Origin: Alphaproteobacteria bacterium
Lineage (GTDB): Bacteria > Pseudomonadota > Alphaproteobacteria > SP197
Assembly (NCBI GenBank): GCA_964291265.2
Contig: OZ219747.1
Span: forward strand, 2,208,001-2,272,000
Reading direction: 5' to 3'
Length of the DNA stretch: 64,000 nt
Shown here: one piece after another, positions 1 to 64,000 of the stretch
Layout of the letters: the number at the start of each line of letters is the position of its first letter
Position numbering within the stretch: position 1 is the first letter of the stretch
Notes under the pieces: model-generated
Databases searched by the model: none
Told to the model about the DNA's origin: nothing
The model's input: the letters and a program-made list of their open reading frames with translations, nothing else
Made by a program: the position numbers and the translations under genes

Positions 1-2
1 GG

Positions 3-194
3 GCCAGAGCGGCAACGAAGAGGACGCCCGGAGGTCATCCGGTGCACGGCTTCTCCACCCTCATCGGCGATCTCGCGACCATCACCCGCAACACCGTGGC
101 GCCCCGCCTTGCGGGCGCCGAACCCTTCCATGTCACCACGCGGCCCACGCCGCTCCAGAAAAAAGCCCTGGACGACCTCGGCGTGCGCCTGTAG
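3..194 (+). CDS. IS1634-family transposase, C-terminal part (runs off window start)
   Basis: Frame from nt 3 reads KRTPGGHPVHGFSTLIGDLATITRNTV...TTRPTPLQKKALDDLGVRL*, a typical IS1634 C-terminus. Confidence 0.75.
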   Translation, partial: ARAATKRTPGGHPVHGFSTLIGDLATITRNTVAPRLAGAEPFHVTTRPTPLQKKALDDLGVRL

Positions 195-297
195 CATTCC
201 CGCTAGCAACACACCCGATTCTCGCAAACGTCAATACACTCATGACCGTACGTCTGATCGATACTGGAATGCCCGGTGAGAAGCGCCAAGTTGAGGG

Positions 298-940
298 GGC
301 GACGATGGGGCTCAAGTCCAAGCGATCGTCGCGGCCGTGCCGGCGCATGACGTGTCCATCGAGTGGCACCCGGGAGGCGGCGCAATCATGAAGCGCAAGC
401 CGTCGGCGTTGCACGGCATCGACCTCAACCGCCGGGCGATCGACACCTTCCGCTGTGACGACCCGGTGGAACGTCACCGAGACTGCGCCCTTGCGTTTTC
501 TTGAGACCTTCGCCTTCCAGGGCCGCGAGATGGCCTGTTGCGACCTGTTTTGAGTGCAGTCGACGCGCCGGCCGCAGCGTTGCTGCCGCTTCGACTGCAC
601 GCCGGGCGACCATGTTGCGCTCCTTGACATCCTGACGTCGCTGCCCTGCCAGGTGATGATCTCCGGCTATCCCTCGCGGCTCTGCGCCACGCACCTCGCC
701 GGCTCGGCATTCGGCCGGGATCCAGGTCAACAACCAGGCCTGCGTTGCCACCGAGAAGCTGTGGTTCAACTTCGCACCGGGCCGGCCGCACGGGCACACT
801 GGCAGGAACGCGGTCGACCGCCAGCGCATCAGGCGCCTCGCAGAGAACCGTGCGCAGCGCACCCCTGCGAGGCCCGGGCGGGCGGCTCGCGGTGCTGGTG
901 GCGGTCATGGATCATGGAGGCGCCGTGATGGCGAGCGTGA
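298..940 (+). pseudogene. Degenerate N6-adenine DNA methyltransferase (copy of the MTase at 35507)
   Basis: DNA is colinear with 35530-35849 plus 38202-38533 (e.g. DHVALLDILTSLPCQVMISGYPSRL); multiple frameshifts, DPPY eroded. Confidence 0.85.
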
Positions 941-1625
941 AAGGCATGTTCCTGCGCCAGGCGTCAAAGGCTTTGCAGAAGCGGTTCCACGATCTCCGCA
1001 AGCGGGGCAAGGTCACCCCGGAGAGCGAGGAGCTCATCCGCAGCCTGCTGAGGCTGATAAAGCTGTTGTTGGCCGTGCTCATGGAGAAGACCACACGCAA
1101 GACGAGCCGGAACTCCGGTCTGCCGCCATCACAAGGACGAGAGCGCAAGGCGCACCGGAAGCAACGGCAGGGGGCCGAAGCCGAACCAGCAGACGGACGA
1201 CAACCGGCGCAAGACCACCGTCGAGGAGACGGTCGCCGTCGAGACCTGTGATACCTGCGGCGTCGACCCCGTCGACCGGGAACGCCGCGTCAATGCCGAG
1301 ATCAGGGAATGCCCGACGTGCCGCGCCCGTGCAGTACGGCGTTGGCATCCAGGCCCTTGTCATCCATCTTCTGTTCGTCCTCATGCCCATCCCTGCGCCG
1401 TGCCGTCGCGCTCGTGCAGGCGGTCTCCGGCGTCAGGCTCTCCGAGGCGATCTGCCTCGGCCATGTCCGGCGCCTTCACGATGCGCTCGCGTCATGGAAG
1501 GAGGCCGTCGTGGCGCATCTCCTGCAAGGCCCGGGCCTGCATGTCGACGAGACGGGCTTGCGGATCGACGGCAGGTCCCCATGGCTCCATGTCGTCACCG
1601 ACGGGACCCCGAGGTGCAAGGTTCC
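928..1625 (+). pseudogene. IS66-family transposase fragment (copy of 38521-39999)
   Basis: MASVKG...EKTTRKTSRNSGLPPSQ and LHVDETG...WLHVVTDG segments; frameshifts and internal deletions. Confidence 0.85.
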
Positions 1626-1629
1626 GCAC

Positions 1630-1974
1630 CAAGGAGCATGGGGCTTGCTTGCGGCGTCACAACTGGTTGTGACGGAATCGTCGGCCGGTGACCCTGTCGC
1701 CGCGCCCGCCGGCTCCGAGGCGCAGGGGAGCGTTGAACGTCTCGCCGTGAGCCCGGACATCGAACGCCTGGTGAGGGCGCTCTTCGAGCGCGGCGCGGTG
1801 TCGCCCATATCGTGATCGCCGCCAGGTAAACGGTGTCGTGTTGCTGGGGACCTGGAGTTTCCGCCATGTCGCCAATGCCGGGAGACGTGCTCGAATTGAT
1901 GACGCATGCATCCGGGCAGGGTACGATCCTCCGGCCATCCGTACGCTGATCGAGCTCCTGGGAGGCCGCCATGA
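1630..1974 (+). pseudogene. PIN-domain (VapC-like) toxin remnant
   Basis: Fragments SQLVVTESSAGDPVAA...ERLVRALFERGAV and TWSFRHVANA...AGYDPPAIRTLIELL resemble a PIN family with an LTWNxxHIANA motif; frameshifted, 5' end lost. Confidence 0.5.
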
Positions 1975-2171
1975 CGAAGCGTCTGCCTGACGCGATCATC
2001 GCCGAATTGTGGGCCGTGCGGGATGCCTGCACGGTCCGCCTCGATCATGACGTATCGGCGATGTTCCGCGACCTTCGTGCGAGGCAGGAGGCGTCCGATC
2101 GAGAGCACATCAGCTTGCCGCCCCGCCCGCCGCGTCAGACCGCCGCCGCATGGAATGAGCAGTGTCGTTGA
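1971..2171 (+). CDS. Small hypothetical protein, probable partner of the PIN gene
   Basis: 66 aa, GGAGG RBS, DAIIAELWAVRD...DVSAMFRDLRARQ; directly follows the PIN remnant. Confidence 0.55.
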   Translation: MTKRLPDAIIAELWAVRDACTVRLDHDVSAMFRDLRARQEASDREHISLPPRPPRQTAAAWNEQCR

Positions 2172-2598
2172 CCTGAAACGCGGGCGGACCGCCTTATCGT
2201 GTCGCCGGTGGGCGCTTGTCCGCTTCCGCACTGGATTCGCGGCCACAGGCGGTTCGCGGCGGACCCTGTTCAGGAGTCCATCCGGCATCCGAAGCCTCCG
2301 TCCTCTGCCCGTCAACGCACACGTCGACGGCCCGGTCGGACAGCCTCGTCCAGTCCTTGTATGACCCTGTCCACAACACGTACTTGGCGCCTGCCGTCTT
2401 CGACATGTGTCATCGCTGGAGACGGGGTTTTCCGCCAGGCACGAGGCAGCCACCGGGACGAGGTGAGCTCACAACGATTGTCCTTTACGGCAAGGTGTCT
2501 CAGGAAGAGCGTTCGGCAGCCGTCTGCGCCGTCTCGTGAGGTGGGAGCCCGATGCCGGGCGGACCTGCCGGGCGCCGCCGATTCGGGAGGGTGAGACC

Positions 2599-3342
2599 AT
2601 GCATGAAGCCGTGATCGGCGAGCTTCAGAAGCGCCTTGACGCGGTGGCGGATACCGCCAGGAAGGAGTGGTTCGAGGCCTATCTCAAGCATGTGATCGCC
2701 TATCGCGGGGTGCCGATGCCCGAGATCGTGCGCACCGTTTCCGCATGGCGAAGGGAATGCGGGCTCGATGGCCTTGCGAACGCCGATCAGCTCGATCTCG
2801 CCGTCTCGCTCATCGGCTGCGCTCTTGCCGAGGACAAGTTTGCCGGGATCGTCTACATCCAGAAGCACCTGGCAAGACATGTGTCTGCTGACCGGATCCT
2901 GGAAGAGGCCGAGGAGCTGTTCGCGAGGGGCGCCTTCTGCAACTGGGCGACAAGCGACGGCTTCAGCGCGCGCGTGCTCGCTCCACTGGTCCGTCGCGGA
3001 GGGAGCGGGGTGGCCCGACGAATAGCCGGCTGGCGCACCGCGGCCGACCTCTGGCAGCGCCGCGGTTCCATCGTGCCATTCAGGGCGGTGGTGGACGACC
3101 CGTCGTGCCACCCGCTCATCGCGGAGGTCATCGCGGTGCTGGCGAAGGAACGGGAGCGGTTCATCCAGACCGGGATCGGCTGGGTCGTCAGCGACATGGC
3201 GAAGGTTCATCCGGACATAGCGAAGTCCCTGGTGGAGCGGCACCTTGACGAGCTTTCGGCCGAGGTGATCCGGCGCCATACGCGGCATTTCCCGGATCAC
3301 GAACGGTTCAGGGAGATGAAGCGCAGGCAGGAACGCCGATAG
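2599..3342 (+). CDS. DNA alkylation repair protein (AlkD-like)
   Basis: YLK...YRGVPMP, NWATSD, WQRR, ERFIQTGIGW motifs; GGAGG RBS. Confidence 0.8.
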   Translation: MHEAVIGELQKRLDAVADTARKEWFEAYLKHVIAYRGVPMPEIVRTVSAWRRECGLDGLANADQLDLAVSLIGCALAEDKFAGIVYIQKHLARHVSADRILEEAEELFARGAFCNWATSDGFSARVLAPLVRRGGSGVARRIAGWRTAADLWQRRGSIVPFRAVVDDPSCHPLIAEVIAVLAKERERFIQTGIGWVVSDMAKVHPDIAKSLVERHLDELSAEVIRRHTRHFPDHERFREMKRRQERR

Positions 3343-3417
3343 CGCGTGAGAGTGACGGGCGTCGTCGGGCGGCGCATGATGGGATGTCAGGCGGTTGCAT
3401 GGGAGGAATGGTGAGGC

Positions 3418-5463
3418 ATGGTCAATCTCGTTGCCGAGGCTGAAGGGCTCGTCGTTCGCCGGTCATTCCCGCACCGCGTCCAGGTGATCGATCACCGATG
3501 GATTCCGCTCACGGACGGGACGAGGCTGGCGGCCCGGATATGGCTCCCTGACGATGCGGTGCGCCATCCCGTGCCGGCCATCATCGAGTACATCCCCTAT
3601 CGCCATCGCGACTTCACCCTGCCGCGCGACGAGATGATCCACCCATGGTTTGCCGGGCACGGCTACGCCGCCATCCGCCTCGACATCCGCGGGTCGGGAA
3701 ACTCCGAAGGGCGGCCCATGGATGAATACGTGGCCCGCGAACAAGACGACATGCTCGAAGCCCTTGCCTGGATCGCCTCGCAGGACTGGTGCACCGGCAC
3801 GTGCGGCATGATCGGCATCTCCTGGGGCGGTTTCAGCGCCCTGCAGACGGCCTTTCGCGGGCCGCCCGAACTCGGCGCCATCATCACGCTGTGTTCGACG
3901 GATGATCGCTATGCCGACGATGTCCACTATATGTCCGGCTGTCTGCTGCGCAACAACCTCGCCTGGGGCGGTCAGGCGTTCGCCTATGCGGCTCGTTCCC
4001 CCGATCCCGCCGTCGTCGGCGATGCCTGGAGATCCATGTGGCGCGAGCGTCTCGACAGCCTGCCCTTCTATGCCGCCGAGTGGCTGTCGCACCAGCGGCG
4101 CGACGCCTACTGGAAACACGGCTCCGTGGCCGAGGATTTCAGTGCCGTCCGCTGTCCGGTCTATGCCGTTTCAGGGTGGGCCGATGGTTACACCAACACC
4201 GTGCTGAAGCTCATGGCCGGGCTCCACGTTCCCCGCCGCTGTCTCATCGGCCCCTGGGCACACGCCTACCCGAACCTCGGTGTCCCCGGTCCCGCTGTCG
4301 GCTTTCTCCAGGACTGCCTGCGCTGGTGGGACCGCTGGCTCAAGGGGATCGACAACGGCATCGACCGCGAGCCCGCGGTGCGTCTGTGGCTGCAGGATCC
4401 GGCGCCGCCGGCAACGCACATGACAAGGCGCTCCGGACACTGGATCTCTATGGCGAACTGGCCGCCGGCAGCCGCCGGGGAGAGGACCTGGTGGCTTGAT
4501 GGCGGGGGAGGTCTGGAGAACGAACCCGGCGACGGCCTTGTGGAGGTGGCGACACCGCTTGTCACCGGCATGATGGCAGGCGAATGGAATCCTCATGGCA
4601 TCGGTCCGGAACTTCCCGGTGATCAGCGCATTGACGATGCCCGTTCCCGGTTGTTCCTGGCGCCGGGCGCCGGCGAGGACCTGGCGATTGTCGGGCGCCC
4701 GCGCCTGTGGCTGCGCCTGGCGTCCAGCAGGCCGACAGGCACCGTCGTCGCCCGCCTGGTGGGTGTGGCAGGCGATGGTTCGTCTGCTCTCATCACATGG
4801 GGGTGTCTCAACCTTGCTCACCGGAACGGACATGAAGACCCCGAGCCCATGGAACCAGGCGTCTTCACCGATGTCGTCGTCACCATGAATGCCATCGCCC
4901 AGGTCGTGCCGGCGGATTGGCGCCTGCGGCTGTCGCTGTCGTGCGGCAACTGGCCCCTGTTGTGGCCGGCGCCCGGATTGAGCCGATTGACAGTCGACTG
5001 CAGCGCCAGTCGTCTCGTTCTTCCGCTGCGAACCGGCGGGAAGGACGGCACCGCGCCGGCGGACTTCGAAGCGGCGGAAATCGCCCCGCGCCCCGACCTT
5101 GACTGGCTGCGGCCGTTCAGCCGGTCGCGCAGGTTCGTCACCGACGTCGAGACCGGCACGACGACCCTGGTGCTGGAAAAGGACGACGGAGCCTACAGGA
5201 TCAACAGCCACGGCCTCGTGGTCGAACAGGCGGGTACGGAGCGCCAGTCGATCACGGAGGGCGAACCGCTGTCCAGCCGCGGCGAGGTGCGCTGGAAACT
5301 GGGGTTGTCGAGAGGCGACTGGCAGACCTCCGTCGATGCCGTCACGACACTGGCCTGCGACGCCGCGACCTTCCTCGTCAGCGCGCAGATCACCGCCCGG
5401 GAAGGCAACGACATCGTCTTCTCGAGGCGCTTCGAGAGGACCGTCCCGAGGGACAATCTCTGA
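3418..5463 (+). CDS. CocE/NonD family hydrolase (peptidase S15)
   Basis: DGTRLAARIWLP, EYIPYR, DIRGSGNSEG, GISWGG nucleophile, IGPWAH. Confidence 0.92.
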   Translation: MVNLVAEAEGLVVRRSFPHRVQVIDHRWIPLTDGTRLAARIWLPDDAVRHPVPAIIEYIPYRHRDFTLPRDEMIHPWFAGHGYAAIRLDIRGSGNSEGRPMDEYVAREQDDMLEALAWIASQDWCTGTCGMIGISWGGFSALQTAFRGPPELGAIITLCSTDDRYADDVHYMSGCLLRNNLAWGGQAFAYAARSPDPAVVGDAWRSMWRERLDSLPFYAAEWLSHQRRDAYWKHGSVAEDFSAVRCPVYAVSGWADGYTNTVLKLMAGLHVPRRCLIGPWAHAYPNLGVPGPAVGFLQDCLRWWDRWLKGIDNGIDREPAVRLWLQDPAPPATHMTRRSGHWISMANWPPAAAGERTWWLDGGGGLENEPGDGLVEVATPLVTGMMAGEWNPHGIGPELPGDQRIDDARSRLFLAPGAGEDLAIVGRPRLWLRLASSRPTGTVVARLVGVAGDGSSALITWGCLNLAHRNGHEDPEPMEPGVFTDVVVTMNAIAQVVPADWRLRLSLSCGNWPLLWPAPGLSRLTVDCSASRLVLPLRTGGKDGTAPADFEAAEIAPRPDLDWLRPFSRSRRFVTDVETGTTTLVLEKDDGAYRINSHGLVVEQAGTERQSITEGEPLSSRGEVRWKLGLSRGDWQTSVDAVTTLACDAATFLVSAQITAREGNDIVFSRRFERTVPRDNL

Positions 5464-5464
5464 G

Positions 5465-5502
5465 GGTATCGGGGGCCGTCGCCTCCGGCGGTCCCCGATA
5501 CC
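5465..5502. terminator. Hairpin between convergent genes
   Basis: ggtatcgggg...ccccgatacc stem between stops at 5463 and 5514; no strong U-tract. Confidence 0.5.
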
Positions 5503-5513
5503 ATGAAACTGCG

Positions 5514-7118
5514 TCAGGCGTCGTCGAGCCAGACGTCCTCCCAGTACATCCAGCCGCCGAACCCGTGGGGGTGGCCCTTGAGGTCCTTCACCCGCGTGGC
5601 GTAGGCGTCGAGCCAGTTGGTGAAGACCGGCGTGATGGTCGAACCCTCATCGCGCATGATGATCTGTATCTCGCGGTAGAGCTCGCGGCGCAGGGTCTCG
5701 TCCACCGTCTTGCGGGCTTCGAGGACGAGGCTGTCGAACCTCTCGTGGGACCAGAAACTCTCGTTCCACGAACCGCCCGAGATGTAGGCGATGGCGAGCA
5801 TCAGGTCGGCGGTCGGCCGCCCGTACCAGCTCGAACCGCACCACGGCACCTTCATCCACACGGCGCTCCAGTACCCGTCGGCCGGCACCTTCCTGACGGT
5901 CACGTTGGCGCCCGCCTCGTTCATCAGTTCGGCCATGACGATACTGGCATTGGCGCCGCCGAAATTGTCATCCGAGGCATGGAGTTCGAAGGCGGCATTC
6001 TCCATGCCGGCTGCCTTGAGATGCCAGGCCACCTTGTCCGGGTCCCGTTCCAGGGCCTCGACGTCGGGGGCGAAGAAGGGATCGTGCTGCGGGATCGGGT
6101 GGTCGCGGCCGACCGTTCCGAGTCCGCCCCATCCGAGCTGCAGCATGCGTTCGCGGTCGACGGCGTGCTTGAGCGCCAGACGCACGTTGTTGTCGGTGTA
6201 GGGCGGCGTGTCGGCCCGCATGGGATAGGTCGGGTGGGCCCCGCCCGGCTGGTTCAGCACCTCGGCGTTGTCGGCCTCGTCGACGGAGGAGATGAGCTGG
6301 GGATCCAGCCCGATCATGATGTCGATCTCGTCCGACAGCAGCGCGTTCACCCGGGCCGAATTGTCCGGAATGCCGAAGCTCTCGATCTCGTCGACATAGG
6401 GGCGCCCGGTGCGGTGATAGTTGGGGTGGCGTTCGAAGACGGCGACGATCCCCGGGTCGAACTCCTTCACCATCCAGGGGCCGGTGCCGACGGCCGCGCC
6501 ACGGGCATAGCTGTCGTCGTCGGCGCCTTCAGGCTGGGCCGTGAAGTGGTACTCCGTCAGGAGATAGGGAACGTCCGCGTTCGGCGCCTTCATGCTGAAG
6601 ACGACGTGACCGGGGCCGTCGGCCGTGATGGACTCGACATCGCCGAGATAGGCGTTGGCCGGGGACCCGCCCTCGGGGTCGAGGTGGCGGTTGAAGGAAT
6701 AGGCGACATCGGCGGCGGTCATCGTCTTGCCGTTGTGGAACTCGACGCCTTCCAGGAGTTCCATGGTCCACCGGGTGGCATCGTCGTTCGGTTCCCAGCC
6801 TGTCGCGAGGTTGCCGACGAGTCCCTCGCCGGGGATGAAGTCGATCAGCCGGTTGTAGAGCAGGCCGGAACGGCCGATGTCGCTGCTGGCGACGATCTTC
6901 GTCGGATCAAGGGTATCGCCGGCGCTGCTGGTGGTGAACCCGGCCCGCAGCCTGCCGCCGGTGACGGGTTCATCCGCCTTTGCCTCGCTGATGGCGGAAT
7001 CGACGAATGCGGTCGCCGCGGCAGCCGACAGACCAAAGCCCATGAGGCCGTTCTGGAAATCGCGCCGAGAAACCCTGCCTTTCCGAAATTCCCTGATCAG
7101 GACATCCTTCCCTGTCAC
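5514..7118 (-). CDS. ABC transporter substrate-binding protein, family 5 (peptide/opine type)
   Basis: Tat-like SRRDF signal, GVEFHNGKTMTAADV, GTGPW, VRLALKHAVDR. Confidence 0.92.
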   Translation of the reverse strand: MTGKDVLIREFRKGRVSRRDFQNGLMGFGLSAAAATAFVDSAISEAKADEPVTGGRLRAGFTTSSAGDTLDPTKIVASSDIGRSGLLYNRLIDFIPGEGLVGNLATGWEPNDDATRWTMELLEGVEFHNGKTMTAADVAYSFNRHLDPEGGSPANAYLGDVESITADGPGHVVFSMKAPNADVPYLLTEYHFTAQPEGADDDSYARGAAVGTGPWMVKEFDPGIVAVFERHPNYHRTGRPYVDEIESFGIPDNSARVNALLSDEIDIMIGLDPQLISSVDEADNAEVLNQPGGAHPTYPMRADTPPYTDNNVRLALKHAVDRERMLQLGWGGLGTVGRDHPIPQHDPFFAPDVEALERDPDKVAWHLKAAGMENAAFELHASDDNFGGANASIVMAELMNEAGANVTVRKVPADGYWSAVWMKVPWCGSSWYGRPTADLMLAIAYISGGSWNESFWSHERFDSLVLEARKTVDETLRRELYREIQIIMRDEGSTITPVFTNWLDAYATRVKDLKGHPHGFGGWMYWEDVWLDDA

Positions 7119-7284
7119 TGGATCATCCTCCCCCTCGTTGTGGTGACAACCGAGCGAAGTTTAGGGGAACGGGCCCTGCCATGGCAATGCGGTCTTTCGG
7201 GGACGGCCGGCTCCCGGAGGGCCGTTGCTTGTCCCACGAGGGACCTCGGCCTATTGTCGCCAAGGCGCCCCGCTTGACGTCAGG

Positions 7285-8355
7285 ATGTTCATGAAGCTTA
7301 TCCGCGACTGGTTCCACGACACGTTTTCGGATCGTCAGGTCCTGATTCTCACGGTCATTCTGTTGATCGCCGTGGCGGGAATGGTGTTCATCGCGGACAT
7401 GCTGGCGCCATTGATCGCCGCCTTCATCATCGCCTTCATGCTTGATGGGCCGGTTCGCTGGCTGACCCGCAGGAACGTCAACCACGTCGCCGCTGTCAGT
7501 GTCGTGTTTGTCGGCTTCTTTGTGGCCGCGTTGCTCTTTCTTCTCGGACTGCTGCCGGTGCTGCTCCGCCAGATGGGCCAGTTTGTCGCCAGTGTTCCGG
7601 AGATGACCCAGGAACTCCAGGATCACCTCGTGGCGTTGCCGCAGCGCTATCCCGACATGATCTCCGAGGACCAGATCAGCGGTTTCATCAAGGAGATCGG
7701 CTCCGCCATTGTCGCGACGGTCTCGTCCCTGCCGTCCTTCGCCGGCGCTTCCGTGGTCGGACTGCTGACCGCGATCGTCTACCTCATACTCGTCCTGGTG
7801 CTGGTCTTCTTCATGATCAAGGACAAGCGAACGATCGTCGCGTGGCTGGTCACATTCCTGCCCCGCGACCGGGAACTGACGAGCACCGTGTGGAGCGAGA
7901 TCACGGCGCAGGTCTACAACTATATGCGCGGCAAGGTCTGGGAGATTCTCATTGTCGGCGTGGTGACCTACGTGGTGTTCGCGCTCCTTGGAGTCGAGTT
8001 TTCGATCCTGCTTGCCGTCATCACCGGACTGTCGGTGCTGATTCCCTATGTGGGCGCCGCCGCGGTGACGGTTCCTGTCGCCGTCATCGCCTTCCTTCAG
8101 TACGGCATGACCTGGAACTTCGGCTATGTGGTGATCGCCTACGGAATCATCCAGGCTCTCGACGGCAACATCCTGGCTCCTCTCCTGTTCAGCGAGGTGG
8201 TGAATCTCCATCCCGTCGCCATCATTGCCGCCATCCTTGTCTTCGGCGGGTTGTGGGGTCTGTGGGGTGTCTTCTTTGCCATTCCGCTGGCCACGGTGGT
8301 GCAGGCGGTGTTGCGCGCGTGGCCGCGCACCACGCCCTGGCGGCGCTCGGGCTGA
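7285..8355 (+). CDS. AI-2E family transporter (PerM-like)
   Basis: Multi-TM; LIPYVGA, IIQALDGNILAPLLFSEVVNLHP, WGVFFAIPLA. Confidence 0.9.
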   Translation: MFMKLIRDWFHDTFSDRQVLILTVILLIAVAGMVFIADMLAPLIAAFIIAFMLDGPVRWLTRRNVNHVAAVSVVFVGFFVAALLFLLGLLPVLLRQMGQFVASVPEMTQELQDHLVALPQRYPDMISEDQISGFIKEIGSAIVATVSSLPSFAGASVVGLLTAIVYLILVLVLVFFMIKDKRTIVAWLVTFLPRDRELTSTVWSEITAQVYNYMRGKVWEILIVGVVTYVVFALLGVEFSILLAVITGLSVLIPYVGAAAVTVPVAVIAFLQYGMTWNFGYVVIAYGIIQALDGNILAPLLFSEVVNLHPVAIIAAILVFGGLWGLWGVFFAIPLATVVQAVLRAWPRTTPWRRSG

Positions 8356-8360
8356 CAGGC

Positions 8361-9308
8361 ATGTTCAGGCTGATCATCAGACGACTGTTTCTTGGTCTTC
8401 TGACTCTCCTGGCCATCACCGTCCTGGTCTTTCTCGGCACGGAAATCCTCCCCGGGGATGTCGCCCAGGCGATCCTCGGACAATCGGCCACGCCGGAGAC
8501 CGTGGCCGCACTGCGCGAGAAACTCGGCCTCGGCGCTCCGCCCTGGGAACGCTACTTCACCTGGCTCGCCAACACTCTTGCCGGTGATCTCGGCAACTCG
8601 CTCGCCAACGGCGTCCCCGTCGACAGGATTATCGGCCAGCGTATCGTCAACACGATCAATCTCGCCCTCTACGCCACGGTCATTGCACTGCCCCTGTCGC
8701 TGCTTCTGGGCCTGCTGTCGGCGGCCTGGCCGGAGGGGACATTCGATCGCATGACCTCCTCGACCACCGTGTTCTTCATCTCGATCCCGGATTTCGTCAT
8801 CGCCATCATCCTCATCATCGTCTTCGCCCGTGAACTGGGCTGGTTTCCTTCAGTCGTGCACCGGCCGAGATGGGGCGATGTATCGGTGGCCCTGGGCCAG
8901 ACCTTCCTGCCCATGCTGACTCTCGTCCTCACCATCCTTGCCCACATCATCCGCATGACGCGCGCCGCGGTCCTCGACGTCCTCAAGCAGCCCTACATCG
9001 AGATGGCCTTGCTCAAGGGGGCCCCCAAGTCGCGCATCATCATCCGTCACGCCATTCCCAACGCACTGGGACCGATCGTCAACGTGGTGGCCCTCAATCT
9101 CGCTTACCTGGTGAGTGGCGTGGTGATCGTCGAAGTCATCTTCACCTACCCCGGGCTGGGCCGCCTCATGGTGGATTCCGTCGTCTTCCGTGACCTGCCT
9201 CTCATCCAGGTGGCCGCACTCGTGTTTTGTGGCTTCTATGTCGCTCTCAACATCACCGCCGATGTCATCGCCATCATGGCCAACCCGCGCCTGAGGTTTG
9301 CCAGGTGA
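8361..9308 (+). CDS. ABC transporter permease (DppB/OppB-like)
   Basis: PGDVAQAILG, GDLGNSL, HAIPNA, YPGLGRL, NPRLR. Confidence 0.9.
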   Translation: MFRLIIRRLFLGLLTLLAITVLVFLGTEILPGDVAQAILGQSATPETVAALREKLGLGAPPWERYFTWLANTLAGDLGNSLANGVPVDRIIGQRIVNTINLALYATVIALPLSLLLGLLSAAWPEGTFDRMTSSTTVFFISIPDFVIAIILIIVFARELGWFPSVVHRPRWGDVSVALGQTFLPMLTLVLTILAHIIRMTRAAVLDVLKQPYIEMALLKGAPKSRIIIRHAIPNALGPIVNVVALNLAYLVSGVVIVEVIFTYPGLGRLMVDSVVFRDLPLIQVAALVFCGFYVALNITADVIAIMANPRLRFAR

Positions 9309-10171
9309 CCGGATTCACGGGTCGTACCCGTTCAAGACGGGCCCGGCCGCGCCCCGACGGATGGGCCTGGGCAGGCATCGTCATTGTCTCGGCCGGCCTC
9401 CTTCTTGCGGTCGCCGGGCCGTTCCTGGCGCCCCACGAGGTCGGCGCCATCATCTCGGAATCCAATTTCGAGGCGCCCGGCATCAACACGATCCTGGGGA
9501 CCGATACGCTGGGCCGTGACATCCTGTCGCGTCTCCTCCATGGTGCCCGCCTGACGGTGGGTGTGGCGCTGGCCGCCACGGCGCTCGGCTTCCTCATCGG
9601 CTTGGCCGCCGGGTTCTCGGCGGCGGAGATCAAGGGTCGCTACGACGACGTCATGCTGTGGCTGGCGGACATGATGCTGTCCTTTCCGCCGCTGTTGCTG
9701 GCCCTGATCGTCATCGCCTCCCTTTCGTCGAGCCTGCCGGTTCTCATCTGCACGATCGCGGTGCTTCACGCCTCCCGCGTGGCCCGTGTCGGCCGTGCGG
9801 TGGCCATGAACGTCGCCGCCCTGGAGTTCGTCGAGGTGGCGCGGGCGAGGGGGGAGGGCCTGGCGTCCATCCTGGTGCGCGAGATCTGGCCTTCGACGAT
9901 TCGTCCCCTGGCCGTCGAGTTCGGACTGCGCCTGACCTACTCGATCCTCTTCCTGTCGAGCCTGAGTTTCCTCGGGCTGGGCATTCAGCCGCCGAACGCC
10001 GACTGGGGCTCCATGGTGAGGGAGAACCTGAACGCCCTGCAGACGGGCGCCTATCCTGCCGTGCTGCTGCCGGCTTTCTCCATCGCCATCCTGACGGTCG
10101 GGGTCAATCTCATCGTCGACTGGCTCGGAGCGCAGTCAGGTCGATCGATTTCCGAAGAGCTCACCGGATGA
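9305..10171 (+). CDS. ABC transporter permease (DppC/OppC-like)
   Basis: LGTDTLGRDILSRL, EFVEVARARGE, LSFLGLGIQPP; GTGA overlap with upstream permease. Confidence 0.9.
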   Translation: MTGFTGRTRSRRARPRPDGWAWAGIVIVSAGLLLAVAGPFLAPHEVGAIISESNFEAPGINTILGTDTLGRDILSRLLHGARLTVGVALAATALGFLIGLAAGFSAAEIKGRYDDVMLWLADMMLSFPPLLLALIVIASLSSSLPVLICTIAVLHASRVARVGRAVAMNVAALEFVEVARARGEGLASILVREIWPSTIRPLAVEFGLRLTYSILFLSSLSFLGLGIQPPNADWGSMVRENLNALQTGAYPAVLLPAFSIAILTVGVNLIVDWLGAQSGRSISEELTG

Positions 10172-12705
10172 CGGCCTTTCTCAGAATTGAGGATCTCGTC
10201 GTCGAGGGGCGGCCGCCGTCAGGAGTCTGGGTGGAGACGGTGCATCGTTGCAGCGTGGAGGTGCATCCAGGCGAGGTCGTGGCACTGATCGGCGAATCGG
10301 GGGCCGGCAAGACGACGGTGGCGCTGGCGGCGCTGGGTTATGCGCGGCCGGGAACCCGATTCCGGAACGGCAGGGTCCTTCTCGAGGACCGCGATGTCCT
10401 CGCCATGTCGCTGGCCGAGAAGCGTGACCTGCGCGGCCGCGACATCGCCTACGTTGCACAGAGTGCGCAGGCCTCGCTCAACCCCTCCATTCCCGTGGGC
10501 GAACAGGTTGCCGAAAGTCTGCACCTGCATCGGATCGCCGCCGGTGCCGATGCTGCGCGGCGGATGATCGAGCTGCTCGATCTCCTCGACATTCCACATC
10601 CCGAGATGATTGCGCGGCGCTATCCGCACCAGACGTCGGGTGGTCAGCAGCAGCGCATCATGATGGCCATGGCACTGGCCTGCCGGCCCCGGCTGCTGGT
10701 GCTCGACGAACCGACGACGGCGCTCGACGTGACAACGCAGATCGAGGTGCTCAAGGCGATCAAGTCGGTCACTCGCGACCTCGGTACCGCATCGATCTAC
10801 GTCAGCCATGATCTTTCCGTCGTCGCCCAGGTGGCCGACAGGATACTGGTCATGAACCAGGGGCATGTCGTGGAACAGGGGGACACCTCCCGCATTCTCG
10901 ACGCTGCGAAGGAGGACTACACGCGAACCCTGCTGGGCGCGGTGAAGTCGCCGCCCTCGCCCGGGAGAGGGCTGGTCGACCGTTCCGTGACGCGCGACAG
11001 CGATCCGGCGATCTCCGTCACGCATACCTCGGCCAGCTATGTCCGGCAGGCGCTGTTCGGCAGCATCGAGCGTGAACAGTACGTGCTTCATGACATTGCG
11101 CTCGATGTCTGGCCTCGCGAAGTGCTGGCCGTGGTCGGCGAATCGGGGAGCGGCAAGTCAACCCTTGCCAGGGTCATGGCCGGTCTTCATCCACCCCTTC
11201 CCGGCGCCAGGATCACGCTTGACGGCGATCTCCTTGCCGGCCGGGCGAGGCGCAGGACACGCGATCAGCTTCGTCGCATTCAGATCATTTTCCAGAGCCC
11301 GGACCAGTCACTCAATCCGGAACGGCGCGTCGACGACGCCATCGGCAGGCCCCTCGAACTCTATTTCGGCATGTCGGGTTCCGAGAAGTACGACCGGATT
11401 GCCGATCTCCTCGAGATGGTCGGACTCGACCCCGATGACGCGGGACGCTTTCCCGCCGAGCTGTCGGGGGGTGAGCGCCAGCGTGTCTCCATTGCCAGGG
11501 CCTTTGCCGCCGAGCCTGACGTCATCCTGTGTGACGAAGTTCTCTCCGCCCTCGATACCGTGGTGGCCGCCCGTGTGCTCGAACTGATGAAGGAACTGCG
11601 GGAATCCCAGCAGGTGGCATACGTCTTCATCAGCCACGATCTCTCGACGGTCGCGTCGATCGCCGACCGGGTGGCGGTCATGTATGCCGGCAGGATCGTC
11701 GACGTCGGGTGCACCGACGATGTGTTCGCCCCGCCGCATCATCCCTACACGCAGCTTCTCATCAACTCCGTGCCGGTGCTGCGCCAGGGATGGCTCGAGG
11801 AGGTCATCACAAGCCGCGAGACGGAAGCGGGCATGCGGTGTGCCAGGCGAACTGGCGGAAGGTAGGGGGTGAAAGTCCCCTGGAACGAAGGAGTAACCAA
11901 ACCACGTTTCTCCGCGAGCCGTGCGTCGGTTCCCGCGAGGGGGCAGGCGAAGCGTCGGTAGCGGTACGGATGGGCAGGGCTAATGAGCACCGAAAAAGCT
12001 ATCATCCGGGGTGCCGAGGCTTTCGCATTGGTCGAAGGCAACATCGCAGGCATCGATTTGGTGAGATGTCGGCGAGCCCCGCGGTGTCAGAGAACCCATG
12101 CACGTCCGCACGCCTTCTGTTGGGACCCTGGGAGATCTTCAAACCGTCCCGCCGGTTGTGGCGGGACCGCATGGGGAAGGAGAAAACCGAAGCCTATGAT
12201 GTACGGTTTGAAGAAGTCGGATGAGGCCGTAGTACCTGTGAAGGCGGCGAACAAGGAAGCGTTAGCTTCTGCGGAGTCGCTGGAGGAAAGGGCCTCAACC
12301 AAGGGGAATCCGGGACGCTAAAGCACGCACCGAACGCAGTGTCGGGCAAGCGTGCCACAGGCGGCGGATCGGATACGGGAAGCCGCAGGCTAGTCCAGTG
12401 GTTTGCCGTCCAGTACCCGAGGTAGGAGCCGGATGGATTAACGTCCACGTCCGGATCTGCGCGGGGGGTGCGCAGCAATGCGCATCCCTACCGCGTCTTC
12501 CAATGTCATGCTTCACGACCGCCCGTGTCCCTTTCGCATGCGCTGCCCCCTTGTCATGTCCGGAACCTGCGACAGGGAGCCGGCACCGGCAAGGGAGATG
12601 GCAAACGGGCACATCGTCATGTGCCAGCACGACGAGGCAACCCTCCTCGCGGCGCAGGGCGGGGCCCCGGGGTCGAGGAGGGCAGTCATCTCTCGCGGCA
12701 GGTAG
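10168..12705 (+). CDS. ABC transporter ATP-binding protein (two ATPase domains), interrupted by a group II intron; exons 10168-11837 and 12498-12705
   Basis: Walker A GESGAGKT and GESGSGKS, HPYT; intron removal gives EAGMR|SNVMLHDRPCPFRMRCP...HIVMC, the Cys-rich C-terminal tail. Confidence 0.88.
11838..12497 (+). mobile_element. ORF-less group II intron (660 nt)
   Basis: 5' GTGTG; homologous to 23020-24938 with the RT ORF deleted; domain V/VI-like end gagccggatg...ccctaccgcgtc; removal restores host frame. Confidence 0.9.
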
Positions 12706-12790
12706 TCGGCGAGCAGTGAAGCGGCGCGATGACGGCTCGGAGACCAGCGCCCGGAACAGCGCATCGTGCCGCTTCGCCGGAAGGTTCCCG
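12663..12790 (-). pseudogene. Rpn/YhgA-like nuclease N-terminal fragment
   Basis: RHDALFRALVSEP, then frameshifted LLADYLPREMTALLDP. Confidence 0.5.
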
Positions 12791-12989
12791 CAGAAGACCC
12801 CCGACGTTCCGACGGACATCCCGCTCACGGGCCGGAAGAGGGGAGGTGGTCGACGTGGCGGCACCCTACGCCGGACAGCACCAGGCCGGCAATCGCGGCC
12901 CCGCTACCGGGGATGGGTTGTCGGGTCCAGCCCAGACGCAACGTTCTCGACCCACCACGGAGATATCGACGGCCTTGCCGGGCTGAGCG

Positions 12990-13309
12990 GAAGCGCACAA
13001 CCTGCACGAACGTTTCGTGAAACACGGGAATTCCGTCCTGCGCTTCATGGGAGACTCCGACGTCAGTGTCACCAACCATGCCGGAGCACGGAAGATCAGG
13101 ATGGTAAGGGTCAAGATCAAGGTGTCTGGATGTTTCCGCATCATGCGCCGCGCAAAAGCATGGCGCCGGGACTCAAGCTACCTCACCCCCATGGCGGCAC
13201 TCGGCTACAATCATCACGTCGCCATCCACATCGCTCTCGACGGAAAGGCCTCAGACATGATCACGTTGCATCACGACCCATCAGAACCCAACAAGGCGTG
13301 AGTAGATAC
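12990..13309 (+). pseudogene. IS66 transposase 3' remnant with degenerate right TIR
   Basis: KIRMVRVKIKVSGCFR, homologous to 39690-40007; ends gtgagtagatac versus gtgagtagttac. Confidence 0.85.
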
Positions 13310-13322
13310 CGGAGAACCACAT

Positions 13323-15221
13323 ATGCTGCGCTTCTGGACGACCTTCCTCATGCTTCTCTTCGCTCCGCTCGCGTCGGTCGGCGCCGAGGCGCCGAACCCG
13401 AAATGCGCCGGGATGAGTGAGGGCGCCGAATGCTGGATTGAACTCGCCGAGCGGCCCGGCTGCTATGTTTTCAATCACTACTACGAACCCTCCGAGACGG
13501 TGACCTGGTTCGGCGAATGCCAGGACGGTCTCGCCGTTGGGCCGGGAACCTTGGGGCGGGAGTCCGCCGGCAGTTCCAGCGAGGCCACGGGGACGTTGGT
13601 GCGGGGCAAGCGGCACGATCACTGGGTCTTTCGCTACGCTGACGGATCCGTCGAGGCAGGCCCTTTTGTCGACGGCAAGCGGCACGGCCATTGGGGCGCT
13701 CGCACAGCTGATGGATCCGTCCTTGAAGGCCCATGGGTCGAGGGCAAGCGGCATGGCCACTGGGTCGCTCGCACAGCTGATGGATCCGTCCTTGAGGGCC
13801 CGTATGTCGAGGACAAGCAGACCGGCCATTGGGTCTATCGCTTGGATGGCGGCTATGTCGGGCAAGGCCCATATGTGGACGGCAAGGAGCACGGCCACTG
13901 GGTCTTGCGCGGGCCTAACGGACACGTCAAGGAAGGCCCCTATGTCGAAGGCAAGCAGACCGGCCACTGGGTCATTCGCCACGCTGATGGCACCGTCGAG
14001 GAAGGCCCCTTTGTCGACGGCGAACGGCACGGCGAATGGATCGCTCGCGTGGCTGACGGCACTGTCGAGGTAGGCCCTTATGTCGAGGGCAAGCAGACCG
14101 GCCACTGGATCATTCGCCGGAATGACGGCATCGTCGATGAAGGACCTCTTGTCGACGGCAAGCGGCAAGGCCACTGGGTTTTTCGTGCGGCTGACGGACA
14201 CGTCGGGGAAGGCCCTTTTGTCGACGGCAAGAAGCACGGCCACTGGGTCTTTCGCTACGCTGGCGAATTCGTCGAGGAAGGCCCTTTTGTCAACGACAAG
14301 CGGCACGGCCGCTGGGTCCTTCGCGCGGCTGACGGGTCCGTCGGGGAAGGCCTTTATGTCGACGACAAGATGACCGGCCATTGGGTGATTCGCCACGCTG
14401 ACGGCATCGTTGAGGAAGGCTCCTATGTCGACGGCAAGAAGACCGGCCACTGGGTCATTCGCCTGAATGACAGCGCCGTCGTGCAAGGCCCTTATGTGGA
14501 CGGCAAGCAGACCGGTCACTGGGTCATTCGCCGGAATGACGGCGCCGTCGAGGAAGGCCTCCTTGTGGACGGTATGCGGCACGACCTCTGGATCTTGCGC
14601 TACGCTGACGGATCCGTCCATGAGGGCCCTTATGTCGACGGCAGGAAGACCGACCACTGGGTGATTCGCCACGCTGACGGCATCGTCGAAGAAGGTCCTT
14701 ATGTCGATGGCAAGCAGCACGGCAAATGGGTCATTCGCCACGCTGACGGATCCGTCGAGGAAGGTCCTTATGTGGACGGAGAGCGACACGACCACTGGGT
14801 CGTTCGCTGGCCTGACGGATCCCTCCATGAAGGCCCATATGTGAACGGTAAGAAGACAGGCCACTGGGTCATTCGCTGGCCTGACGGAGACATCGGGGAA
14901 GGCCCTTATGTCGACGGCAAGCGGCACGGTCACTGGGTCTTTCGCTACACTGACGGGTCCGTCCATGAAGGCCCTTATGTGGATGGAGAGCGACACGACC
15001 ACTGGGTCGTTCGCGCGGTTGACGGATCCGTCCATGAAGGCCCTTATGTCGACGGGAAAAAGACTGGCTACTGGGTCGTTCGTGCGGCTGACGGATCCAT
15101 CGACCAAGGCCCCTATGTCGACGGCGAGCGGCACGGCCAATGGATCATTCGCTACGCTGACGGCACTACGGTCCACGATCGTTATGTTGAGGGCTTGCTT
15201 GTGGATGAGCCTTTGGATTGA
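13323..15221 (+). CDS. Secreted MORN-like repeat protein
   Basis: Signal peptide, Cys-containing N-domain, 23 tandem 23-aa repeats (consensus GHWVIRxADGSVEEGPYVDGKxH). Confidence 0.85.
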   Translation: MLRFWTTFLMLLFAPLASVGAEAPNPKCAGMSEGAECWIELAERPGCYVFNHYYEPSETVTWFGECQDGLAVGPGTLGRESAGSSSEATGTLVRGKRHDHWVFRYADGSVEAGPFVDGKRHGHWGARTADGSVLEGPWVEGKRHGHWVARTADGSVLEGPYVEDKQTGHWVYRLDGGYVGQGPYVDGKEHGHWVLRGPNGHVKEGPYVEGKQTGHWVIRHADGTVEEGPFVDGERHGEWIARVADGTVEVGPYVEGKQTGHWIIRRNDGIVDEGPLVDGKRQGHWVFRAADGHVGEGPFVDGKKHGHWVFRYAGEFVEEGPFVNDKRHGRWVLRAADGSVGEGLYVDDKMTGHWVIRHADGIVEEGSYVDGKKTGHWVIRLNDSAVVQGPYVDGKQTGHWVIRRNDGAVEEGLLVDGMRHDLWILRYADGSVHEGPYVDGRKTDHWVIRHADGIVEEGPYVDGKQHGKWVIRHADGSVEEGPYVDGERHDHWVVRWPDGSLHEGPYVNGKKTGHWVIRWPDGDIGEGPYVDGKRHGHWVFRYTDGSVHEGPYVDGERHDHWVVRAVDGSVHEGPYVDGKKTGYWVVRAADGSIDQGPYVDGERHGQWIIRYADGTTVHDRYVEGLLVDEPLD

Positions 15222-15499
15222 TGATGCCTTGATCACGTAATCTGGTAGATAATCTCTCGCGTCATGCGCTTGCGGCACGATCTTTGGAGGCTGGTTTGAA
15301 CGAAGGCCGGGGCGCGTGCCTGGAGGCGTTCTGTGAAGCGCTCTCCGGTATTCGCTGTCGAGGCGTTCAGCGGCTCGGCCTCCGGCGAAATCGGCGGCGA
15401 AGGCGACGAGGGTGCGCTTTGGCGCCCAGGCTTCGGCCCATTTCGCAAGGCACCGGGTAACGCCGGCGGTTGGCAGGATCGCGGTTCCGGGACGGCGAC

Positions 15500-15945
15500 A
15501 TTCCTCGATGCCCCAGGAAGAGACGGTGTCGATTGCGCGTCAGTCCTCGGGCCGGTCCATCGACAGCCAGAGACTTCCGTCGGCGCGTCAGCACCTAGTG
15601 TTCAAGAAGACCGTCGAGGCGAAGCCTGTTGTCAGGGCTGTGGAAGCTGCGGTCGAGCTGCACCAGCGCAGGTCGGGAAAGCGCGCCTGGGTCTTCTCGA
15701 TCATTGGCTGAGCAGAGTCCATGTCGCTGTCTTGCCACATGATCTCGGGGTGCAGGATGAACCCGTGGTGGTCCTCAAGCACGCATACCGGCACCCCGAA
15801 TTCCACCGGCGTTCCCGCCTTGCCCTTCGAGTTCCACCGTGTGCAACTCTCGAAGATCGAGAACATCTTCTCGTCACGCGGGATCGTCTCGCTCTGGAGA
15901 AGGCGGCGCGCCACCCGGTCGATCTGACGCCTCGCATGGCCCAGA
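15500..15945 (-). pseudogene. ISNCY/IS5-like transposase fragment
   Basis: ETIPRDEKMFSIFE...KGKAGTPVEFGVPVCVLED...QARFPDLR; frameshifted. Confidence 0.7.
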
Positions 15946-16996
15946 CAGAACTCAGGCGGTCACCAACGTACAGGACGGCGCACCACACAAGGCCAGGTCC
16001 CGAAGCGTAGCCTGCGCACGCTCCACAAGGTCCACAAGACCACGGCAGGTCATGTCGGCGGCGATTTAGAACGGCGGGATATTGGCGGAGAACCGCTCTT
16101 TTGGGCGCTGATCGTGTGAGTGGGTGACCACGACAGGAGAACGTGCGGCATTGGACGAAGGTCCGCCCGGTCTTTGTTTTCTGCCTATTGTTGGATCCCA
16201 TTGGTCTTGCATTGACGTTGACGATGTCGTTCCGGTCGGCGTTTTCTGGCGTTCGGCGTTTGTGGAACGTGATGTGGGAGGGGAGCTTCAGGCTTTTGCG
16301 CGTGGTTTCGTTCTGGCGTTCTCCGTCCTCGTCGTGGTTCGTCGGGCGGGACGATCTCGAGGCTGGAGAGCTGACGGTTTCTGTTGCGCTGGGCGAAGAG
16401 GCTGCGTGCGTTGCGGTTGCGGCGGCGCAGGGTGCGGCAGGCGTCGAGTGTTTTCGGGCGGATGCTGCGACCTGTGAGCCAGTCCGGCGGCGGATCGGGC
16501 GTTGCTGCGGCTCAGCGGCTGCGGCAGTCTCGTGATGTGGTGTCGTTTGGACGGCCCGGGGGTTTCCCGGGGAGGCTGAGAGGCGCGTCGGGGTGAGACG
16601 TTCTCATTCCTGGATGGTAACGCGTGACCGCGTTCAAGGGTCTTGCGAGATTACGTGTCCCTTCCGTAGCCGCGTGGCGGTTCGATGTCCTCGAGAGCCT
16701 CGATGTCGGCATCGGCGACGCTCTGCAGGCGTTCTCCGTAAGGCGTGTCACGGAGGGTTTCGGGGATGCTGTCGAGGCGGTCACGCCATTCGTCCTGCAG
16801 GGTGCGGCAGGCGTCGAGTGTTTTCGGGCGGATGCTGCGACCTGTAAGCCAGTCCGGCCAGCGGCTGCGGCAGTCTCGTGATGCGGTGTCGTTTGGACGG
16901 CCCGGGGGTTTCCCGGGGAGGCTGAGAAGCGCGTCGGGGTGAGACGTTCTCATTCCTGGATGGTAACGCGTGACCGCGTTCAAGGGTCTTGCGGGA

Positions 16997-17317
16997 TCAC
17001 GTATCCCTTCCGTAGCCGCGTGGCGGTTCGATGTCCTCGAGGGCCTCGATGTCGGCATCGGCGACGCTCTGCAGGCGTTCTCCGTAAGGCGTGTCACGGA
17101 GGCTTTCGGGGATGCTGTCGAGGCGGTCACGCCATTCGTCCTGCAGGGCGCGCAGTTCGGCCACGGCGTCGTTCCAGCGTTGCGGTCGCGAGCGCCGGTC
17201 ACGGTGCTTTGGGGTGTGGACGGGAGGGATGCCGGCCTTGCGCCGTTCCCGGTATCGCCGCTGCTTTTCGGCGGGCGTGAGGGGCATGAGTGGTCTCCTT
17301 GTGACGGACGTGGTCAT
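16997..17317 (-). CDS. Small hypothetical protein of the IS21 element
   Basis: LTPAEKQRRYRER...PPRGYGRDT; ATGA overlap with the primase-like gene. Confidence 0.7.
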   Translation of the reverse strand: MTTSVTRRPLMPLTPAEKQRRYRERRKAGIPPVHTPKHRDRRSRPQRWNDAVAELRALQDEWRDRLDSIPESLRDTPYGERLQSVADADIEALEDIEPPRGYGRDT

Positions 17318-18207
17318 GATCTCGCTTGTGGTTCTTTGGTCCTGGCGTTGACGACGTCGTTCCAGTCGGCGTTTTCCGGCGGTCTGCGTCTGTGGAACGA
17401 GACGTGGGAGGGGAGCTTCATCTTTTTGCGCAGGGTTTCGGCCTGTCGCTCTCCGGCCTCGTCGTGGTCCTGGGCGAGGACGATGGTCCTGACGTTGGGC
17501 AGGCTGCTTGCGGCGAGGCTGATCTGTTCGTGCTGTCTTCGCGAGGGTGCCCCGGCGGTGGAGAGGAAGGCGTGGCTGGGGGGACATTGGTCGATCTGGG
17601 CCAGGCTGAGGGCGTCGACGGCGCTTTCGGTGATGACGAGGGCCTCGAGGTCCGCGGCGGTTCCGGCGCGGACGGCGAACAGGCTTCGGGTTCCACCGGT
17701 GGCGAAGCGTTTCGGTCCGTCGGGGGGACCGATCTCGAAGCCGGTGAGCTTTCGCTTCCTGTTGCGATGGGCGAAGAGGACGCGTCCGTTGTGGTCGCGG
17801 CGGACCAGGGGGCGGCAGGTGTCGAGGGTCTCCGGGAGGATGCCGCGCCCGGTGAGCCAGTCCGGGGCCGCATCGGGCGTTGCCGCGGCCCAGAGGCTGC
17901 GGAAGTCGCGTGGCGCGGCGTCGGGTGCTGCGAAGCGGGTGCAGATGTCGGCGAAGGCCAGTCCGCGGTTGAGCATGAAGTCGATGACGGTTCCGTTGTC
18001 TTCATCGTTCTGGGTGTTGAAGTAGACCCAGTGTCCGTTGTTGAGGCACTTCGTGACGAGCTTCGGCAGGCCGGGTGCGCACAGGACGGGGTTGGCGCGT
18101 GTCGAGGCCTGTTCGTCGCGGACGTATCCCCAGTCGGCGGCGATGCGTTCGAACGGCATGCGCTTGACGGCGTCGAAGTCGACGCGGCGGGGTTTATCGG
18201 GTTTCAC
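17314..18207 (-). CDS. Toprim-domain primase-like protein (DUF3991/Toprim_2-like)
   Basis: GHWVYF...GTVIDF, ITESAVDALS, IVLAQDHDEAG (DxD), DWND. Confidence 0.8.
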   Translation of the reverse strand: MKPDKPRRVDFDAVKRMPFERIAADWGYVRDEQASTRANPVLCAPGLPKLVTKCLNNGHWVYFNTQNDEDNGTVIDFMLNRGLAFADICTRFAAPDAAPRDFRSLWAAATPDAAPDWLTGRGILPETLDTCRPLVRRDHNGRVLFAHRNRKRKLTGFEIGPPDGPKRFATGGTRSLFAVRAGTAADLEALVITESAVDALSLAQIDQCPPSHAFLSTAGAPSRRQHEQISLAASSLPNVRTIVLAQDHDEAGERQAETLRKKMKLPSHVSFHRRRPPENADWNDVVNARTKEPQARS

Positions 18208-18895
18208 GCCTGAGCCGCCAGGAGTCGCTGTCGATGGAGATGAGGGTTGCGTCGTGCATGAGCCGGTCGACGGTGCCGGCGATGCCGGAGGCGCTGGGGA
18301 AGACGCGGTCCCACTGGGCGAAGGCGAGGCTTGTTGTGACCATGGTCGAGCGGCGCTGATAGCGCCGCGAGACGATGGCGTAGAGGATGTCGGCATGGTG
18401 GCTTTCGAGGGTCACGTAGCCGATTTCGTCGAGGACGAGCAGGCGGGGCCTGGCGAGGATCGCGAGGCGGCGGCGCAGCTCGCTGCGCGAGACGGTCTCG
18501 GCGAGTGCCTCGAGCAGTTCCGGCGCCTTCTCGAAGCGGACGGTGTGGCCGTGCAGCAGGGCCTGGTGCGCCACGTTGGCGGCGATCATGGTCTTTCCGG
18601 TGCCCTGCCCGCCGACGAGCACGGCGTTGTCCGCACGGTCGACGAAGCCGAGGCCGAGGAGCGCTTCGACATGAGCCCGGCTGATGTCGCGCGGCCATGT
18701 CCAGTCGAAGTCCGCCAGGGGCTTGAAGGCGGGCAGCCGCGCCGCGGCGCGGCGGCGCTCGTGGCTGCGGGCCCTGCGGGCCTGTTCCTCGCCGCTGACC
18801 ACCTCCTCGATCCATGCGGTCCCGGCGACCTCGTCCCAGCGTTCGACGAGCCCGTGGAGGCCGAGCGCCCGGGCACGCTCCCTGAGCTCGCTCAT
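18194..18895 (-). CDS. istB: IS21 helper ATPase IstB
   Basis: DFDW, Walker A GGQGTGKT, Walker B LLVLDEIGY, VDRLMH. Confidence 0.92.
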   Translation of the reverse strand: MSELRERARALGLHGLVERWDEVAGTAWIEEVVSGEEQARRARSHERRRAAARLPAFKPLADFDWTWPRDISRAHVEALLGLGFVDRADNAVLVGGQGTGKTMIAANVAHQALLHGHTVRFEKAPELLEALAETVSRSELRRRLAILARPRLLVLDEIGYVTLESHHADILYAIVSRRYQRRSTMVTTSLAFAQWDRVFPSASGIAGTVDRLMHDATLISIDSDSWRLRRETR

Positions 18896-20385
18896 GTCTT
18901 GTTCCTGGCGCTGGCTTCGGGCCTGTCGTAGGCGTCGAGAGCGGTCCCCCGCGGCGTCGTGCCACGGCCGCCGCGGCCGTCGTCGGCGATGCTGAGGGGC
19001 GGCAGGCCCTGCTCCCGGCGGCGCTCCTCGATGATGACGCGCACGGTTTCGGGGTGGCACGAGCCGCGCTCCAGCGCCGTGGCGACAGCCCGGTCGAGAG
19101 CGTCGGCGCCGTGCGCGTTGAGAAGCGTCTCCAGCATCCGGGCGCAGGAGGCCACGTTGCGCCCGTTGGTCCCGGCGCGCGCCAGCATCTCCTCGGCCCG
19201 CGGCACGGTGCGCAGGACCCGGTCGCGGACGCTCATGGAGCGGGCCCGCCGCTTGCCCGCGGCGATCGCCCTGGCATGCTCCGGATCGGTGACGGCCTGC
19301 TTCCTGTCGTAGGAGCGTCGGTGGCGCGCGACCTCGTCGGCGCCGTCGAGGATGCGAACCTCGTCGCGGTCGGCGACCAGCGTCAGCAGGGCCTTGGAGA
19401 AGCTACCCGGAACGCTGTAGTCGTTGGTGTCGAAGCGGGCGTGGCAGGTCTTGTCGATGCGCACCGGGCGGACCTCGTGATGCGGGAAGGGGTCGACGGG
19501 AAGGACGATCAGGTGCTCCCTCTCCCGGGCGAAGGCGTCCCGCACCAGGAGACTGTCGTCGTCCGGCCAGGGCCGCTCCGCGGCGGCGCCGAAGCACCAC
19601 TCCCGAACTGCGGCGTTGAGCTCGCCGAGCGGGACCGTGATGTCGCGCCCGGCGAAGAACCCGGTGCGCGCGAAGCGCACACGGCGTTCCACGCGGCCCT
19701 TCTCCTGCGGGCTCCTGGGCCAGGCGGCGCTCGGTTCGAAGGCATAGTGGGCCGCGAGGCCGAGCAGCATCGGATGATAGGTGACCGCCTTGCCGCGGCG
19801 CGTCACCACGGCACTCTTCAGGTTGTCGTACAGAAGCCTCCGCGGCACACCCCCGAATGCCGCGAAAGCCTCGACATGGCCTTGCAGGAAGCTGGCCATC
19901 CGCGCGTCGTGGAACAGGCTCAGGACAGTCTGGCGCGAGTAGCTGAGGGTGACGAGAAGCCCCATGAGCCTGCGCTCCGCCCGGCCGATGCGGACCTTCC
20001 CGAACTCGGCCCAGTCAACCTGCGCCTGCTCGCCCGGAAGGAAGCTCAGCCGCAGCGACGGCTCGGGCCTCTTCACCGGCCTCAGCCCGAGGCGGCGCAG
20101 GTCGTGACGGAAGTGATCCTCGCCGCCGCGGTAGCCCAGAGCCACGACCTGTCGCCAGAGCGTGCTGGCCGGAAGGTCCGGCGACGCCTCAAGACGCTCC
20201 CCGAGGAAGGCAACGAAGGGGTCGATGAGCTTGGCCCGCGGCCGCCGCTCCTGCCCCGACGCCTTGAGCGCCCGCGTCACCGTGCCGTGGTGCACGCCGA
20301 GATGCCGGGCAATCGTCCCCACAGCCCAGCCCTCGGCCCGCGACAGCCGCACGATCGTCGCCCGCGTGTCCTCGTCGATCGCCAT
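18892..20385 (-). CDS. istA: IS21 transposase IstA
   Basis: N-terminal HTH, PGEQAQVDW, LSYSR, YDNLKS, KGRVE, YSVP. Confidence 0.93.
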   Translation of the reverse strand: MAIDEDTRATIVRLSRAEGWAVGTIARHLGVHHGTVTRALKASGQERRPRAKLIDPFVAFLGERLEASPDLPASTLWRQVVALGYRGGEDHFRHDLRRLGLRPVKRPEPSLRLSFLPGEQAQVDWAEFGKVRIGRAERRLMGLLVTLSYSRQTVLSLFHDARMASFLQGHVEAFAAFGGVPRRLLYDNLKSAVVTRRGKAVTYHPMLLGLAAHYAFEPSAAWPRSPQEKGRVERRVRFARTGFFAGRDITVPLGELNAAVREWCFGAAAERPWPDDDSLLVRDAFAREREHLIVLPVDPFPHHEVRPVRIDKTCHARFDTNDYSVPGSFSKALLTLVADRDEVRILDGADEVARHRRSYDRKQAVTDPEHARAIAAGKRRARSMSVRDRVLRTVPRAEEMLARAGTNGRNVASCARMLETLLNAHGADALDRAVATALERGSCHPETVRVIIEERRREQGLPPLSIADDGRGGRGTTPRGTALDAYDRPEASARNKT

Positions 20386-20417
20386 GAACTCCCTCCCTTT
20401 GGTTCCTCAACGCCGCA

Positions 20418-20948
20418 TCACGGGTCCCTCAGCACCACATGCGTCACGACCCGTCCGCATCTGGCGCACCGAAGCGGCGATTCGCGCCGCTCTCGCGCCT
20501 TCACAACCGCAGGTAGGGAGGTCGGCAGCAGTCGGGAAGGGTGGTCCGTAACGATTTCTTCAGAACCGGCGTCTCCAGACACCGCCGGAACGTCGCCAAG
20601 CAGCACCACAGCAGACGTCTGCGTGTCCATGATCTCGGCAACCATCGCCGCCCTGGCCTTCAACGCACGCGCCTCCTCCGCCTTGCGGAGCCGGTAACGC
20701 CGCTGGCGGTGACGGCCCGTCTCACGGCCCTTCAGCGTGCTCTGGTAGCGACGACGCGACGCGCGGCGCCGCTCGATCCGGGACCGCTCCCTGCACTCCT
20801 TGGAGCAATACACATGCCCCCGGTCACACGACCGGCAGAGAACAACCTGCCGCTGACACCGCCTGCAGTTGAACAGTCGTCCTGTCGTGCACACCGTCCG
20901 TCTCGAGAGCGGGGGTGGACCCGGACGCAAAATGGCTCGACAATACAC
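20418..20948 (-). CDS. Cys-rich putative Zn-finger protein upstream of istA
   Basis: CRRC, CRSC, YCSKEC, basic stretch, C-terminal CARC; start uncertain. Confidence 0.65.
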   Translation of the reverse strand: MYCRAILRPGPPPLSRRTVCTTGRLFNCRRCQRQVVLCRSCDRGHVYCSKECRERSRIERRRASRRRYQSTLKGRETGRHRQRRYRLRKAEEARALKARAAMVAEIMDTQTSAVVLLGDVPAVSGDAGSEEIVTDHPSRLLPTSLPAVVKARERRESPLRCARCGRVVTHVVLRDP

Positions 20949-21959
20949 GGGAGTTCGGTCCCCCGTGACCGGCTCGTCCGGGTGCTGCGCCGGGGGGCGT
21001 CACAACTCCGCCCGGCATCGCATCGCTCTTTCTCTTGATGCCGATCTAGCATCCACCCGGGGCGGCGGCAAAGACGCCGCCCCGGGACCGGACAACGCGA
21101 CCCGCCCACAGGGAAGACAGACGATCCCGCGAGTGCCTCGGAACCGGAACCCTCCCGGCAACCGTCACCAAGACCGAAGCAGAGGTCGACGGAACCCGAA
21201 CCGGACCAAAACGACAATAGGAAAAGACGGCGGCGCTCGGGGAGACAACCAGCCGAACACTCAAACCACGACAACAGGACGTGACAATAGGACCTGACAA
21301 CAGGGAAGAAACACGACCCTGACAAAGCGCGGCAAATCGCCGAAATCCCGCCGTTCTATGCAGCCATCAACAGGTCAGGATGTCTGAACTTCTGGTCTTG
21401 GATTTTCGCGACGGTAACGGTGCATGCACAGGCAGTGAGCGGAACCACAGGGCTTTTCTTTTGTCGTCCCGGCGCTCGGCGCACGCAGGATTCTGGGGGT
21501 GGACATCCCGTTTTCGCCGTGGCAGTGTGCCGGCATGACGACGCTTGTGACCCCAGATTCCCCTATCGACCTTCACGAGGTGACGGTGCGCCCGACCCGT
21601 GGCGCACGTGAGCACCGGCTCTGGGATCGTCTGGTCAAGGAGCATCACTACCTGCGGTTTCACGGCATCATCGGCAAGGGCCTGCGCCATGTCGCCCTGC
21701 ACGGCGAGACCTGGGTGGCGCTGGTCGGCTGGCAGCCGGGCTCGTTCAAGCTTGCTGCACGCGACCGCTGGATCGGCTGGACTGCGGAGCAGCAGTTCCG
21801 GCGCCTGCATCTGATCGCGAACAATTCCCGGTTCGTCATTCTTGGCCCGAGGTAAGCGTTCGGCCACGCGGTGATTGTTGGTGATATTCACCGGTTGAGG
21901 ATGCGTTTGGGAGGCGCACCACGTGGCGGTTCGCTGTTGGGTCCGAAGACGATGGGTCC

Positions 21960-22195
21960 GGGTCGGGTTGCTCGTCGTTGGGGTGGCGGCAGGGTGATGA
22001 GGCCGTCGCGGTGCATGGCCAGAAAGGCGACATTCGCCATCATGTTCTTGAGGCCCCGTCGGGCTTGTATCAGCCGGTCTCGCGGCAGAAGGCGCGGGCG
22101 ATGGCCGCACGGGTGGGGTGCTGGGTGATCAGGGAGCGCAACAGCGCCATCTCGTGCGCGGTGAAGTCACGGCCGTCGTAACGGCACTCGATCAC
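21960..22195 (-). pseudogene. Truncated N-terminus of a DUF4338-type protein downstream of the IS66 transposase
   Basis: VIECRYDGRDFTAHEMALLRSLI...RAAIARAFCRETG*YKPDG, then after a frameshift MMANVAFLAMHRDGLITLPPP; GTGA overlap with the transposase stop. Confidence 0.6.
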
Positions 22196-23019
22196 CCCGG
22201 TTCCATGAGGTCCCGTCGGCGCTCCGGGGTCATCGACCATGGCAGCCACGGGTCGAGGTCATCCGGCGGCTTGCCGCCGTTCTGCGCGCAGGCCTCAAGC
22301 CACTCATGAAGCCAGCGCCGAACATTGATGTTGTTCATGGCAAGGGTGCCGATGACCGAGTACATGATGGCGGTGAAGGCGGCGCCTTCCTCGCTGTCGG
22401 AGCCGAAGCTCAGCTTTCTCGCGGTCACCGCACCCCGGAGGGTTCTCTCGGCCAGGTTGTTGTCCATGGGCACCTGGGGATGGTCGACAAAGACGCACAG
22501 TCCCTCGCGGTGACGGATCAGGGAACGCAAGGGCTTCGCTTCGCGTGCACCCTCGGGCAAGGCGTCGAGTTCCTCCTGAGCCTGCCTGAACAGCGCCTCG
22601 ACAGCCGCACGAAGGTCCTTCTGCAGGGCATTGAACCTCGCTGACTGACGCTTGCGTGCGGGATCGTAGTGCTTCAGCCGTTGCCCATTCAGTGTGTAGA
22701 TCAGCGCGATCCTGTCGAGCCACTTGTCGCACCACTCTTCCAGCCCCTCTTGGCCTGCCGCAGCCTCGATCACATCGCGCCTGGAGTGCGCCCAGCAAAG
22801 GCAGAGGATCACCTTGCCATCAAGCTCACGCTCCAGTTTCCTGTAGACCACGTAGCGGTCGCAGACAAGGAAGACGGTGCCTTCGGTGGAGGCGAACAGC
22901 ACCATGGCCACCCGGGTGCTGCGTGACGGGTCGATAAGGAAGAAGACGGAGTCGGCGCTGACCGCGGTCCACAGCCAGGCCTTCTGCGAGCGCCCCGAGG
23001 CCTTGAGGGACTGGATGCG

Positions 23020-24938
23020 GTGTGCCAGGCGAACTGGCGGAAGGTAGGGGGTGAAAGTCCCCTGAAACGAAGGAGTAACCAAACCACGTTTCTCCGCGAG
23101 CCGTGCGTCGGTTCCCGCGAGGGGGCAGGCGAAGCGTCGGTAGCGGTACGGATGGGCAGGGCTAATGAGCACCGAAAAGTCCGTTGTTCGGGGTGCCGAG
23201 GCTTTCGCATCGGTCGAAGGCAACATCGCAGGCATCGATTTGGTGAGATGTCGGCGAGCCCCGCGGTGTCGGAGAACCCATGCACGTCCGCACGCCTTCT
23301 GTTGGGACCCTGGGAGGTCTTCGAACTATCCCGCCTGTCGTGGCGGGACCGTGTAGGGAAAGGAGAAAGCCGAAGCCTATGAGGAACGGTTTGAAGAAGT
23401 CGGATGGGGCCGTAAGACCGGTGAAGGCGGCGAACAAGGGAGCGTCAGCTTCTGCGGAGTCGCTGGAGGAAAGGGCCTCAACCAAGGGGAATCCGGGACG
23501 CCAAAGCACGCACCGAACGCAGTGTCGGGCAAGTGTGCCACAGGCGGCGGACCGGATACGGGAAGCTGCAGAGAGGAACCCGAAGGAGCGTCTCACTGCA
23601 CTCTTCCATCACATTACGCCGGACGCGCTCCGGGCGGCCTACTTCGGTTTGAAGAAGGAAGCCTCGGCAGGTGTCGACGGCGTGACGTGGGCGGCGTATG
23701 GCGAGGGTCTGGACGAGCGCTTGCTTGATCTGCACTCGCGCCTGCATCGTGGGGGAGCGTACCGGGCGCCGCCGGTTCGGCGGGTTGAGATACCCAAGCC
23801 GGACGGCGGGACACGACCGCTCGGGATTGCCGCACTGGAGGACAAGATCGTCCAGAAGGCGGTTGTGGATGTGATCCTGACACCGATTTATGAGGTGGAG
23901 TTCCTTGGCTTCAGCTACGGGTTCCGACCGGGCCGAGGGGCGCATGACGCTCTCGACGCCCTGGCGTTCGGGATCGAGCGGCGCAAGGTCAACTGGATAG
24001 TCGACGCGGACATTCAGGGGTACTTCGACACAATCCCGAGGGATTGGTTGATCAAGTTCCTGGAGCATCGCATTGGCGACAGGCGGGTGATCCGTCTGAT
24101 CCGCAAGTGGCTGAACGCTGGCGTCATGACCGACGGATCATGGAGCGACACCGGTGCGGGCACGCCTCAGGGCGCCATTGTCAGCCCCTGCCTGGCGAAC
24201 GTGTTTCTGCACTACGTGCTCGATCTGTGGTTTCACAAGGCATGGCGTCCGAAGGTTCCGAACGGTAAAGCGATCATTGTCCGCTACGCGGACGATATTG
24301 TGGTCGGGTTCCAGCATAAGCGGGATGCGGAGACATACCTTCGCGACGTTCGGGAGAGGCTGGACCGCTTTGGTCTCACCCTTCACCCGGACAAGACCCG
24401 TCTCGTTGAGTTTGGACGGTTTGCCAAGGCGAACCGGCGATCTCGCGGGGCGGGCAGGCCGGAGACGTTCGACTTCCTGGGCTTCACGCACTTCTGCACG
24501 GAGACCCGGAGAGGACGCTTCAGGCTTGGTCGCAAGCCGGTCGCAAAACGGGTCGCAAGGACCCTGGCGCGCATCGAGGAGGTGCTTCGCAATCGACGGC
24601 ATCACGACATATGGGAGGTCGGCATGTGGCTTGGGCGAGTTGTCAATGGCTGGTCCAACTACTTCGCCGTTCCGGGGTCGACCCGATGGCTGCGCACGTT
24701 CCGCCAAAGGCTGCAACGCCTATGGCTGCGAGCGATCCGCCGCCGCTCCCAGCGCCACTGCTTTGACTGGAAGCGATTGGAGCGCATGACCGAGCTTCTT
24801 TGGCCGCGCGTCTCCATCCGCCACCCATGGCCGGACCAGCGGTTTACCGTCAAGCACCCGAGGTAGGAGCCGGATGGATTAACGTCCATGTCCGGATCTG
24901 TGCGGGGGGTGCGCAGCAATGCGCATCCCTACCGCGAC
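23020..24938 (+). mobile_element. Full-length group II intron, antisense to the IS66 transposase
   Basis: GTGTG 5' end, ...ctaccgcgAC 3' end; putative EBS1 cgcatc and EBS2 agtcc complementary to flank gatgcg and ggact. Confidence 0.95.
23535..24866 (+). CDS. ltrA: Group II intron reverse transcriptase/maturase (no endonuclease domain)
   Basis: AGVDG, RPLGI, SYGFRP, GTPQG, RYADD, FDFLGF, X domain; start uncertain (frame open from 23280). Confidence 0.93.
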   Translation: MPQAADRIREAAERNPKERLTALFHHITPDALRAAYFGLKKEASAGVDGVTWAAYGEGLDERLLDLHSRLHRGGAYRAPPVRRVEIPKPDGGTRPLGIAALEDKIVQKAVVDVILTPIYEVEFLGFSYGFRPGRGAHDALDALAFGIERRKVNWIVDADIQGYFDTIPRDWLIKFLEHRIGDRRVIRLIRKWLNAGVMTDGSWSDTGAGTPQGAIVSPCLANVFLHYVLDLWFHKAWRPKVPNGKAIIVRYADDIVVGFQHKRDAETYLRDVRERLDRFGLTLHPDKTRLVEFGRFAKANRRSRGAGRPETFDFLGFTHFCTETRRGRFRLGRKPVAKRVARTLARIEEVLRNRRHHDIWEVGMWLGRVVNGWSNYFAVPGSTRWLRTFRQRLQRLWLRAIRRRSQRHCFDWKRLERMTELLWPRVSIRHPWPDQRFTVKHPR

Positions 24939-27900
24939 CCAGCTGGTCTCGTCGCCGTGGCGCACCGTCAGCCGGTTCTGATGATCGAGGATGGCCTGAG
25001 CGAGAGGCGCGAACATCGGCGTCATCTTCTTCATGCCGCCAGCGATCGTTCCCGGCGCCATCGGCAGTCCCTGGTCTTCCAGCCATCGCGAGACCCGGCG
25101 CAGGGGACGCAAGCAGGCGAAGCGCTCATAGAGCACGCATTCCCAGACACTGATGCCGAAGGGGGTATTCGCAAGCAAGCGCAAAGGTGGCGGCGCGATG
25201 ATCTCCGCAGGCGCCGACGAACACTGACAACCACGGCGCCAACGCCCACGTTCAATCCGCCGGATATGAGCCTTGACATGGACCTCCATGATCGAGGTCT
25301 CGTGGCTGCCGTTGGCCACATAGGGCTCGCCGCAACACGGGCACGTGCGCTGCGATGCCGGTGGATCATGGCGTTCGTGCTTCTCCTTGAGCTTCGGACG
25401 CGGAGTGCGCCCGTGGCCGCTCTTGCCGGGTTGCTGACCCCGCTTGTTCCCGGTGCCTTCCTTCTTCTTCCGTTTCTCGCTCTTCGACCCGAAGCGCGCC
25501 GTCGCGTGCTTGGCACGCGTCCCGCGGAGATTCCTCAGCTCGCTCGCCTGTTCAGCGTTCTTGAGCTTCAGAGCGTCCCTTTCCTGCTCCAGCGCCTCCG
25601 CTCGGGCCTGTCCACGCTTCACCTCCCGGCGAGCCTCCTTGAGCTGATCACGAGTGCGGTCGAGATGAAACTTGAATGTGCCCGCACGGGCACGGGCAGA
25701 ATTCTTCGCACGGCGCAGGTCACGCATACGCGCTTCCGCCGCATCCGCACGAACCCGCTCCGCCTCATAGAGCGCACGCCAGTCAGGCGCCTCGCATGAC
25801 AAGGCCACTGACGCCCGACATAGGCCGTCACCACCTCCCGTCAGCTGCTGTGTCGCTCCGCGCGTCTCGGCAAAAGTCTTCATGGCCTCGACCATAATCG
25901 AGACCAAACGAGTTTACCAGCTCTTTCTCAGACGATAGTCAGCAAGACCCAAACCAACCAAAATCAGCCATCACCGAACGGCCGAACGCTTACGGCCCGA
26001 GAGGGGTGCCGAACCTGGCGTCCCGCGTGCTCGGCCTGAGCCTTCGGCGGCTGTCCGCCGACATCGAGGCCACGCACGGATACCCAGTGTTCCTCGCGGA
26101 GACGTTCGTCGACATCAAGCGCTTCGCCGGAACCTGCTATCGCGCGGCGAACTGGCGCTCGCTGGGATTGACGCGCGGCTTCGGTCGCAAGCCCGGCGGC
26201 ACCGCACGCTTCCGTCACCACGGCCAGCCCAAGGAGATCTTCATGTACGAACTGACCGACGGCGCCGCCGAGGCGCTGAGCCGGGACGCGATCCCGGAGA
26301 GCTGGAACGCGGAGCAGCACGACCAAGCCGGACCGATGGCCGCGTCCGGGCTGCGCAGTCTGTTCGCCTGCCTGGGCGAGGTGCCCGAGTGCCGCAAGCC
26401 CCGGGGCAAGCGCTATCCGCTGAGAACCATTCTCGCGATCGCCGTCGCAGCCCGGCTCGCCGGCTACCGCGGCGTGAGCGCATTCGCTCAGTTCGCCGCC
26501 CTGCTCACCCAGGAACAGCTGGCGGCGGTGGGTGCGTTCTACAGCCCGTCGAAGAAGCGCTACACGGCGCCCACGTCCACAACCTTCCACAGCATCCTCG
26601 CCAACCTGCCGCCCGAGACCCTGGACCACGCCATCGGCCTGTGGACGGCCCAGCAGGCCGGTGCAGACACACCGCTCGCCATGGACGGCAAGGACATCCG
26701 CGGCGCCTCCAGGCAGACCAAAAACGGGCGGCGGATGATGGTCGCAGCGGTCGAGCACGGAACCGGCATGGTCCTCGGCCAGGTCGAGGTCGACGCGAAG
26801 AGCAACGAGATCCCCGCCGTGCGGGACCTCGCCAGCAGCATCGACGTCACGGGCCGCATCGTCACCCTGGACGCGATGCACGCTCAGCACGAGACCGCGC
26901 AACGGCTTCTCGAGCGCCGCGCCGACTATGTCATCACGGCGATCAAGGATAACCAGGAGACCATGCTCGACGACCTCAAGGCCATCGACTTCAAGGGCGC
27001 GGCTTCGTTCGAGACACTCGACAAGGGGCACGGACGCATCGAGCGCCGCCGCTGTGCCGTGGTCGACATCTCCGGCGCCGAGTGGGACGGCTACGCCGCT
27101 CTCCACGGTCGCCACCAAGCCATCCGCATCGAGCGCGAACGCGAGATCTGCAAGACCAAAGAACGCAGTGTCGAGACCACCTGGTGCCTCACCTCGCTCG
27201 CTCCCGAACGCGCCGGACCCGAGATGCTTCTGGCCCTCGTGCGCGACCACTGGGTCATCGAAAATCGACTCCACTACGTACGCGACTTCACCTACGACGA
27301 GGACCGCTGCAGGGTCCATGTGCGCCATCTGCCACGCAACCTCTCCTGCCTGACAAACGCCGCCATCGCCATCGTGCGCTGCGGCGGACATTTCGACTAT
27401 ATGCCCGAAGCCAACCGGCACTACGCCGCCCGCGCCCAGGACGCACTCGACGCTATCCTCATCCCGCCCGGCGGATGAACCTTCGCTCCTGACCCCGCGC
27501 CACAAGCCGGGAACGCGCCGCCTGACGGCGCAACAGGACAGCTCTGTTCGCACACTCGAAAAAACGTGCCTAGTGAGCCCTGATGCACCAGCAGTGCCCA
27601 CTGAAACCAGCCCACAGCGAACCCGGGCGCCTCAACCATGCCGGTCCCTGTCACATCAACAATCCACAGGACTGAAAAAAGAATGGTCCTGAGCGGAACC
27701 ACACAGATCTTGATCTTTGCCATCAACATCAACCCCTGTGGTCGGACATCCATGCGTTGTACGCCATGCCGCACCATCGGCCTCAGGCAAAGACGTGCCG
27801 GACCTGCGCACATTCCGCCTGCCTTGGGATCGGGCGCCTGCAACTATGCGATCCGCCGTCCACACCACATGGCAGCCTGGGATACCGGAGCCGCCAGTTC

Positions 27901-28075
27901 CCAAGACGACCATCTCGCCAAGCTGGCGGAGAATTCGTCAATGCTCTAACATTCACCTTTGGAACATCAAGACGCCGTCAGGCTGAAGGCCTCGCGCCTC
28001 TCCGATAGGGTTTGCGATTGCGGCGTACCACCAACAGTTGGACGGGCGGATACGCGCCGTAGGAGTGAATGGAAG

Positions 28076-28558
28076 ATGCAGAACCCGGAAGAGCATGGAG
28101 CATGTATCGAGACGAAGGGTAAGCTCATGTGGGCGACCTTGATCCTGTTCATGGGAATGATGGCGGGGAGTGATTGGGCGCGAGCTGCCGTTATCGCATC
28201 ATGCGGCCCGTGGACCGGGTACACCTTTGTCTACGAAAGCGAGTTGCATGACCAATCGGGTTGGATTGCGGATGCTATCGAGTCGACCACCATCTTCACC
28301 GGCACCGACAGTGAAGAAGTATCCGATGTAATCATCGAGAGAAAAGGTTTGGATGGCAATAACTTGACCCAGCGTGCCAGCGACTACGGTCATGTGATCG
28401 AGGTGCACAAGGCGGGCCCGATCCGCCATGTGATTGTCTTGTGGGGTCCCGTGACGGAGCTTTATCATGTGAACACAGAGGCCAAGAAGGCATCTCTCTT
28501 AACCACCAAGTCCGGCCCTATCGAGTTGACGCATGCCTATAGTGGAGAGTGCGAGTGA
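28076..28558 (+). CDS. Hypothetical, probably exported protein
   Basis: Lower-GC ORF with a hydrophobic signal-like segment (LMWATLILFMGMMAG); start may be 28127. Confidence 0.55.
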   Translation: MQNPEEHGACIETKGKLMWATLILFMGMMAGSDWARAAVIASCGPWTGYTFVYESELHDQSGWIADAIESTTIFTGTDSEEVSDVIIERKGLDGNNLTQRASDYGHVIEVHKAGPIRHVIVLWGPVTELYHVNTEAKKASLLTTKSGPIELTHAYSGECE

Positions 28559-30555
28559 ACATGAGTGCTTCCGGGGACGCCCGCGTCTTGCAACTTGACG
28601 GCGTCTTGACGTTCCAAGGGAACAGCTCGTCGATAAGGTCGCTCGGATCGCCTGTAGCGAGTGCCTGTCAGAAGGCCCTTTCTCAAGCGATGACACGTGT
28701 CGATGTGGCAGGGCTGCGCCTCTGATGCGCCCCCGCTTTTGTCTCATGTCAGGTGATACCTCACGCTCTGAACGGTTCATTGTGCCGTACCCAGCGTGAT
28801 CGTCCCGGCCGTTGTCATGCTTCGGACAAAGGCTCCCCTTCCCGCCCTTATGCTTTCACCGTCCCACATGCATATGGGGATCTCGTTTCCGTTTTCTTTC
28901 ACCGGGTGCTTCGCTTCGTCTCCCCTCGCCAGGCGAGTCACGCACCTGGATCGCCCAGTTCAGCCTTGCGAGACCCTGCCAGATATTCTTCGCTCCCGGG
29001 AGCGGCCGACGTGGCGTGGGATGCGACCCAAGGAGGCGCCCGAGGTCGATGACGACGGCACGGACATCGGGCATCGCCCGGACCTCCCGGTGACCCTGGG
29101 ACCTTTCAACCAGACACTGTTGAATCCATCTTTTTCAGCATATCGAGTTCCTGCAGTTTCCGCATATTTCGGTGATGTTCGACGAAGGTGAGGAGGATTT
29201 CGTATCCCTGCCAGAGTTTCTCAGTCCCCGGCAGGGGTTGACGTTTTCTGGGAATGAAGCCCGCCAGGCGTGCGACGTCGACGGCGAAGGCTGCGATGGT
29301 CGGTTCGGGATCGGGAGGTCCACGCGGCGTGCGCTGTCGGCTGACCTTATAGATGTTCAGGACCGTGATCTCGTCGCGGTGGACGATGTGGCTTGCCGGG
29401 GTGTCTGGTGCCGAGCGTGCGAGGCGCTCGACGGTCATGACGCGGCATGCGGTGATGGCGTCGAAGGCCAGACACTTCCTCAGATCGTCGACCTGGTTGA
29501 GGCGCCGGTCCTTGATCCGGGTGCCGACCTTCAGGGCCTTGAAGTACTCTTCGATCCACCATCGCCTCTCGTAGAAGGAGACGGTCTTGAGGGCATCGTC
29601 TGCGGTGACGTCGCCTTCGGTGGTGAGCAGCATCCAGTCGAGAGGATCGCGGCCTGGCGGTGGGGCGGGTTCCGTGACCCGCACGGCCATCATGGAGAGC
29701 GGCGGCGTTGTCTGAGGCTTCTTGTCCGGCGGAGCCAGGTCGACCCTTGCCGCACGGACTTCGAGGCGTACGCCCTTGCGCTCCTTGCGACGACGCGGCC
29801 CTCCGCAGGCCGCGATGTCGATCTGCTTCGTTGCGATGCACGGCTCGTCCGCCATGTAGTCCCAAAGGTCCCGGCAGGCGCCCGTTGCGGTGACCACGCG
29901 GCGCCGTGTCGAGCGCCTGACGCGCACCAGCAGACCGGCCTCGTGCTCCGGGCCAGCAGGTCCCAGATGTCGCCTTCACGGTCACAGATCACCAACACCC
30001 TTGTCGAAGGACAGGCAGCGGCCAGTTCCACGGCCTTGTCGTACCCGTCGAGCCAGCGCCGGCTCTCCTTGTCGTCTGGCTCGTCCTTCTTCTGATCCGG
30101 CTTGAGACGGAAGTCGGCGTCGAGATGGAACAGGCCGAGGGATGAGCCGCCTTCGCTGAAGGCAACCCCGGCATGGGCCGCCATGCCAAGGGCGCCCGAG
30201 CCGCCGCCGCCGATGTCAACAAGACCCTTGGTCGCCTCCAAGCCATTGTAATTCAAGAACGTCGTGTCCTGGATGGCAAGAATCAGGCGCTGCGAACGGC
30301 AGCGTTCCACCATCGCTTCCTGGTGCCCCTCAAGGATATGCTCCATCGTCACCCTCGGATTTGACAACAGGCGGTAGGCCGCCTTCTGCTCCGCCTCGCC
30401 GGGGAAGATCACCGGCAGGATCGCGCCGGGACGATCGTTCCACGCCCGGCCCATGGTGACAAGGCGCTCGCGGATGCGCACGTCACTGTGGCTGCTGCGG
30501 GCGTACTCCCTCATCGCCCAGTCGGTCCTGTCATCACCGACAAGGGGCGCCGCCT

Positions 30556-32902
30556 CTTTCAAAGGGTCGGACTTGTATAGGTGATTCGTTTCGTGCATGC
30601 TGCGGGCATGCAGGTTGGTCTCCGCCATTTCGATTCGCAGACGCTTGACTGGTTTGCCGGCGCGTTGCGCTCCGCCGACGCCACCCGTCACGGTCTGGCA
30701 CGCGAGCTTTGCGAGCGCACCGGTTGGCGCAACGCGCTCGGCCGTCCGTGCCTGTCGGCGGCGGCGAAGGTGCTGCCGGCGCTCGCCGAGCGCGTGGGGT
30801 TGGAGCTTCCGCCGCCGCGGAGCGTGCCTGATCCGACCGTCGTGCCCGCCGTCCCGGCCGGTGACGTCCCCGACACCAAGCTGGTCTGCCTGCTGGAGGA
30901 TCTCGGCCCGGTCTCGCTCGAACCGGTGGGCGAGGCCGACGATCGCCGGCTGTGGGAGGCGATGATGGCGACGCACCACCCGCTGGGATGGACGCGCTCG
31001 CCCGGCGGCCAGGTGCGCTACTGGATCCGCTCGCAACGCCACGGCACCCTCGGCGGGATCGGCTTCGGGTCCGCGACCTGGCAGTTGCGGGCGCGGGATG
31101 AGTGGATCGCATGGTCCGCCGACGCCCGTGCCGCCAACATCGAGCGTGTGATCTGCGGTCATCGGTTTCTCCTGCTTCCCGGCGTTCGGGTCTACGGACT
31201 GGCCTCCCGGGTCCTGCGCATGGCGGCGGAGCGCATCGCCGACGATTGGGAGGCTCGCTATGCGGTGCGCCCGGTGGCGGCCTACACTCATGTCGGTGCG
31301 GAGCACAGCGGCTATTGCTACCACTGCGCCGGCTGGACCGTGGCCGGGCGGACCAGCGGGCGCCGGGGCAAGGCCGGCACGGTGCGGGTCCTGGCCCTGG
31401 AGAGCGGCTGGCGGACGGTGCTCCACGGGACACAGCGCCGTCCACTCGGCGCCCTGGCGGGCGTCTATGACGGCACTGACGCGGACTGGGCGGAGCGGGA
31501 GTACGGGCGCACGCGCCATACCGACGGTCGGGTGCGGCGACGCATCGTTGACATGGGCCGGGCCTGGATGAAGAACATGGGGGAGGACCTGCCGATCATC
31601 TTTCCCGAGAAGGCGGAGCAGAAGGCCGCTTATCGGTTGCTGTCGAACCCGAGGGTCTCCATGGAGCACGTTCTGGAAGCGCATGTTGAGGCGACCGTGG
31701 AGCGTTGTCGGACAGAGCCTCTTGTCCTTGCGATACAGGACACGACGGCGATCAACTACAGCGGCCTGGAGGCCACGAAGGGTCTGGACAAGCTCGGCGG
31801 CGGCGGCAAGGGGAGCGTCGGCATCCTCGCCCACGCCGGTCTGGCGGTGACGTCGGAGGGCCGGCCGCTGGGCCTGTTCACGATGGATGCGGCCTTTCGG
31901 CAGGAGCCCGGGGAGGACAGTCAGCGCTGGGTCACCGGGCTTGAGCGGGCCCGGGAGCTCGCGGCGGCCTGCCCGGACACGCGTGTCGTCTCGGTCTGCG
32001 ACCGCGAGGGCGACTTCTGGGAACTGCTCGCCCATGCCGCGGACGCCGGAGCCGCGCTGCTGGTGCGTGCGAGCCGTTCGGCGAAACAGCGCGTGGGTGA
32101 GCCCGACGGCAAAAAGACGTGCCTGTGGAAGCATGTCGCGGCCCGGCCGCTGGTCGCGGTGACGGAGCTGACGATCCCGGCCGCTGGCGGCCCGCGCGCC
32201 CGCAAGGAGCGCGTCGCCCGTCTCGAGATCCGCACGGCACAGGTCGAGGTGGCGCCGCCGCAAAAAGAGCGCGACGCGGAGCCTGTGTCCATGTTCGCGG
32301 TCTCGGCCAGCGAGGCCGGAACCGGTGACGGCGACGAGGCCCTGCACTGGCTGCTGCTGACCACCGAGCGCCCGGCACCAGGGGAGGCCGAGGCCGTGCA
32401 CGCGGCGACCGTCCTGGGCTGGTACCGGACGCGATGGAGCATCGAGACCTGGTTCCGCACGCTGAAGACCGGGACCCGGATCAAGGACCGCCGGCTCGAC
32501 AGGGCCGACGACCTGAAGACGTGCCTTGCCTTCGACGCCGTCACCGCCGTCCATGTTGCCGACCTGACCGTGCTTGCGCGCGAGCGTCCCTTGACCCCGG
32601 CGAGCGAGGTGTTTGCCGAGGAGGACATCGACCTGCTCCGCACGCTGCTGGAATCCCAGGGTCACCGGGAGGTCCGGGCGATGGGCGATGTCCGTGCCGT
32701 CGTCATCGGCCTTGGGCGCCTTGTCGGGTGGCATCCCACGCCGCGCCAGACGCTCCCGGGAGCGAAGAAGCTCTGGCAGGGTCTCGAAAGGCTGAACTGG
32801 GCGATCCAGGTGCGTGACGCACTTGGCGCAAGAAGGCGGCGCGAAGCACTCGGTGAGAGAAGGCGGGAGTAACATCCCTATACACGCGTGGGTGGTTGAA
32901 AG
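30556..32902 (+). mobile_element. IS4-family element with intact DUF4338-transposase fusion
   Basis: TIRs CTTTCAA...GTATAGG at both ends; 9-bp TSD gcgccgcct. Confidence 0.92.
30608..32872 (+). CDS. DUF4338 (DruA-like) domain fused to IS4/Tn5-type DDE transposase
   Basis: HHPLG...ARDEWIAW...RFLLLP...GYCYHCAGW, then KAAYRLLSN, AIQDTT, CDREGD, YRTRWSIETWFRTLK. Confidence 0.9.
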   Translation: MQVGLRHFDSQTLDWFAGALRSADATRHGLARELCERTGWRNALGRPCLSAAAKVLPALAERVGLELPPPRSVPDPTVVPAVPAGDVPDTKLVCLLEDLGPVSLEPVGEADDRRLWEAMMATHHPLGWTRSPGGQVRYWIRSQRHGTLGGIGFGSATWQLRARDEWIAWSADARAANIERVICGHRFLLLPGVRVYGLASRVLRMAAERIADDWEARYAVRPVAAYTHVGAEHSGYCYHCAGWTVAGRTSGRRGKAGTVRVLALESGWRTVLHGTQRRPLGALAGVYDGTDADWAEREYGRTRHTDGRVRRRIVDMGRAWMKNMGEDLPIIFPEKAEQKAAYRLLSNPRVSMEHVLEAHVEATVERCRTEPLVLAIQDTTAINYSGLEATKGLDKLGGGGKGSVGILAHAGLAVTSEGRPLGLFTMDAAFRQEPGEDSQRWVTGLERARELAAACPDTRVVSVCDREGDFWELLAHAADAGAALLVRASRSAKQRVGEPDGKKTCLWKHVAARPLVAVTELTIPAAGGPRARKERVARLEIRTAQVEVAPPQKERDAEPVSMFAVSASEAGTGDGDEALHWLLLTTERPAPGEAEAVHAATVLGWYRTRWSIETWFRTLKTGTRIKDRRLDRADDLKTCLAFDAVTAVHVADLTVLARERPLTPASEVFAEEDIDLLRTLLESQGHREVRAMGDVRAVVIGLGRLVGWHPTPRQTLPGAKKLWQGLERLNWAIQVRDALGARRRREALGERRRE

Positions 32903-33910
32903 GCGCCGCCTGGCCCATGACACGCTCAGGCTCCCGGCACAGCACGGCGCGCCAGTCAGGCGTCAGGGGCTTCATCCATACGGACCGCTGCACGCCCGGG
33001 CCGGTGGCCCCGGGAGGTCGACCCGAGGTCATCTCCTCACAGCGCTCCCAGCCCGCCGCCCGGTAGCTCACGCCGCTGTGCTCGGGACCCACATACGTGT
33101 ACGCCAGAACCGGCTTCACCCCGTACTTCTCGTGCCAGTCCGTAGCCAGACGCCGGCAGGCACAGGCCAGGGCATGGGAGGCCAACTCCTTCACATCCAC
33201 CGATGGAAGAATCAGGAAGCGATCATTGTTGACGATCTCGCCGAGGTGGGCGACACGGGCTCCCTGGGACCAGCCGATGAAGTCGTCGCGCGCCTTCTGG
33301 TGCCAACTCGCCGCACCAAACACCAGGCCGCCGAGGCGACCGTGGCGCGACGAGGTGATCCAGTAGCTCACCCGGGCTCCGGGTGCGCACGCCTCGCCTT
33401 CGGGATGCCAGGTCGCCATCATCGAACGGGCCAGGCGCTTGTCCTCGCCCTCGCCCACAGGCTCCAAGGTGACCTCTCCAAGGTCCTCCAGAGAACAGGC
33501 GAGGAGCTTGTCGGGATAGTCCCGCTCAAGGGTGTCGGCGCCGGTGCCGAAGGCATCAGGCCTTGGTGCAGGAAGGGCGATGTCGAGCGACGCAGCAAGG
33601 TCAGGCAGGGCCGCACGCGCCGAGGCAAGACACAGCTCGCCCTTCGCGTTGCGCCACTCCTCGCGCTCGCACAATCCCCGCGCCAGAGACGAGCGTGTGC
33701 TGCCCTCGGCAGCCGACGCCGCCTTCAGCCAGTCAACCGTCGTCGCAGACAGATGTCGAAAGCCGATCCTCATGGGCCACTATGTAAGGCCTCATGAACG
33801 TCGAGTCAAGCCTGTCCCGTTGAAAGCCCTGGGACTCCAGAGTCGTGCGGAACAGGTCGATGTCCTCCTCCGCAAACACTTGCTCGCCGGGGTCTCGGGA
33901 CGTTCGCGCT

Positions 33911-34032
33911 GTAAGCTTCGGTCACACGGTGATTGGCGCGATGACAGCGTTGAGCGAATGTAGGCGAGTCTCCGGTTATGCGTAATTGTCTCTTTCCTCC
34001 TCTTCATCGTCATCCATTGACTGAACGCTTAC
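33911..34032. mobile_element. 122-bp IS66-derived miniature element
   Basis: Ends gtaagcttcggtca / tgactgaacgcttac resemble the TIRs of IS66 21852-25993; no TSD. Confidence 0.6.
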
Positions 34033-36078
34033 CGGTGGGGTTGGTGTGATCCGCCAGGTTGTCGGCTTCGTCGCATTCAGATCATTTTCCAGAGCCCGGA
34101 CCAGTCCCTCAATCCGGAACGGCGCGTCGACGGCGCCATCGGCAGGCCCCTCGAACTCTATTTCGGCATGTCGGGTTCCGAGAAGTACGACCGGATTGCC
34201 GATCTCCTCGAGATGGTCGGACTCGACCCCGATGACGCGGGACGCTTTCCCGCCGAGCTGTCGGGGGGTGAGCGCCAGCGTGTCTCCATTGCCAGGGCCT
34301 TTGCCGCCGAGCCTGACGTCATCCTGTGTGACGAAGTTCTCTCCGCCCTCGATACCGTGGTGGCCGCCCGTGTGCTCGAACTGATGAAGGAACTGCGGGA
34401 ATCCCAGCAGATGGCATACGTCTTCATCAGCCACGATCTCTCGACGGTCGCGTCGATCGCTGACCGGGTGGCGGTCATGTATGCCGGCAGGATCGTCGAC
34501 GCCGGGTACACCGACGATGTGTTCGCCCCGCCGCATCATCCCTACACGCAGCTTCTCATCAACTCCGTGCCGGTGCTGCGCCAGGGATGGCTCGAGGAGG
34601 TCATCACAAGCCGCGAGACGGAAGCGGGCATGCGGTGTGGCGAACTGGCGGAAGGTAGGGGGTGAAAGTCCCCTGAAACGAAGGAGTAACCAAACCACGT
34701 TTCTCCGCGAGCCGTGCGTCGGTTCCCGCGAGGGGGCAGGCGAAGCGTCGGTAGCGGTGCGGATGGGCAGGGCTAATGAGCACCGAAAAATCCATGTTTC
34801 GGGGTGCCGAGGCTTTCGTAATGGTCGAAGGCAACATCGCAGGCATCGATTTGGTGAGATGTCGGCGAGCTCCGCGGTGTCAGAGAACCCATGCACGTCC
34901 GTACGCCTTCTGTTGGGACCCTGGGAGGTCTTCGAACTATCCCGCCTGTCGTGGCGGGACCGTGTAGGGAAAGGAGAAAGCCGAAGCCTATGAGGAACGG
35001 TTTGAAGAAGTCAGATTCGGCCATAGTGTGTGCTGGGCAGCGCCCAGATCAGGTGGGTTCAAGTCCCACTGGCGCTCGGGTAAGGGGCGCCATATCCAAA
35101 AGCGGGGGTCATTCCTCGCTGGCCGGGGTGAGCGAATAAGCGACGCCCTAAACGGGCACGAAGTTGGAAACGACGGACACTGCCAAGGGAAGAGCTAAGG
35201 TAACTACTCACCCCCTACTGATGACGGATCGTTTTTCCTGACGGGTTCGGATCCGGCATTTTCTCTTGCCGCCTTCACTTGCTCGCTGCCGATGATCGGA
35301 TGTGCGTGTTCCGACTGACAAGAAGCGGATCGATCTTCGGCTTCAGCTCCACGTTCCGGCCTTGTATGACCAGGTTTTGTCCCCGTGATGATGCAATCAT
35401 CCACAGCGGTTGGCTGCCTTTCCAATCCTCTGGAGATATGCGCTTGACATTGTAGGAGGGGCACTCTACATGCTGGCCATCGGGGCGGTTTGCGTCGGAG
35501 ATATTGATGGCGGCATGGTACGGATCGAAGGCGACGACGGGTCTGAGCCAGGCGATCGTCGCGGCCATGCCGCCGCATGACGTGTACATCGAGGCGTTCC
35601 TTGGGGGCGGCGCGATCATGAAGCGCAAGCCTCCGGCGCTACGCAGCATCGGCATCGACCTCAACCGACGGGCGATCGACACCTTCCGCTGTGACTATCC
35701 GGTGGAGCTTCACCAAGGCTGCGCCCTGCGTTTTCTCGAGACCTTCGCCTTCCAGGGCCGCGAGCTGGTCTACTGCGACCCGCCTTACGTGCAGTCGACG
35801 CGCCGGTCGCAGCGCCGCTACCGCTTCGACTGCACGGACGACGACCATGCAGGACTTTCCTACGCTACGGCTGATTTTTCGGGAAGCCGATGAATCGCGC
35901 CCGAATCGGCCATCTGATCTTTCGCGAGGCCGACGAATCGAGGCCGAATCGGGATGTCCTGGACGGATTCCGTGGCTTCAGTGCCGTCCGCATGGCGACA
36001 CCGGCAGCGTTTTCGGCCCGGATGCTTGGTTCTTGATGTTCTAGCAGCGTTCCGGGGTCCCCGGACGCTCAAGGCGTC

Positions 36079-38075
36079 TCAGGGCCGGGTCAGGGCGTTG
36101 ATGGCCTCGCGACGGTCCAGTTGTAGGCGGCGCCGGGTTTCGGCGAGGCTTTCGGCCTCGCGGCGGTTGGCGAAGATCACCGCGAGCGCGATGTTGTTGA
36201 GGCTGGCCCGGTTCGCCGGGCCGTTGTCGGTGCGGGTCAGGCAGGCGTCTTCGCCGAAGACGCAATCCCTTTGTCGATGGTTCAGATTTTCCACGGCCCA
36301 GTGGCGGCGGTTCAGTCGCAGCAACTCTTCCGGCGACGTGGCCCCCGTATCGAGAGAGGTGATGATGTAATCGGTTTCCGTGTAATCCTTCTCTTCTTGC
36401 TTCCCGGCATCGCCGGAGCCTTTCTTCCCGGCATCGCCGGGGCCTTTCTTCCCGGCATCGCCGGGGCCTTTCTTCCCGGCATCGCCGGAGCCTTCCTTCC
36501 CGGCATCGCCGGGGCCTTCCTTCCCGGCATCGCCGGAGCCTTCCTTCCCGGCATCGCCGGAGCCTTCCTTCCCGGCATCGCCGGAGCCTTTCTTCCACGG
36601 CTCCCGATAGCGGGTGATGCGGGCGACCTGACGGACGCCCGGATAGTTGATCAGACCGTCCAACGGGACGAGGACGCTGATCGAACGCTGCTCCAGTCGA
36701 CCGTGCGCCTTGTCGAACGGCTCCGTGAAGTGGCCGGTAGCGTCTTTTTGCCAATTGATGCTGTCGAGGATGGCGAAGGTCTCCGGAGCGTTGCCCTTGA
36801 CGACGAAGACGTAATCCGCGCGTTGTGTGATCAGCTTTGCGGTATGGCGTGTCGTGTGCAGCGCGTCGAGGGTGATCACCTTGCCGCCGATGTCGCTGCG
36901 CTCCAGGAGATCGTGCATGGCCGCCAGTTCGCCGCCTTCGTCGTTGAAGTTCAGGAGGGAAAAGGGCGCGCCGGTCTCATGGTCGACAAGGGCCACGGTC
37001 TCGTGACGGCCATCGCCGTTGCGGTTGGCGCCGCGGATGCGCTTGCCGTCGGCGGCGAGTGCACGGGCGAGGTGAAGCCGAGGCCGGGACCAGCGGGTGA
37101 GCACATCCTCCAGAGCCTCGGGGTCGATCGACTGGATAACCCGGTGGATGGTGGACTTGGAGACGGGCTCGCGAAGCCCCGTCTTCGGGTTAAGCCACGC
37201 GCCGATGGCCTCCAACTCCTCCTGGGACAGGGACCGCGCGAACTGCGCGGCGGCGACACAGCCCTTCATGTTGGCGAACTCGGCGAGCACGTGCACGGTG
37301 AGCACCGATGCCGCGGTATGCTTCCTTCCCTGCGCCCGGCGGAAGTCGGGAATGGCCGCGAGCTCGGCGTAGAGCGAGCGCAGCACCTTGGGGTCCCGGG
37401 GCGCCAGTTCGGGGCATGAGGGCGGCGCCACGTCGGGGGGAAGCGGCAGCGGGCTCGACAGCAGCGCCCGGGCATCGCGCCTCAGTGCCGTAACGTAGAT
37501 ATCCTTGGGCTTGCCGTGAGGATCGGTGTAACGCCCGTTGGAGCGGGCAAACCCCTTGGTCTCACCCAGACACGTCCAGCCCGCAGCCCTCAACATCGTG
37601 CCGGCAAAGATCTCCGGATCGCAGAACGTCTCCGCCAGCAGCACCCCGTGGCCGTGCACCTGCAGCCAATCGTCACAGAGCCGGCGCGTCATGCACGCAA
37701 GGAAACTCAGAAGCAAGGTTCGCAAACACCCCGGGCTTGGAGATGAGCAAGAACCGCGTGTTGTTGGCCACCACCCCGAGCCGCTGGAACTGCTGCTTAA
37801 GGCTTCCAGCCGGTCCACTGGTCGCGGGGAGCGCACTTGAAGGCGCCGTTCTGCCACGCCGCCAGCCCCAGCCAATGGCCCCTGAAGGTCGCAAGGTAGC
37901 GCAGACCGCGACCCGCCAGGCGACGGAAGCCGAGATAGTGGTGCTTGTTCATCAGCGCGTCCCACAGCGGACGCTCCTCCGGCCTCGCCAGGCGAACATC
38001 GACCTCAGACAGGGAAAAACCCTCAGGTGCTTCCTGATGGATCGGGACAGCTTCCATGAGCTTGCGAATCGACAT
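36079..38075 (-). pseudogene. DUF4338-ISAs1 transposase fusion, frameshifted near 37800
   Basis: HHYLGFR...PRDQWTGW in one frame, then NNTRFL, ETFCD...GTMLRAAGW, ADGK, DALH, HGRLE, HWAVEN in another. Confidence 0.85.
36400..36595 (-). repeat. 24-bp in-frame tandem repeat x8 (K[KE]G[SP]GDAG)
   Basis: Unit cttcccggcatcgccggRgccttY on the + strand, no spacers. Confidence 0.95.
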
Positions 38076-38520
38076 GACCGGACCGTCGCACATCCCAAGC
38101 GGGATGGCCAGCGGAAAATGTCCGCGCGCGTGCAACATACGAACGCCTGACGTCAAGTGAAATCAAGCGAATTCCAGCGTGGGAAGGCCTTGACGACCAT
38201 GTTGCGCTCCTTGACATCCTGACGTCGCTGCCCTGCCAGGTGATGATCTCCGGCTATCCCTCGCGGCTCTACGACACGCACCTCGCCGGCTGGCGCTCGG
38301 CCGAGATCCAGGTCAACAACCAGGCCTGCGTTGTCACCGAGAAGCTGTGGTTCAACTTCGCACCGGGCCGGCCGCACTGGCATACGTGTGCGGGCAGGAA
38401 CTCGATCGACCGCCAGCGCATCAAGCGCCTCGCAGAGAGCTGGGCGCGGCGCTACCGGACGATGCCCGAAGGCGAGCGGCTCGCCGTGCTGGCGGCAGTC
38501 ATGGCGGTGGAGGCGTCGTC

Positions 38521-39999
38521 ATGGCGAGCGTGAACGGCACGTCTGTGCGCCAGGAGGCCGACGTCTTCCAGAAGCAGTTCCAGGATCTCCGCAAGCAGGG
38601 CAAGGTCAACCAGGAGTGCGAGGAGCTCTTCCGCGGCATGCTGATGCTGATAAAGCTGTTGCTGACCGTGCTCATGGAGAAGATCACACGCAAGACAAGC
38701 CGGAACTCCGGTCTGCCGCCATCGCAGACTGACAAGGACGAGAGCGCGAGGCGCACCGGGAGCCACGGCAAGGGCCCGAAGCCGAACCAGCAGACGGGCG
38801 ACAACCTGCGCACGACCACCATCGAGGAGACGATCACCGTCGATGCCTGCGACGCCTGCGGCGCCGACCTCCACGACGTCGACCCCGTCGACCGGGAGTG
38901 CCGCGTCCTCTACGACATCGTGTTCGAAGTCGTCGAGCGCCGCGTCGAAGCCGAGATCAAGGAATGTCCGAAGTGCCGGGCCCGGACCAAGGGCCGGTTC
39001 CCAGACAACATGCCGGGCCCCCTGCAGTACGGCGTCAGCATCCAGGCCCTCGTCATCAACCTGCTGATCGCCCAGATGCTGTCCCTGCGTCGTGCCGTCT
39101 CGCTCGTGCACGCGATCTCCGGCATCAAGCTCTCCGAGGCGACCTGCCTCGGCTATGTCCGGCGCTTTCACGATGCCCTCGCATCATGGGAGGAGGCCGC
39201 CGTGGCCCATCTCCTGCAACAACCGGCCCTGCATGTCGACGAGACCGGCTTCCGGGTCGCCGGCAAGACCCAATGGCTCCATGTCGTCACCGACGGCACC
39301 CTGACGTGCAAGTTCCCGCACCCCAAGCGCGGCCGGGAGGCGATCGAAGAGATCGGCATCATCCCGCGCTACAAGGGCGTCCTGATCCACGACTGCTGGG
39401 CTGCCTACATGGGCTACGATCAATGCCGCCACCAACTGTGCGGCAGCCATCTCCTGCGCGAACTGACCTTCGTCGTCGAGTCCAACGGCTACCGCTGGGC
39501 GCGACTGATGAAAAGCCTACTGCGCGAGGTCTCCCGCAGGGTCAACAAGAGCGCATCCAAGACCTTGAACGAGGCCGACCGCCGGGCCGTGCGCAAGCGC
39601 TACCGCACCATCCTCACCCAGGGCGCCAAGGAACTGCCCGACATCCCGCCACGGACGAAAGGAAAACGGGGACGCATCGCAAAGTCCGACGCGCACAACC
39701 TGCATGAACGTCTCGTGAAACACGAGAAGTCCGTCCTGCGCTTCATGAAGGACCCCAACGTCAGTTTCACAAATAATACCGGAGAGCAGAAGATCAGGAT
39801 GACAAAGGTCAAGATCAAGGTGTCCGGATGTTTCCGCACCATGCCCCACGCCAAGGCATGGTGCCGCGGCTCAAGCTACCTCACCACCATGGACGCACTC
39901 GGCTACAACCCTCACGTCGCCATCCACATCGCCCTCGACGGAAAGGCCGTAGACATCCTCAACCAGCACTACGGACAACCAGACCCTAACAAGGGGTGA
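38521..39999 (+). CDS. IS66-family transposase (TnpC-like), apparently intact
   Basis: SRNSGLPPSQ, CDAC...CPKC, HVDETG, IHDCW, LCGSHLLREL, FTNNTGEQKIRM, KVSGCFR. Confidence 0.92.
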   Translation: MASVNGTSVRQEADVFQKQFQDLRKQGKVNQECEELFRGMLMLIKLLLTVLMEKITRKTSRNSGLPPSQTDKDESARRTGSHGKGPKPNQQTGDNLRTTTIEETITVDACDACGADLHDVDPVDRECRVLYDIVFEVVERRVEAEIKECPKCRARTKGRFPDNMPGPLQYGVSIQALVINLLIAQMLSLRRAVSLVHAISGIKLSEATCLGYVRRFHDALASWEEAAVAHLLQQPALHVDETGFRVAGKTQWLHVVTDGTLTCKFPHPKRGREAIEEIGIIPRYKGVLIHDCWAAYMGYDQCRHQLCGSHLLRELTFVVESNGYRWARLMKSLLREVSRRVNKSASKTLNEADRRAVRKRYRTILTQGAKELPDIPPRTKGKRGRIAKSDAHNLHERLVKHEKSVLRFMKDPNVSFTNNTGEQKIRMTKVKIKVSGCFRTMPHAKAWCRGSSYLTTMDALGYNPHVAIHIALDGKAVDILNQHYGQPDPNKG

Positions 40000-41148
40000 G
40001 TAGTTACGAGCTAAGTTGGTTCACTGTCGAGAGACAACCGGAGGGCAGGGTGTCCACCGTGAGGTGGAATCTGAAGGGCTTGCGGAGAAGTACCGGGCCG
40101 TAATCGAGGGGGCGACCCCATGATGAATCGGTCGGCCAAAGACGGGGCAAGGTCGAGCCGGCACTATGGCGGCGAAGGCGTTCTTACTCACCCGTCGCAC
40201 CAAGGTGTTTGCGAACGGCACGGTACGGAAGATCTGGACGTGACTCCAGGAGGGCTCGTCGTGTTCCCGGGTGGCACCGGGATAACGGCCCCTATAAGCC
40301 GAGAGGCGAAGTGGGAAAGGATGCACGGCGAGCAATCGGACAACCGAATAGTACCACAAGCCCGGTGAAAGCCGGGTGACCGCGCGAGCGGCGACCGGGT
40401 GGGTCGGGGAAGGCGGTTGGCAGAGGTGGTTGGTGAGAGACGGTGAAGGAGCGAGTAAGGATCATGACGCGGACAAGTTCCATGAGCGAAAGACCCGGAC
40501 GTCATGGGCCGAGGAGACTGGTTCACTGGCTCAACCTGACGGGAGAAAGGAAGGTCCACTCACTGGTGGGATCGCTTGATCTCACTGGTTCCTTCCCTGA
40601 ACCTTCGAAGAGCCCCCCCTGTGAAAGCGGCTTACGGGAAAACCGTACGGGCCGTTTGAGCGGCGGACGGAGGCCAGCCCTGCGGGGCGCCTCTTCCGAC
40701 CCGACACCTGTGAAGGCGGCGAACAAGGGAGCGTCAGCTTCTGCGGAGTCGCTGGAGGAAAGGGCCTCAACCAAGGGGAATCCGGGACGCCAAAGCACGC
40801 ACCGAACGCAGTGTCGGGCAAGCGTGCCACAGGCGGCGGCTCGGATACGGGAAGCCACAGGCCAGTCCAGTGGTTTGCCGTCCAGTACCCGAGGTAGGAG
40901 CCGGATGGATTAACGTCCACGTCCGGATCTGCGCGGGGGGTGCGCAGCAATGCGCATCCCTACCGCGTCTTCCAATGTCATGCTTCACGACCGCCCGTGT
41001 CCCTTTCGCATGCGCTGCCCCCTTGTCATGTCCGGAACCTGCGACAGGGAGCCGGCGCCGGCAAGGGAGATGGCACACGGGCACATCGTCATGTGCCAGC
41101 ACGACGAGGCAACCCTCCTCGCGGCGCAGGGCGGAACCTGATTCCTCC

Positions 41149-42582
41149 CTACCCGTCGAGCGGCGGTCTCGTTGCGGAATCGCCGTAGAGCGGCATGGCA
41201 GACCCGATCGCATGGGCCACCCGGAACACGGTCTCTTCGTCGAAGGGGTTGCCGACGATCTGAATGCCCGTGGGGACCCCGTTGGAGTCGAAGCCCGAGG
41301 GGACGGACAGCACCGGCAGGCGGCTGAACGCGTTGAATGCCGGGGTCATGATGACACTGTGGATGTCATGGTTGACACCGCCGACGCTGACGGGCTGTTC
41401 CCAGTCCCTCAGGTCCGCCGGAATCGCGGTGGTTCCCACCGTCGGGCAGATGAAGACGTCGTGGCGCGCCAGGTCGGGCATGAACGTCAGCCAGGCGTTG
41501 CCGATCGCCTTCATGCAGTCGTGGAACATGCGGGGCGTATAGTGTTCGTTGCGTCGTGCGAAGGTCACCGTGTAGTCGCAGGCGAGGTCGGGATGGTGAT
41601 CCGCTGCATCGCTGAATTCATCGGCATAGATCATCCCTCCCCAGGCCGGGAAAGCGTCCAGCAGGTCCCCGGCCCACGGGGTGGCAATCTCTTCCGTGCC
41701 GGCTCCGCCAAGGGCCGTTTCGACGGTCCGCCGCGTGTTCCTCCTCACCGCGTGCGAGACGGCGTGGCAACCGAGATCCTCCGACCAGGCCACCTTCAGC
41801 CCCTCCACGCCTGCAGGACACTCGGACAACAGGGGAGCACCCGGAACATGTGCCGGGTCCCTTGCCCCATGGGGACTGTTGGCGATAGCGTTCTGCACGA
41901 GCGCGGCGTCGCCGCTGGTACGGGTCATGGGGCCGATGTGAAAGAAGGGATCCATCGCCACCTCGGGACTTCCGGGGTTGCGGCCGTAAGGTGGCTTGTA
42001 GCCGGTGATGCCGCACATGGCGGCCGGCATCCTGATGCTTCCGGCGCTGTCGGAACCGGTGGCAAGCGTCGTTGTTCCTGCAGCGACGGCGGCGGCAGCG
42101 CCGCCGGACGAGGCGCCGCACGTGATCGCCGTGTTCCATGGATTGCGCGTCACCCCGTGCAGGCGCGACGTGCAGGTCCAGGGCCAGACGAATTCCGGGC
42201 ACGTGGTGAGGGCATGGATGATCGCGCCCTCATCGACAAGGGCGGCAATGGTGGGATTGGTATGATCCGCCAGGTTGTCGGCGAAGATGAGGGATCCAAA
42301 GGTCCGGGGCTTGCCGAAAACAGCCGTATCTTCCTTGACCGCCAGCGTCAGGCCCTCAAGTCGTCCGGGACCGCCATCCTTCCCGGCATAGCGCGCTTCC
42401 GAGCGCCGTGCCGCTTCCAGGGCTTCATCGAAGAAGGTGTAGGCAAGGGCATTGACACGATCCTCGACCACGCTGGCACGAGCGATCTGTGCCTCGAGAA
42501 CGTCCACGGGCGAGAGCTCGCGGGTCCTGAACAGGCGCAAGGTCTCTCCGGCGTCAAGAAAGCAGAGATCGGTGTCGTTCAT
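41149..42582 (-). CDS. Amidase (amidase-signature family)
   Basis: AVKED, GASSGG, GSDSAGSIRMPA, GYKP. Confidence 0.92.
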   Translation of the reverse strand: MNDTDLCFLDAGETLRLFRTRELSPVDVLEAQIARASVVEDRVNALAYTFFDEALEAARRSEARYAGKDGGPGRLEGLTLAVKEDTAVFGKPRTFGSLIFADNLADHTNPTIAALVDEGAIIHALTTCPEFVWPWTCTSRLHGVTRNPWNTAITCGASSGGAAAAVAAGTTTLATGSDSAGSIRMPAAMCGITGYKPPYGRNPGSPEVAMDPFFHIGPMTRTSGDAALVQNAIANSPHGARDPAHVPGAPLLSECPAGVEGLKVAWSEDLGCHAVSHAVRRNTRRTVETALGGAGTEEIATPWAGDLLDAFPAWGGMIYADEFSDAADHHPDLACDYTVTFARRNEHYTPRMFHDCMKAIGNAWLTFMPDLARHDVFICPTVGTTAIPADLRDWEQPVSVGGVNHDIHSVIMTPAFNAFSRLPVLSVPSGFDSNGVPTGIQIVGNPFDEETVFRVAHAIGSAMPLYGDSATRPPLDG

Positions 42583-42644
42583 GGGTGGATGATCCGAAGC
42601 GGGAATGTTGCCACCAAACCACGAACCGCACACGGAATCGACCG

Positions 42645-43304
42645 GTGAAGGATCCCGGGCGTCGCCTTGCCGCCGAGTTCATCGGCACGGCCTTCCTTCT
42701 GGCGACCGTCGTCGGATCGGGCATCATGGCGGAGACGCTGTCGCCGGACAATGTCGGCGTTGCGCTTGCCGGAAACACCCTGGCGACGGCGGCCATGCTG
42801 GTCGTCCTGATTCTGGTCTATGGCCCCGTTTCGGGCGCCCACTTCAATCCGGCGGTCACCCTGGCCTTCGCCCTCAAGCGGGACATCACGGTGGGCGAGG
42901 CGGCGGGCTATGTCGTCGTCCAGGTGGCCGGCGCCCTTGCCGGCGCCATGCTCGCCCATGTCATGTTCGACCAGCCGCTTCTCCTTGCTTCGCAGCAGGA
43001 GCGCACGGGCCTGGGCCAGTGGACAGGAGAACTGGTGGCCACGTTCTCCCTGGTGGCCGCCATACTCGGCTGTCTGAAGTGGCGTCCGGATGCGGTGCCC
43101 TGGGCCGTTGGCCTGGCGATCGCCGGCGGATACTGGTACACCTCCTCGACCTCCTTCGCCAACCCGGCCGTCACCATGGCCCGCAGCCTGACGGACACCT
43201 TCTCCGGAATCCTTCCGGCCCACGCGCCGGCATTCATCGCGGCGCAGTGCGCCGGTGCCACCGCCGCCGTCCTGCTGATGGGCTGGCTCCTGCGGCGGAC
43301 GTGA
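42645..43304 (+). CDS. MIP/aquaporin family protein
   Basis: SGAHFNPAVT and YWYTSSTSFANPAVT. Confidence 0.9.
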   Translation: MKDPGRRLAAEFIGTAFLLATVVGSGIMAETLSPDNVGVALAGNTLATAAMLVVLILVYGPVSGAHFNPAVTLAFALKRDITVGEAAGYVVVQVAGALAGAMLAHVMFDQPLLLASQQERTGLGQWTGELVATFSLVAAILGCLKWRPDAVPWAVGLAIAGGYWYTSSTSFANPAVTMARSLTDTFSGILPAHAPAFIAAQCAGATAAVLLMGWLLRRT

Positions 43305-43322
43305 ACCAGAGGAGAATGCAGC

Positions 43323-45707
43323 ATGCGGTTCGCCATGGGCCAGCCCAACCCGAGAACCGAGGATCCTCGCCTCGTGACGGGTGGTGGACGCTATGCTGAT
43401 GACGTGAATCTCGATGGCCAGTTGTGGGGTGCGGTGCTGCGTTCACCCCATGCGCACGCTGCCATCGCCGGCATCGACTGTCGTGACGCCCGCTCCGTGC
43501 CCGGTGTGCGCCTTGTCCTGACCGCCGCCGACCTCGAGGCCGAGGGAATCGGTTCCCTGCCGTTCACCGGCGCCGTCACCAATCGGGACGGATCTCCCAT
43601 CGCGGCCATTCCGCACCCGGTTCTGGCAACCGGCAGGGTACGGCATGTCGGCGAACCGGTGGTTTTCGTGGTCGCGGAGTCGCGCGATGCGGCCCGTGAT
43701 GCATGTGAAGAAGTCCAGGTGGACTACCATCCGCTCGATGCCGTGACCGGCACCGCCGAGGCCCTTGGCGACGATGCGCCGCAACTGTGGAAGGAAGCGC
43801 CGGGCAACGTGGTGCTGGACTGGGAGGTGGGCGACTCCCGGGCGGCCCGCAGCGCCTTCGCTGCGGCGGACCGTGTGGTCGAACTCGAGGTGGTCAACAA
43901 TCGTGTGGTCGTCGCACCCCTGGAGCCGCGCGCCGCGATCGGCGACTACGAACCCGAGAGCGGACGCTTCGTCCTCCATACCTGTTCCCAGGGGACCCAC
44001 AAGCTCGCTGCCCCCCTGGCCAGGGACGTTCTCAAGGTGTCGGGAGACCGACTTCGCGTGCTGACGGGAGATGTCGGCGGCGCCTTCGGCATGAAGAACT
44101 TCCTGTTTCACGAGCATGTCCTCGTGCTGGTTGCGGCGCGGCGACTGCAGCGCCCGGTCAAGTGGACGGCGGATCGCAGCGAGAGCTTTGTCAGCGACCT
44201 GCAGGGCCGTGACCGTGTCATGAAGGGGCGGATGGCCTTCGACAGCGCCTGCCGGATCGTTGCCCTGGAGGTCGACGTCATGGCCAATTTCGGTGCCTAC
44301 GTTTCGCAGTTCATGCCGTTCGTGGCCACTCGGGCCGCCACCGCAATCCAGTCCATGGCCTACAGGATTCCGGCGATTCACACCCGGGTGCGCGGGGTGA
44401 TGACCAACACCGTGCCGATCGATGCCTACCGTGGGGCGGGGCGCCCGGAAACCGGGTTCATGGTCGAACGCCTGCTCGACCTCGCGGCGCGTCGTTTCGG
44501 ACTTTCCGGGAGCGCCATCCGCCGTCTCAATCACGTGCGCAAGGAGGACTTTCCCTGGGACACCGGTGTCGGTGTCATCTACGACTGCGGCGAATTCGCC
44601 AGCCATCTTGACCGGGCGCTCGACCATGCCGATGTCGTCGGTTTCCCGGCTCGCCGCGAAGAGGCAGCCCGTCGCAGCATGTTGCGCGGTCTCGGTGTCA
44701 CGGGCGTCTTCGACCGCTGCGGCGGCATGGGGCCGGACATGGTGGACCTCGACATCGACAGCGAGGGACATGTGGTTGTCAGGGTGGGAACGCAGACAAA
44801 CGGACAGGGCCACGAGACGGTCTACACGCAGATCATCGCCGATCGACTCAAGGTCGATTCGTCACGCATCCGCATTCTCCAGGGGGACAACGAACTGGTG
44901 CCCTTCGGTTCGGGCAACGGTGGTTCCAACTTCATCGCCATAGCCGGCAGCGCCTGTTTCATCGCCGTCGGCCATGCCATCGACAAGGGGCGGCGCATCA
45001 CGGCGCACCTCCTGGAGACGGCGGTGGAGGACATTGTCTTCGAGGACGGTGTCTTTCGCATCGACGGCACCGACCGGACACTGACCTTCGAGGAGGTGGC
45101 AGCGGCCGCCGGTGATCCCGCCGGCGTGATCGAAGGAGAGGAACCGGGCTGGCGGGTGAGCGGCACCTACAGGGCTCCGGACGGACCGGCCTTCCCCAAT
45201 GGCACCCACATCTGCGAACTCGAGGTCGACCCCGAAACCGGAGTGACGGAACTCAAGCGCTATGTCGCCGTGGACGATGCCGGAGTCGTCATCAATCCTC
45301 TGCTGGTTGACGGCCAGATGCACGGTGGTGTGGCCCAGGGTATCGGTCAGGCCCTGGCCGAGGAGGCTCTCTATGATCCCGCATCGGGGCAGCTGCTCAC
45401 GGGTTCCTTCCTCGACTACCAGCTTCCCAGGGCAAGCGATCTCGTCATGATCGAAACCGATCGCATCGAGGTGCCGACAACACGCAATGTTCTCGGCGCC
45501 AAGGGTGTCGGCGAAACCGGGGCGATCGGTGGTCCCCCGGCCGTCATCAACGCGCTGGTGGACGCCCTGGCGCCCCTTGACATCGATCACATCGACATGC
45601 CGGCCACGCCGCTCAAGGTGTGGCGGGCGATCAGGAGTGCTTCCGCGACCGCCTGTCGCGGCCACGGAAGGGAACATGAGAACCACAACCGGGACAATCG
45701 CCGATGA
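43323..45707 (+). CDS. Xanthine dehydrogenase-family molybdopterin-binding large subunit (CoxL-like)
   Basis: EDPRLVTG, RSPHAHA, VGGAFG, AYRGAGRPE, GQGHET, GQMHGG, KGVGE. Confidence 0.92.
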   Translation: MRFAMGQPNPRTEDPRLVTGGGRYADDVNLDGQLWGAVLRSPHAHAAIAGIDCRDARSVPGVRLVLTAADLEAEGIGSLPFTGAVTNRDGSPIAAIPHPVLATGRVRHVGEPVVFVVAESRDAARDACEEVQVDYHPLDAVTGTAEALGDDAPQLWKEAPGNVVLDWEVGDSRAARSAFAAADRVVELEVVNNRVVVAPLEPRAAIGDYEPESGRFVLHTCSQGTHKLAAPLARDVLKVSGDRLRVLTGDVGGAFGMKNFLFHEHVLVLVAARRLQRPVKWTADRSESFVSDLQGRDRVMKGRMAFDSACRIVALEVDVMANFGAYVSQFMPFVATRAATAIQSMAYRIPAIHTRVRGVMTNTVPIDAYRGAGRPETGFMVERLLDLAARRFGLSGSAIRRLNHVRKEDFPWDTGVGVIYDCGEFASHLDRALDHADVVGFPARREEAARRSMLRGLGVTGVFDRCGGMGPDMVDLDIDSEGHVVVRVGTQTNGQGHETVYTQIIADRLKVDSSRIRILQGDNELVPFGSGNGGSNFIAIAGSACFIAVGHAIDKGRRITAHLLETAVEDIVFEDGVFRIDGTDRTLTFEEVAAAAGDPAGVIEGEEPGWRVSGTYRAPDGPAFPNGTHICELEVDPETGVTELKRYVAVDDAGVVINPLLVDGQMHGGVAQGIGQALAEEALYDPASGQLLTGSFLDYQLPRASDLVMIETDRIEVPTTRNVLGAKGVGETGAIGGPPAVINALVDALAPLDIDHIDMPATPLKVWRAIRSASATACRGHGREHENHNRDNRR

Positions 45708-46867
45708 TTCCCTCGTCAGAGTTTGCCGGACGCCGGGCCCGGGCCCGGCAGGCGGTGCGAGAGGCGGGCCTTGCCGGCCTCCTCGTCTGTTCGCGCGGCG
45801 GTGGCACCACCGACCGCTACGCCGATGTCAAGTACCTCACCAACTTCTACACGCGGTTTCCCTATATTCCGGATGTGCCCGGCGAGTGGAGGGGAAGGGC
45901 CCACGCGTTCGTCGTCCTGCCGGCCGACGGTGAGCCCGTCCTCGTGGCCGATGACCGGCCGAACCGCGACTCGGACCTGGCGGTCGGCGATGTCACGGTG
46001 ACCGGTGACGTGACGGGCGCGGTCATCGCCGCAATGCGGAATGCCGGGCTTGCCGGGGGACGGGTCGGCGTCGCCGGGTCCGACACCCTGCCGTGGAGCC
46101 TCCACAGCGCCTTGGCAGAGGCCCTGCCGGAGGTCGCCTGGGTACCGGCGGACGACATTTTGGGTCGCCTGCGCATGGTGAAGTCCCCGAGCGAGATCGC
46201 GATGCTGCGTCGTGCTTCGCATATCGGCAGCCGGGCGACCGAGGCTATGCTGGAGAGGGCGGTGCCCGGGGTCACCCACGGCGAGGTGGTGGCCGCAGGG
46301 ATGGAGGTTCTCGTCATGGCCGGGGGCATTCTCTACAACGCGTTCATGTCCTCCGGGAAGGGCGGCAACGATCCGGTCACCGTGGCGAGCAGTTTTCCGA
46401 CCTGGGGATCCGACGACGTGCTGGAGGACGGCGACTGGTTTCATGTGGGGATTTCGGGCGCCGTTGACGGCTACTACTTCGATCATGCCCGCTCGAAGCC
46501 GGTCGGCCACGCCACCGCCGAACAGATCCGCGTCTTCGAGGCGCCGCTCCTCGCTGTCAGGGAGGCGATGGCAGGCATCCGTCCCGGCGTGACGGCCGCC
46601 GACATCGCCCGTGCCGGCCGCGAGAAACTCGAGAGCCTGGGTTTCGAACTCGAGGGTTCCTTCAAGGGATTCGGTCACGGTATCGGTCTTGGCTGGGATT
46701 CGCCGTGGCTGGTGGAAAGCGATCACACCCCCATCGAGGAGAACATGGTGCTGTGCGTCGAACGCAGCGTCCGTCACATGGGCTATGTCGGTGATTTCGA
46801 GGAGACCGTCGTGGTCACGAAAGGCGGCTGCGAACTCCTCACCGACGCCCGCGTACGCTGGTGGTAG
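45704..46867 (+). CDS. M24 family (Xaa-Pro peptidase/creatinase-like) protein
   Basis: RMVKSPSEI, GYYFD, GHGIGL, EETVVV; ATGA overlap with upstream gene. Confidence 0.85.
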   Translation: MIPSSEFAGRRARARQAVREAGLAGLLVCSRGGGTTDRYADVKYLTNFYTRFPYIPDVPGEWRGRAHAFVVLPADGEPVLVADDRPNRDSDLAVGDVTVTGDVTGAVIAAMRNAGLAGGRVGVAGSDTLPWSLHSALAEALPEVAWVPADDILGRLRMVKSPSEIAMLRRASHIGSRATEAMLERAVPGVTHGEVVAAGMEVLVMAGGILYNAFMSSGKGGNDPVTVASSFPTWGSDDVLEDGDWFHVGISGAVDGYYFDHARSKPVGHATAEQIRVFEAPLLAVREAMAGIRPGVTAADIARAGREKLESLGFELEGSFKGFGHGIGLGWDSPWLVESDHTPIEENMVLCVERSVRHMGYVGDFEETVVVTKGGCELLTDARVRWW

Positions 46868-47681
46868 AGTTCCCTGTTCAAGCCCGTCTTGCCACTCGGG
46901 AACCACTTGCGGCCGACGCAGATCGAAGCGGGTGGGCATGGTTGAGGTCGCCAGGCCGAGCGGCGGCGCCTGCAACCGTTTGTTTGACAGCAATCTGGGA
47001 TCAAAGTTATTCAAATCCAGACGCTAACTCTTGATTGTGGCGCATCGTATTCTCGTGAGCTTAACAAGACGCTGACTGCACGCGACCTGACGGGACCCCA
47101 TTTCAGATTCTGACGTGAAGTCTTGACAAGGCCACGTCACGCCGCGTTCCCCAGGGTGAGGAATGTTCCGCATGGACAGGAGCGAAACCGGCCGATACGA
47201 ATCCATCGTCGTCAGCGGCGAGACGGTGCGGGCTTTCGTCCCGGCGCCCCTGCCGCCTGCGCCCGCCCTGGCCTGGCCATTCTGCAACCCCGTCTGGAGC
47301 GGGCCTTGCTTGCGCTTGGACGCCTGGACAGCCTGTCCACGCTGCTGCCCGACATCGGCCTCTTTCTCTACACATACGTGCGCAAGGAAGCGGTCCTCTC
47401 CTCCAGGATCGAAGGGACAAAGTCCTCGTTGTCCGATCTGTTGCTGTTCGAGATGGATGAAGTCCCCGGCGTTCCGTTCGACGATGTCGCGGAGGTCTCA
47501 AGCTACGTGGCAGCCCTGGAGCATGGGTGTAACTACCCAGGTACCTCGTCAGGTCTGAGTCTGTGTTGACGTTGGTTGCGTTGGGTGCGGTTTTGGTGTC
47601 GTCGGTTTGTTGATTCTGCGCGTCTTGACTTACTAGGCCGGTGAGCCTATGAGTTGCCCTCTGTCATGAGGGGAGCGGCCG

Positions 47682-48350
47682 TTGGGGTACTTCGGATCGA
47701 AGGCGACGCCGGGTTTGTGCCAGGCGCTGATTGCGATGATGCCGCCGCACTCTGTCTACATTGAGAGCCATCTGGGGGGCGGAGCGCTGATGAATCGCAA
47801 GCCTGCGTCTGTGCGCTCGATCGGGATTGACCGTGATGAGCGTGCGCTTGAGGCCTTTGAGTGCGCTTATCCGGTGGAGTTGGTGCACGGCTGTGCTCAC
47901 TCCTTCCTGGCTTCGTTCCCGTTTCTGGGTCCGGAGCTGGTCTACAGCGATCCGCCCTATCTGCACGCGACGCGGCGTTCGTTGCAGCGCTACCGCTTCG
48001 AGTACGAGGAGGCGGACCATGTTGCGCTCCTTGAACTGCTCAAGGGCCTGCCCTGTCAGGTGATGGTCTCGGGCCACCCGTCTGCGCTCTATGACGATCT
48101 TCTGGCGGGCTGGCGCCGGGTGGCGCTGCAGGTGACGACCCAGGCCCAGGTGCGGACCGAGGTGGTATGGTTCAACTTTGCTCCCGACCGGGTGCACTGG
48201 TCGCGCTACGCGGGGCGGAACTTCACCGCCCGCCAGTGCATCAAGCGCAAGGCGGCCAACTGGGGGCGGCGCTACGAGGCCATGCCGCCGGGGGAACGTC
48301 TGGCCGTGCTGGCGGCGATCATGGCCGTCGAGGCCGGGGAGGGTTCGTGA
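47682..48350 (+). CDS. N6-adenine DNA methyltransferase (Dam/D12-like), 222 aa, intact
   Basis: GYFGSK, ESHLGGGA, YSDPPY, VMVSG, RTEVVWFNF; GGAG RBS, TTG start. Confidence 0.9.
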   Translation: MGYFGSKATPGLCQALIAMMPPHSVYIESHLGGGALMNRKPASVRSIGIDRDERALEAFECAYPVELVHGCAHSFLASFPFLGPELVYSDPPYLHATRRSLQRYRFEYEEADHVALLELLKGLPCQVMVSGHPSALYDDLLAGWRRVALQVTTQAQVRTEVVWFNFAPDRVHWSRYAGRNFTARQCIKRKAANWGRRYEAMPPGERLAVLAAIMAVEAGEGS

Positions 48351-49737
48351 CCGTCTCGCGCTGGCGCGAGGACATCGCCGCCCAGGACGAGGCTTTCACG
48401 TGCCTTCAGGACCTGTTCAGTCCACACTCCTTCGCCGTGACTGCCGTCAAGGCCCTCCGGGATTGGGGCCAGGGGATGTTGCGCCTGAGTGAGGCGCTGG
48501 TCGGGGAGATCGAGGCGCTGGAGCGGGAGAACACCGGCTTGCGCGAACGGATTGATGCACTCGAGCGCAGCGCCGCGCTCGACAGCTCCACCAGCTCCAA
48601 GCCACCGGCCAGCGACGGTCCGAAGAAGAAGAGCGGAAACCGACAGAAGCGCACCCGGAGCCAGCGCGGCAAGTCCGACAGGCCCAGTGGCGGTCAGCGC
48701 GGCCACGAGGGAGTCACCCTGAAGCAGGCCGAGAACCCGGACCACGTCGTCGATCATGCTCCGTCTGCCTGTAAGGGCTGCGGCGCGCCGCTGTCGGATG
48801 ATGACCGTCACGCAGAACCCGTCTGTCGGCAGGTCTTCGACATGCCCGAGCCGTAGCCCCTCGAGGTCACCGAACATCGCGCCCATCGCTGTCTCTGCGC
48901 CGCCTGCGGCGCTGTGACAACAGCCGCCTTCCCGCACGGCGTGAGCGCCCCGGTCCAGTACGGGCCGCGCATCACCGCCTGGGTGACCTACCTGTTGCAC
49001 GCCCAGTTCATTCCCGAGAAGCGCGTCGCCGAGGTCATGAGCGACCTCTTCGCCGTCAGGATCTCAACCGCCACCATCGCCGCCATGGGCAGGCGCACCG
49101 CCCGGCGCTTCGAGAGCTTCCTCGATCATGTCGCAGAGATCATCCGCACCCAAGCACCGGTCAAACACCTCGACGAGACCGGCATCCGCATCAACGGCCA
49201 GACCCACTGGCTCCATGTGCTGTGCACCCCCTTGCTCACCATCCTGCGCATCGCCACCGGGCGCAAACACATCGACGAGACACTCAACGGCATCGTCATC
49301 CATGACGACTTGGTGTTGATGGCTGCATAGAACGGCGGGATTTCGGCGATTTGCCGCGCTTTGTCAGGGTCGTGTTTCTTCCCTGTTGTTAGGTCCTATT
49401 GTCACGTCCTGTTGTCGTGGTTTGAGTGTTCGGCTGGTTGTCTCCCCGAGCGCCGCCGTCTTTTCCTATTGTCGTTTTGGTCCGGTTCGGGTTCCGTCGA
49501 CCTCTGCTTCGGTCTTGGTGACGGTTGCCGGGAGGGTTCCGGTTCCGAGGCACTCGCGGGATCGTCTGTCTTCCCTGTGGGCGGGTCGCGTTGTCCGGTC
49601 CCGGGGCGGCGTTTTTGCCGCCGCCCCGGGTGGATGCTAGATCGGCATCAAGAGAAAGAGCGATGCGATGCCGGGCGGAGTTGTGACGCCCCCCGGCGCA
49701 GCACCCGGACGAGCCGGTCACGGGGGACCGAACTCCC

Positions 49738-50268
49738 GTGTATTGTCGAGCCATTTTGCGTCCGGGTCCACCCCCGCTCTCGAGACGGACGGTGTGCACG
49801 ACAGGACGACTGTTCAACTGCAGGCGGTGTCAGCGGCAGGTTGTTCTCTGCCGGTCGTGTGACCGGGGGCATGTGTATTGCTCCAAGGAGTGCAGGGAGC
49901 GGTCCCGGATCGAGCGGCGCCGCGCGTCGCGTCGTCGCTACCAGAGCACGCTGAAGGGCCGTGAGACGGGCCGTCACCGCCAGCGGCGTTACCGGCTCCG
50001 CAAGGCGGAGGAGGCGCGTGCGTTGAAGGCCAGGGCGGCGATGGTTGCCGAGATCATGGACACGCAGACGTCTGCTGTGGTGCTGCTTGGCGACGTTCCG
50101 GCGGTGTCTGGAGACGCCGGTTCTGAAGAAATCGTTACGGACCACCCTTCCCGACTGCTGCCGACCTCCCTACCTGCGGTTGTGAAGGCGCAAGAGCGAC
50201 GCGAATCGCCGCTTCGGTGCGCCCGGTGCGGACGGGTCGTGACGCATGTGGTGCTGAGGGACCTGTGA
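49738..50268 (+). CDS. Cys-rich putative Zn-finger protein upstream of istA
   Basis: Same as 20418-20948. Confidence 0.65.
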   Translation: MYCRAILRPGPPPLSRRTVCTTGRLFNCRRCQRQVVLCRSCDRGHVYCSKECRERSRIERRRASRRRYQSTLKGRETGRHRQRRYRLRKAEEARALKARAAMVAEIMDTQTSAVVLLGDVPAVSGDAGSEEIVTDHPSRLLPTSLPAVVKAQERRESPLRCARCGRVVTHVVLRDL

Positions 50269-50300
50269 TGCGGCGTTGAGGAACCAAAGGGAGGGAGTTC

Positions 50301-51794
50301 ATGGCGATCGACGAGGACACGCGGGCGACGATCGTGCGGCTGTCGCGGGCCGAGGGCTGGGCTGTGGGGACGATTGCCCGGCATCTCGGCGTGCACCACG
50401 GCACGGTGACGCGGGCGCTCAAGGCGTCGGGGCAGGAGCGGCGGCCGCGGGCCAAGCTCATCGACCCCTTCGTTGCCTTCCTCGGGGAGCGTCTTGAGGC
50501 GTCGCCGGACCTTCCGGCCAGCACGCTCTGGCGACAGGTCGTGGCCCTGGGCTACCGCGGCGGCGAGGATCACTTCCGTCACGACCTGCGCCGCCTCGGG
50601 CTGAGGCCGGTGAAGAGGCCCGAGCCGTCACTGCGGCTGAGCTTCCTTCCGGGCGAGCAGGCGCAGGTTGACTGGGCCGAGTTCGGGAAGGTCCGCATCG
50701 GCCGGGCGGAGCGCAGGCTCATGGGGCTTCTCGTCACCCTCAGCTACTCGCGCCAGACTGTCCTGAGCCTGTTCCACGACGCGCGGATGGCCAGCTTCCT
50801 GCAAGGCCATGTCGAGGCTTTCGCGGCATTCGGGGGTGTGCCGCGGAGGCTTCTGTACGACAACCTGAAGAGTGCCGTGGTGACGCGCCGCGGCAAGGCG
50901 GTCACCTATCATCCGATGCTGCTCGGCCTCGCGGCCCACTATGCCTTCGAACCGAGCGCCGCCTGGCCCAGGAGCCCGCAGGAGAAGGGCCGCGTGGAAC
51001 GCCGTGTGCGCTTCGCGCGCACCGGGTTCTTCGCCGGGCGCGACATCACGGTCCCGCTCGGCGAGCTCAACGCCGCAGTTCGGGAGTGGTGCTTCGGCGC
51101 CGCCGCGGAGCGGCCCTGGCCGGACGACGACAGTCTCCTGGTGCGGGACGCCTTCGCCCGGGAGAGGGAGCACCTGATCGTCCTTCCCGCCGATCCCTTC
51201 CCGCATCACGAGGTCCGCCCGGTGCGCATCGACAAGACCTGCCACGCCCGCTTCGACACCAACGACTACAGCGTTCCGGGTAGCTTCTCCAAGGCCCTGC
51301 TGACGCTGGTCGCCGACCGCGACGAGGTTCGCATCCTCGACGGCGCCGACGAGGTCGCGCGCCACCGACGCTCCTACGACAGGAAGCAGGCCGTCACCGA
51401 TCCGGAGCATGCCAGGGCGATCGCCGCGGGCAAGCGGCGGGCCCGCTCCATGAGCGTCCGCGACCGGGTCCTGCGCACCGTGCCGCGGGCCGAGGAGATG
51501 CTGGCGCGCGCCGGGACCAACGGGCGCAACGTGGCCTCCTGCGCCCGGATGCTGGAGACGCTTCTCAACGCGCACGGCGCCGACGCTCTCGACCGGGCTG
51601 TCGCCACGGCGCTGGAGCGCGGCTCGTGCCACCCCGAAACCGTGCGCGTCATCATCGAGGAGCGCCGCCGGGAGCAGGGCCTGCCGCCCCTCAGCATCGC
51701 CGACGACGGCCGCGGCGGCCGTGGCACGACGCCGCGGGGGACCGCTCTCGACGCCTACGACAGGCCCGAAGCCAGCGCCAGGAACAAGACATGA
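50301..51794 (+). CDS. istA: IS21 transposase IstA
   Basis: QVDW, YDNLKS, KGRVE; GGAG RBS. Confidence 0.93.
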   Translation: MAIDEDTRATIVRLSRAEGWAVGTIARHLGVHHGTVTRALKASGQERRPRAKLIDPFVAFLGERLEASPDLPASTLWRQVVALGYRGGEDHFRHDLRRLGLRPVKRPEPSLRLSFLPGEQAQVDWAEFGKVRIGRAERRLMGLLVTLSYSRQTVLSLFHDARMASFLQGHVEAFAAFGGVPRRLLYDNLKSAVVTRRGKAVTYHPMLLGLAAHYAFEPSAAWPRSPQEKGRVERRVRFARTGFFAGRDITVPLGELNAAVREWCFGAAAERPWPDDDSLLVRDAFAREREHLIVLPADPFPHHEVRPVRIDKTCHARFDTNDYSVPGSFSKALLTLVADRDEVRILDGADEVARHRRSYDRKQAVTDPEHARAIAAGKRRARSMSVRDRVLRTVPRAEEMLARAGTNGRNVASCARMLETLLNAHGADALDRAVATALERGSCHPETVRVIIEERRREQGLPPLSIADDGRGGRGTTPRGTALDAYDRPEASARNKT

Positions 51795-52492
51795 GCGAGC
51801 TCAGGGAGCGTGCCCGGGCGCTCGGCCTCCACGGGCTCGTCGAACGCTGGGACGAGGTCGCCGGGACCGCATGGATCGAGGAGGTGGTCAGCGGCGAGGA
51901 ACAGGCCCGCAGGGCCCGCAGCCACGAGCGCCGCCGCGCCGCGGCGCGGCTGCCCGCCTTCAAGCCCCTGGCGGACTTCGACTGGACATGGCCGCGCGAC
52001 ATCAGCCGGGCTCATGTCGAAGCGCTCCTCGGCCTCGGCTTCGTCGACCGTGCGGACAACGCCGTGCTCGTCGGCGGGCAGGGCACCGGAAAGACCATGA
52101 TCGCTGCCAACGTGGCTCACCAGGCCCTGCTGCACGGCCACACCGTCCGCTTCGAGAAGGCGCCGGAACTGCTCGAGGCACTCGCCGAGACCGTCTCGCG
52201 CAGCGAGCTGCGCCGCCGCCTCGCGATCCTCGCCAGGCCCCGCCTGCTCGTCCTCGACGAAATCGGCTACGTGACCCTCGAAAGCCACCATGCCGACATC
52301 CTCTACGCCATCGTCTCGCGGCGCTATCAGCGCCGCTCGACCATGGTCACGACAAGCCTCGCCTTCGCCCAGTGGGACCGCGTCTTCCCCAGCGCCTCCG
52401 GCATCGCCGGCACCGTCGACCGGCTCATGCACGACGCAACCCTCATCTCCATCGACAGCGACTCCTGGCGGCTCAGGCGTGAAACCCGATAA
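51791..52492 (+). CDS. istB: IS21 helper ATPase IstB
   Basis: Walker A and B; ATGA overlap with istA. Confidence 0.92.
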   Translation: MSELRERARALGLHGLVERWDEVAGTAWIEEVVSGEEQARRARSHERRRAAARLPAFKPLADFDWTWPRDISRAHVEALLGLGFVDRADNAVLVGGQGTGKTMIAANVAHQALLHGHTVRFEKAPELLEALAETVSRSELRRRLAILARPRLLVLDEIGYVTLESHHADILYAIVSRRYQRRSTMVTTSLAFAQWDRVFPSASGIAGTVDRLMHDATLISIDSDSWRLRRETR

Positions 52493-53372
52493 ACCCCGCC
52501 GCGTCGACTTCGACGCCGTCAAGCGCATGCCGTTCGAACGCATCGCCGCCGACTGGGGATACGTCCGCGACGAACAGGCCTCGACACGCGCCAACCCCGT
52601 CCTGTGCGCACCCGGCCTGCCGAAGCTCGTCACGAAGTGCCTCAACAACGGACACTGGGTCTACTTCAACACCCAGAACGATGAAGACAACGGAACCGTC
52701 ATCGACTTCATGCTCAACCGCGGACTGGCCTTCGCCGACATCTGCACCCGCTTCACAGCACCCGACGCCGCGCCACGCGACTTCCGCAGCCTCTGGGCCG
52801 CGGCAACGCCCGATGCGGCCCCGGACTGGCTCACCGGGCGCGGCATCCTCCCGGAGACCCTCGACACCTGCCGCCCCCTGGTCCGCCGCGACCACAACGG
52901 ACGCGTCCTCTTCGCCCATCGCAACAGGAAGCGAAAGCTCACCGGCTTCGAGATCGGTCCCCCCGACGGACCGAAACGCTTCGCCACCGGTGGAACCCGA
53001 AGCCTGTTCGCCGTCCGCGCCGGAACCGCCGCGGACCTCGAGGCCCTCGTCATCACCGAAAGCGCCGTCGACGCCCTCAGCCTGGCCCAGATCGACCAAT
53101 GTCCCCCCAGCCACGCCTTCCTCTCCACCGCCGGGGCACCCTCGCGAAGACAGCACGAACAGATCAGCCTCGCCGCAAGCAGCCTGCCCAACGTCAGGAC
53201 CATCGTCCTCGCCCAGGACCACGACGAGGCCGGAGAGCGACAGGCCGAAACCCTGCGCAAAAAGATGAAGCTCCCCTCCCACGTCTCGTTCCACAGACGC
53301 AGACCGCCGGAAAACGCCGACTGGAACGACGTCGTCAACGCCAGGACCAAAGAACCACAAGCGAGATCATGA
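52479..53372 (+). CDS. Toprim-domain primase-like protein (DUF3991/Toprim_2-like)
   Basis: ITESAVDALS, AQDHDEAG, DWND; GTG start overlaps the end of istB. Confidence 0.8.
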   Translation: MKPDKPRRVDFDAVKRMPFERIAADWGYVRDEQASTRANPVLCAPGLPKLVTKCLNNGHWVYFNTQNDEDNGTVIDFMLNRGLAFADICTRFTAPDAAPRDFRSLWAAATPDAAPDWLTGRGILPETLDTCRPLVRRDHNGRVLFAHRNRKRKLTGFEIGPPDGPKRFATGGTRSLFAVRAGTAADLEALVITESAVDALSLAQIDQCPPSHAFLSTAGAPSRRQHEQISLAASSLPNVRTIVLAQDHDEAGERQAETLRKKMKLPSHVSFHRRRPPENADWNDVVNARTKEPQARS

Positions 53373-53689
53373 CCACGTCCGTCACAAGGAGACCACTCAT
53401 GCCCCTCACGCCCGCCGAAAAGCAGCGGCGATACCGGGAACGGCGCAAGGCCGGCATCCCTCCCGTCCACACCCCAAAGCACCGTGACCGGCGCTCGCGA
53501 CCGCAACGCTGGAACGACGCCGTGGCCGAACTGCGCGCCCTGCAGGACGAATGGCGTGACCACCTCGACAGCATCCCCGAAAGCCTCCGTGACACGCCTT
53601 ACGGAGAACGCCTGCAGAGCGTCGCCGATGCCGACATCGAGGCCCTCGAGGACATCGAACCGCCACGCGGCTACGGAAGGGATACGTGA
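53369..53689 (+). CDS. Small hypothetical protein of the IS21 element
   Basis: ATGA overlap with the primase-like gene; conserved in both copies. Confidence 0.7.
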   Translation: MTTSVTRRPLMPLTPAEKQRRYRERRKAGIPPVHTPKHRDRRSRPQRWNDAVAELRALQDEWRDHLDSIPESLRDTPYGERLQSVADADIEALEDIEPPRGYGRDT

Positions 53690-54480
53690 TCCCGCAAGAC
53701 CCTTGAACGCGGTCACGCGTTACCATCCAGGAATGAGAACGTCTCACCCCGACGCGCCGCTCAGCCTCCCCGGGAAACTCCCGGGCCGTCCAAACGACAC
53801 CGCATCACGAGACTGCCGCAGCCGCTGGCCGGACTGGCTTACAGGTCGCAGCATCCGCCCGAAAACACTCGACGCCTGCCGCACCCTGCAGGACGAATGG
53901 CGTGACCGCCTCGACAGCATCCCCGAAACCCTCCGTGACACGCCTTACGGAGAACGCCTGCAGAGCGTCGCCGATGCCGACATCGAGGCTCTCGAGGACA
54001 TCGAACCGCCACGCGGCTACGGAAGGGACACGTAATCTCGCAAGACCCTTGAACGCGGTCACGCGTTACCATCCAGGAATGAGAACGTCTCACCCCGACG
54101 CGCCGCTCAGCCTCCCCGGGAAACACCCGGGCCGTCCAAACGACACCGCATCACGAGACTGCCGCAGCCGCTGAGCCGCAGCAACGCCCGATCCGCCGCC
54201 GGACTGGCTCACAGGTCGCAGCATCCGCCCGAAAACACTCGACGCCTGCCGCACCCTGCGCCGCCGCAACCGCAACGCACGCAGCCTCTTCGCCCAGCGC
54301 AACAGAAACCGTCAGCTCTCCAGCCTCGAGATCGTCCCGCCCGACGAACCACGACGAGGACGGAGAACGCCAGAACAAGACCCCGCGCAAAAGCCTGAAG
54401 CTCCCCTCCCACATCACGTTCCACAAACGCCGAACGCCAGAAAACGCCGACCGGAACGACATCGTCAACGTCAATGCAAG
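53540..54480 (+). repeat. Internal 346-bp-period direct repeat and decayed primase fragments at the IS21 right end
   Basis: ctgcaggacgaatgg...ccgcagccgctg occurs twice; 54175-54480 resembles pieces of 52800-53345; mirrored at 16206-17146. Confidence 0.85.
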
Positions 54481-56479
54481 ACCAATGGGATCCAACAATA
54501 GGCAGAAAACAAAGACCGGGCGGACCTTCGTCCAATGCCGCACGTTCTCCTGTCGTGGTCACCCACTCACACGATCAGCGCCCAAAAGAGCGGTTCTCCG
54601 CCAATATCCCGCCGTTCTAAATCGCCGCCGACACTTGGCCACTTACTTCACTCTCGAGGGCGTGCGCCACGGTGCCTGCAACGCCCATCACCTGCGCGCA
54701 CTCCAGGCCCTGATCGAGATCGAGAAGGAAGACTGGGCCACCGCCATGCACAGGCTCCTCATCCGTGCCAACAGAGCCGCCCGCTTCGCCCGCAAGAACG
54801 ACCGCGACATCCCCGCTTCACTCCTCGCCCGCATCTCGCAAGCCTGGGACAGGATCCTCGAGCAGGCCATCGCTTCCCACGAACAGAGGCCGCCGCTCCA
54901 GCCCGGAAAGCGCGGACGACGAAAACGCCGCATCGGCCACAACCTCGCGCTTCGCCTTCAGAAGCACAAGGACGGCTGCCTGCGCTTCCTCACCAACCCG
55001 CAAGTCCCGTTCTCCAACAACCAGGCCGAGCAAGACTTCCGTATGAGCAAGCTGCGCCAGAAAATCTCGGGCGGCTTCCGATCCATGCAGGGCGCATGTG
55101 ACTTCGCCAAGCTGCGATCCGTCATCTCCACCGCCCGAAAACAGGGCTGGAATGTCCTCGAAACACTGGCTCACCCTGATCCCATACAGCTGATCCCGAA
55201 ACTGCGCTTCTGACATCCCTCCTCGGCGCCATCAGACCGCAGCCATCAATCCACCTCCCGTCAGGACTCGGCGAAATTAGACCTGGGCAGTTACGCACGG
55301 GTTGCGTCGCCTGCGCGAAGGCTTTCCCCTGTGCAACCGTCTCATCCGGGAGATTCACGGGGTCTTGCTCGGTCGCGGTCGCGGCCGCAACAGGGCGCCC
55401 GGAGAGTTTCGCCGCTCAAAAACTGGATCGGAGGCCGTCGCCCCGGGGTGGCGCGCTTCGTCCCACCTCCGGTTTCCGCGGTTGCCGATTGCATGTCCGG
55501 GCTCGAACGCTTCATTGCCGCTGACAACGGCACATTGCCCCTCGTCCTGCGGGCAGGCCTCGCTCATGTACAGTTCGAGACCATCCACCCGTTCCTCGAT
55601 GGGAATGGTCGGGTAGGACGCCTCCTGATCTCGCTCATGCTGCATCATGGCGGCGTCTTGCGCGAGCCGCTTCTGTATCTGAGTCTCCATTTCAAGCAGC
55701 ACCGTGACGACTACTACGTTCTCCTCAACGATGTGCGGTACCGAGGCGACTGGGAAGCTTGGCTTTCGTTCTATCTCGACGGGGTGGCGGAGACCGCCGA
55801 AGGTGCGGTCGAAACCGCGAAGCGACTGCTGGCGCTGTTCGAGGAAGATCAGGCCAGGATCCGGCAGACAGGACGGGCGGCGGGGTCGGCGCTGCGCGTA
55901 CATCAGGCGTTGCGCGAGCGTCCCATCGGATCGATCAGAAAACTGGCCGGGCGCGCAAGCCTTTCCTTTCCAGCGGCATCGGCAGCGGTGAGGAATCTGC
56001 AAGACCTGGGCATTGCCCGGGAATTGACGGACAAGAAGAAGAACCGGCTCTTCGGTTACGACCGCTATCTGGCCATTCTGGGCGAAGGGACGTAACCATG
56101 GTCATCGGCCGACACTGCCGGTTTCGGACCGGCATCCGGCGAAACGGCCTCCAGGCTGAACAGTGCTGGCCAACTTCCGCCCGCCTTCAATCCAGAGCCA
56201 GTCGCCGTTCCCGGGAATCGCTCCCTGCCGCCATGCCGCGACTCTCCGTTCCCCTGATGCCTGCCACGCTTCCTTGCCGTGCCAGCCTCTCACGCCGTTG
56301 ACCGGAGAGCAGGTGTCGTGGGCCGCAACTCGTTCTTGGCCCCGTGGTCTTGATGAACGCCCGGCATGCGGAATCGTGACGGCTCGCGCCTGCGGCAGGT
56401 TTCCAGGCTACCGTGCCGGTGGCATGGCGCGAGTGTGCGTCGGCGAAGGGCTGAAGCGGGCCAGTCGATGGTCGCAACG

Positions 56480-56800
56480 ACCGCTGTTCCATGGCTCGCC
56501 CGGGCGGTGCGGAGTTCGATGCCCTGGCTCCGGGGAGGCCAAGTGGATTGGCAGGGACGGGCTTGCGTGCAGCGGGAAGCGCTTGTCCGGCGCGAGGTTC
56601 TGGCGCAGCTGCGGGAAGAGGCCGAACGCCTCTCCGCCGAAGCCGTGTTCCATCCTGCCAGCCTCCAATCCCGTTTCTCGCAACTGCCCGAGGACCATCC
56701 ACTGAACCGCTTCCTGCGACGTCGGCAAGGGATGACTCGGGTCGACAGATTCGATCGGGAGGGTGCGATTCTCCGGAATGCCGCACCGGGCTGCGAAACG
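56480..56800 (+). pseudogene. Possible fragment of a HalD/BesD/ArpA-like 2OG-Fe(II) oxygenase
   Basis: LAQLREEAERL...LPEDHPLNRF resembles the N-terminal part of that family; weak. Confidence 0.25.
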
Positions 56801-57062
56801 CTCTGCACCGACGAGAACCATGGGGACGTGAAGCAGGTGCCGGATGGCGATCGGTCGCCCAGGCTGGTGTGTTGGCAGACCTGCAGTTCCTGCGCCGCGC
56901 GTGCACGTTGCATCGTGTGACGTTGTCGGAAGACAGCGGTCGGCGCAGCCTGCTCGCGAGCCATGCCACCGAGCCTGGCGCTACGACGTCTGCTGACGCG
57001 GCGGTGCGCATCCGCAACCAGGCTCATCTTGACCACCATGCCCCTGATTCGGGAGGGGTGGA

Positions 57063-58545
57063 GTGAGCCAACCCCGCAATATCCTCTGGCTTAACACGGA
57101 CCAACAGATGACCGCCAACAAGCCCGGCGTGGCGCGCAAACTGCCCCTGCAGCGCGCACTGGCCGCGCGGGGCATGAACTTCAGGCGGGCATACACGGCA
57201 CTCCCCGTGTGTTCGCCGTCGCGCGCCTCGATGCTGACGGGCCGTTATCCGCACAATCACGGTCTGACGGAAAACGAGGGGCGGTTCGGAGGACGAGACG
57301 GTCTGGAACCGTCCGACTCCCTCGTCACTGACCCGTTTCGCGCAGAGGGGTACCGTTGCGCCTGGTTCGGCAAATGGCATTTGCATGGCAAGCTGGATGC
57401 GCGCGCTTTCGGTTTCGAGGGCTACGCTCCGGCGGACTATGCCTATCCCTATGTCAGCGAGGAGTATGGCGCCTATCTCGAACGCCACGCCTTGCCTGAC
57501 CCGATAGCGCGGATCGAGTTGTCGGGAGAAAGCGGTACGCCACCAGGCACACCGGTCGCCTTGACCCGGGCCGAAGACTGGTTCGCTGGACGAAGGCAGC
57601 GCCATCCTCGAAGGGCCATCGGAAACGCATGAAGCTTTCTTTGTCGTCGACCTCGCCGAACGCTGGCTTCGTGATTCGGGGGACGACCCCTTCTTCGTGC
57701 GTGTGGACACCTGGGGACCGCATCCCCCCTATGTGGTCGGCGCGCCCTTTGCCGGCATGTTCGCCGACCTGAAGAGCGCGGCCTCGCCGAACCTCGTCTC
57801 GGACCTGACGGCGCGCCCGGCTCACCACGCGGCTTATCGCGACTACTGGCGCGACGTTCTTGCCGATTGCGCCCGTGACTTTGCCCTTCTTTCGCGGCGC
57901 GCCCTGCAATCGGCCGCTCTCTGCGAGACGGCGCTGGTGCGGATTCTGGACGTGCTGGAAGAAGGCGGACGGGCCGATGACACGATCATTGTCTTCACGG
58001 CCGATCACGGGGACGCGGTGGCTTCGAACGGCGGAATGATGAACAAGGGTGGGCTCATGGTGGAGGAAACACTGCGTATCCCCATGCTGATCGCCGGTCC
58101 AGGCATTCCCTCGGGACAGGACGACAGCCTGGTCTGCAACATCGATCTGGCGCCGACGCTGCTCGATTTGTGCGGGATCACTGCGCGCGAGATGGACGGA
58201 ACCAGCCTTTGTCCCCTGCTCCGGCGTCACGGATCCTTGTCCCGCGACGGACTGATGACCGAACACTATGGTCTGAAGACACCGCTCTGGCAGCGCGCGT
58301 TCCACCGGGGACACTGGAAGCTCGTCGTGCAGGAAGACGGATTCACCGAGCTGTATGACCTTGCGACCCTGCCGAGATGAACAGCCTGGCGGACAGCGCC
58401 GCCCATGCAGGGACACTTCGCGACATGCGGGACGGCTTGGCAAGGGCACTGGCGAAGTACGGTGACAACTCGGGTCCCGCGATGGCCTTCCGGGATACGG
58501 CAGCGTCAGACTCCGCTCCTGTCCCGTTGCGTCATCCGGGATGAA
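57063..58545 (+). pseudogene. Sulfatase, frameshifted
   Basis: PRNILWLNTDQ, CSPSR FGly motif, GKWH, PHPP, FTADHG, NIDLAPT, ELYDL; frame breaks near 57600 and 58375. Confidence 0.85.
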
Positions 58546-58754
58546 GATCCTGGAGTTAAGCGGATGAGGAATCGGAACTGATTCTTCGGCTTGTGACCGT
58601 GATTCCGCACATGCCGCCGACGGGCCGAGACGTCATGCGTGCGGCCGCGCCTGCCGGTTCCGGAACGCAAGGTGACCACGTCACGACCGTCCCGGGTTCA
58701 ACATCCACGGTCCGTCCCGCGCTGAACCGTTGGCCGACATTCGTTCGGGATTCT

Positions 58755-60611
58755 TCAGGAGCGGGTGGCTGATTCCAGTGTCGTACATGCATCGATCCAG
58801 CGCGTTTCGGCCTTCTCCAGCGCTTTCTCGATCTTTTTTCTGCGGGTCATGAGTTCAGTCACGGTTGTACCCTCATGGGCCTTGGGATCGAACAAGATGC
58901 GGTCGATCTCGTCGCGCGAGCAGGTGAGCTCGTTGACCTCGCTCTCGGCCTTGTCGACCGCCTTGCTCAGCTCCCGTGTGCGTTCCCTTTCGACCGCGGC
59001 TCGACGCCGCTCCTCCTTCTTCCTTGAGCGCGGCACCCTTGATCCAGAGTGACGGCCGAGCACCAGGTTGCGGTAATCGTCGAGATTGCCGGCAAAGTCG
59101 GTGGCCTTGCCGTCGGCAACGAGAACGAGTCGGTCTGCCGTCAGTTCGACGAGGTGGCGGTCGTGGCTGATCATGATCACGGCGCCGCTGTATCCGCTGA
59201 GCGCCTGGACCAGGGATTCCCGGGCCTCGATGTCGAGATGGTTGGTCGGCTCGTCGAGGATGATGAGGTGCGGGGCGTCGCGGGTGATGAGCGCCAGGGT
59301 CAGGCGGGCCCGTTCGCCACCCGAGAGCTGGCTGACCGGCAGGGTGGCCTTGTCGCCGGAGAAACCGAAGCGGCCGAGCTGGGCCCGCACGCGTCGCGGT
59401 GTCGCGTCCGGCATCAGGCGCGTCATGTGAAGGAGAGGCGTCTCGCCGGGATCGAGTTCCTCGATCTGGTGCTGAGCGAAATACCCGACACGCAGCCGTG
59501 AGGCCGCCGTCATCGAGCCGCTCATGACATCGAGCCTGCCCGAAAGCAGGAGGGCCAGCGTCGTCTTCCCGTTGCCGTTGCGTCCCAGGAAGGCGATGCG
59601 CTCGTCGGGGTCGATGCGGAGCTGCAGTCGGGCAAGCACAGGCTGCCCGGCCTCATACCCTACCGATGCGTCATCGAGAAGGATCATGGGCGGCCGCAGG
59701 GTGTCGGGATCCGGAAAGTCGAACTGAAGCGTGCTGTCCTCGATGGCGGCGGCCACCGGTTCCATGCGCTCCAGGGCCTTCAGGCGGCTTTGTGCCTGGC
59801 GTGCCGTGTGAGCCTTGTAGCGCCAGCGGTCGACGTAGGCCATGAGCCTGGTTCTCTGCCGTTCCTGTCGGGTGCGCATCGCCTCGATCTGCCCGAGTCG
59901 CTCGCTCAACTGCCTTTCCCAGGCATCGTAGTCGCCTCGGTAGAGCGTCAACGCGCCGCCTTGGAGGTGCAGGATGTGGTCGCAGACATTGTTGAGGAGA
60001 TCCCGCTCGTGGCTGATGACGAGCAGCGTTCCCCGGTAGGCCTTCAGGAAAGACTCCAGCCACAGGGCCGCCTCGAGATCGAGGTAGTTGCTCGGTTCGT
60101 CCAGCAACAGCATGTCGGGGCGGGAGAACAGCAGGGCGGCCAGGGCAATGCGCATGCGCCAGCCGCCGGAGAAACTGTCGACAGTCTGCTGCTGAGCTAC
60201 CTCGTCGAATCCCAGGCCAGCGAGAATGCGGGCGGCTCTTGCCGGTGCGCTGTAGGCATCGATGGCCTGGAGCCTCTCGTGGATGTCGCCGATGCGCTGG
60301 CTCGTTGCGCCGGTAGCCTCCTCTTCCAGGAGGCGGGTTCGCTCCTCATTGGCGGCAAGGACCCTCTCGAGAGGCGTGTCGTGGCCGGCCGGAACGTCCT
60401 GGGCGAGATAGCCGAGACTGGCGTCGCGCCGCATGTCGACCGTGCCGGCATCGGACTCGATCTCTCCGGCGATGACCTTCATCAGCGTCGATTTTCCTGC
60501 GCCGTTGCGGCCGATCAGGCCGACACGGCTTCCCGGCACCAGCGTCGCCGAAGCGCCATCGAGGATCGTGTGGCCACCAAGCCTCACGGTGATTCCAGAG
60601 AGTGCGAGCAT
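58755..60611 (-). CDS. ABC-F family ATP-binding protein (YheS-like)
   Basis: GRNGAGKS and GRNGNGKT, FSGGWRMR, LDEPTNHLD, C-terminal coiled coil, no TM segments. Confidence 0.92.
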   Translation of the reverse strand: MLALSGITVRLGGHTILDGASATLVPGSRVGLIGRNGAGKSTLMKVIAGEIESDAGTVDMRRDASLGYLAQDVPAGHDTPLERVLAANEERTRLLEEEATGATSQRIGDIHERLQAIDAYSAPARAARILAGLGFDEVAQQQTVDSFSGGWRMRIALAALLFSRPDMLLLDEPSNYLDLEAALWLESFLKAYRGTLLVISHERDLLNNVCDHILHLQGGALTLYRGDYDAWERQLSERLGQIEAMRTRQERQRTRLMAYVDRWRYKAHTARQAQSRLKALERMEPVAAAIEDSTLQFDFPDPDTLRPPMILLDDASVGYEAGQPVLARLQLRIDPDERIAFLGRNGNGKTTLALLLSGRLDVMSGSMTAASRLRVGYFAQHQIEELDPGETPLLHMTRLMPDATPRRVRAQLGRFGFSGDKATLPVSQLSGGERARLTLALITRDAPHLIILDEPTNHLDIEARESLVQALSGYSGAVIMISHDRHLVELTADRLVLVADGKATDFAGNLDDYRNLVLGRHSGSRVPRSRKKEERRRAAVERERTRELSKAVDKAESEVNELTCSRDEIDRILFDPKAHEGTTVTELMTRRKKIEKALEKAETRWIDACTTLESATRS

Positions 60612-60820
60612 GATCGACTGATACCACGCCGGCACCCCACGCGTCACTCCGTTGCGACGGCATGAGCAATTCGGCAAGGGACCGCCGCAAGGCTTGACGT
60701 TCGGGTCGCCATTCTATGGCGAGAGGGGCGCAGGGAGCCGGAGGCCTGCAGTGAACGCTTGGACGGCTGCAGCAAGCAGGTCGGCCCCGACACGCTCACA
60801 CCCCGGAACCGGTCGTCCGG

Positions 60821-61717
60821 TCAGCCGGCAGACCGTCCGAGTGGCCGGGGGAGGCCCAGGGGGACGATACGGTAGAGGAGCCTGCGATGGCGCGGAGTTT
60901 CCGGTGCGCCGATGGGCCGGGCGCAATGCAGTGTCACGGTATTGTCCCACATCAGGAGATCGCCCGGGCGGTAACGGTGGGTCCAGGTGAAGCGCCCGGA
61001 GATGGCGTGGAGCTTGAGGCGGCGCACAAGGTCCGACGCTGCACCGTGCTCCATGTTGTCGATGGCCACCATGGAGCCGGCCGGGGCATAGAGCGTCTTC
61101 TCTCCGGTCAGGGTATGCGGCCTCGCGACCGGACGGCGAGCCGGCGGCGGCAGGAGTTCGGCAGTCTCGTCGGTGACGGGTTGCAGGGGATGCTCGAAGT
61201 CCTCGCGTCCACCGAGCATCTCGCCTGTGCCGGAATACACATGGAGTGCTGTCAGAGACTCGATCGTGCGCTGTGTCTCCGGATCAAGTCCGCGCCAGGC
61301 TGCTCCCATGTCGGCAATCAGGGTTTCGCCTCCTTCCGCCGGCGCCTCCAGGCACCACAGCATGGTGGTGGCGTCCGCATCGGCTTCGGTGGCGCAGTCG
61401 GTATGCCAGAACGCGGCGCCGTTGCGGTACTCCTCACGCACGTTGACGCCACCGACATTGCCGACCGTCGACATGAAGTCGTATCCGGGAACATTGCGTT
61501 CCTGGAAACCGTCGACGCGCGGCGTGCCCCAGGCACGGGCAAACCGGGCGAAGTCGTCCGGAGCCAGCTCCTGGTTACGAAAGAGCAGGACCTTGTGTGC
61601 GACAAAGGCCCGTGCCAGTGCTTCGAGAGTCGCAGCATCGAGAGTACGAGAGAGGTCGATACCGCGCACTTCCGCGGCAAAGGTGGCGTTCAGGCGATGA
61701 ATGTCGGGAACGGACAT
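60821..61717 (-). CDS. TauD/TfdA family dioxygenase
   Basis: VLLFRNQ, WHTD, GGET...AD, WDN...H, R motifs. Confidence 0.9.
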   Translation of the reverse strand: MSVPDIHRLNATFAAEVRGIDLSRTLDAATLEALARAFVAHKVLLFRNQELAPDDFARFARAWGTPRVDGFQERNVPGYDFMSTVGNVGGVNVREEYRNGAAFWHTDCATEADADATTMLWCLEAPAEGGETLIADMGAAWRGLDPETQRTIESLTALHVYSGTGEMLGGREDFEHPLQPVTDETAELLPPPARRPVARPHTLTGEKTLYAPAGSMVAIDNMEHGAASDLVRRLKLHAISGRFTWTHRYRPGDLLMWDNTVTLHCARPIGAPETPRHRRLLYRIVPLGLPRPLGRSAG

Positions 61718-61760
61718 GCCAGTGGGACTCCTTGGGTACGTGTACGGACAACCCGTCGAC

Positions 61761-62530
61761 GTAACGACTCATCCCTTGTTGAGGTGGCCGTAGTGCTCGT
61801 TGATGATGTCTGCGGCCATTCCGTCGAGGGCGATGTGGATGGCGACGTGATGATTGTATCCGAGTGCCTCCATGGAGGTGAGGAAGCTTGAGTCTCGGCA
61901 CCATGCTATTGCGTGGAGCATGGTGCGGAAACATCCGGACACCTTGATCTTGACCTTTGTCATCCTGATCTTCTGTTCACCGGCATGGTTGGTGAAGCTG
62001 ACGTCGGGGTCCTTCATAAAGCGCAGGACGGACGTCTCGTGTTTCACGAGACGTTCATGCAGGTTGTGCGCGTCGAACTGTGCGATGCGTCCACGTTTTC
62101 CTCATCGTCCGTGGCGGGATGTCGGGCAGTTCTCTGGCGCCCTGGGTGAGGATGGTGCGGTAGCGCTTGCACACGGCCCGGCGGTCGGCCTCGTTCAGGG
62201 TCTTGGATGCGCTCTTGTCGACCCTGTGGCAGGTCTCGCGCTGCAGGTGGCTGCCGCACAGCTGGTGGCGACACTGGTCGTAGCCCATGTAGGCAGCCCA
62301 GCAGTCGTGGATCAGAACGCCCTCATAGGGCGGGATGATACCGATCTCTTCGATCGCCTCCCGGCCGCGCTTGGGGTGCGGGAATGTCACGGTCAGGGTG
62401 CCGTCGGTGACGACATAGGAGCCATGGGGTCTTGCCGGCGACCCGCAAGCCGGTCTCGTCGACATGCCGGCCCGGGCGTTGCAGGAGATGGGTCACGGCG
62501 GCCTCCTCCCATGATGCGAGCGCATCGTGA
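61761..62530 (-). pseudogene. IS66 transposase 3' remnant with TIR
   Basis: Homologous to 39170-40007; gtaacgactcatccc TIR at 61761; frameshifts. Confidence 0.85.
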
Positions 62531-62629
62531 AATCTTGAGGTCACTGCAGTTCCTCTTTTTCTCAGGTGCGGAACCGCAGTCATGGTACACTGTTTGAGGT
62601 GACGAGTCCGGCCGAACAGGGAGTAGGGC

Positions 62630-63523
62630 ATGCCTGCGGATATACTGTTTGCAATCAATCAGAAGCTGTGGCGCCTTGAGAAACTCCTCGACGAAGTCAG
62701 GGAGAAGGTCCGCGGACTCGAAGAGGATGAGAGAGCACTGGCATGGATGCATAAGGTCGAGGACGCCCGCCTGCGGCACATCGAACGAGTAGTCCGCGGC
62801 CTTGAACCGCAGGGATGGGTGCGAAGGTTGTTGATGAGATTGATCGGGGCGACGCGCCCGGACATGGTCAGGGACATCACCGGGATACTCCTTGAACCCG
62901 TCGTCGGAGAATTGGAGGAGTTGCGCAAGCGCCTTGCCGACGCTCGGAAGGAGGTGTGCCGCCTAGAAGAGGAGGCGCGGAGGCTGACATCTCGAAAGCA
63001 CGAGATCACGTACGCCCGCAAGCGGCCCAACGAAGAGACGATCCGCCGCTTCGAGGCGCCGGGACGGGTACGGACGGCGCTAACGCGAATGGTCGAGGAT
63101 GTCTTTGCCACAATGAAGCGCCAGGAGAAAGCAGGCGAAGCCGGCGATTTCGAGGAAATCTGGCGTCTCATGGAGGTCGAGAAGGCGCAACGAGCGCAGC
63201 TGCATGCCTTGTGGCGCATCGATCCGGTGTGCCATGCCAAGGGCACGTGGACGGCAGTCACAAGGGAGAAGCACCTGCCACACGGCATGGGTGCATGCTT
63301 TCCCGCAATGCGAGCGGAGAACGTCACGAGCGAACGCCTGAAGGAAGCGCGAATCCACGGTTGTCGTTCGGAGGTTCAGCGTCTGGAAGAAGAGGAACGC
63401 ATGCTGAGGGAGATGGGTGACGAGATCGGCGGCTGCGTCATTCTCGAACCCCGTCCCGCCGGCTTCTTGGCACCGCCGAAAACGTCGCCCTCGCAGTCCG
63501 GAATGAACGGTCGCCACCTCTGA
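62630..63523 (+). CDS. Hypothetical coiled-coil protein
   Basis: 297-aa E/R/K-rich ORF with GGAG RBS, lying between two IS66 remnants. Confidence 0.55.
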   Translation: MPADILFAINQKLWRLEKLLDEVREKVRGLEEDERALAWMHKVEDARLRHIERVVRGLEPQGWVRRLLMRLIGATRPDMVRDITGILLEPVVGELEELRKRLADARKEVCRLEEEARRLTSRKHEITYARKRPNEETIRRFEAPGRVRTALTRMVEDVFATMKRQEKAGEAGDFEEIWRLMEVEKAQRAQLHALWRIDPVCHAKGTWTAVTREKHLPHGMGACFPAMRAENVTSERLKEARIHGCRSEVQRLEEEERMLREMGDEIGGCVILEPRPAGFLAPPKTSPSQSGMNGRHL

Positions 63524-63599
63524 CGTCAGAACGTACCCGCTCGGAAGAAGGGGCGTCGGCGAAACCGGGAGTTGCGGAATTCCCGAGGGGCCTCATGCG

Positions 63600-64000
63600 G
63601 GGCCGAGCGTTGCAGGAGATGCGCTACGGCGGCCTTCTCCCATGGCGCGAGCGCATCGTGAAGGCGCTGGACTTGGCCGAGGCAGGTCGCCTCGGGGAGC
63701 CTGATGCCGGAGATCGCCTGCATGAGCGCGACGGCACGGCGCAAGGATGAGCATGTGGGCGATCAGCAGGTTGATGACGAGAGCCTGGATGCCGACGCCG
63801 TACTGCATGGGGCTCGGCACTACGGGCACTCCTTGATCTCGGCGTCGACGCGGCGCTCGACGACCTCGAACACGATGTCGTAGAGGACGCGTCGCTCCCG
63901 GTCGACGGGGTTGTTGACGCCGTCGAGGTCGGCGCCGCAGGCCTCGACGGCAATCGTCTCCTCGACGGTGGTCTTGCGCAGGTTGTCCCCGTCTGCTGGT
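63600..64000 (-). pseudogene. IS66 transposase internal remnant (continues past window end)
   Basis: QYGVGIQALVINLLIA, EATCLG; homologous to 38790-39230. Confidence 0.82.

Follow-up and report, generated by a model that had tools for sequence, protein, structure and literature searches.

A predicted GNAT domain resembling phage Mu Mom is linked to transposases of several insertion sequence families in an alphaproteobacterial genome

Results

Nested insertion sequences in the window

The window analyzed here is a stretch of 64,000 nucleotides from an alphaproteobacterium (assembly GCA_964291265.2, contig OZ219747.1, positions 2,208,001 to 2,272,000), and all coordinates below are those of the window. 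An insertion sequence is usually regarded as a transposase gene lying between two ends. In the window, Pfam places PF14236 (DUF4338/DruA-type) 5' of two ISAs1 and two IS50-type transposases, with matches at 21499–21855 (E = 5e-12), 30581–32872 (7e-24), 32703–33773 (6e-22) and 37797–38156 (4e-10), and a weak one, below the cut-off, at 26006–27478 (5e-4).

These genes lie in elements that have inserted into one another. ISAs1-A (21448–27691, plus strand; 10-bp target duplication) carries a GNAT-transposase fusion gene that is interrupted by IS66-A; the 5' half of its PF14236 GNAT domain, which lacks an N-terminal helical module, is found at 21535–21851 (plus), and the 3' half is found together with the ISAs1 DDE transposase at 26002–27478 (plus). 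IS66-A itself (21852–25993, minus; 8-bp target duplication) has its transposase gene split by a group II intron (23015–24936, plus) whose reverse transcriptase (23280–24866) is antisense to that gene. It also contains the remnant of a passenger gene (21888–22195, minus), of which only the N-terminal helical module is left, disrupted by a stop and a frameshift; a deletion of about 557 bases has removed the entire GNAT core. The preliminary description had placed a truncated gene of this type after the IS66 transposase (21960–22195); the remnant is there, but owing to the loss of the core it does not have the quoted motif, and the reading that it carries the catalytic motif was rejected.

IS50-A (30556–32902, plus) has short terminal inverted repeats and a 9-bp target duplication and encodes a fusion of 754 amino acids (30608–32872, plus), in which a helical module (residues about 1–70) and a GNAT core (about 99–275) are followed by a Tn5-type transposase. 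The core that superposes on Mu Mom corresponds to 30902–31432 (plus; model residues 99–275). IS50-A interrupts the GNAT-transposase fusion of IS50-B (29103–33826, minus; 9-bp duplication), whose transposase is frameshifted as well. Downstream lies MTase-IS66 (35200–40007, plus; 8-bp duplication), with a D12-type adenine methyltransferase gene followed by an IS66 transposase gene (38521–39999, plus), the start of which it overlaps. The two halves of the methyltransferase gene (35507–35849 and 38193–38533, plus) are separated by ISAs1-B (35850–38192, minus; 9-bp duplication), whose fusion gene (36079–38075) carries two single-base insertions within the domain.

Accordingly, the fusion at 30608–32872 is the sole intact one in the window, the other three being interrupted by nested elements or carrying frameshifts. 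The fusions are nevertheless real, since intact copies are present elsewhere in the genome. The domain had previously been described on two ISAs1 and two IS4/Tn5-type transposases, all four of which are borne out as fusions with only one of them a single open frame, and as recruited by three transposase families, which is correct for fusion to ISAs1 and IS4/IS50, while IS66 has a separate gene. The motif quoted for it (running from HHYLG to ETFVD and beyond) fits the ISAs1 copies; the two IS50 copies depart from it, with Pro replacing the Tyr after His and ETFVD absent.

The IS50-type protein scores 274.8 bits against the IS50/Tn5 group of IS4 (NF033590; cut-off 160) and shares its Tn5-type DNA-binding domain and 9-bp duplications; it differs in about 290 residues added ahead of that DNA-binding domain and in inverted repeats that agree over only about 7 bases. 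The ISAs1 proteins score 205 bits, a value from intact copies, and 145 bits against NF033564 (cut-off 70), with the C...G ends and 9–10-bp duplications of that family, but possess about 200 additional N-terminal residues, which comprise the GNAT core but no helical module. The IS66 elements have the PF03050 transposase, GTAA...TTAC ends and 8-bp duplications of their family, and are set apart by a passenger that is either a gene for this GNAT, upstream or downstream, or a D12-type adenine methyltransferase gene overlapping the transposase start.

Occurrence of the domain

In the whole genome, 116 loci of the domain were found by tblastn and 85 PF14236 matches by Pfam (82 above the cut-off), while none of 14 control genomes had a Pfam match; the abundance of the domain in this genome is far beyond chance. 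Intact copies comprise 32 fusions and two IS66 passenger genes. The domain is carried by 18 of 23 ISAs1, 37 of 45 IS50 and 4 of 4 IS4-type loci, and a fusion to a second IS4 group (NF033592) also occurs. The families linked to it in this genome are thus ISAs1, IS4 (with two groups) and IS66. At E = 0.001 the domain family amounts to 13,889 clusters at 50% identity, a number that will take in DruA and other distant kin. The phage collection searched gave no match, and the plasmid search gave two records, one annotated as “DUF4338 domain-containing protein” and the other as “ISAs1 family transposase”. No RNA record with the domain was listed, an outcome that has no bearing on expression.

Among related IS66s with one terminal-repeat type, the slot upstream of the transposase holds a D12 methyltransferase at 5 loci, a gene for this GNAT at 2 and nothing at 6. 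Besides the two intact passengers, the genome contains 16 IS66-A copies that have matching 8-bp duplications without the core, two of which keep an open transposase frame of 600 codons. The methyltransferase-bearing IS66 elements reported earlier were confirmed, with three in the window and 12 full-length D12-type frames in the genome. The suggestion of a convergent strategy gains support, because methyltransferase, GNAT or nothing alternate in one slot of one IS66 subgroup. It does not extend to every insertion sequence type in the window: the two IS21-like copies have no DNA-modifying enzyme in the scanned ORFs.

Predicted fold and likeness to Mom

The first 291 residues of the fusion at 30608–32872 adopt a GNAT fold in the AlphaFold model (pLDDT 88.9). 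Among 48,161 representative chains, Mom of phage Mu (8BV8) ranks first, with Z = 14.9 and an rmsd of 3.2 over 157 aligned residues, and the next chain reaches Z = 12.9; ordinary acetyltransferases follow at Z = 11–13. In Foldseek, ordinary acetyltransferases head the list and Mom is fifth by E-value, with the highest TM-score by query (0.42) among the matches listed. The Mom-like PHROG 1384 was matched at E = 3e-4 across 37 residues, and the best ESM Atlas matches are Mom-containing clusters (0.88–0.90). The domain is predicted to be a GNAT whose closest solved relative is Mom, in line with the earlier guess of a GNAT/Mom-like fold.

At the level of sequence the relationship is distant, with 12% identity. 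The profile-profile score against Mom is weak (E = 0.0024, probability 12%), and the profile-profile alignment of the IS50 fusions with Mom was misaligned and left out. No window protein matched the Mom family PF25680 at E = 0.001, Mu Mom itself scoring 253 bits, and when the free-standing protein was compared by sequence with solved structures, there was no match (best E = 0.63). The domain also differs from Mom in an additional inserted helix bearing an Arg-Asp-x-Trp motif, in the N-terminal helical module, and in being carried by insertion sequences, in most cases as a transposase fusion; its modifying activity is putative. The N-terminal module gave generic three-helix HTH matches only (Z up to 5.2; Foldseek E > 1), and no family was named for it in the ESM Atlas.

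Mom is a homodimer that transfers glycyl from Gly-tRNA to adenine N6 in double-stranded DNA. Its HTH-like insertion (residues 175–209) is missing in the domain, which has a loop of 15–25 residues in place of 52. According to PMC13219725, this insertion is essential for activity, and the acyl donor of Mom is Gly-tRNA, not acyl-CoA. Lack of an acyl-CoA pocket had been offered as a way to refute the Mom-like reading, but it is unfit for that use because Mom itself uses Gly-tRNA.

Candidate active-site residues

Mom activity depends on R111, S124, D149, R151, H58, Y59 and Y159 according to the same paper (PMC13219725). The domain has likely equivalents of H58, S124, G156 and Y159 and candidate equivalents of R111 and D149. 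The His and Ser, which align with H58 and S124 by profile comparison, are kept in 417 and 413 of 419 homologues, respectively. An Arg kept in 417 of 419 is the candidate counterpart of R111; profile alignments place it one or more residues off, so that the match rests on its strand position and on its spacing to the Ser, which is 14 in 290 of 299 rows and 13 in Mom. The D149 column is acidic in 239 of 270 non-IS50 rows. An Arg three residues past this column, one residue later than R151, is present in 117 of 150 non-IS50 rows and 34 of 149 IS50 rows.

The equivalents of Y59 and D149 are mostly retained outside IS50. Of 149 IS50 fusions, 133 have Pro in the Y59 column and 73 have Gly in the D149 column, and both window copies lack both equivalents, whereas His (149/149), Arg (148/149) and Ser (147/149) are retained. 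Conservation of the catalytic positions, which had been proposed as a check on the fusions, holds for His, Arg and Ser, while the counterparts of Y59 and D149 are lost in many members of the IS50 lineage.

Motif A of GNAT proteins reads Q/R-x-x-G-x-G/A, and Ser or Thr is common after this loop in ordinary members. The conserved Ser of the domain follows such a motif-A-like loop, R/K-x-x-N/G/H-L-A/G. Its fourth residue is Gly in 59 of 149 IS50 rows, and in 108 of 150 rows outside IS50 it is Asn; the loop of Mom contains a conserved Glu.

Selection and descent

The core is under purifying selection, as is its transposase: dN/dS is 0.08–0.51 for the core in 19 of 19 pairs, and 13 fusion pairs give 0.21–0.59 for the transposase. 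Constraint is strongest on the free-standing IS66 passengers (0.08–0.25). Among 101 IS50 fusions, pairwise identities of core and transposase are correlated (rho = 0.89), and the domain has long been co-inherited with each transposase lineage. A tree groups it by transposase family. Such a tree had been proposed for counting independent fusions, but all five groupings compared by AU tests were retained (p = 0.14–0.60), so that different orders and numbers of fusions are compatible with it.

Discussion

We consider, at a probability of roughly 0.4, that the domain is a Mom-type GNAT acyltransferase, fused or adjacent to the transposase, which would acylate DNA bases and shield the elements from restriction as they pass between hosts. 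The best reading is an accessory, likely DNA-acylating enzyme that would aid the spread of the element and be dispensable in cis. The conserved His, Arg and Ser may form a Mom-like active site, and delivery to DNA could depend on the transposase or on the N-terminal helical module, either of which would replace the HTH insertion of Mom. The target would presumably be adenine, and the acyl donor either a charged tRNA or acyl-CoA. The benefit would arise when an element moves horizontally, not during strand transfer, and this could explain why IS66 copies that lost the core continued to spread within one genome. The structural and sequence matches to Mom, the conserved residues, purifying selection and the alternation of passengers in the IS66 slot all speak for this reading.

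That core-less IS66-A copies have spread (16 against 2 intact passengers) and that six related IS66 loci have no passenger both count against this reading. So does the copy number, as 32 intact fusions would probably require tight control of a DNA-hypermodifying enzyme. The weak profile matches to Mom, the lack of its HTH-like insertion, the divergent Y59 and D149 columns of the IS50 fusions and the ordinary GNAT character of the loop ahead of the Ser weigh against it as well.

If the domain does modify DNA, Mom-type hypermodification would extend from phages to transposons, possibly with new base chemistry and DNA-labelling enzymes, and with a hint at the role of DruA in Druantia type I. A wider proposal, which we hold to be doubtful, is that at least six transposase groups (ISAs1, IS50, the second IS4 group, IS66, IS630 and ISAzo13) each adopted one Mom-related adenine hypermodifier, interchangeable with an adenine methyltransferase. 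If true, it would mean a widespread, undescribed self-marking of DNA by the smallest mobile elements. It would also reveal a new origin of modified bases in bacterial chromosomes and give the first functional handle on the DUF4338/DruA fold. A literature search found no paper on the fusion; the Mom surveys Iyer 2009 and Iyer 2013, which lay outside this search, may mention Mom-like domains in mobile elements.

An active GNAT with a substrate other than DNA, which would use acyl-CoA to acylate the transposase, some protein of the host or a tRNA, is unlikely but the strongest of the alternatives. The position of ordinary acetyltransferases in both structural searches agrees with it, as does the loop before the Ser, which is nearer the usual CoA-binding motif than that of Mom, and DUF4338 is treated as a GNAT possibly targeting proteins in PMC10853773. 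On the other hand, Mom is 2 Z units ahead of all other chains, and three sequence-based searches indicate either Mom or XF1762, a relative of Mom. The elements showed no antitoxin-like gene, which would disfavour a tRNA-acetylating toxin in more than 30 copies.

Dam methylation times the movement of IS50 and IS10, and the domain could likewise modify DNA to regulate transposition, by marking the element ends, the donor site or DNA that is already occupied. The evidence from fold and residues is identical for this reading and for Mom-type protection from restriction, fusion to a transposase would carry the enzyme to the element ends, and the alternation of methyltransferase and GNAT in one IS66 slot fits as well. 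We regard it as slightly less probable than a non-DNA substrate, in view of the IS66 copies that spread with normal duplications after losing the core, the separation of the IS66 gene from the transposase, and the nesting of elements in each other, with no broad target immunity visible.

Less probable again is a non-catalytic module derived from a Mom-like enzyme, which would bind nucleic acid or a host factor and aid the targeting or stability of the transposase. That many IS50 fusions have lost the counterparts of Y59 and D149, the missing HTH insertion and the attached three-helix HTH-type module, generic as its matches are, speak for it, and it is most plausible for the IS50 lineage. However, His, Arg and Ser are near-invariant even there, and the strong constraint on the free-standing IS66 passengers is more readily explained by an enzyme than by a tethered adaptor.

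It is very improbable that the domain is a captured piece of Druantia hitchhiking without function, a reading suggested by its Pfam family name and by a DruE-like helicase about 440 kb from the window, but refuted in large part by values of dN/dS well below 1 and by the clustering of families in the tree. Membership in Druantia was also rejected: the PADLOC DruA models (PDLC00001 and PDLC00002) gave E = 4e-6 to 1e-3 on three of five proteins, whereas true DruA-type proteins reach 4e-80 and 1e-291, and none of nine ORFs in the 18 kb around the helicase matched DruA–D. DruA of Druantia type I shares PF14236 and the N-terminal half of the core; true DruA-type proteins lack the His-Tyr and Asn-Leu-Ala-Ser motifs, and the motifs of the C-terminal half differ. 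As the preliminary description had stated, no further Druantia gene is recognisable here: the neighbours are transposases, DruB–E do not adjoin, and the domain occurs in many copies on mobile elements. For annotation, the 85 “DruA” matches of this genome represent insertion sequences and not defence genes.

Nested elements and domain fusions in the window

Mapping of element ends against the genome revealed a nest of mobile elements at 16-41 kb of the window, each flanked by target duplications of 8-10 bases. ISAs1-A (21448-27691) has IS66-A (21852-25993) inserted within its domain, and a group II intron in antisense orientation (23015-24936) in turn interrupts IS66-A. IS50-B (29103-33826, minus strand) is interrupted by IS50-A (30556-32902, plus strand), and the methyltransferase of MTase-IS66 (35200-40007) by ISAs1-B (35850-38192, minus strand). 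Pfam matched PF14236, the DruA-named family formerly called DUF4338, at five window sites, all 5' of an ISAs1 or IS50-type transposase. The preliminary description had placed the domain ahead of such transposases as fusions; the arrangement holds, but only IS50-A has a single open frame (754 residues), the others being interrupted or frameshifted, and the ISAs1-B domain has two 1-base insertions relative to an intact copy. Likewise, the truncated IS66 gene is present at 21888-22195, but as the N-terminal helical module alone, about 557 bases having been lost relative to the intact gene.

Distribution of the domain and its IS66 slot

In this genome, tblastn found 116 domain loci and Pfam 85 matches. 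An intact core (the enzyme-like part) and a near-complete transposase share one frame in 32 cases, namely 24 IS50-type (five families), 4 NF033592-type IS4 (one family) and 4 ISAs1 (two families); moreover, two intact free-standing domain genes each lie 3' of an IS66 transposase. A domain match is located within 500 bases of the transposase at 18 of 23 ISAs1, 37 of 45 IS50 and 4 of 4 IS4-type loci, and at 5 of 72 IS66 and 1 of 38 IS21 loci. The five ISAs1 loci without such a match, and five of the eight such IS50 loci, are at least 90% identical to families that bear the domain and resemble split copies.

Within the genus the family was found in 10 of 18 genomes, and within the phylum in 19 of 401. 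When the best 150 of 13,889 cluster representatives were classified by comparison with our own references, they comprised fusions to IS50 (37), IS4-type (18), ISAs1 (1) and IS21-like (1) transposases, 4 C-terminal fusions to IS66, 73 free-standing genes and 16 unclassed proteins, which include one IS630 and two ISAzo13 fusions by NCBIfam. For 12 free-standing genes with flanks, a non-random choice from the best matches, nine directly adjoin an IS66 transposase and three have no neighbour matching the reference transposases. In four other genomes, GNAT-ISAs1 fusions (loci L024, L026, L028 and L041) are broken into two frames at six or seven consecutive A, which would fit a programmed frameshift.

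A second IS66 subgroup, like IS66-A below, is loosely tied to a passenger gene: the position upstream of related transposases holds a D12-type adenine methyltransferase at 5 loci (4 genomes), this GNAT at 2 loci (2 genomes) and the terminal repeat alone at 6 loci, the uncounted loci being fragments or without flanks. Motif I and DPPY are both present in the methyltransferase, of which this genome has 12 full-length frames. That one slot can hold either a DNA-modifying enzyme of known class or the GNAT is the strongest contextual argument for a role in DNA modification, though drawn from few genomes. As for substrate, donor and benefit, we infer as most likely (probability about 0.4) an accessory Mom-type acyltransferase: the putative enzyme would mark DNA, and the mark would shield the element during transfer between hosts.

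Two further methyltransferase-carrying IS66 elements lie at about 298-1630 and at 47529-55294; the latter is split by an IS21 copy, and its methyltransferase (47685-48299) is 61% identical.

Predicted fold and putative active-site residues

Residues 1-291 of the IS50-A protein were modelled by AlphaFold2 on a 100-row alignment (pLDDT 88.9). Foldseek matched the model to GNAT acetyltransferases, with the phage Mu enzyme Mom (PF25680, PDB 8BV8) at rank 5 and with the highest query TM-score among the rows shown. The exhaustive structure search put Mom first (Z 14.9, rmsd 3.2, 157 residues), followed by AAC(6')-Ib (Z 12.9). The model thereby agrees with the proposal of a GNAT fold akin to Mom, and DUF4338 is already termed GNAT in PMC10853773. 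Matches among viral models included a Mom at rank 10. At the sequence level, agreement was weak for PHROG 1384 (E 3e-4), the XF1762 family (E 0.075), Atlas clusters containing PF25680 (0.88-0.90) and the Mom profile compared with the domain profile (E 0.0024). The N-terminal module, predicted as three helices and a hairpin, has only a generic likeness to HTH domains and is absent from the ISAs1 fusions.

The substrate could instead be a protein or tRNA, the foremost alternative and in itself unlikely. Next comes DNA marking that serves regulation of transposition, which seems to us rather doubtful.

Mom moves glycine from Gly-tRNA onto adenine N6 and needs or uses R111, S124, D149, R151, H58, Y59, Y159 and an HTH-like insertion, according to PMC13219725. 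Among 419 of 428 homologues (9 partial rows dropped), all collected with profiles of the domain itself and 116 of them close relatives of one protein, the His and Arg are each conserved in 417 and the Ser in 413. The His, Ser, Asp, Gly and Tyr align directly with Mom residues; the Arg was matched to Mom's by strand and spacing, not by direct alignment. Outside IS50, 239 of 270 rows have an acidic residue in the D149 column; among the 149 IS50 rows, 73 have Gly there and 133 have Pro in the Y59 column. That the domain is a non-catalytic module, IS50 being the likeliest case, is improbable. Unlike Mom, the domain lacks the HTH-like insertion, and its loop ahead of the Ser is nearer than Mom's to the usual CoA-binding motif, so that the donor may be a charged tRNA or an acyl-CoA. 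By analogy, the domain would work like Mom, if at all, and we do not place it within the Mom family.

Selection, history and dispensability

Purifying selection is evident in the core, with dN/dS of 0.08-0.51 in 19 pairs of related elements, close to the transposase values (0.21-0.59 in 13 fusion pairs), by a simple counting method whose ratios are overstated in GC-rich DNA. Beside these values, functionless cargo is very hard to credit. In 101 IS50 fusions, mean identity is higher in the core (0.49) than in the transposase (0.43), and the two covary (rho 0.89, pairs non-independent).

All 75 IS50 rows share one branch of a 226-row core tree, and a 57-row tree has 9 label changes (minimum 7, shuffled mean 33); rows omitted were close relatives, randomly thinned. 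The preliminary description had proposed recruitment by separate transposase families. The trees do sort by IS family, but AU tests rejected none of five groupings, which leaves several numbers, orders and sources of the fusions compatible with the trees. It follows that the domain entered each transposase lineage long ago and has persisted there; it must also have passed between families several times.

Of 28 IS66-A left ends, 20 reach a core-less remnant of the passenger (the free-standing gene beside the transposase), 16 of these with matching 8-base duplications; at one end the passenger is complete but interrupted by an insertion, and for seven none was found within 6 kb. Two distinct passenger deletions have spread among the copies, and two core-less copies keep an open 600-codon transposase frame. 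Since core-less copies spread, the GNAT core is dispensable in cis for IS66-A. Its function could possibly be supplied in trans from other copies; the genome has more than 30 intact domains. Six ISAs1-B copies (contig positions 1903161, 2087738, 2801707, 2874836, 3367135 and 3803524) have the core intact and share one transposase break, and therefore were probably moved by another copy.

Comparison with Druantia and published work

We rejected Druantia membership for the IS-borne domain: PADLOC DruA models match it weakly and true DruA-type proteins strongly, and the motifs of the latter differ. As previously described, no other Druantia gene is recognisable in the window; the single DruE-like helicase of the genome lies about 440 kb from the window, and none of 9 ORFs beside it matched DruA-D. 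This YprA helicase (1408 aa; locus at about 2.709-2.715 Mb, L016:8654-15164) is preceded by a 771-aa ORF without PADLOC match, possibly forming a two-gene Druantia-like system. In another genome (L047:10622-17938), a Tn7-like element has a strong DruA-type gene directly after its tnsB, tnsC and tniQ, and then, in order, an unknown gene (404 aa) and one for a HerA-like ATPase; of 9 ORFs scanned there, none matched DruE. True DruA may also move with transposons.

Our literature search found no paper on the domain-transposase fusion, although published Mom-homologue surveys and one supplement may bear on the point, and the architecture is already apparent in database labels (P0235). Two sources describe DruA-like folds in six Synechococcus phages (Phold preprint) and, in jumbo phages, Mom domains joined to nucleases (PMC7824862). 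The window contributes the close co-occurrence of four fused lineages with the two kinds of IS66 passenger, the proliferation of IS66 copies that lack the core, and the common methyltransferase/GNAT slot.

Other features of the window

A 5.3-kb IS21-like element (16053-21372 and 49314-54633; about 36 near-identical genome copies) contains istA, istB, a Toprim-domain gene, a small Cys-rich ORF and internal repeats. The group II intron has about 15 copies, recurrently at one IS66-A site and antisense to the transposase; there are also shorter derivatives, and fragments lie at 11833-12495, 34630-35025 and 40706-40967. The ISAs1-B transposase has an in-frame array of 24-base repeats (about 36390-36600) whose number differs among copies. 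At 55331-56095 lies a Fic-domain gene, and at 2536-3342 a gene of the DNA-alkylation-repair family.

Follow-up and report, generated by a model that had tools for sequence, protein, structure and literature searches.

Organization of the nested locus

The window, a stretch of 64,000 nucleotides from an alphaproteobacterial genome (contig OZ219747.1, positions 2,208,001 to 2,272,000), contains a group II intron at 35028–40705 nested in a second group II intron at 34635–40969, forming a twintron. The inner intron begins with GTGTG at 35028 and finishes with CCGAC at 40705, and its ends are as in an uninterrupted copy elsewhere in the genome (C2:1375422) and in GTDB relatives. The features are listed below, including two uninvaded sisters of the outer intron, with a slash marking the insertion point.

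11838–12497, + strand: sister A, uninvaded and ORF-less, with the site CCGTAGT/A at 12227–12233 (15 such copies in the genome)
23020–24940, + strand: sister B, uninvaded and RT-encoding, with the site CCGTAAG/A at 23410–23416 (15 such junctions in the genome)
34635–35027, + strand: 5′ half of the outer host intron (intron C), with domains I and II and the 5′ strand of domain III, from alignment with the sisters
35021–35027, + strand: IBS1 (CCATAGT), comprising the end of the basal stem of domain III and the internal loop on its 5′ side, from folds of sister A
35028–40705, + strand: inner invading group II intron, ORF-less and IS-interrupted
35078–35084, + strand: alpha loop of the inner intron, partner of alpha-prime at 40183–40189
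35200–40007, + strand: IS66-family element in the inner intron, with inverted ends GTAACTACTCACCCC
35850–38191, − strand: ISAs1-family element within the methyltransferase gene of the IS66 element (NCBIfam transpos_ISAs1, 147 bits)
40163–40169, + strand: EBS1 (ACTATGG), within the 9-nt loop (40161–40169) of the Id3 hairpin, from covariation
40208, + strand: EBS3 (T), partner of target position +1 (A at 40706), from covariation
40346–40352, + strand: counterpart of the target in domain III of the inner intron itself (GAATAGT), with mismatches to that intron's EBS1 at −6 and −7
40464–40615, + strand: remnant of the inner RT/maturase ORF, from comparison with an ORF-bearing copy (C2:1339362) and the relative L008
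40625–40705, + strand: inner domains V (AGC triad, 5-nt loop) and VI, from the fold
40706–40969, + strand: 3′ half of the outer intron, with the remaining domain III, an ORF-deleted domain IV, and domains V and VI

The junction is exact, the uninvaded sisters running on as TAGT/ACC, and folds of sister A put the insertion site in the internal loop of domain III, the domain to which an earlier note on this DNA had assigned it. The coordinates and strings given in that note are all present in the window, among them the target variants of the sisters, GGATGAGGCCGTAGT in sister A (ending at 12233) and GGATGGGGCCGTAAG in sister B (ending at 23416), the latter intron being inserted in an IS66 transposase gene. 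Its description of a twintron is upheld by flanks that together read as the uninterrupted domain III of the sisters, and by a clean joined form of the relative L016, for which contigs from 4/4 runs link position 2381 to 4406, omitting precisely GT..AC. The joined form in these RNA-library contigs also occurs in a run containing the whole stretch; the runs were available as contigs only, with a share of L016 of at most 0.18, and splicing and an empty allele look alike in them.

The 5′ half of the outer intron scores 167 bits with Rfam RF02005 (34665–34889) and is missing CCAG from the basal stem of domain I (the stem being taken from the sister A fold), and its 3′ half matches A-type copies at 97.7%. 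An alpha-prime stem-loop in Id3 and no endonuclease are seen in the outer family, which is putatively class E-like from its sequence signatures. The inner element has the 5′ GUGYG, the 3′ AY, the AGC-triad domain V and the domain VI of a group II intron, together with the domain I contacts EBS1–IBS1, EBS3–IBS3 and alpha–alpha′, all three seen as covariation (for alpha–alpha′, 98% of cells are paired across 15 sequences and both sides are changed in 3/7 pairs). RF02001 matches its domain I weakly at 40053–40239; the fold of domains V and VI has z = −3.3, with equal stability in 0/200 shuffles, and RF00029 reaches or passes its cut-off on the corresponding region of several relatives. The RT/maturase of the lineage is recognized by TIGR04416 (377 bits for protein P0002; cut-off 300), and in the window only the start and end of its ORF are retained, the middle being deleted at 40569/40570. 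Both introns at the locus are likely dead.

The IS66-like element is 4.8 kb long, is flanked by an 8-bp target duplication (35192–35199 and 40008–40015), and contains genes for a D12-class adenine methyltransferase and a transposase (ORF ending at 39999). The peripheral domain I segment in which the element is inserted is absent from the relatives L073 and L092. The ISAs1 element within the IS66 element is bounded by a 10-bp duplication (35840–35849 and 38192–38201), and other IS66 copies show the empty site. The loss of the inner ORF, the splitting of the inner intron by an IS66-like element that holds an ISAs1-like one, and the ORF-less, damaged state of the outer copy are features beyond those of the earlier note.

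Pairing of the inner intron with its target

Relatives of the inner intron are encoded in 364 GTDB stretches, of which the best 80 were analysed together with 5 plasmid loci; a few multi-copy genomes are heavily represented in this sample, 15/80 GTDB loci were left out because of an unmappable 5′ end or a flank that was too short, and L090 was excluded from the alignment because it is interrupted by an IS. EBS1 at 40163–40169 pairs with IBS1 at 7/7 positions, all of them Watson-Crick. Across 60 sites the pairing is carried by EBS1 nucleotides 1–6, with nucleotide 7 loose; these six have no mismatch in 47 sites, one in 13 and two in none, and overall pairing is 96% versus 89% in permutations (0/2000 as high). 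The columns that covary best with target positions −1, −2 and −3 are 40163, 40164 and 40165, and the hairpin stem shows compensatory changes. The hairpin is drawn from this covariation, since it was absent from a single-sequence fold of 40080–40240. Variant loops fit variant targets (e.g. L005/L006, L026, L083, L073 and L076), and one genome holds two retargeted members, L320 (loop ACTTTGG, site CCAAAGT) and L321. EBS3 is complementary to target position +1 wherever the 3′ flank of an aligned site was mapped, three A:T variants and one C:G variant among them.

A second pairing proposed earlier, between GAATC at 40125–40129 (+) as EBS2 and GATTC at 35014–35018, matches as a string yet shows no covariation (40% versus 41% when permuted; 5/5 pairs at only 2/60 sites), and 40128–40130 pair internally with 40212–40214, so that the candidate lies partly inside a helix. 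The fold-based check that the earlier note had suggested thus sustains its domain III and EBS1 assignments, the latter through covariation with the targets, and not its EBS2. A scan of every 5-nt domain I window against target registers −8 to −19 found none exceeding 77%, and the EBS2–IBS2 pairing upstream of IBS1 that marks canonical IIB targeting was not found. Targets do share a distal motif, AGTC.GA at −19 to −13, which the protein may read in place of EBS2, and non-intron sites also have a version resembling a domain II/III junction. The lineage's own domain III sites are mismatched at −6 in 44/60 cases versus 8/60 for real targets, and the −6/−7 mismatch of the inner intron's own site is possibly a form of self-avoidance.

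Hosts and relationships of the lineage

The lineage is an endonuclease-less RT clade spread over many phyla. Hosts were called from an Rfam domain I upstream of the junction or a same-strand RT 57–376 nt downstream, and by these means an intron host was confirmed at 41/61 distinct 5′ junctions (best 80 of 364 relatives plus plasmids). About 13/61 lie outside introns, in IS genes, repeats and other DNA (e.g. L007, L012, L050, L069 and L070), and the members L070, L076 and L056 have switched target to IS genes or other DNA. This collection of further insertion sites, which the earlier note had proposed, fits its reading of a hyperparasitic intron. The hosts belong to at least five deep RT lineages and to the Rfam families D1D4-2, D1D4-3/-1, D1D4-4 and D1D4-6, and near-identical inner copies occupy hosts of different classes within single genomes (G041, G043 and G048). 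The invader of G041 has ORFs and occupies 9/13 of the outer-type, RT-encoding hosts that were scored there (4/18 loci unscorable); the same invaded host recurs identically, and for 8/22 invader copies Rfam detects no host domain I upstream. One and the same host allele is found both invaded and empty. The host burden is patchy, given that none of the outer intron's relatives in metagenomes is invaded (0/74 scored; 6/80 loci unanchorable; 5 distinct rows judged mis-anchored), and no relatives were found in viral contigs.

Two RT trees were built, both of them quick trees. The inner RTs group in a single clade (SH-aLRT 100) and the host RTs are scattered, with inner and outer RTs ~27–31% identical. 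ORF groups g1 (Rh.js.I1) and g3 (Ni.ha.I1) were rejected as a home for the inner RTs at 35–36% identity and separate positions in both trees; the host intron L081 is sister to Ni.ha.I1. Class C (IIC) was likewise rejected, the two trees including no named IIC RT, because insertion sites are set by 6–7 nt of pairing and lie in domain III; the closest solved structures to the lineage RT are IIC enzymes. IIC introns are inserted after terminator hairpins and have a short EBS1, unlike the 6–7 nt EBS1 of the inner lineage. The terminator preference is covered in the relevant passages of PMC8919778. Group g2, to which B.th.I3 is assigned in PMC3552965 Table S2, was rejected at 32% identity and an AU test against one clade with B.th.I3 (p = 0.0004; the quick tree used for it included a single g2 representative). 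A table in PMC4244168 gives a g2 RT of 435 aa in Cupriavidus necator N-1; plasmid pBB2 of this strain encodes a 434-aa member of the inner-RT clade, and none was found on pBB1.

Intron-targeting lineages are already known (for the YADD motif and for domain IV), and the domain III target of the window lineage differs from theirs; our literature search found no described intron-targeting lineage aimed at domain III. The YADD-homing introns B.th.I3, M.a.I5, UA.I3 and P.l.I2, in the sections of Tourasse & Kolsto 2008 (PMC2504315) devoted to them, are likewise an endonuclease-less bacterial lineage with EBS directed to a motif conserved in other group II introns; they also target related retroelements, and twintrons across distant taxa are common to both lineages. 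Their target is the RT active-site codons within the ORF, conserved over IBS1 and IBS2, whereas the inner lineage targets a ribozyme loop, includes ORF-less hosts and needs no IBS2. YADD codons were identified in none of the 61 junction flanks, 41 of which are in domain III. The Thermosynechococcus elongatus TeI3/TeI4 twintrons, as presented in parts of Mohr et al. 2010 (PMC2882425), also have ORF-less inner introns at a single conserved site of outer introns, and near-identical inner copies in diverged hosts again indicate separate insertions. That site is in domain IV between two start codons, and inner and outer introns are close relatives in one genome sharing a protein, unlike the domain III site, the hosts of several classes and phyla and the distant inner and outer RTs seen here. 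The nested introns of Methanosarcina acetivorans (Dai & Zimmerly 2003, as summarised in passages of PMC4424553 and PMC2504315) and the Trichodesmium twintron (parts of PMC4649490) resemble the window lineage in recurrent site-specific homing into group II introns, which serve as a perpetual homing site, and in restoration of the host by sequential splicing, here predicted from sequence. The Methanosarcina sites are in the RT ORF and the Trichodesmium site is in domain I, and these passages present neither of them as a lineage that targets domain III across classes. With the IIC, IIE and IIF introns, as compared in portions of Nagy et al. 2013 (PMC3753933), the inner lineage shares the lack of an endonuclease and independence from EBS2, which IIC introns lack and without which IIE and IIF introns can splice, and with IIE and IIF a 5-nt domain V loop; in the latter two alpha-prime is at a stem-loop tip, whereas in the lineage it sits in an internal loop.

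Insertion history, the uninvaded sisters and implications

All four inner-family copies in the genome are at one identical site of the outer family despite 281 occurrences of the minimal site C[AG]TAGT/A, so that the choice of site is beyond chance. Three hosts differ mutually at 21–30 of ~380 nt (6–8%) and their inner copies at 2–4 of 727, the pattern expected of separate insertions. These 4/4 copies, the covariation of EBS1 and EBS3, the scattered hosts and the single inner clade favour insertion into domain III, and we give a probability of roughly 0.87 to the inner intron being a decayed copy of a widespread lineage that resides mostly in the domain III loop of other introns, having likely arrived by EBS1 pairing. 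It probably parasitises its own kind. Its route of mobility would be that of endonuclease-less introns, in which spliced RNA and RT reverse-splice into DNA with a replication-fork primer (passages on mobility in PMC4424553). A motif needed by host ribozymes would offer a self-renewing, gene-free target in intron-rich genomes, and the host would splice and move only once the invader has spliced out.

The non-intron sites (8/22 copies in G041 and ~13/61 junctions) count against exclusive targeting of introns and, with the unused EBS2 and the retargeted L070, L076 and L056, would suit an unspecialised intron with a short loose target (~7 nt and a weak distal motif), whose insertions into domain III survive as harmless while those in genes are purged. 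We consider this improbable: EBS1 ACUAUG is retained among RTs only 54–65% identical and is identical to the domain III consensus, whereas in a free-ranging intron it would drift; the AGTC.GA motif is present even at non-intron sites; and all four copies chose domain III among the 281 minimal sites. We regard as more improbable still that the nested copies descend from one old insertion copied with its host by composite mobility, duplication or recombination. The hosts of copies 2 and 3 are indeed almost identical (3 differences in 149 nt), the flanks of locus C match those of locus A at 96–98% and the locus appears chimeric, its domain III 5′ strand being mismatched to its own 3′ strand, and identical invaded hosts recur in G041. 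Against this stand the near-identical inner copies in hosts 6–8% apart, the hosts of different classes within single genomes and the coexistence of invaded and empty copies of one allele, so copying with the host is largely refuted for the lineage and can explain some copies.

The earlier note had suggested that both sisters may be resistant alleles. For sister A this fails as far as pairing is concerned, though resistance might still arise outside IBS1: all 7/7 positions of its site pair with EBS1, one of them as G-U, and 7/60 relatives are inserted at this very 7-mer. At most sister B qualifies, and there the evidence is suggestive only: its double change at −1 and −2 (TAAG) occurs at 0/60 invaded sites and recurs uninvaded in an unrelated host family of G041 (empty in 4/4), yet many perfect sites are empty too and the genome's invader has no intact RT. 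It is an even chance that the sisters are uninvaded because they expanded after the invader RT was lost and that TAAG reflects neutral drift, a reading compatible with the domain III homing favoured above. No intact invader RT was found in the genome, and none above 47% identity among close invader RTs sought in 40 related genomes; the A and B copies are nearly all identical and hence recent; and sister A is empty in 15/15 copies despite its full match, as is an ORF-less, fully matching family in the 4 loci of G041 that were read. Similarly, 18/30 uninvaded host loci in invader-bearing genomes match the target perfectly (11/48 loci unscorable), and a TACG allele is present in two genus relatives in which a close invader RT was not found. 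The loop of L074 would fit this allele, and the 5′ part of L074 is replaced so that its target is unreadable. Drift accounts less well for the distribution of double changes, which are found in 7/21 distinct uninvaded alleles of invader-bearing genomes and only 2/43 in a general metagenome sample (Fisher p = 0.01 for 6/20 outer-type alleles, post hoc and not independent), or for the recurrence of TAAG in G041. Three invaded RT-type hosts in the genome also read TAGG, one step from sister B. The order of events would be at least three separate insertions, loss of the invader RT, and expansion of the A and B host families.

We hold only tentatively, and with some doubt, to a broader reading in which a cross-phylum hyperparasite of the ribozyme core of several intron classes is engaged in an arms race. 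Hosts may escape by changing two target letters, from TAGT to TAAG, TACG or TATC in unrelated families; the invader would follow with single EBS1 changes, even inside one genome; dropping EBS2 would widen the host range; and the invader would be protected from itself by the purines that its domain III carries at −6 and −7.

Known intron-on-intron specialists target protein-coding motifs or close relatives. Here a structural RNA motif common to intron classes is targeted, which makes nearly every group II intron a possible host, whether or not it has an ORF. Standard intron pipelines discard twintrons (methods passages of PMC4028801 and PMC8919778), which may explain why the lineage was missed. 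Seven target bases, natural escape-like alleles and matched EBS1 variants constitute a small, testable ribozyme–ribozyme host–parasite system, in which natural variants also reveal domain III loop bases that an active intron can dispense with (sister B, 15 copies with TAAG). An intron with a short target, no EBS2 and natural retargeted variants is in addition a candidate gene-targeting scaffold. In intron-rich genomes such as G041, where most scored hosts are occupied, the invader may help to limit intron copy number.

Organization of the twintron locus

Rfam RF02005 matches mark three related group II introns in the window (at 11872, 23054 and 34665), the third of which is split by an unrelated intron that itself carries nested insertion sequences.

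Intron and IS features of the window
11838–12497: intron A, ORF-less, RF02005
23020–24940: intron B, encoding an RT and maturase without endonuclease, RF02005
34635–40969: intron C, ORF-less, interrupted after 35027, RF02005
35028–40705: inner intron, unrelated to C, which it splits
35200–40007: IS66-family element splitting the inner intron, with an 8-bp duplication
35850–38191: ISAs1-family element carried by the IS66-family element, with a 10-bp duplication

An earlier note had described this twintron, and the observation is confirmed as a whole, with all of its strings and coordinates for the two introns reproduced; its interpretation is supported in part. The note passes over the IS66-family insertion and the loss of the middle of the inner intron's ORF (junction 40569/40570). 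In intron C, CCAG is missing from the basal stem of domain I, a stem present in the fold of A, and the 5′ strand of its domain III is mismatched to its own 3′ strand at two positions. Both introns are probably dead at this locus.

The EBS loops of C (34795–34835) differ from those of A and match C's insertion site less well. The 5′ strand of C's domain III (35010–35027) is unlike B at 4 of 15 bases, yet matches other invader hosts (the type at locus L016); C may be a chimera, or its 5′ flank may have been brought in with the invader. A and C occupy the same position in two copies of an ABC transporter gene end (11264–12662 and 34061–41134), a local duplication with 96–98% identity and ~23 kb spacing. 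Although it is ORF-less and its 3′ end is GTC where AY is usual, the A family numbers 15 near-identical copies, most of them at a single repeated target; it is likely mobilised in trans by B's protein. The IS66-family element has a D12-class adenine methyltransferase passenger gene, interrupted by the ISAs1-like element, which also encodes a DruA-like region; each IS66 element end has 13–15 exact copies in the genome. Intron A is adjoined by a gene (13323–15221) for a 632-aa secreted-looking protein with MORN-like repeats, and an element bearing a Toprim-domain gene and a Mu/IS21-like transposase is present twice in the window as an inverted duplicate (~16100–20400 and 50300–54600).

The domain III target and its recognition

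The fold of A has a six-domain layout (z = −4.9, 20 shuffles) in which domain III has the basal stem UGAGGCC/GGCCUCA (z = −3.3). The insertion point, before the final A of …UAGUA, is in the internal loop directly above this stem, which places it in domain III as proposed. This loop is a conserved and functionally important part of the ribozyme. Domain V is reinforced by domain III (PMC4476101). Among outer-family relatives in metagenomes, ATAGT and GTAGT are the commonest sequences (43 well-anchored distinct sites), and one or the other is found in 29 of the 48 distinct rows listed.

The genome contains four inner-family copies, all at the same domain III site (CCATAGT once, CCGTAGG twice, TCGTAGG once), and 281 minimal sites (C[AG]TAGT followed by A). 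The other 30 outer-family junctions carry no insertion; 15 of them are ORF-less and read CCGTAGT, and 15 are RT-type and read CCGTAAG. Three of the invaded hosts differ pairwise at 21–30 positions per ~380 nt and the inner copies at 2–4 per 727 nt (one difference in each comparison with the window copy being an artefact of the cut at the IS junction), which makes three or more separate insertion events likely, with copies 2 and 3 perhaps derived from one. None of the four copies has an intact RT, the sole ORF ending after ~195 codons. A further six-copy group II-like family (G000:C2 of this genome, near 1366671, 3117529, 3658744, 3770628, 3772404 and 4090978) has the mismatched, uninvaded domain III site GGTCGAGT followed by A.

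In 60 aligned intron–target pairs, target positions −1, −2 and −3 covary best with intron columns 40163, 40164 and 40165, bearing out ACTATGG (40163–40169) as EBS1, and position +1 covaries best with 40208 (EBS3), with full complementarity. EBS1 nucleotides 1–6 have no mismatch in 47 pairs and one in 13, and EBS1 is 96% paired versus 89% when permuted (reached by 0 of 2000 permutations, kin not being independent). Pairing in the named domain I helices, α–α′ among them, reaches 99%, and both sides have changed in 15 of the 34 pairs; the structure was drawn from the same sequences, and the slide control is therefore favoured. Loop variants follow target variants between genomes, and within a single genome (G048) ACTATGG is at CCATAGT four times, ACTTTGG at CCAAAGT once in the same host family, and GCTATTG at GAATAGT once. 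Such matched variants may reflect retargeting or post-insertion compensation preserving splicing; by whichever route, the pairing is under selection.

The proposed EBS2 (GAATC, 40125–40129) is rejected. It is 40% paired versus 41% when permuted, its sequence is unchanged in fully retargeted members, and 40128–40130 pair with 40212–40214 with compensatory changes; its only frequent pair, 40129 with −14 (49/60), is due to two conserved bases. Positions −8 to −12 of the target form a variable host stem, and loss of EBS2 would therefore widen the host range. Introns of classes IIE and IIF can splice without EBS2 (PMC3753933). The targets are enriched for a distal motif, AGTC.GA at −19 to −13 (C at −16 in 49 and G at −14 in 52 of 61), which several non-intron sites share and which the protein likely reads. 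The invaders' own domain III mismatches EBS1 at −6 in 44 of 60 cases, against 8 of 60 targets (a few rows possibly being misaligned), possibly a form of self-avoidance, although in 10 of 60 it is free of mismatches to nucleotides 1–6.

Distribution and relatives of the lineage

Relatives of the truncated inner RT fragment are encoded in 364 GTDB stretches, of which the best 80 (68–91% identity) were taken, plus five plasmid loci (54–65% across the full protein). They are from Alpha-, Beta- and Gammaproteobacteria, Acidobacteriota, Thermodesulfobacteriota, Myxococcota, Gemmatimonadota, Bacillota and others. The full protein is 436 aa and contains RT and maturase domains only. Mapping the 5′ end and flank at 65 GTDB loci (from the best 80 of 364) and the five plasmid loci yields 61 distinct junctions. 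A host intron is tool-confirmed at 41 of these (Rfam domain I upstream or a same-strand RT downstream), one more (L073) is in domain V of an intron, about six others resemble domain III by eye only, and for about 13 the surroundings are IS genes, repeats or other DNA; where flank is sufficient, a same-strand RT begins 57–376 nt downstream of the invader (41 of 66 loci). Targets are thus mostly introns, and the suggestion of a hyperparasitic intron stands with the exception of the junctions outside introns. An unbiased census of G041, an assembly possibly pooling two related genomes, gives 22 copies, 14 in intron domain III and eight without an Rfam host, with 9 of 13 scored outer-type RT-bearing hosts invaded. 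Hosts include four Rfam domain I sets (D1D4-2, -3/-1, -4 and -6), and their RTs belong to five or more deep lineages, with one host sister to Ni.ha.I1. The outer family may be class E-like and the D1D4-3 hosts class C-like.

One member (L073:2452; EBS1 CCACCGT) has a second group II intron as its host and sits in that intron's domain V, with 7/7 target pairing and EBS3 changed to match; it has been retargeted between two motifs of the ribozyme core. Two insertions (L021 and L024; L212 and L222 in G041) are in a ~45-nt intergenic repeat common to different loci and without an Rfam match, and retargeted or stray members are in apparent transposase genes (L069, L070 and L050), that of L070 presumably having an IS110-like motif. 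In two genomes of the genus (G012 and G013; L085–L089), another group II RT is repeated in tandem at a spacing of ~2 kb, which suggests intron arrays.

None of the RNA runs searched has good coverage of the window's locus type. The exact joined form of L016 is present in contigs of three RNA libraries and in a run containing 98% of the stretch, which confirms its boundaries and not splicing.

Twintrons are known with insertions in domain IV (TeI3 in TeI4, PMC2882425; Porphyridium, PMC4476101) or domain I (Trichodesmium, PMC4649490), and intron targeting has been reviewed (PMC4424553). The lineage resembles the YADD-homing introns B.th.I3, M.a.I5, UA.I3 and P.l.I2 (PMC2504315) in working the same way and targeting other introns. 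Membership in that lineage (g2) is rejected (32% RT identity; AU test against a common clade, p = 0.0004), with the caveat that a table in supplement part 2 of PMC4244168 lists a Cupriavidus entry as g2; g1 and g3 are also rejected (group names as in PMC3552965, including Table S2). In the literature searched, mostly papers available without subscription, there was no description of a domain III-targeting lineage.

Susceptibility of the uninvaded sisters

Both sisters had been suggested to be resistant alleles. For A this is rejected on sequence, as it pairs with EBS1 at 7/7 positions, its 7-mer is the invaded site in 7 of 60 cases, and an invaded locus (L066) has the same upstream sequence, GGATGAGGCC. 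B is mismatched at both −1 and −2, a combination found at none of the 60 invaded sites; where the invader has the standard first two EBS1 bases (n = 50), 49 sites end in GT and one in GG. Invaded RT-type hosts in the same genome end in TAGG, one step from B's TAAG, and TACG is the form carried by B's closest relatives, which come from two other genomes of the genus. In G041, TAAG recurs in an unrelated host family, with 4 of 4 loci empty.

The odds are about even that B's change is an escape from the invader or that it is not and the sisters are uninvaded for other reasons. Perfect-match sites are often empty too: of 48 outer-type loci in a further 20 genomes that bear the invader, 37 could be scored, seven invaded and 30 empty, and the empty loci include 18 full matches and six double changes. 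None of the 74 metagenome hosts that could be scored is invaded, and both A and B have expanded recently, in a genome where the invader lacks an RT. Against this, the double change recurs in uninvaded hosts elsewhere; counted by distinct allele, it is carried by 7 of the 21 empty hosts from genomes with the invader and by 2 of the 43 from metagenomes (p = 0.01, calculated on the 6 of 20 outer-type alleles; a post hoc value with non-independent lineages and a background that may not be invader-free). The boldest reading, with a probability of about 0.4, would make the lineage a hyperparasite of ribozyme cores that is engaged in an arms race with several classes of intron.

Follow-up and report, generated by a model that had tools for sequence, protein, structure and literature searches.

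A primase-like gene in an active IS21-family transposon, and the gene slot it shares with an SSB-tail mini-gene

The window analysed here, a stretch of 64,000 nucleotides of an alphaproteobacterial genome (contig OZ219747.1, positions 2,208,001 to 2,272,000), contains two copies of a real IS21-family transposon that is longer than usual for its family and carries a gene with a primase fold. The features of one copy, together with its target gene and the second copy, are the following.

48914..55213, forward strand: IS66 transposase gene, the target, split by the copy at 49314-54633 and outside the element; PF03050 on the downstream half
49309..49313, forward strand: left target-site duplication (TSD) cttgg, repeated at 54634-54638
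49314..49348, forward strand: left terminal inverted repeat, beginning TGT; identical to the right end at 26 of 35 bases
49738..50268, forward strand: ORF1, Cys-rich basic protein; start uncertain, alternative GTG at 49792
50301..51794, forward strand: istA, IS21 DDE transposase (D124, D187, E233; NF033546 at 222.8 bits, cut-off 160)
51791..52492, forward strand: istB, AAA+ helper ATPase (PF01695 at 171 bits, cut-off 24.1)
52479..53372, forward strand: DUF3991/Toprim protein of 297 aa, with a DnaG/T7-type primase fold (E194, D247, D249, D281)
53399..53689, forward strand: ORF5, hypothetical family, 96 aa (106 aa from ATG 53369)
53690..54598, forward strand: right arm of decayed duplications, a mosaic of ORF5 and primase pieces over the last ~940 bp
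54599..54633, reverse strand: right terminal inverted repeat, terminating ACA
16053..21372, reverse strand: second full copy, inverted, TSD ggtca
Second copy genes: ORF1 20418-20948, istA 18892-20385, istB 18194-18895, primase 17314-18207, ORF5 16997-17287

An earlier note on this DNA had described two near-identical copies, each with its own target duplication, and had proposed that the whole unit transposes. On re-check its coordinates proved exact: both copies, 16053-21372 and 49314-54633, measure 5320 bp and differ by 25 mismatches and no gaps (99.53% identity), and the duplications ggtca and cttgg are both in place. The two copies lie in opposite orientation, a point absent from that note. 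Genome-wide there are 30 full-length copies (29 on C2 and one on C1), making up about 4.1% of the genome, and 26 of them are flanked by a target duplication (5 bp in 21, 6 bp in four, 7 bp in one; none in four). In addition, the reading frame of the IS66 gene is continuous across the insertion site of the copy at 49314-54633. The element is an active IS21-family transposon, and the 5320-bp unit moves as a whole. Its ends read TGT...ACA, with 26 identical bases among the first 35, and TGTTGA opens 29 of the 30 copies. IS21 ends typically hold several transposase-binding repeats (L1/L2, R1/R2); here, a search for a 12-base core, allowing up to three mismatches, located it once per end. No clear target preference emerged among 21 insertion sites.

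The gene order given in the earlier note, i.e. Zn-finger ORF, istA, istB, Toprim gene and small basic ORF, is correct according to ORF calls, Pfam and NCBIfam. As to its statement that the last four genes overlap, istA and istB share ATGA (51791-51794), and istB and the primase overlap by 14 bp, provided that GTG 52479 is the start. The primase and ORF5 also share an ATGA (53369-53372), and here coupling is doubtful because ATG 53399 has the better ribosome site (AAGGAG) ahead of it. IstA retains the D, D, E triad in 53 of 53 sequences, and IstB scores 191.4 bits against NF038214, slightly below the cut-off of 200. ORF1 belongs to no Pfam or NCBIfam family and falls only into unnamed clusters of the ESM Atlas; its family precedes istA in primase-bearing as well as primase-less elements, with a dN/dS of 0.34. 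ORF5, likewise found only in unnamed clusters across Pfam, NCBIfam and the ESM Atlas, has relatives that follow other istB genes, an IS110 transposase or a serine recombinase; it is a variable passenger, outside the conserved unit. In the right arm, 53880-54259 resembles 53534-53889 (91%), 54141-54350 resembles 52763-52972 (81%) and 54331-54473 resembles 53202-53343 (83%); self-comparison of eight related elements revealed no such duplications. Neither this mosaic nor the 30-copy count appears in the earlier note.

The element shares with IS21 and IS5376, as set out in the available text of PMC10122671 and PMC11208146, the D124/D187/E233 type of IstA, the AAA+ IstB, the istA/istB overlap, TG...CA ends and a short target duplication. 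It differs from them in its length of 5.3 kb, in the Cys-rich gene ahead of istA and in the primase-fold gene after istB.

The predicted structure of the primase-fold protein (pLDDT 91.3) comprises a Cys-poor N-terminal domain and a catalytic core. The top structural match is the T7 gp4 primase (1nui_B; Z 15.5, rmsd 3.4, 179 aligned), and residues 97-292 match 2au3_A (Z 13.5) over the RNA-polymerase-domain fold, i.e. the N-terminal subdomain plus Toprim. Topoisomerase Toprims score lower (Z 11.0, 91 aligned), and the best Foldseek matches are Twinkle, DnaG and T7 primase. Toprim_2 (PF13155) is matched at 50 bits (cut-off 22.1); DUF3991 (PF13154) reaches 20.6 bits (E 6e-4), below its cut-off of 24.5, and full-length relatives have both domains. 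E194, D247 and D249 align with the catalytic glutamate and DxD of the host DnaG. In the N-terminal domain, the DnaG CxxC aligns to Cys-less positions, so that zinc ligands are absent, 40 of 70 relatives lack any Cys in this domain, and its likeness to host DnaG is weak, the domain taken alone scoring no better than two of 30 shuffles. The protein terminates 13 residues past D284, with neither a helicase-binding domain nor a fused helicase. It is classed as primase-like rather than as DnaG. Modelling of the primase in a complex with IstA and IstB gave a score of 0.00, to which no weight was attached for or against.

In the codon model, the dN/dS of the primase (0.112) lies between those of istA (0.131) and istB (0.080), which indicates purifying selection on the gene on a par with that on the transposase. 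Pairwise NG86 ratios are higher than the codon-model values (medians 0.37-0.59), with the primase still ranking with istA. Furthermore, primase distances follow those of istA (rho 0.80; none of 2000 permutations that high), and the gene is intact in 29 of the 30 genome copies. The earlier note had named confinement to this lineage and lack of selection as arguments against a role for the gene. The ratio just given and the intact catalytic acids speak otherwise on selection, and the gene occurs beyond this lineage: it lies behind istB in 18 of the 21 non-myxobacterial assemblies found, and of 67 non-myxobacterial loci 62 have istB immediately before it. A survey for Toprim genes inside terminal repeats, proposed in the same note, identified both ends and target duplications around the primase-bearing element in six other assemblies. 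In 11 of 13 relatives, a start codon of the primase overlaps the stop of istB or lies directly next to it; an IstB-primase fusion through a conserved frameshift was ruled out, as the frame offset varies among relatives. Viral contigs yielded 21 loci with distant Toprims, none adjoining istA or istB. In random samples of 400 genomes, the ORF1 family was found in three, a close IstB in two, and a second type of primase, as short matches only, in two.

This second type belongs to three other ATPase-assisted transposon designs that hold a primase inside their ends. Their primases fall on a separate branch (the AU test rejects a single origin, p = 0.0004), so that, on the phylogeny, a primase has been captured at least twice and four ATPase-assisted designs carry one. 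Two of the other designs recall Tn6049 of Cupriavidus metallidurans, which in the available text of PMC2864759 is multi-copy and has a GspA/ExeA secretion-ATPase-like helper; Tn6049 lies outside the IS21 family, and the same text mentions no primase in it. As for non-transposon relatives, the nearest lie in myxobacterial loci with a transglycosylase, an S26 peptidase and an integrase, and on plasmids next to genes for trb, relaxase and coupling functions. The DUF3991/Toprim proteins of conjugative plasmids and ICEs agree with it in domains and catalytic motifs, at 26-37% identity; they, however, are either joined to a relaxase or encoded next to trb/virB, relaxase or coupling genes, whereas the primase of the element sits within a transposon free of transfer genes. 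The element ends, of transposase type and with target duplications, argue against ICE/IME membership. Probably, the gene was taken from a conjugative element and later inherited with istA and istB.

Sister orf1-istA-istB elements have the first three genes and similar ends in common with the present one (IstA 41-49%, IstB 42-53% identical), and differ in having, at the primase position, a gene of ~70 aa whose product ends in an acidic Pro-Phe tail like that of SSB. They were found at loci L143-L232 and on Burkholderia, Cupriavidus and rhizobial plasmids. The tail is present in 23 of 29 mini-proteins, as against two of 8837 background frames, one of which is the host SSB itself; the mini-protein matches no Pfam or NCBIfam family, and the literature consulted for the primase contained no paper on it. 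ORF5, considered as a relative of it, was rejected for want of similarity. Among 146 matches, the gene behind istB is the primase in 104, the mini-gene in 36, neither in six and both in none, with the proviso that copies are not independent and that the 104 were mostly retrieved by the primase query, many being copies of few elements. The six cases in which profiles detected neither gene comprise three with divergent Pro-Phe tails, two with other ORFs and one with nothing clear. The new point, as read from these gene orders, is that the primase and the SSB-tail mini-gene occupy one shared slot behind istB. None of the 42 loci in the wider family whose istB is complete has a primase, and both ends were located in 22 of the 38 primase-less sister loci examined. 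Complete elements bounded by terminal repeats thus exist without a primase, and IS21 chemistry does not need one, which bears on the third argument of the earlier note, dispensability for transposition; likewise, IstA and IstB alone carry out IS5376 strand transfer in vitro (available text of PMC10122671 and PMC11208146). An IstB-only tree places two primase elements among primase-less ones. A second swap of the primase is not claimed, since the IstA plus IstB tree is compatible with one primase clade; as to the direction of the swap, the sole outgroup is very distant.

What the primase would do for the element can be outlined as follows. IS21 is counted with the families that form circles and are presumed to transpose by copy-out. 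IstA would nick and join the ends, generating a forked or single-strand-bridged structure that needs copying; the primase, co-produced with IstB, would then lay an RNA primer for the second strand, to be extended by a host polymerase. The C-terminal domain of host DnaG is the docking site for DnaB and SSB, and a primase devoid of it would therefore act outside the normal replisome. In the sister elements, the SSB-like tail of the mini-protein would recruit host restart and priming factors for the same step; the tail of SSB itself, DDDIPF, is a binding site for DnaG and more than a dozen proteins (PMC3632105). With a primase or an SSB-tail gene in the slot, these elements likely supply their own start of DNA copying. 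On balance we lean, by a modest degree, towards the view that the protein, its primase catalytic residues being intact, serves to prime DNA synthesis on the transposition intermediate of the element itself. The earlier note had suggested either a replicative or copy-out step or the replication of an excised circle. The SSB-tail-like gene that takes the position of the primase, and the repeated capture of primases by other transposons, indirectly favour the former; the latter has no support, as no end-to-end junction came to light in the genome or in the contigs of three runs. A comparison of 47 left ends with 40 right ends gave no clear cointegrate pattern. A compensatory function, with the primase replacing a missing host gene, was rejected: the host genome has priA, dnaG and ssb, and there is no missing function to fill.

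Among the other explanations, the one that survives best, though an improbable one, is that the protein aids transposition without priming, by binding single-stranded or forked end DNA, by shielding the intermediate or by damping transposition, its acids serving to bind metal or DNA. The missing zinc ligands would agree with this, and the SSB-like tail of the sister elements could be a decoy rather than a recruiter. However, none of the 12 related elements compared departs from E194, D247, D249 and D281, and the E, D, D, D set is retained in 24 of 24 primases of the three other designs, which fits catalysis.

Slightly less probable still is that the primase arrived as cargo of conjugative origin, retained for host repriming or repair or simply by riding behind istB, with no transposition role. 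Its integrase-linked and transfer-linked relatives, the existence of sister elements without it, and ORF5 as proof that the same element end acquires passengers would all suit such an origin. Against it, the primase has kept its position even where IstA identity has dropped to 49%, its dN/dS is transposase-like, and the 44 DUF3991 matches of the genome lie without exception in two transposon families or their fragments; a primase was captured at least twice and is carried by four ATPase-assisted designs, and this one and the SSB-tail gene exclude each other.

A role in horizontal spread, i.e. synthesis of the second strand after entry of a single-stranded element or circle, as performed by conjugative primases, appears quite unlikely. 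Relatives are conjugation-linked or fused to relaxases, and related elements with 60-88% protein likeness occur in several alphaproteobacterial MAGs and one acidimicrobial MAG; but Pfam and NCBIfam detect no relaxase, coupling protein or integrase among the five ORFs, and istB-coupled expression in the donor places no protein in the recipient. Finally, it is very improbable that an excised circle replicates temporarily with IstB, a DnaC/DnaI-related AAA+ protein, as loader and the primase as initiator: one other design does have an AAA_25 helicase-like gene ahead of its primase, yet no helicase or origin was identified in the element, and the search for end-to-end junctions that the earlier note had advised gave none in the genome assembly or in the contigs of three runs of one study, contigs being a material that drops rare circles and cannot show rare forms or copy number.

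Priming by the element on its own intermediate, the reading we prefer, has partial parallels. Phage Mu also combines a DDE transposase with an AAA+ helper and hands its strand-transfer fork to replication, requiring PriA restart after strand transfer; it differs in employing host PriA, DnaT, DnaB and polymerase III, no Mu-encoded primase being named in the available text of PMC3325207. IEE, as presented in the accessible part of bioRxiv 10.1101/2023.06.07.543989, is similar in that a primase works at the copy-out stage of insertion sequences that form circles, and differs in being an AEP PrimPol-helicase that is encoded apart from the IS and promotes excision, whereas that of the element is self-encoded and of Toprim type. 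The words "primase" and "replication" are absent from the main text of PMC12486865, on IS21, and no published description of a primase-bearing IS21 was found in a search outside subscription journals, ISfinder, TnCentral and supplements.

Of the steps in copy-out and replicative transposition, the copying of the strand-transfer product is understood least, and Mu leaves it to host restart proteins. The IS21 primase and the SSB-tail look-alike offer two natural, swappable handles on this step, in a family for which cryo-EM structures and an in vitro assay exist. More generally, it is conceivable, if still somewhat short of an even chance, that ATPase-assisted DDE transposons (IS21, Tn6049/Tn552-like) have an undescribed replication hand-over gene behind the ATPase, in one of two interchangeable forms, a primase captured at least twice from conjugative DNA or an SSB-tail mini-protein calling PriA, DnaG and polymerase, and that such elements direct their own copying. 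If true, this would extend the accessory genes of transposons by a new class, and it could be of use in getting ATPase-assisted integration systems to function in foreign hosts.

The 5320-bp element at 49314-54633 is a genuine IS21 member, with an IstA above the NCBIfam IS21 cut-off and an IstB above the Pfam cut-off and slightly below that of NCBIfam. As the earlier note had described, a near-identical copy (16053-21372) lies in the same window. The two are inverted relative to each other, both being 5320 bp long with 99.53% identity, ends TGT...ACA and their duplications, ggtca and cttgg. In the whole genome (4.83 Mb, 2 contigs), 30 full-length copies are found at 98.2-100% identity, 26 of which are flanked by a target duplication of 5-7 bp; of the four others, two sit in nests whose outer duplication is intact. 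All 30 copies have intact ORF1, istA and istB genes; the primase gene is intact in 29 of them, ORF5 in 27. Copy number, duplications and intact genes together therefore bear out the claim that the unit transposes whole, and indicate that it did so recently. The element has inserted into itself several times, forming 13-21 kb nests whose outer duplications are intact (G000:C2:4058043-4075257, locus L118; 295923-308929; 4237410-4258495), and no sign of target immunity is seen in this genome, G000. The right arm, made up of decayed duplicates, is a peculiarity of this element. The copy at 49314-54633 interrupts an IS66 transposase gene, and IS66 and ISAs1-type remnants are dense in the window, which also holds the following features:

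582-1268, 35521-35849 and 38194-38869: stretches related to the DPPY-motif ORF at 47682-48350
13323-15221 (+): 632-aa protein with many short internal repeats and weak MORN-like matches
23280-24866 (+): group II intron reverse transcriptase adjoining IS66 pieces
26006-27478 (+), 30581-32872 (+) and 32706-33773 (-): DruA-domain (Druantia) ORFs linked to transposases, one of them joined to an IS4-type transposase DNA-binding domain
47682-48350 (+): DPPY-motif ORF, putative DNA adenine methyltransferase without Pfam match, immediately before IS66 genes

The fourth gene encodes a protein with a good Toprim_2 and a weak DUF3991 match (Pfam), whose predicted structure (pLDDT 91.3) is matched best by T7 gp4 primase (Z 15.5, rmsd 3.4, 179 residues), followed by Aquifex DnaG and then by Twinkle and further DnaGs, with topoisomerase Toprims covering just ~90-110 residues of the model. 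The primase-family profile and host DnaG align collinearly, zinc domain to DxD motif (E 5e-5); for the N-terminal domain alone, 2 of 30 shuffles score better against host DnaG. In E. coli, DnaG's C-terminal helicase-binding domain binds DnaB and SSB (available text of PMC3632105), whereas the element primase has no such domain. The zinc ligands are missing from its N-terminal domain; E194, D247, D249, D281 and D284 are invariant in 12 elements (one per assembly, the window's included, three further partial loci left out), and a role as a non-catalytic helper is, on balance, unlikely.

When species genomes were scanned with the primase alignment and the best 80 of 247 confirmed stretches retained, 76 loci resulted, 67 of them in 21 assemblies whose titles name Alphaproteobacteria, Paracoccaceae/Rhodobacteraceae, Amylibacter, Albidovulum, Rhodobacter or Acidimicrobiales. 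Immediately upstream of the primase stands istB at 62 of the 67 (18 of the 21 assemblies), the remaining 5 being primase fragments, while nine myxobacterial/deltaproteobacterial loci carry a primase at 35-37% identity without istA or istB and, where inspected, resemble conjugative islands. The survey for a Toprim gene behind istAB inside TIRs found the four genes enclosed by both ends and target duplications in 6 assemblies, the units measuring 4.0-4.5 kb. A close primase occurs in 3 of 60 sampled relative genomes, and overall the clade is uncommon. Searches of open full text turned up no account of an IS21 that carries a primase, by which measure this is an undescribed variant.

IS reviews list a few IS21 members with passenger genes. 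Purifying selection on the Toprim gene had been set beforehand as a test, and in the 12 elements the codon-model dN/dS is 0.112 for the primase against 0.131 for istA (istB 0.080, ORF1 0.343); primase distances track those of istA + istB (rho 0.80; 0 of 2000 permutations as high). That the primase is cargo with no part in transposition, an option the earlier note had considered, is distinctly unlikely. The coupling proposed for the last genes holds in part. Specifically, the primase GTG start lies 11 bases before the istB stop and is supported by 11 of 13 relatives, which have an ATG or GTG from 11 bases before to 4 after that stop; ORF5 likelier starts at 53399, and its coupling is therefore not clear. 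ORF5 travels with the unit in just one other assembly (67 non-myxobacterial loci, 21 assemblies, from the best 80 of 247 stretches). Similar genes lie behind an IS110 transposase, a large serine recombinase and other istB genes (loci L116, L117, L035:12521-12817, L355:4742-4978), and the gene is a small passenger common to unrelated mobile elements.

In a control metagenome search with distant ORF1 relatives (80 of 578 confirmed stretches kept, with a few genome and viral loci), none of 42 complete istB genes is followed by a primase. Both ends are seen in 22 of 38 primase-less loci examined, istB lying 334-464 bp from the right end, and this gap is occupied by a conserved gene, about 65-80 codons long, whose product has a helical core followed by a linker that varies and by an acidic tail in which the final Phe is invariant. 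An acidic-Pro-Phe C-terminus is present in 23 of 29 such mini-proteins versus 2 of 8837 long host-genome frames, namely that of host SSB itself (SDFDDGIPF) and a second one ending in an acidic Ile-Pro-Phe tail. The SSB-tail-like mini-gene is observed behind istB at L206:3856-4080 and 37 other loci of sister IS21 elements, and 56 plasmid records match its product. Among all loci gathered, whose hits are not independent, the slot directly behind this istB type is taken by the primase in 104 and by the mini-gene in 36, with neither present in 6 (3 with divergent Pro-Phe tails) and both in none; likewise, none of 15 primase-bearing elements contains a Pro-Phe tail gene. Outside the own genome, IstB-query searches returned 8 loci. 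Of these, 3 have the primase (all already in the species-genome scan) and 2 a Pro-Phe tail gene; another ORF stands in 2 more, and the last shows nothing clear. L371:512-1033 and L374:2093-2512 are two further ORF kinds in this slot, one of which may be a helix-turn-helix replication-type protein. The 12 primase elements fall into a single clade in an IstA+IstB tree (support 0.998), adjoining the tail-gene elements.

The second strand of a copy-out-type transposition intermediate needs a primer. The simplest account, towards which we lean slightly, is that the primase and the SSB-tail look-alike would both serve the replication hand-over of this intermediate, since the primase is conserved, intact in its catalytic residues, coupled to istB and alternating with the look-alike. 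The available text of bioRxiv 10.1101/2023.06.07.543989 lists IS21 among families with circular intermediates, presumed copy-out, and that of PMC3325207 describes host restart proteins as required for Mu after strand transfer. Against the hand-over count, however, the absence of any circle junction (element end-to-end) from the genome assembly and the contigs of three runs, the presence of priA, dnaG and ssb in the host, and the existence of IS21 family relatives without a primase. The DUF3991 papers found mention this domain in conjugative settings only. Action of the istB-linked primase at single-strand entry is quite improbable; autonomous replication of the circle is very improbable.

Besides the proposed hand-over in this IS21, primases occur in other transposon designs, in which ends and target duplications enclose the gene. 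In particular, a DDE-ATPase-primase design of 4.0-4.2 kb is found in other genomes (15 matches in one of them, G005), as is a 3.5-kb IS21 of another branch, and G000 itself carries a second primase-bearing element of 5160 bp in 4 full copies with 5-bp duplications:

G000:C2:460796-465955 (L115), one 5160-bp copy: Cys-rich gene, IS481/Mu-like DDE transposase, ExeA-type ATPase, AAA_25 helicase-like gene and DUF3991/Toprim
L336:3056-6528 and L343:3017-6536: other-branch IS21 with the primase inside the ends, on the opposite strand and facing istB

The last two genes of the 5160-bp element thus make up a helicase-primase pair inside a transposon. A single origin of transposon primases was rejected (AU p = 0.0004, with a single fast tree for each hypothesis). 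A tree of 59 primase domains places the window's type with proteins of conjugative islands and plasmids, and the other type with plasmid proteins fused to MobV. Taken together, the sequences indicate that the primase has been captured repeatedly by transposons.
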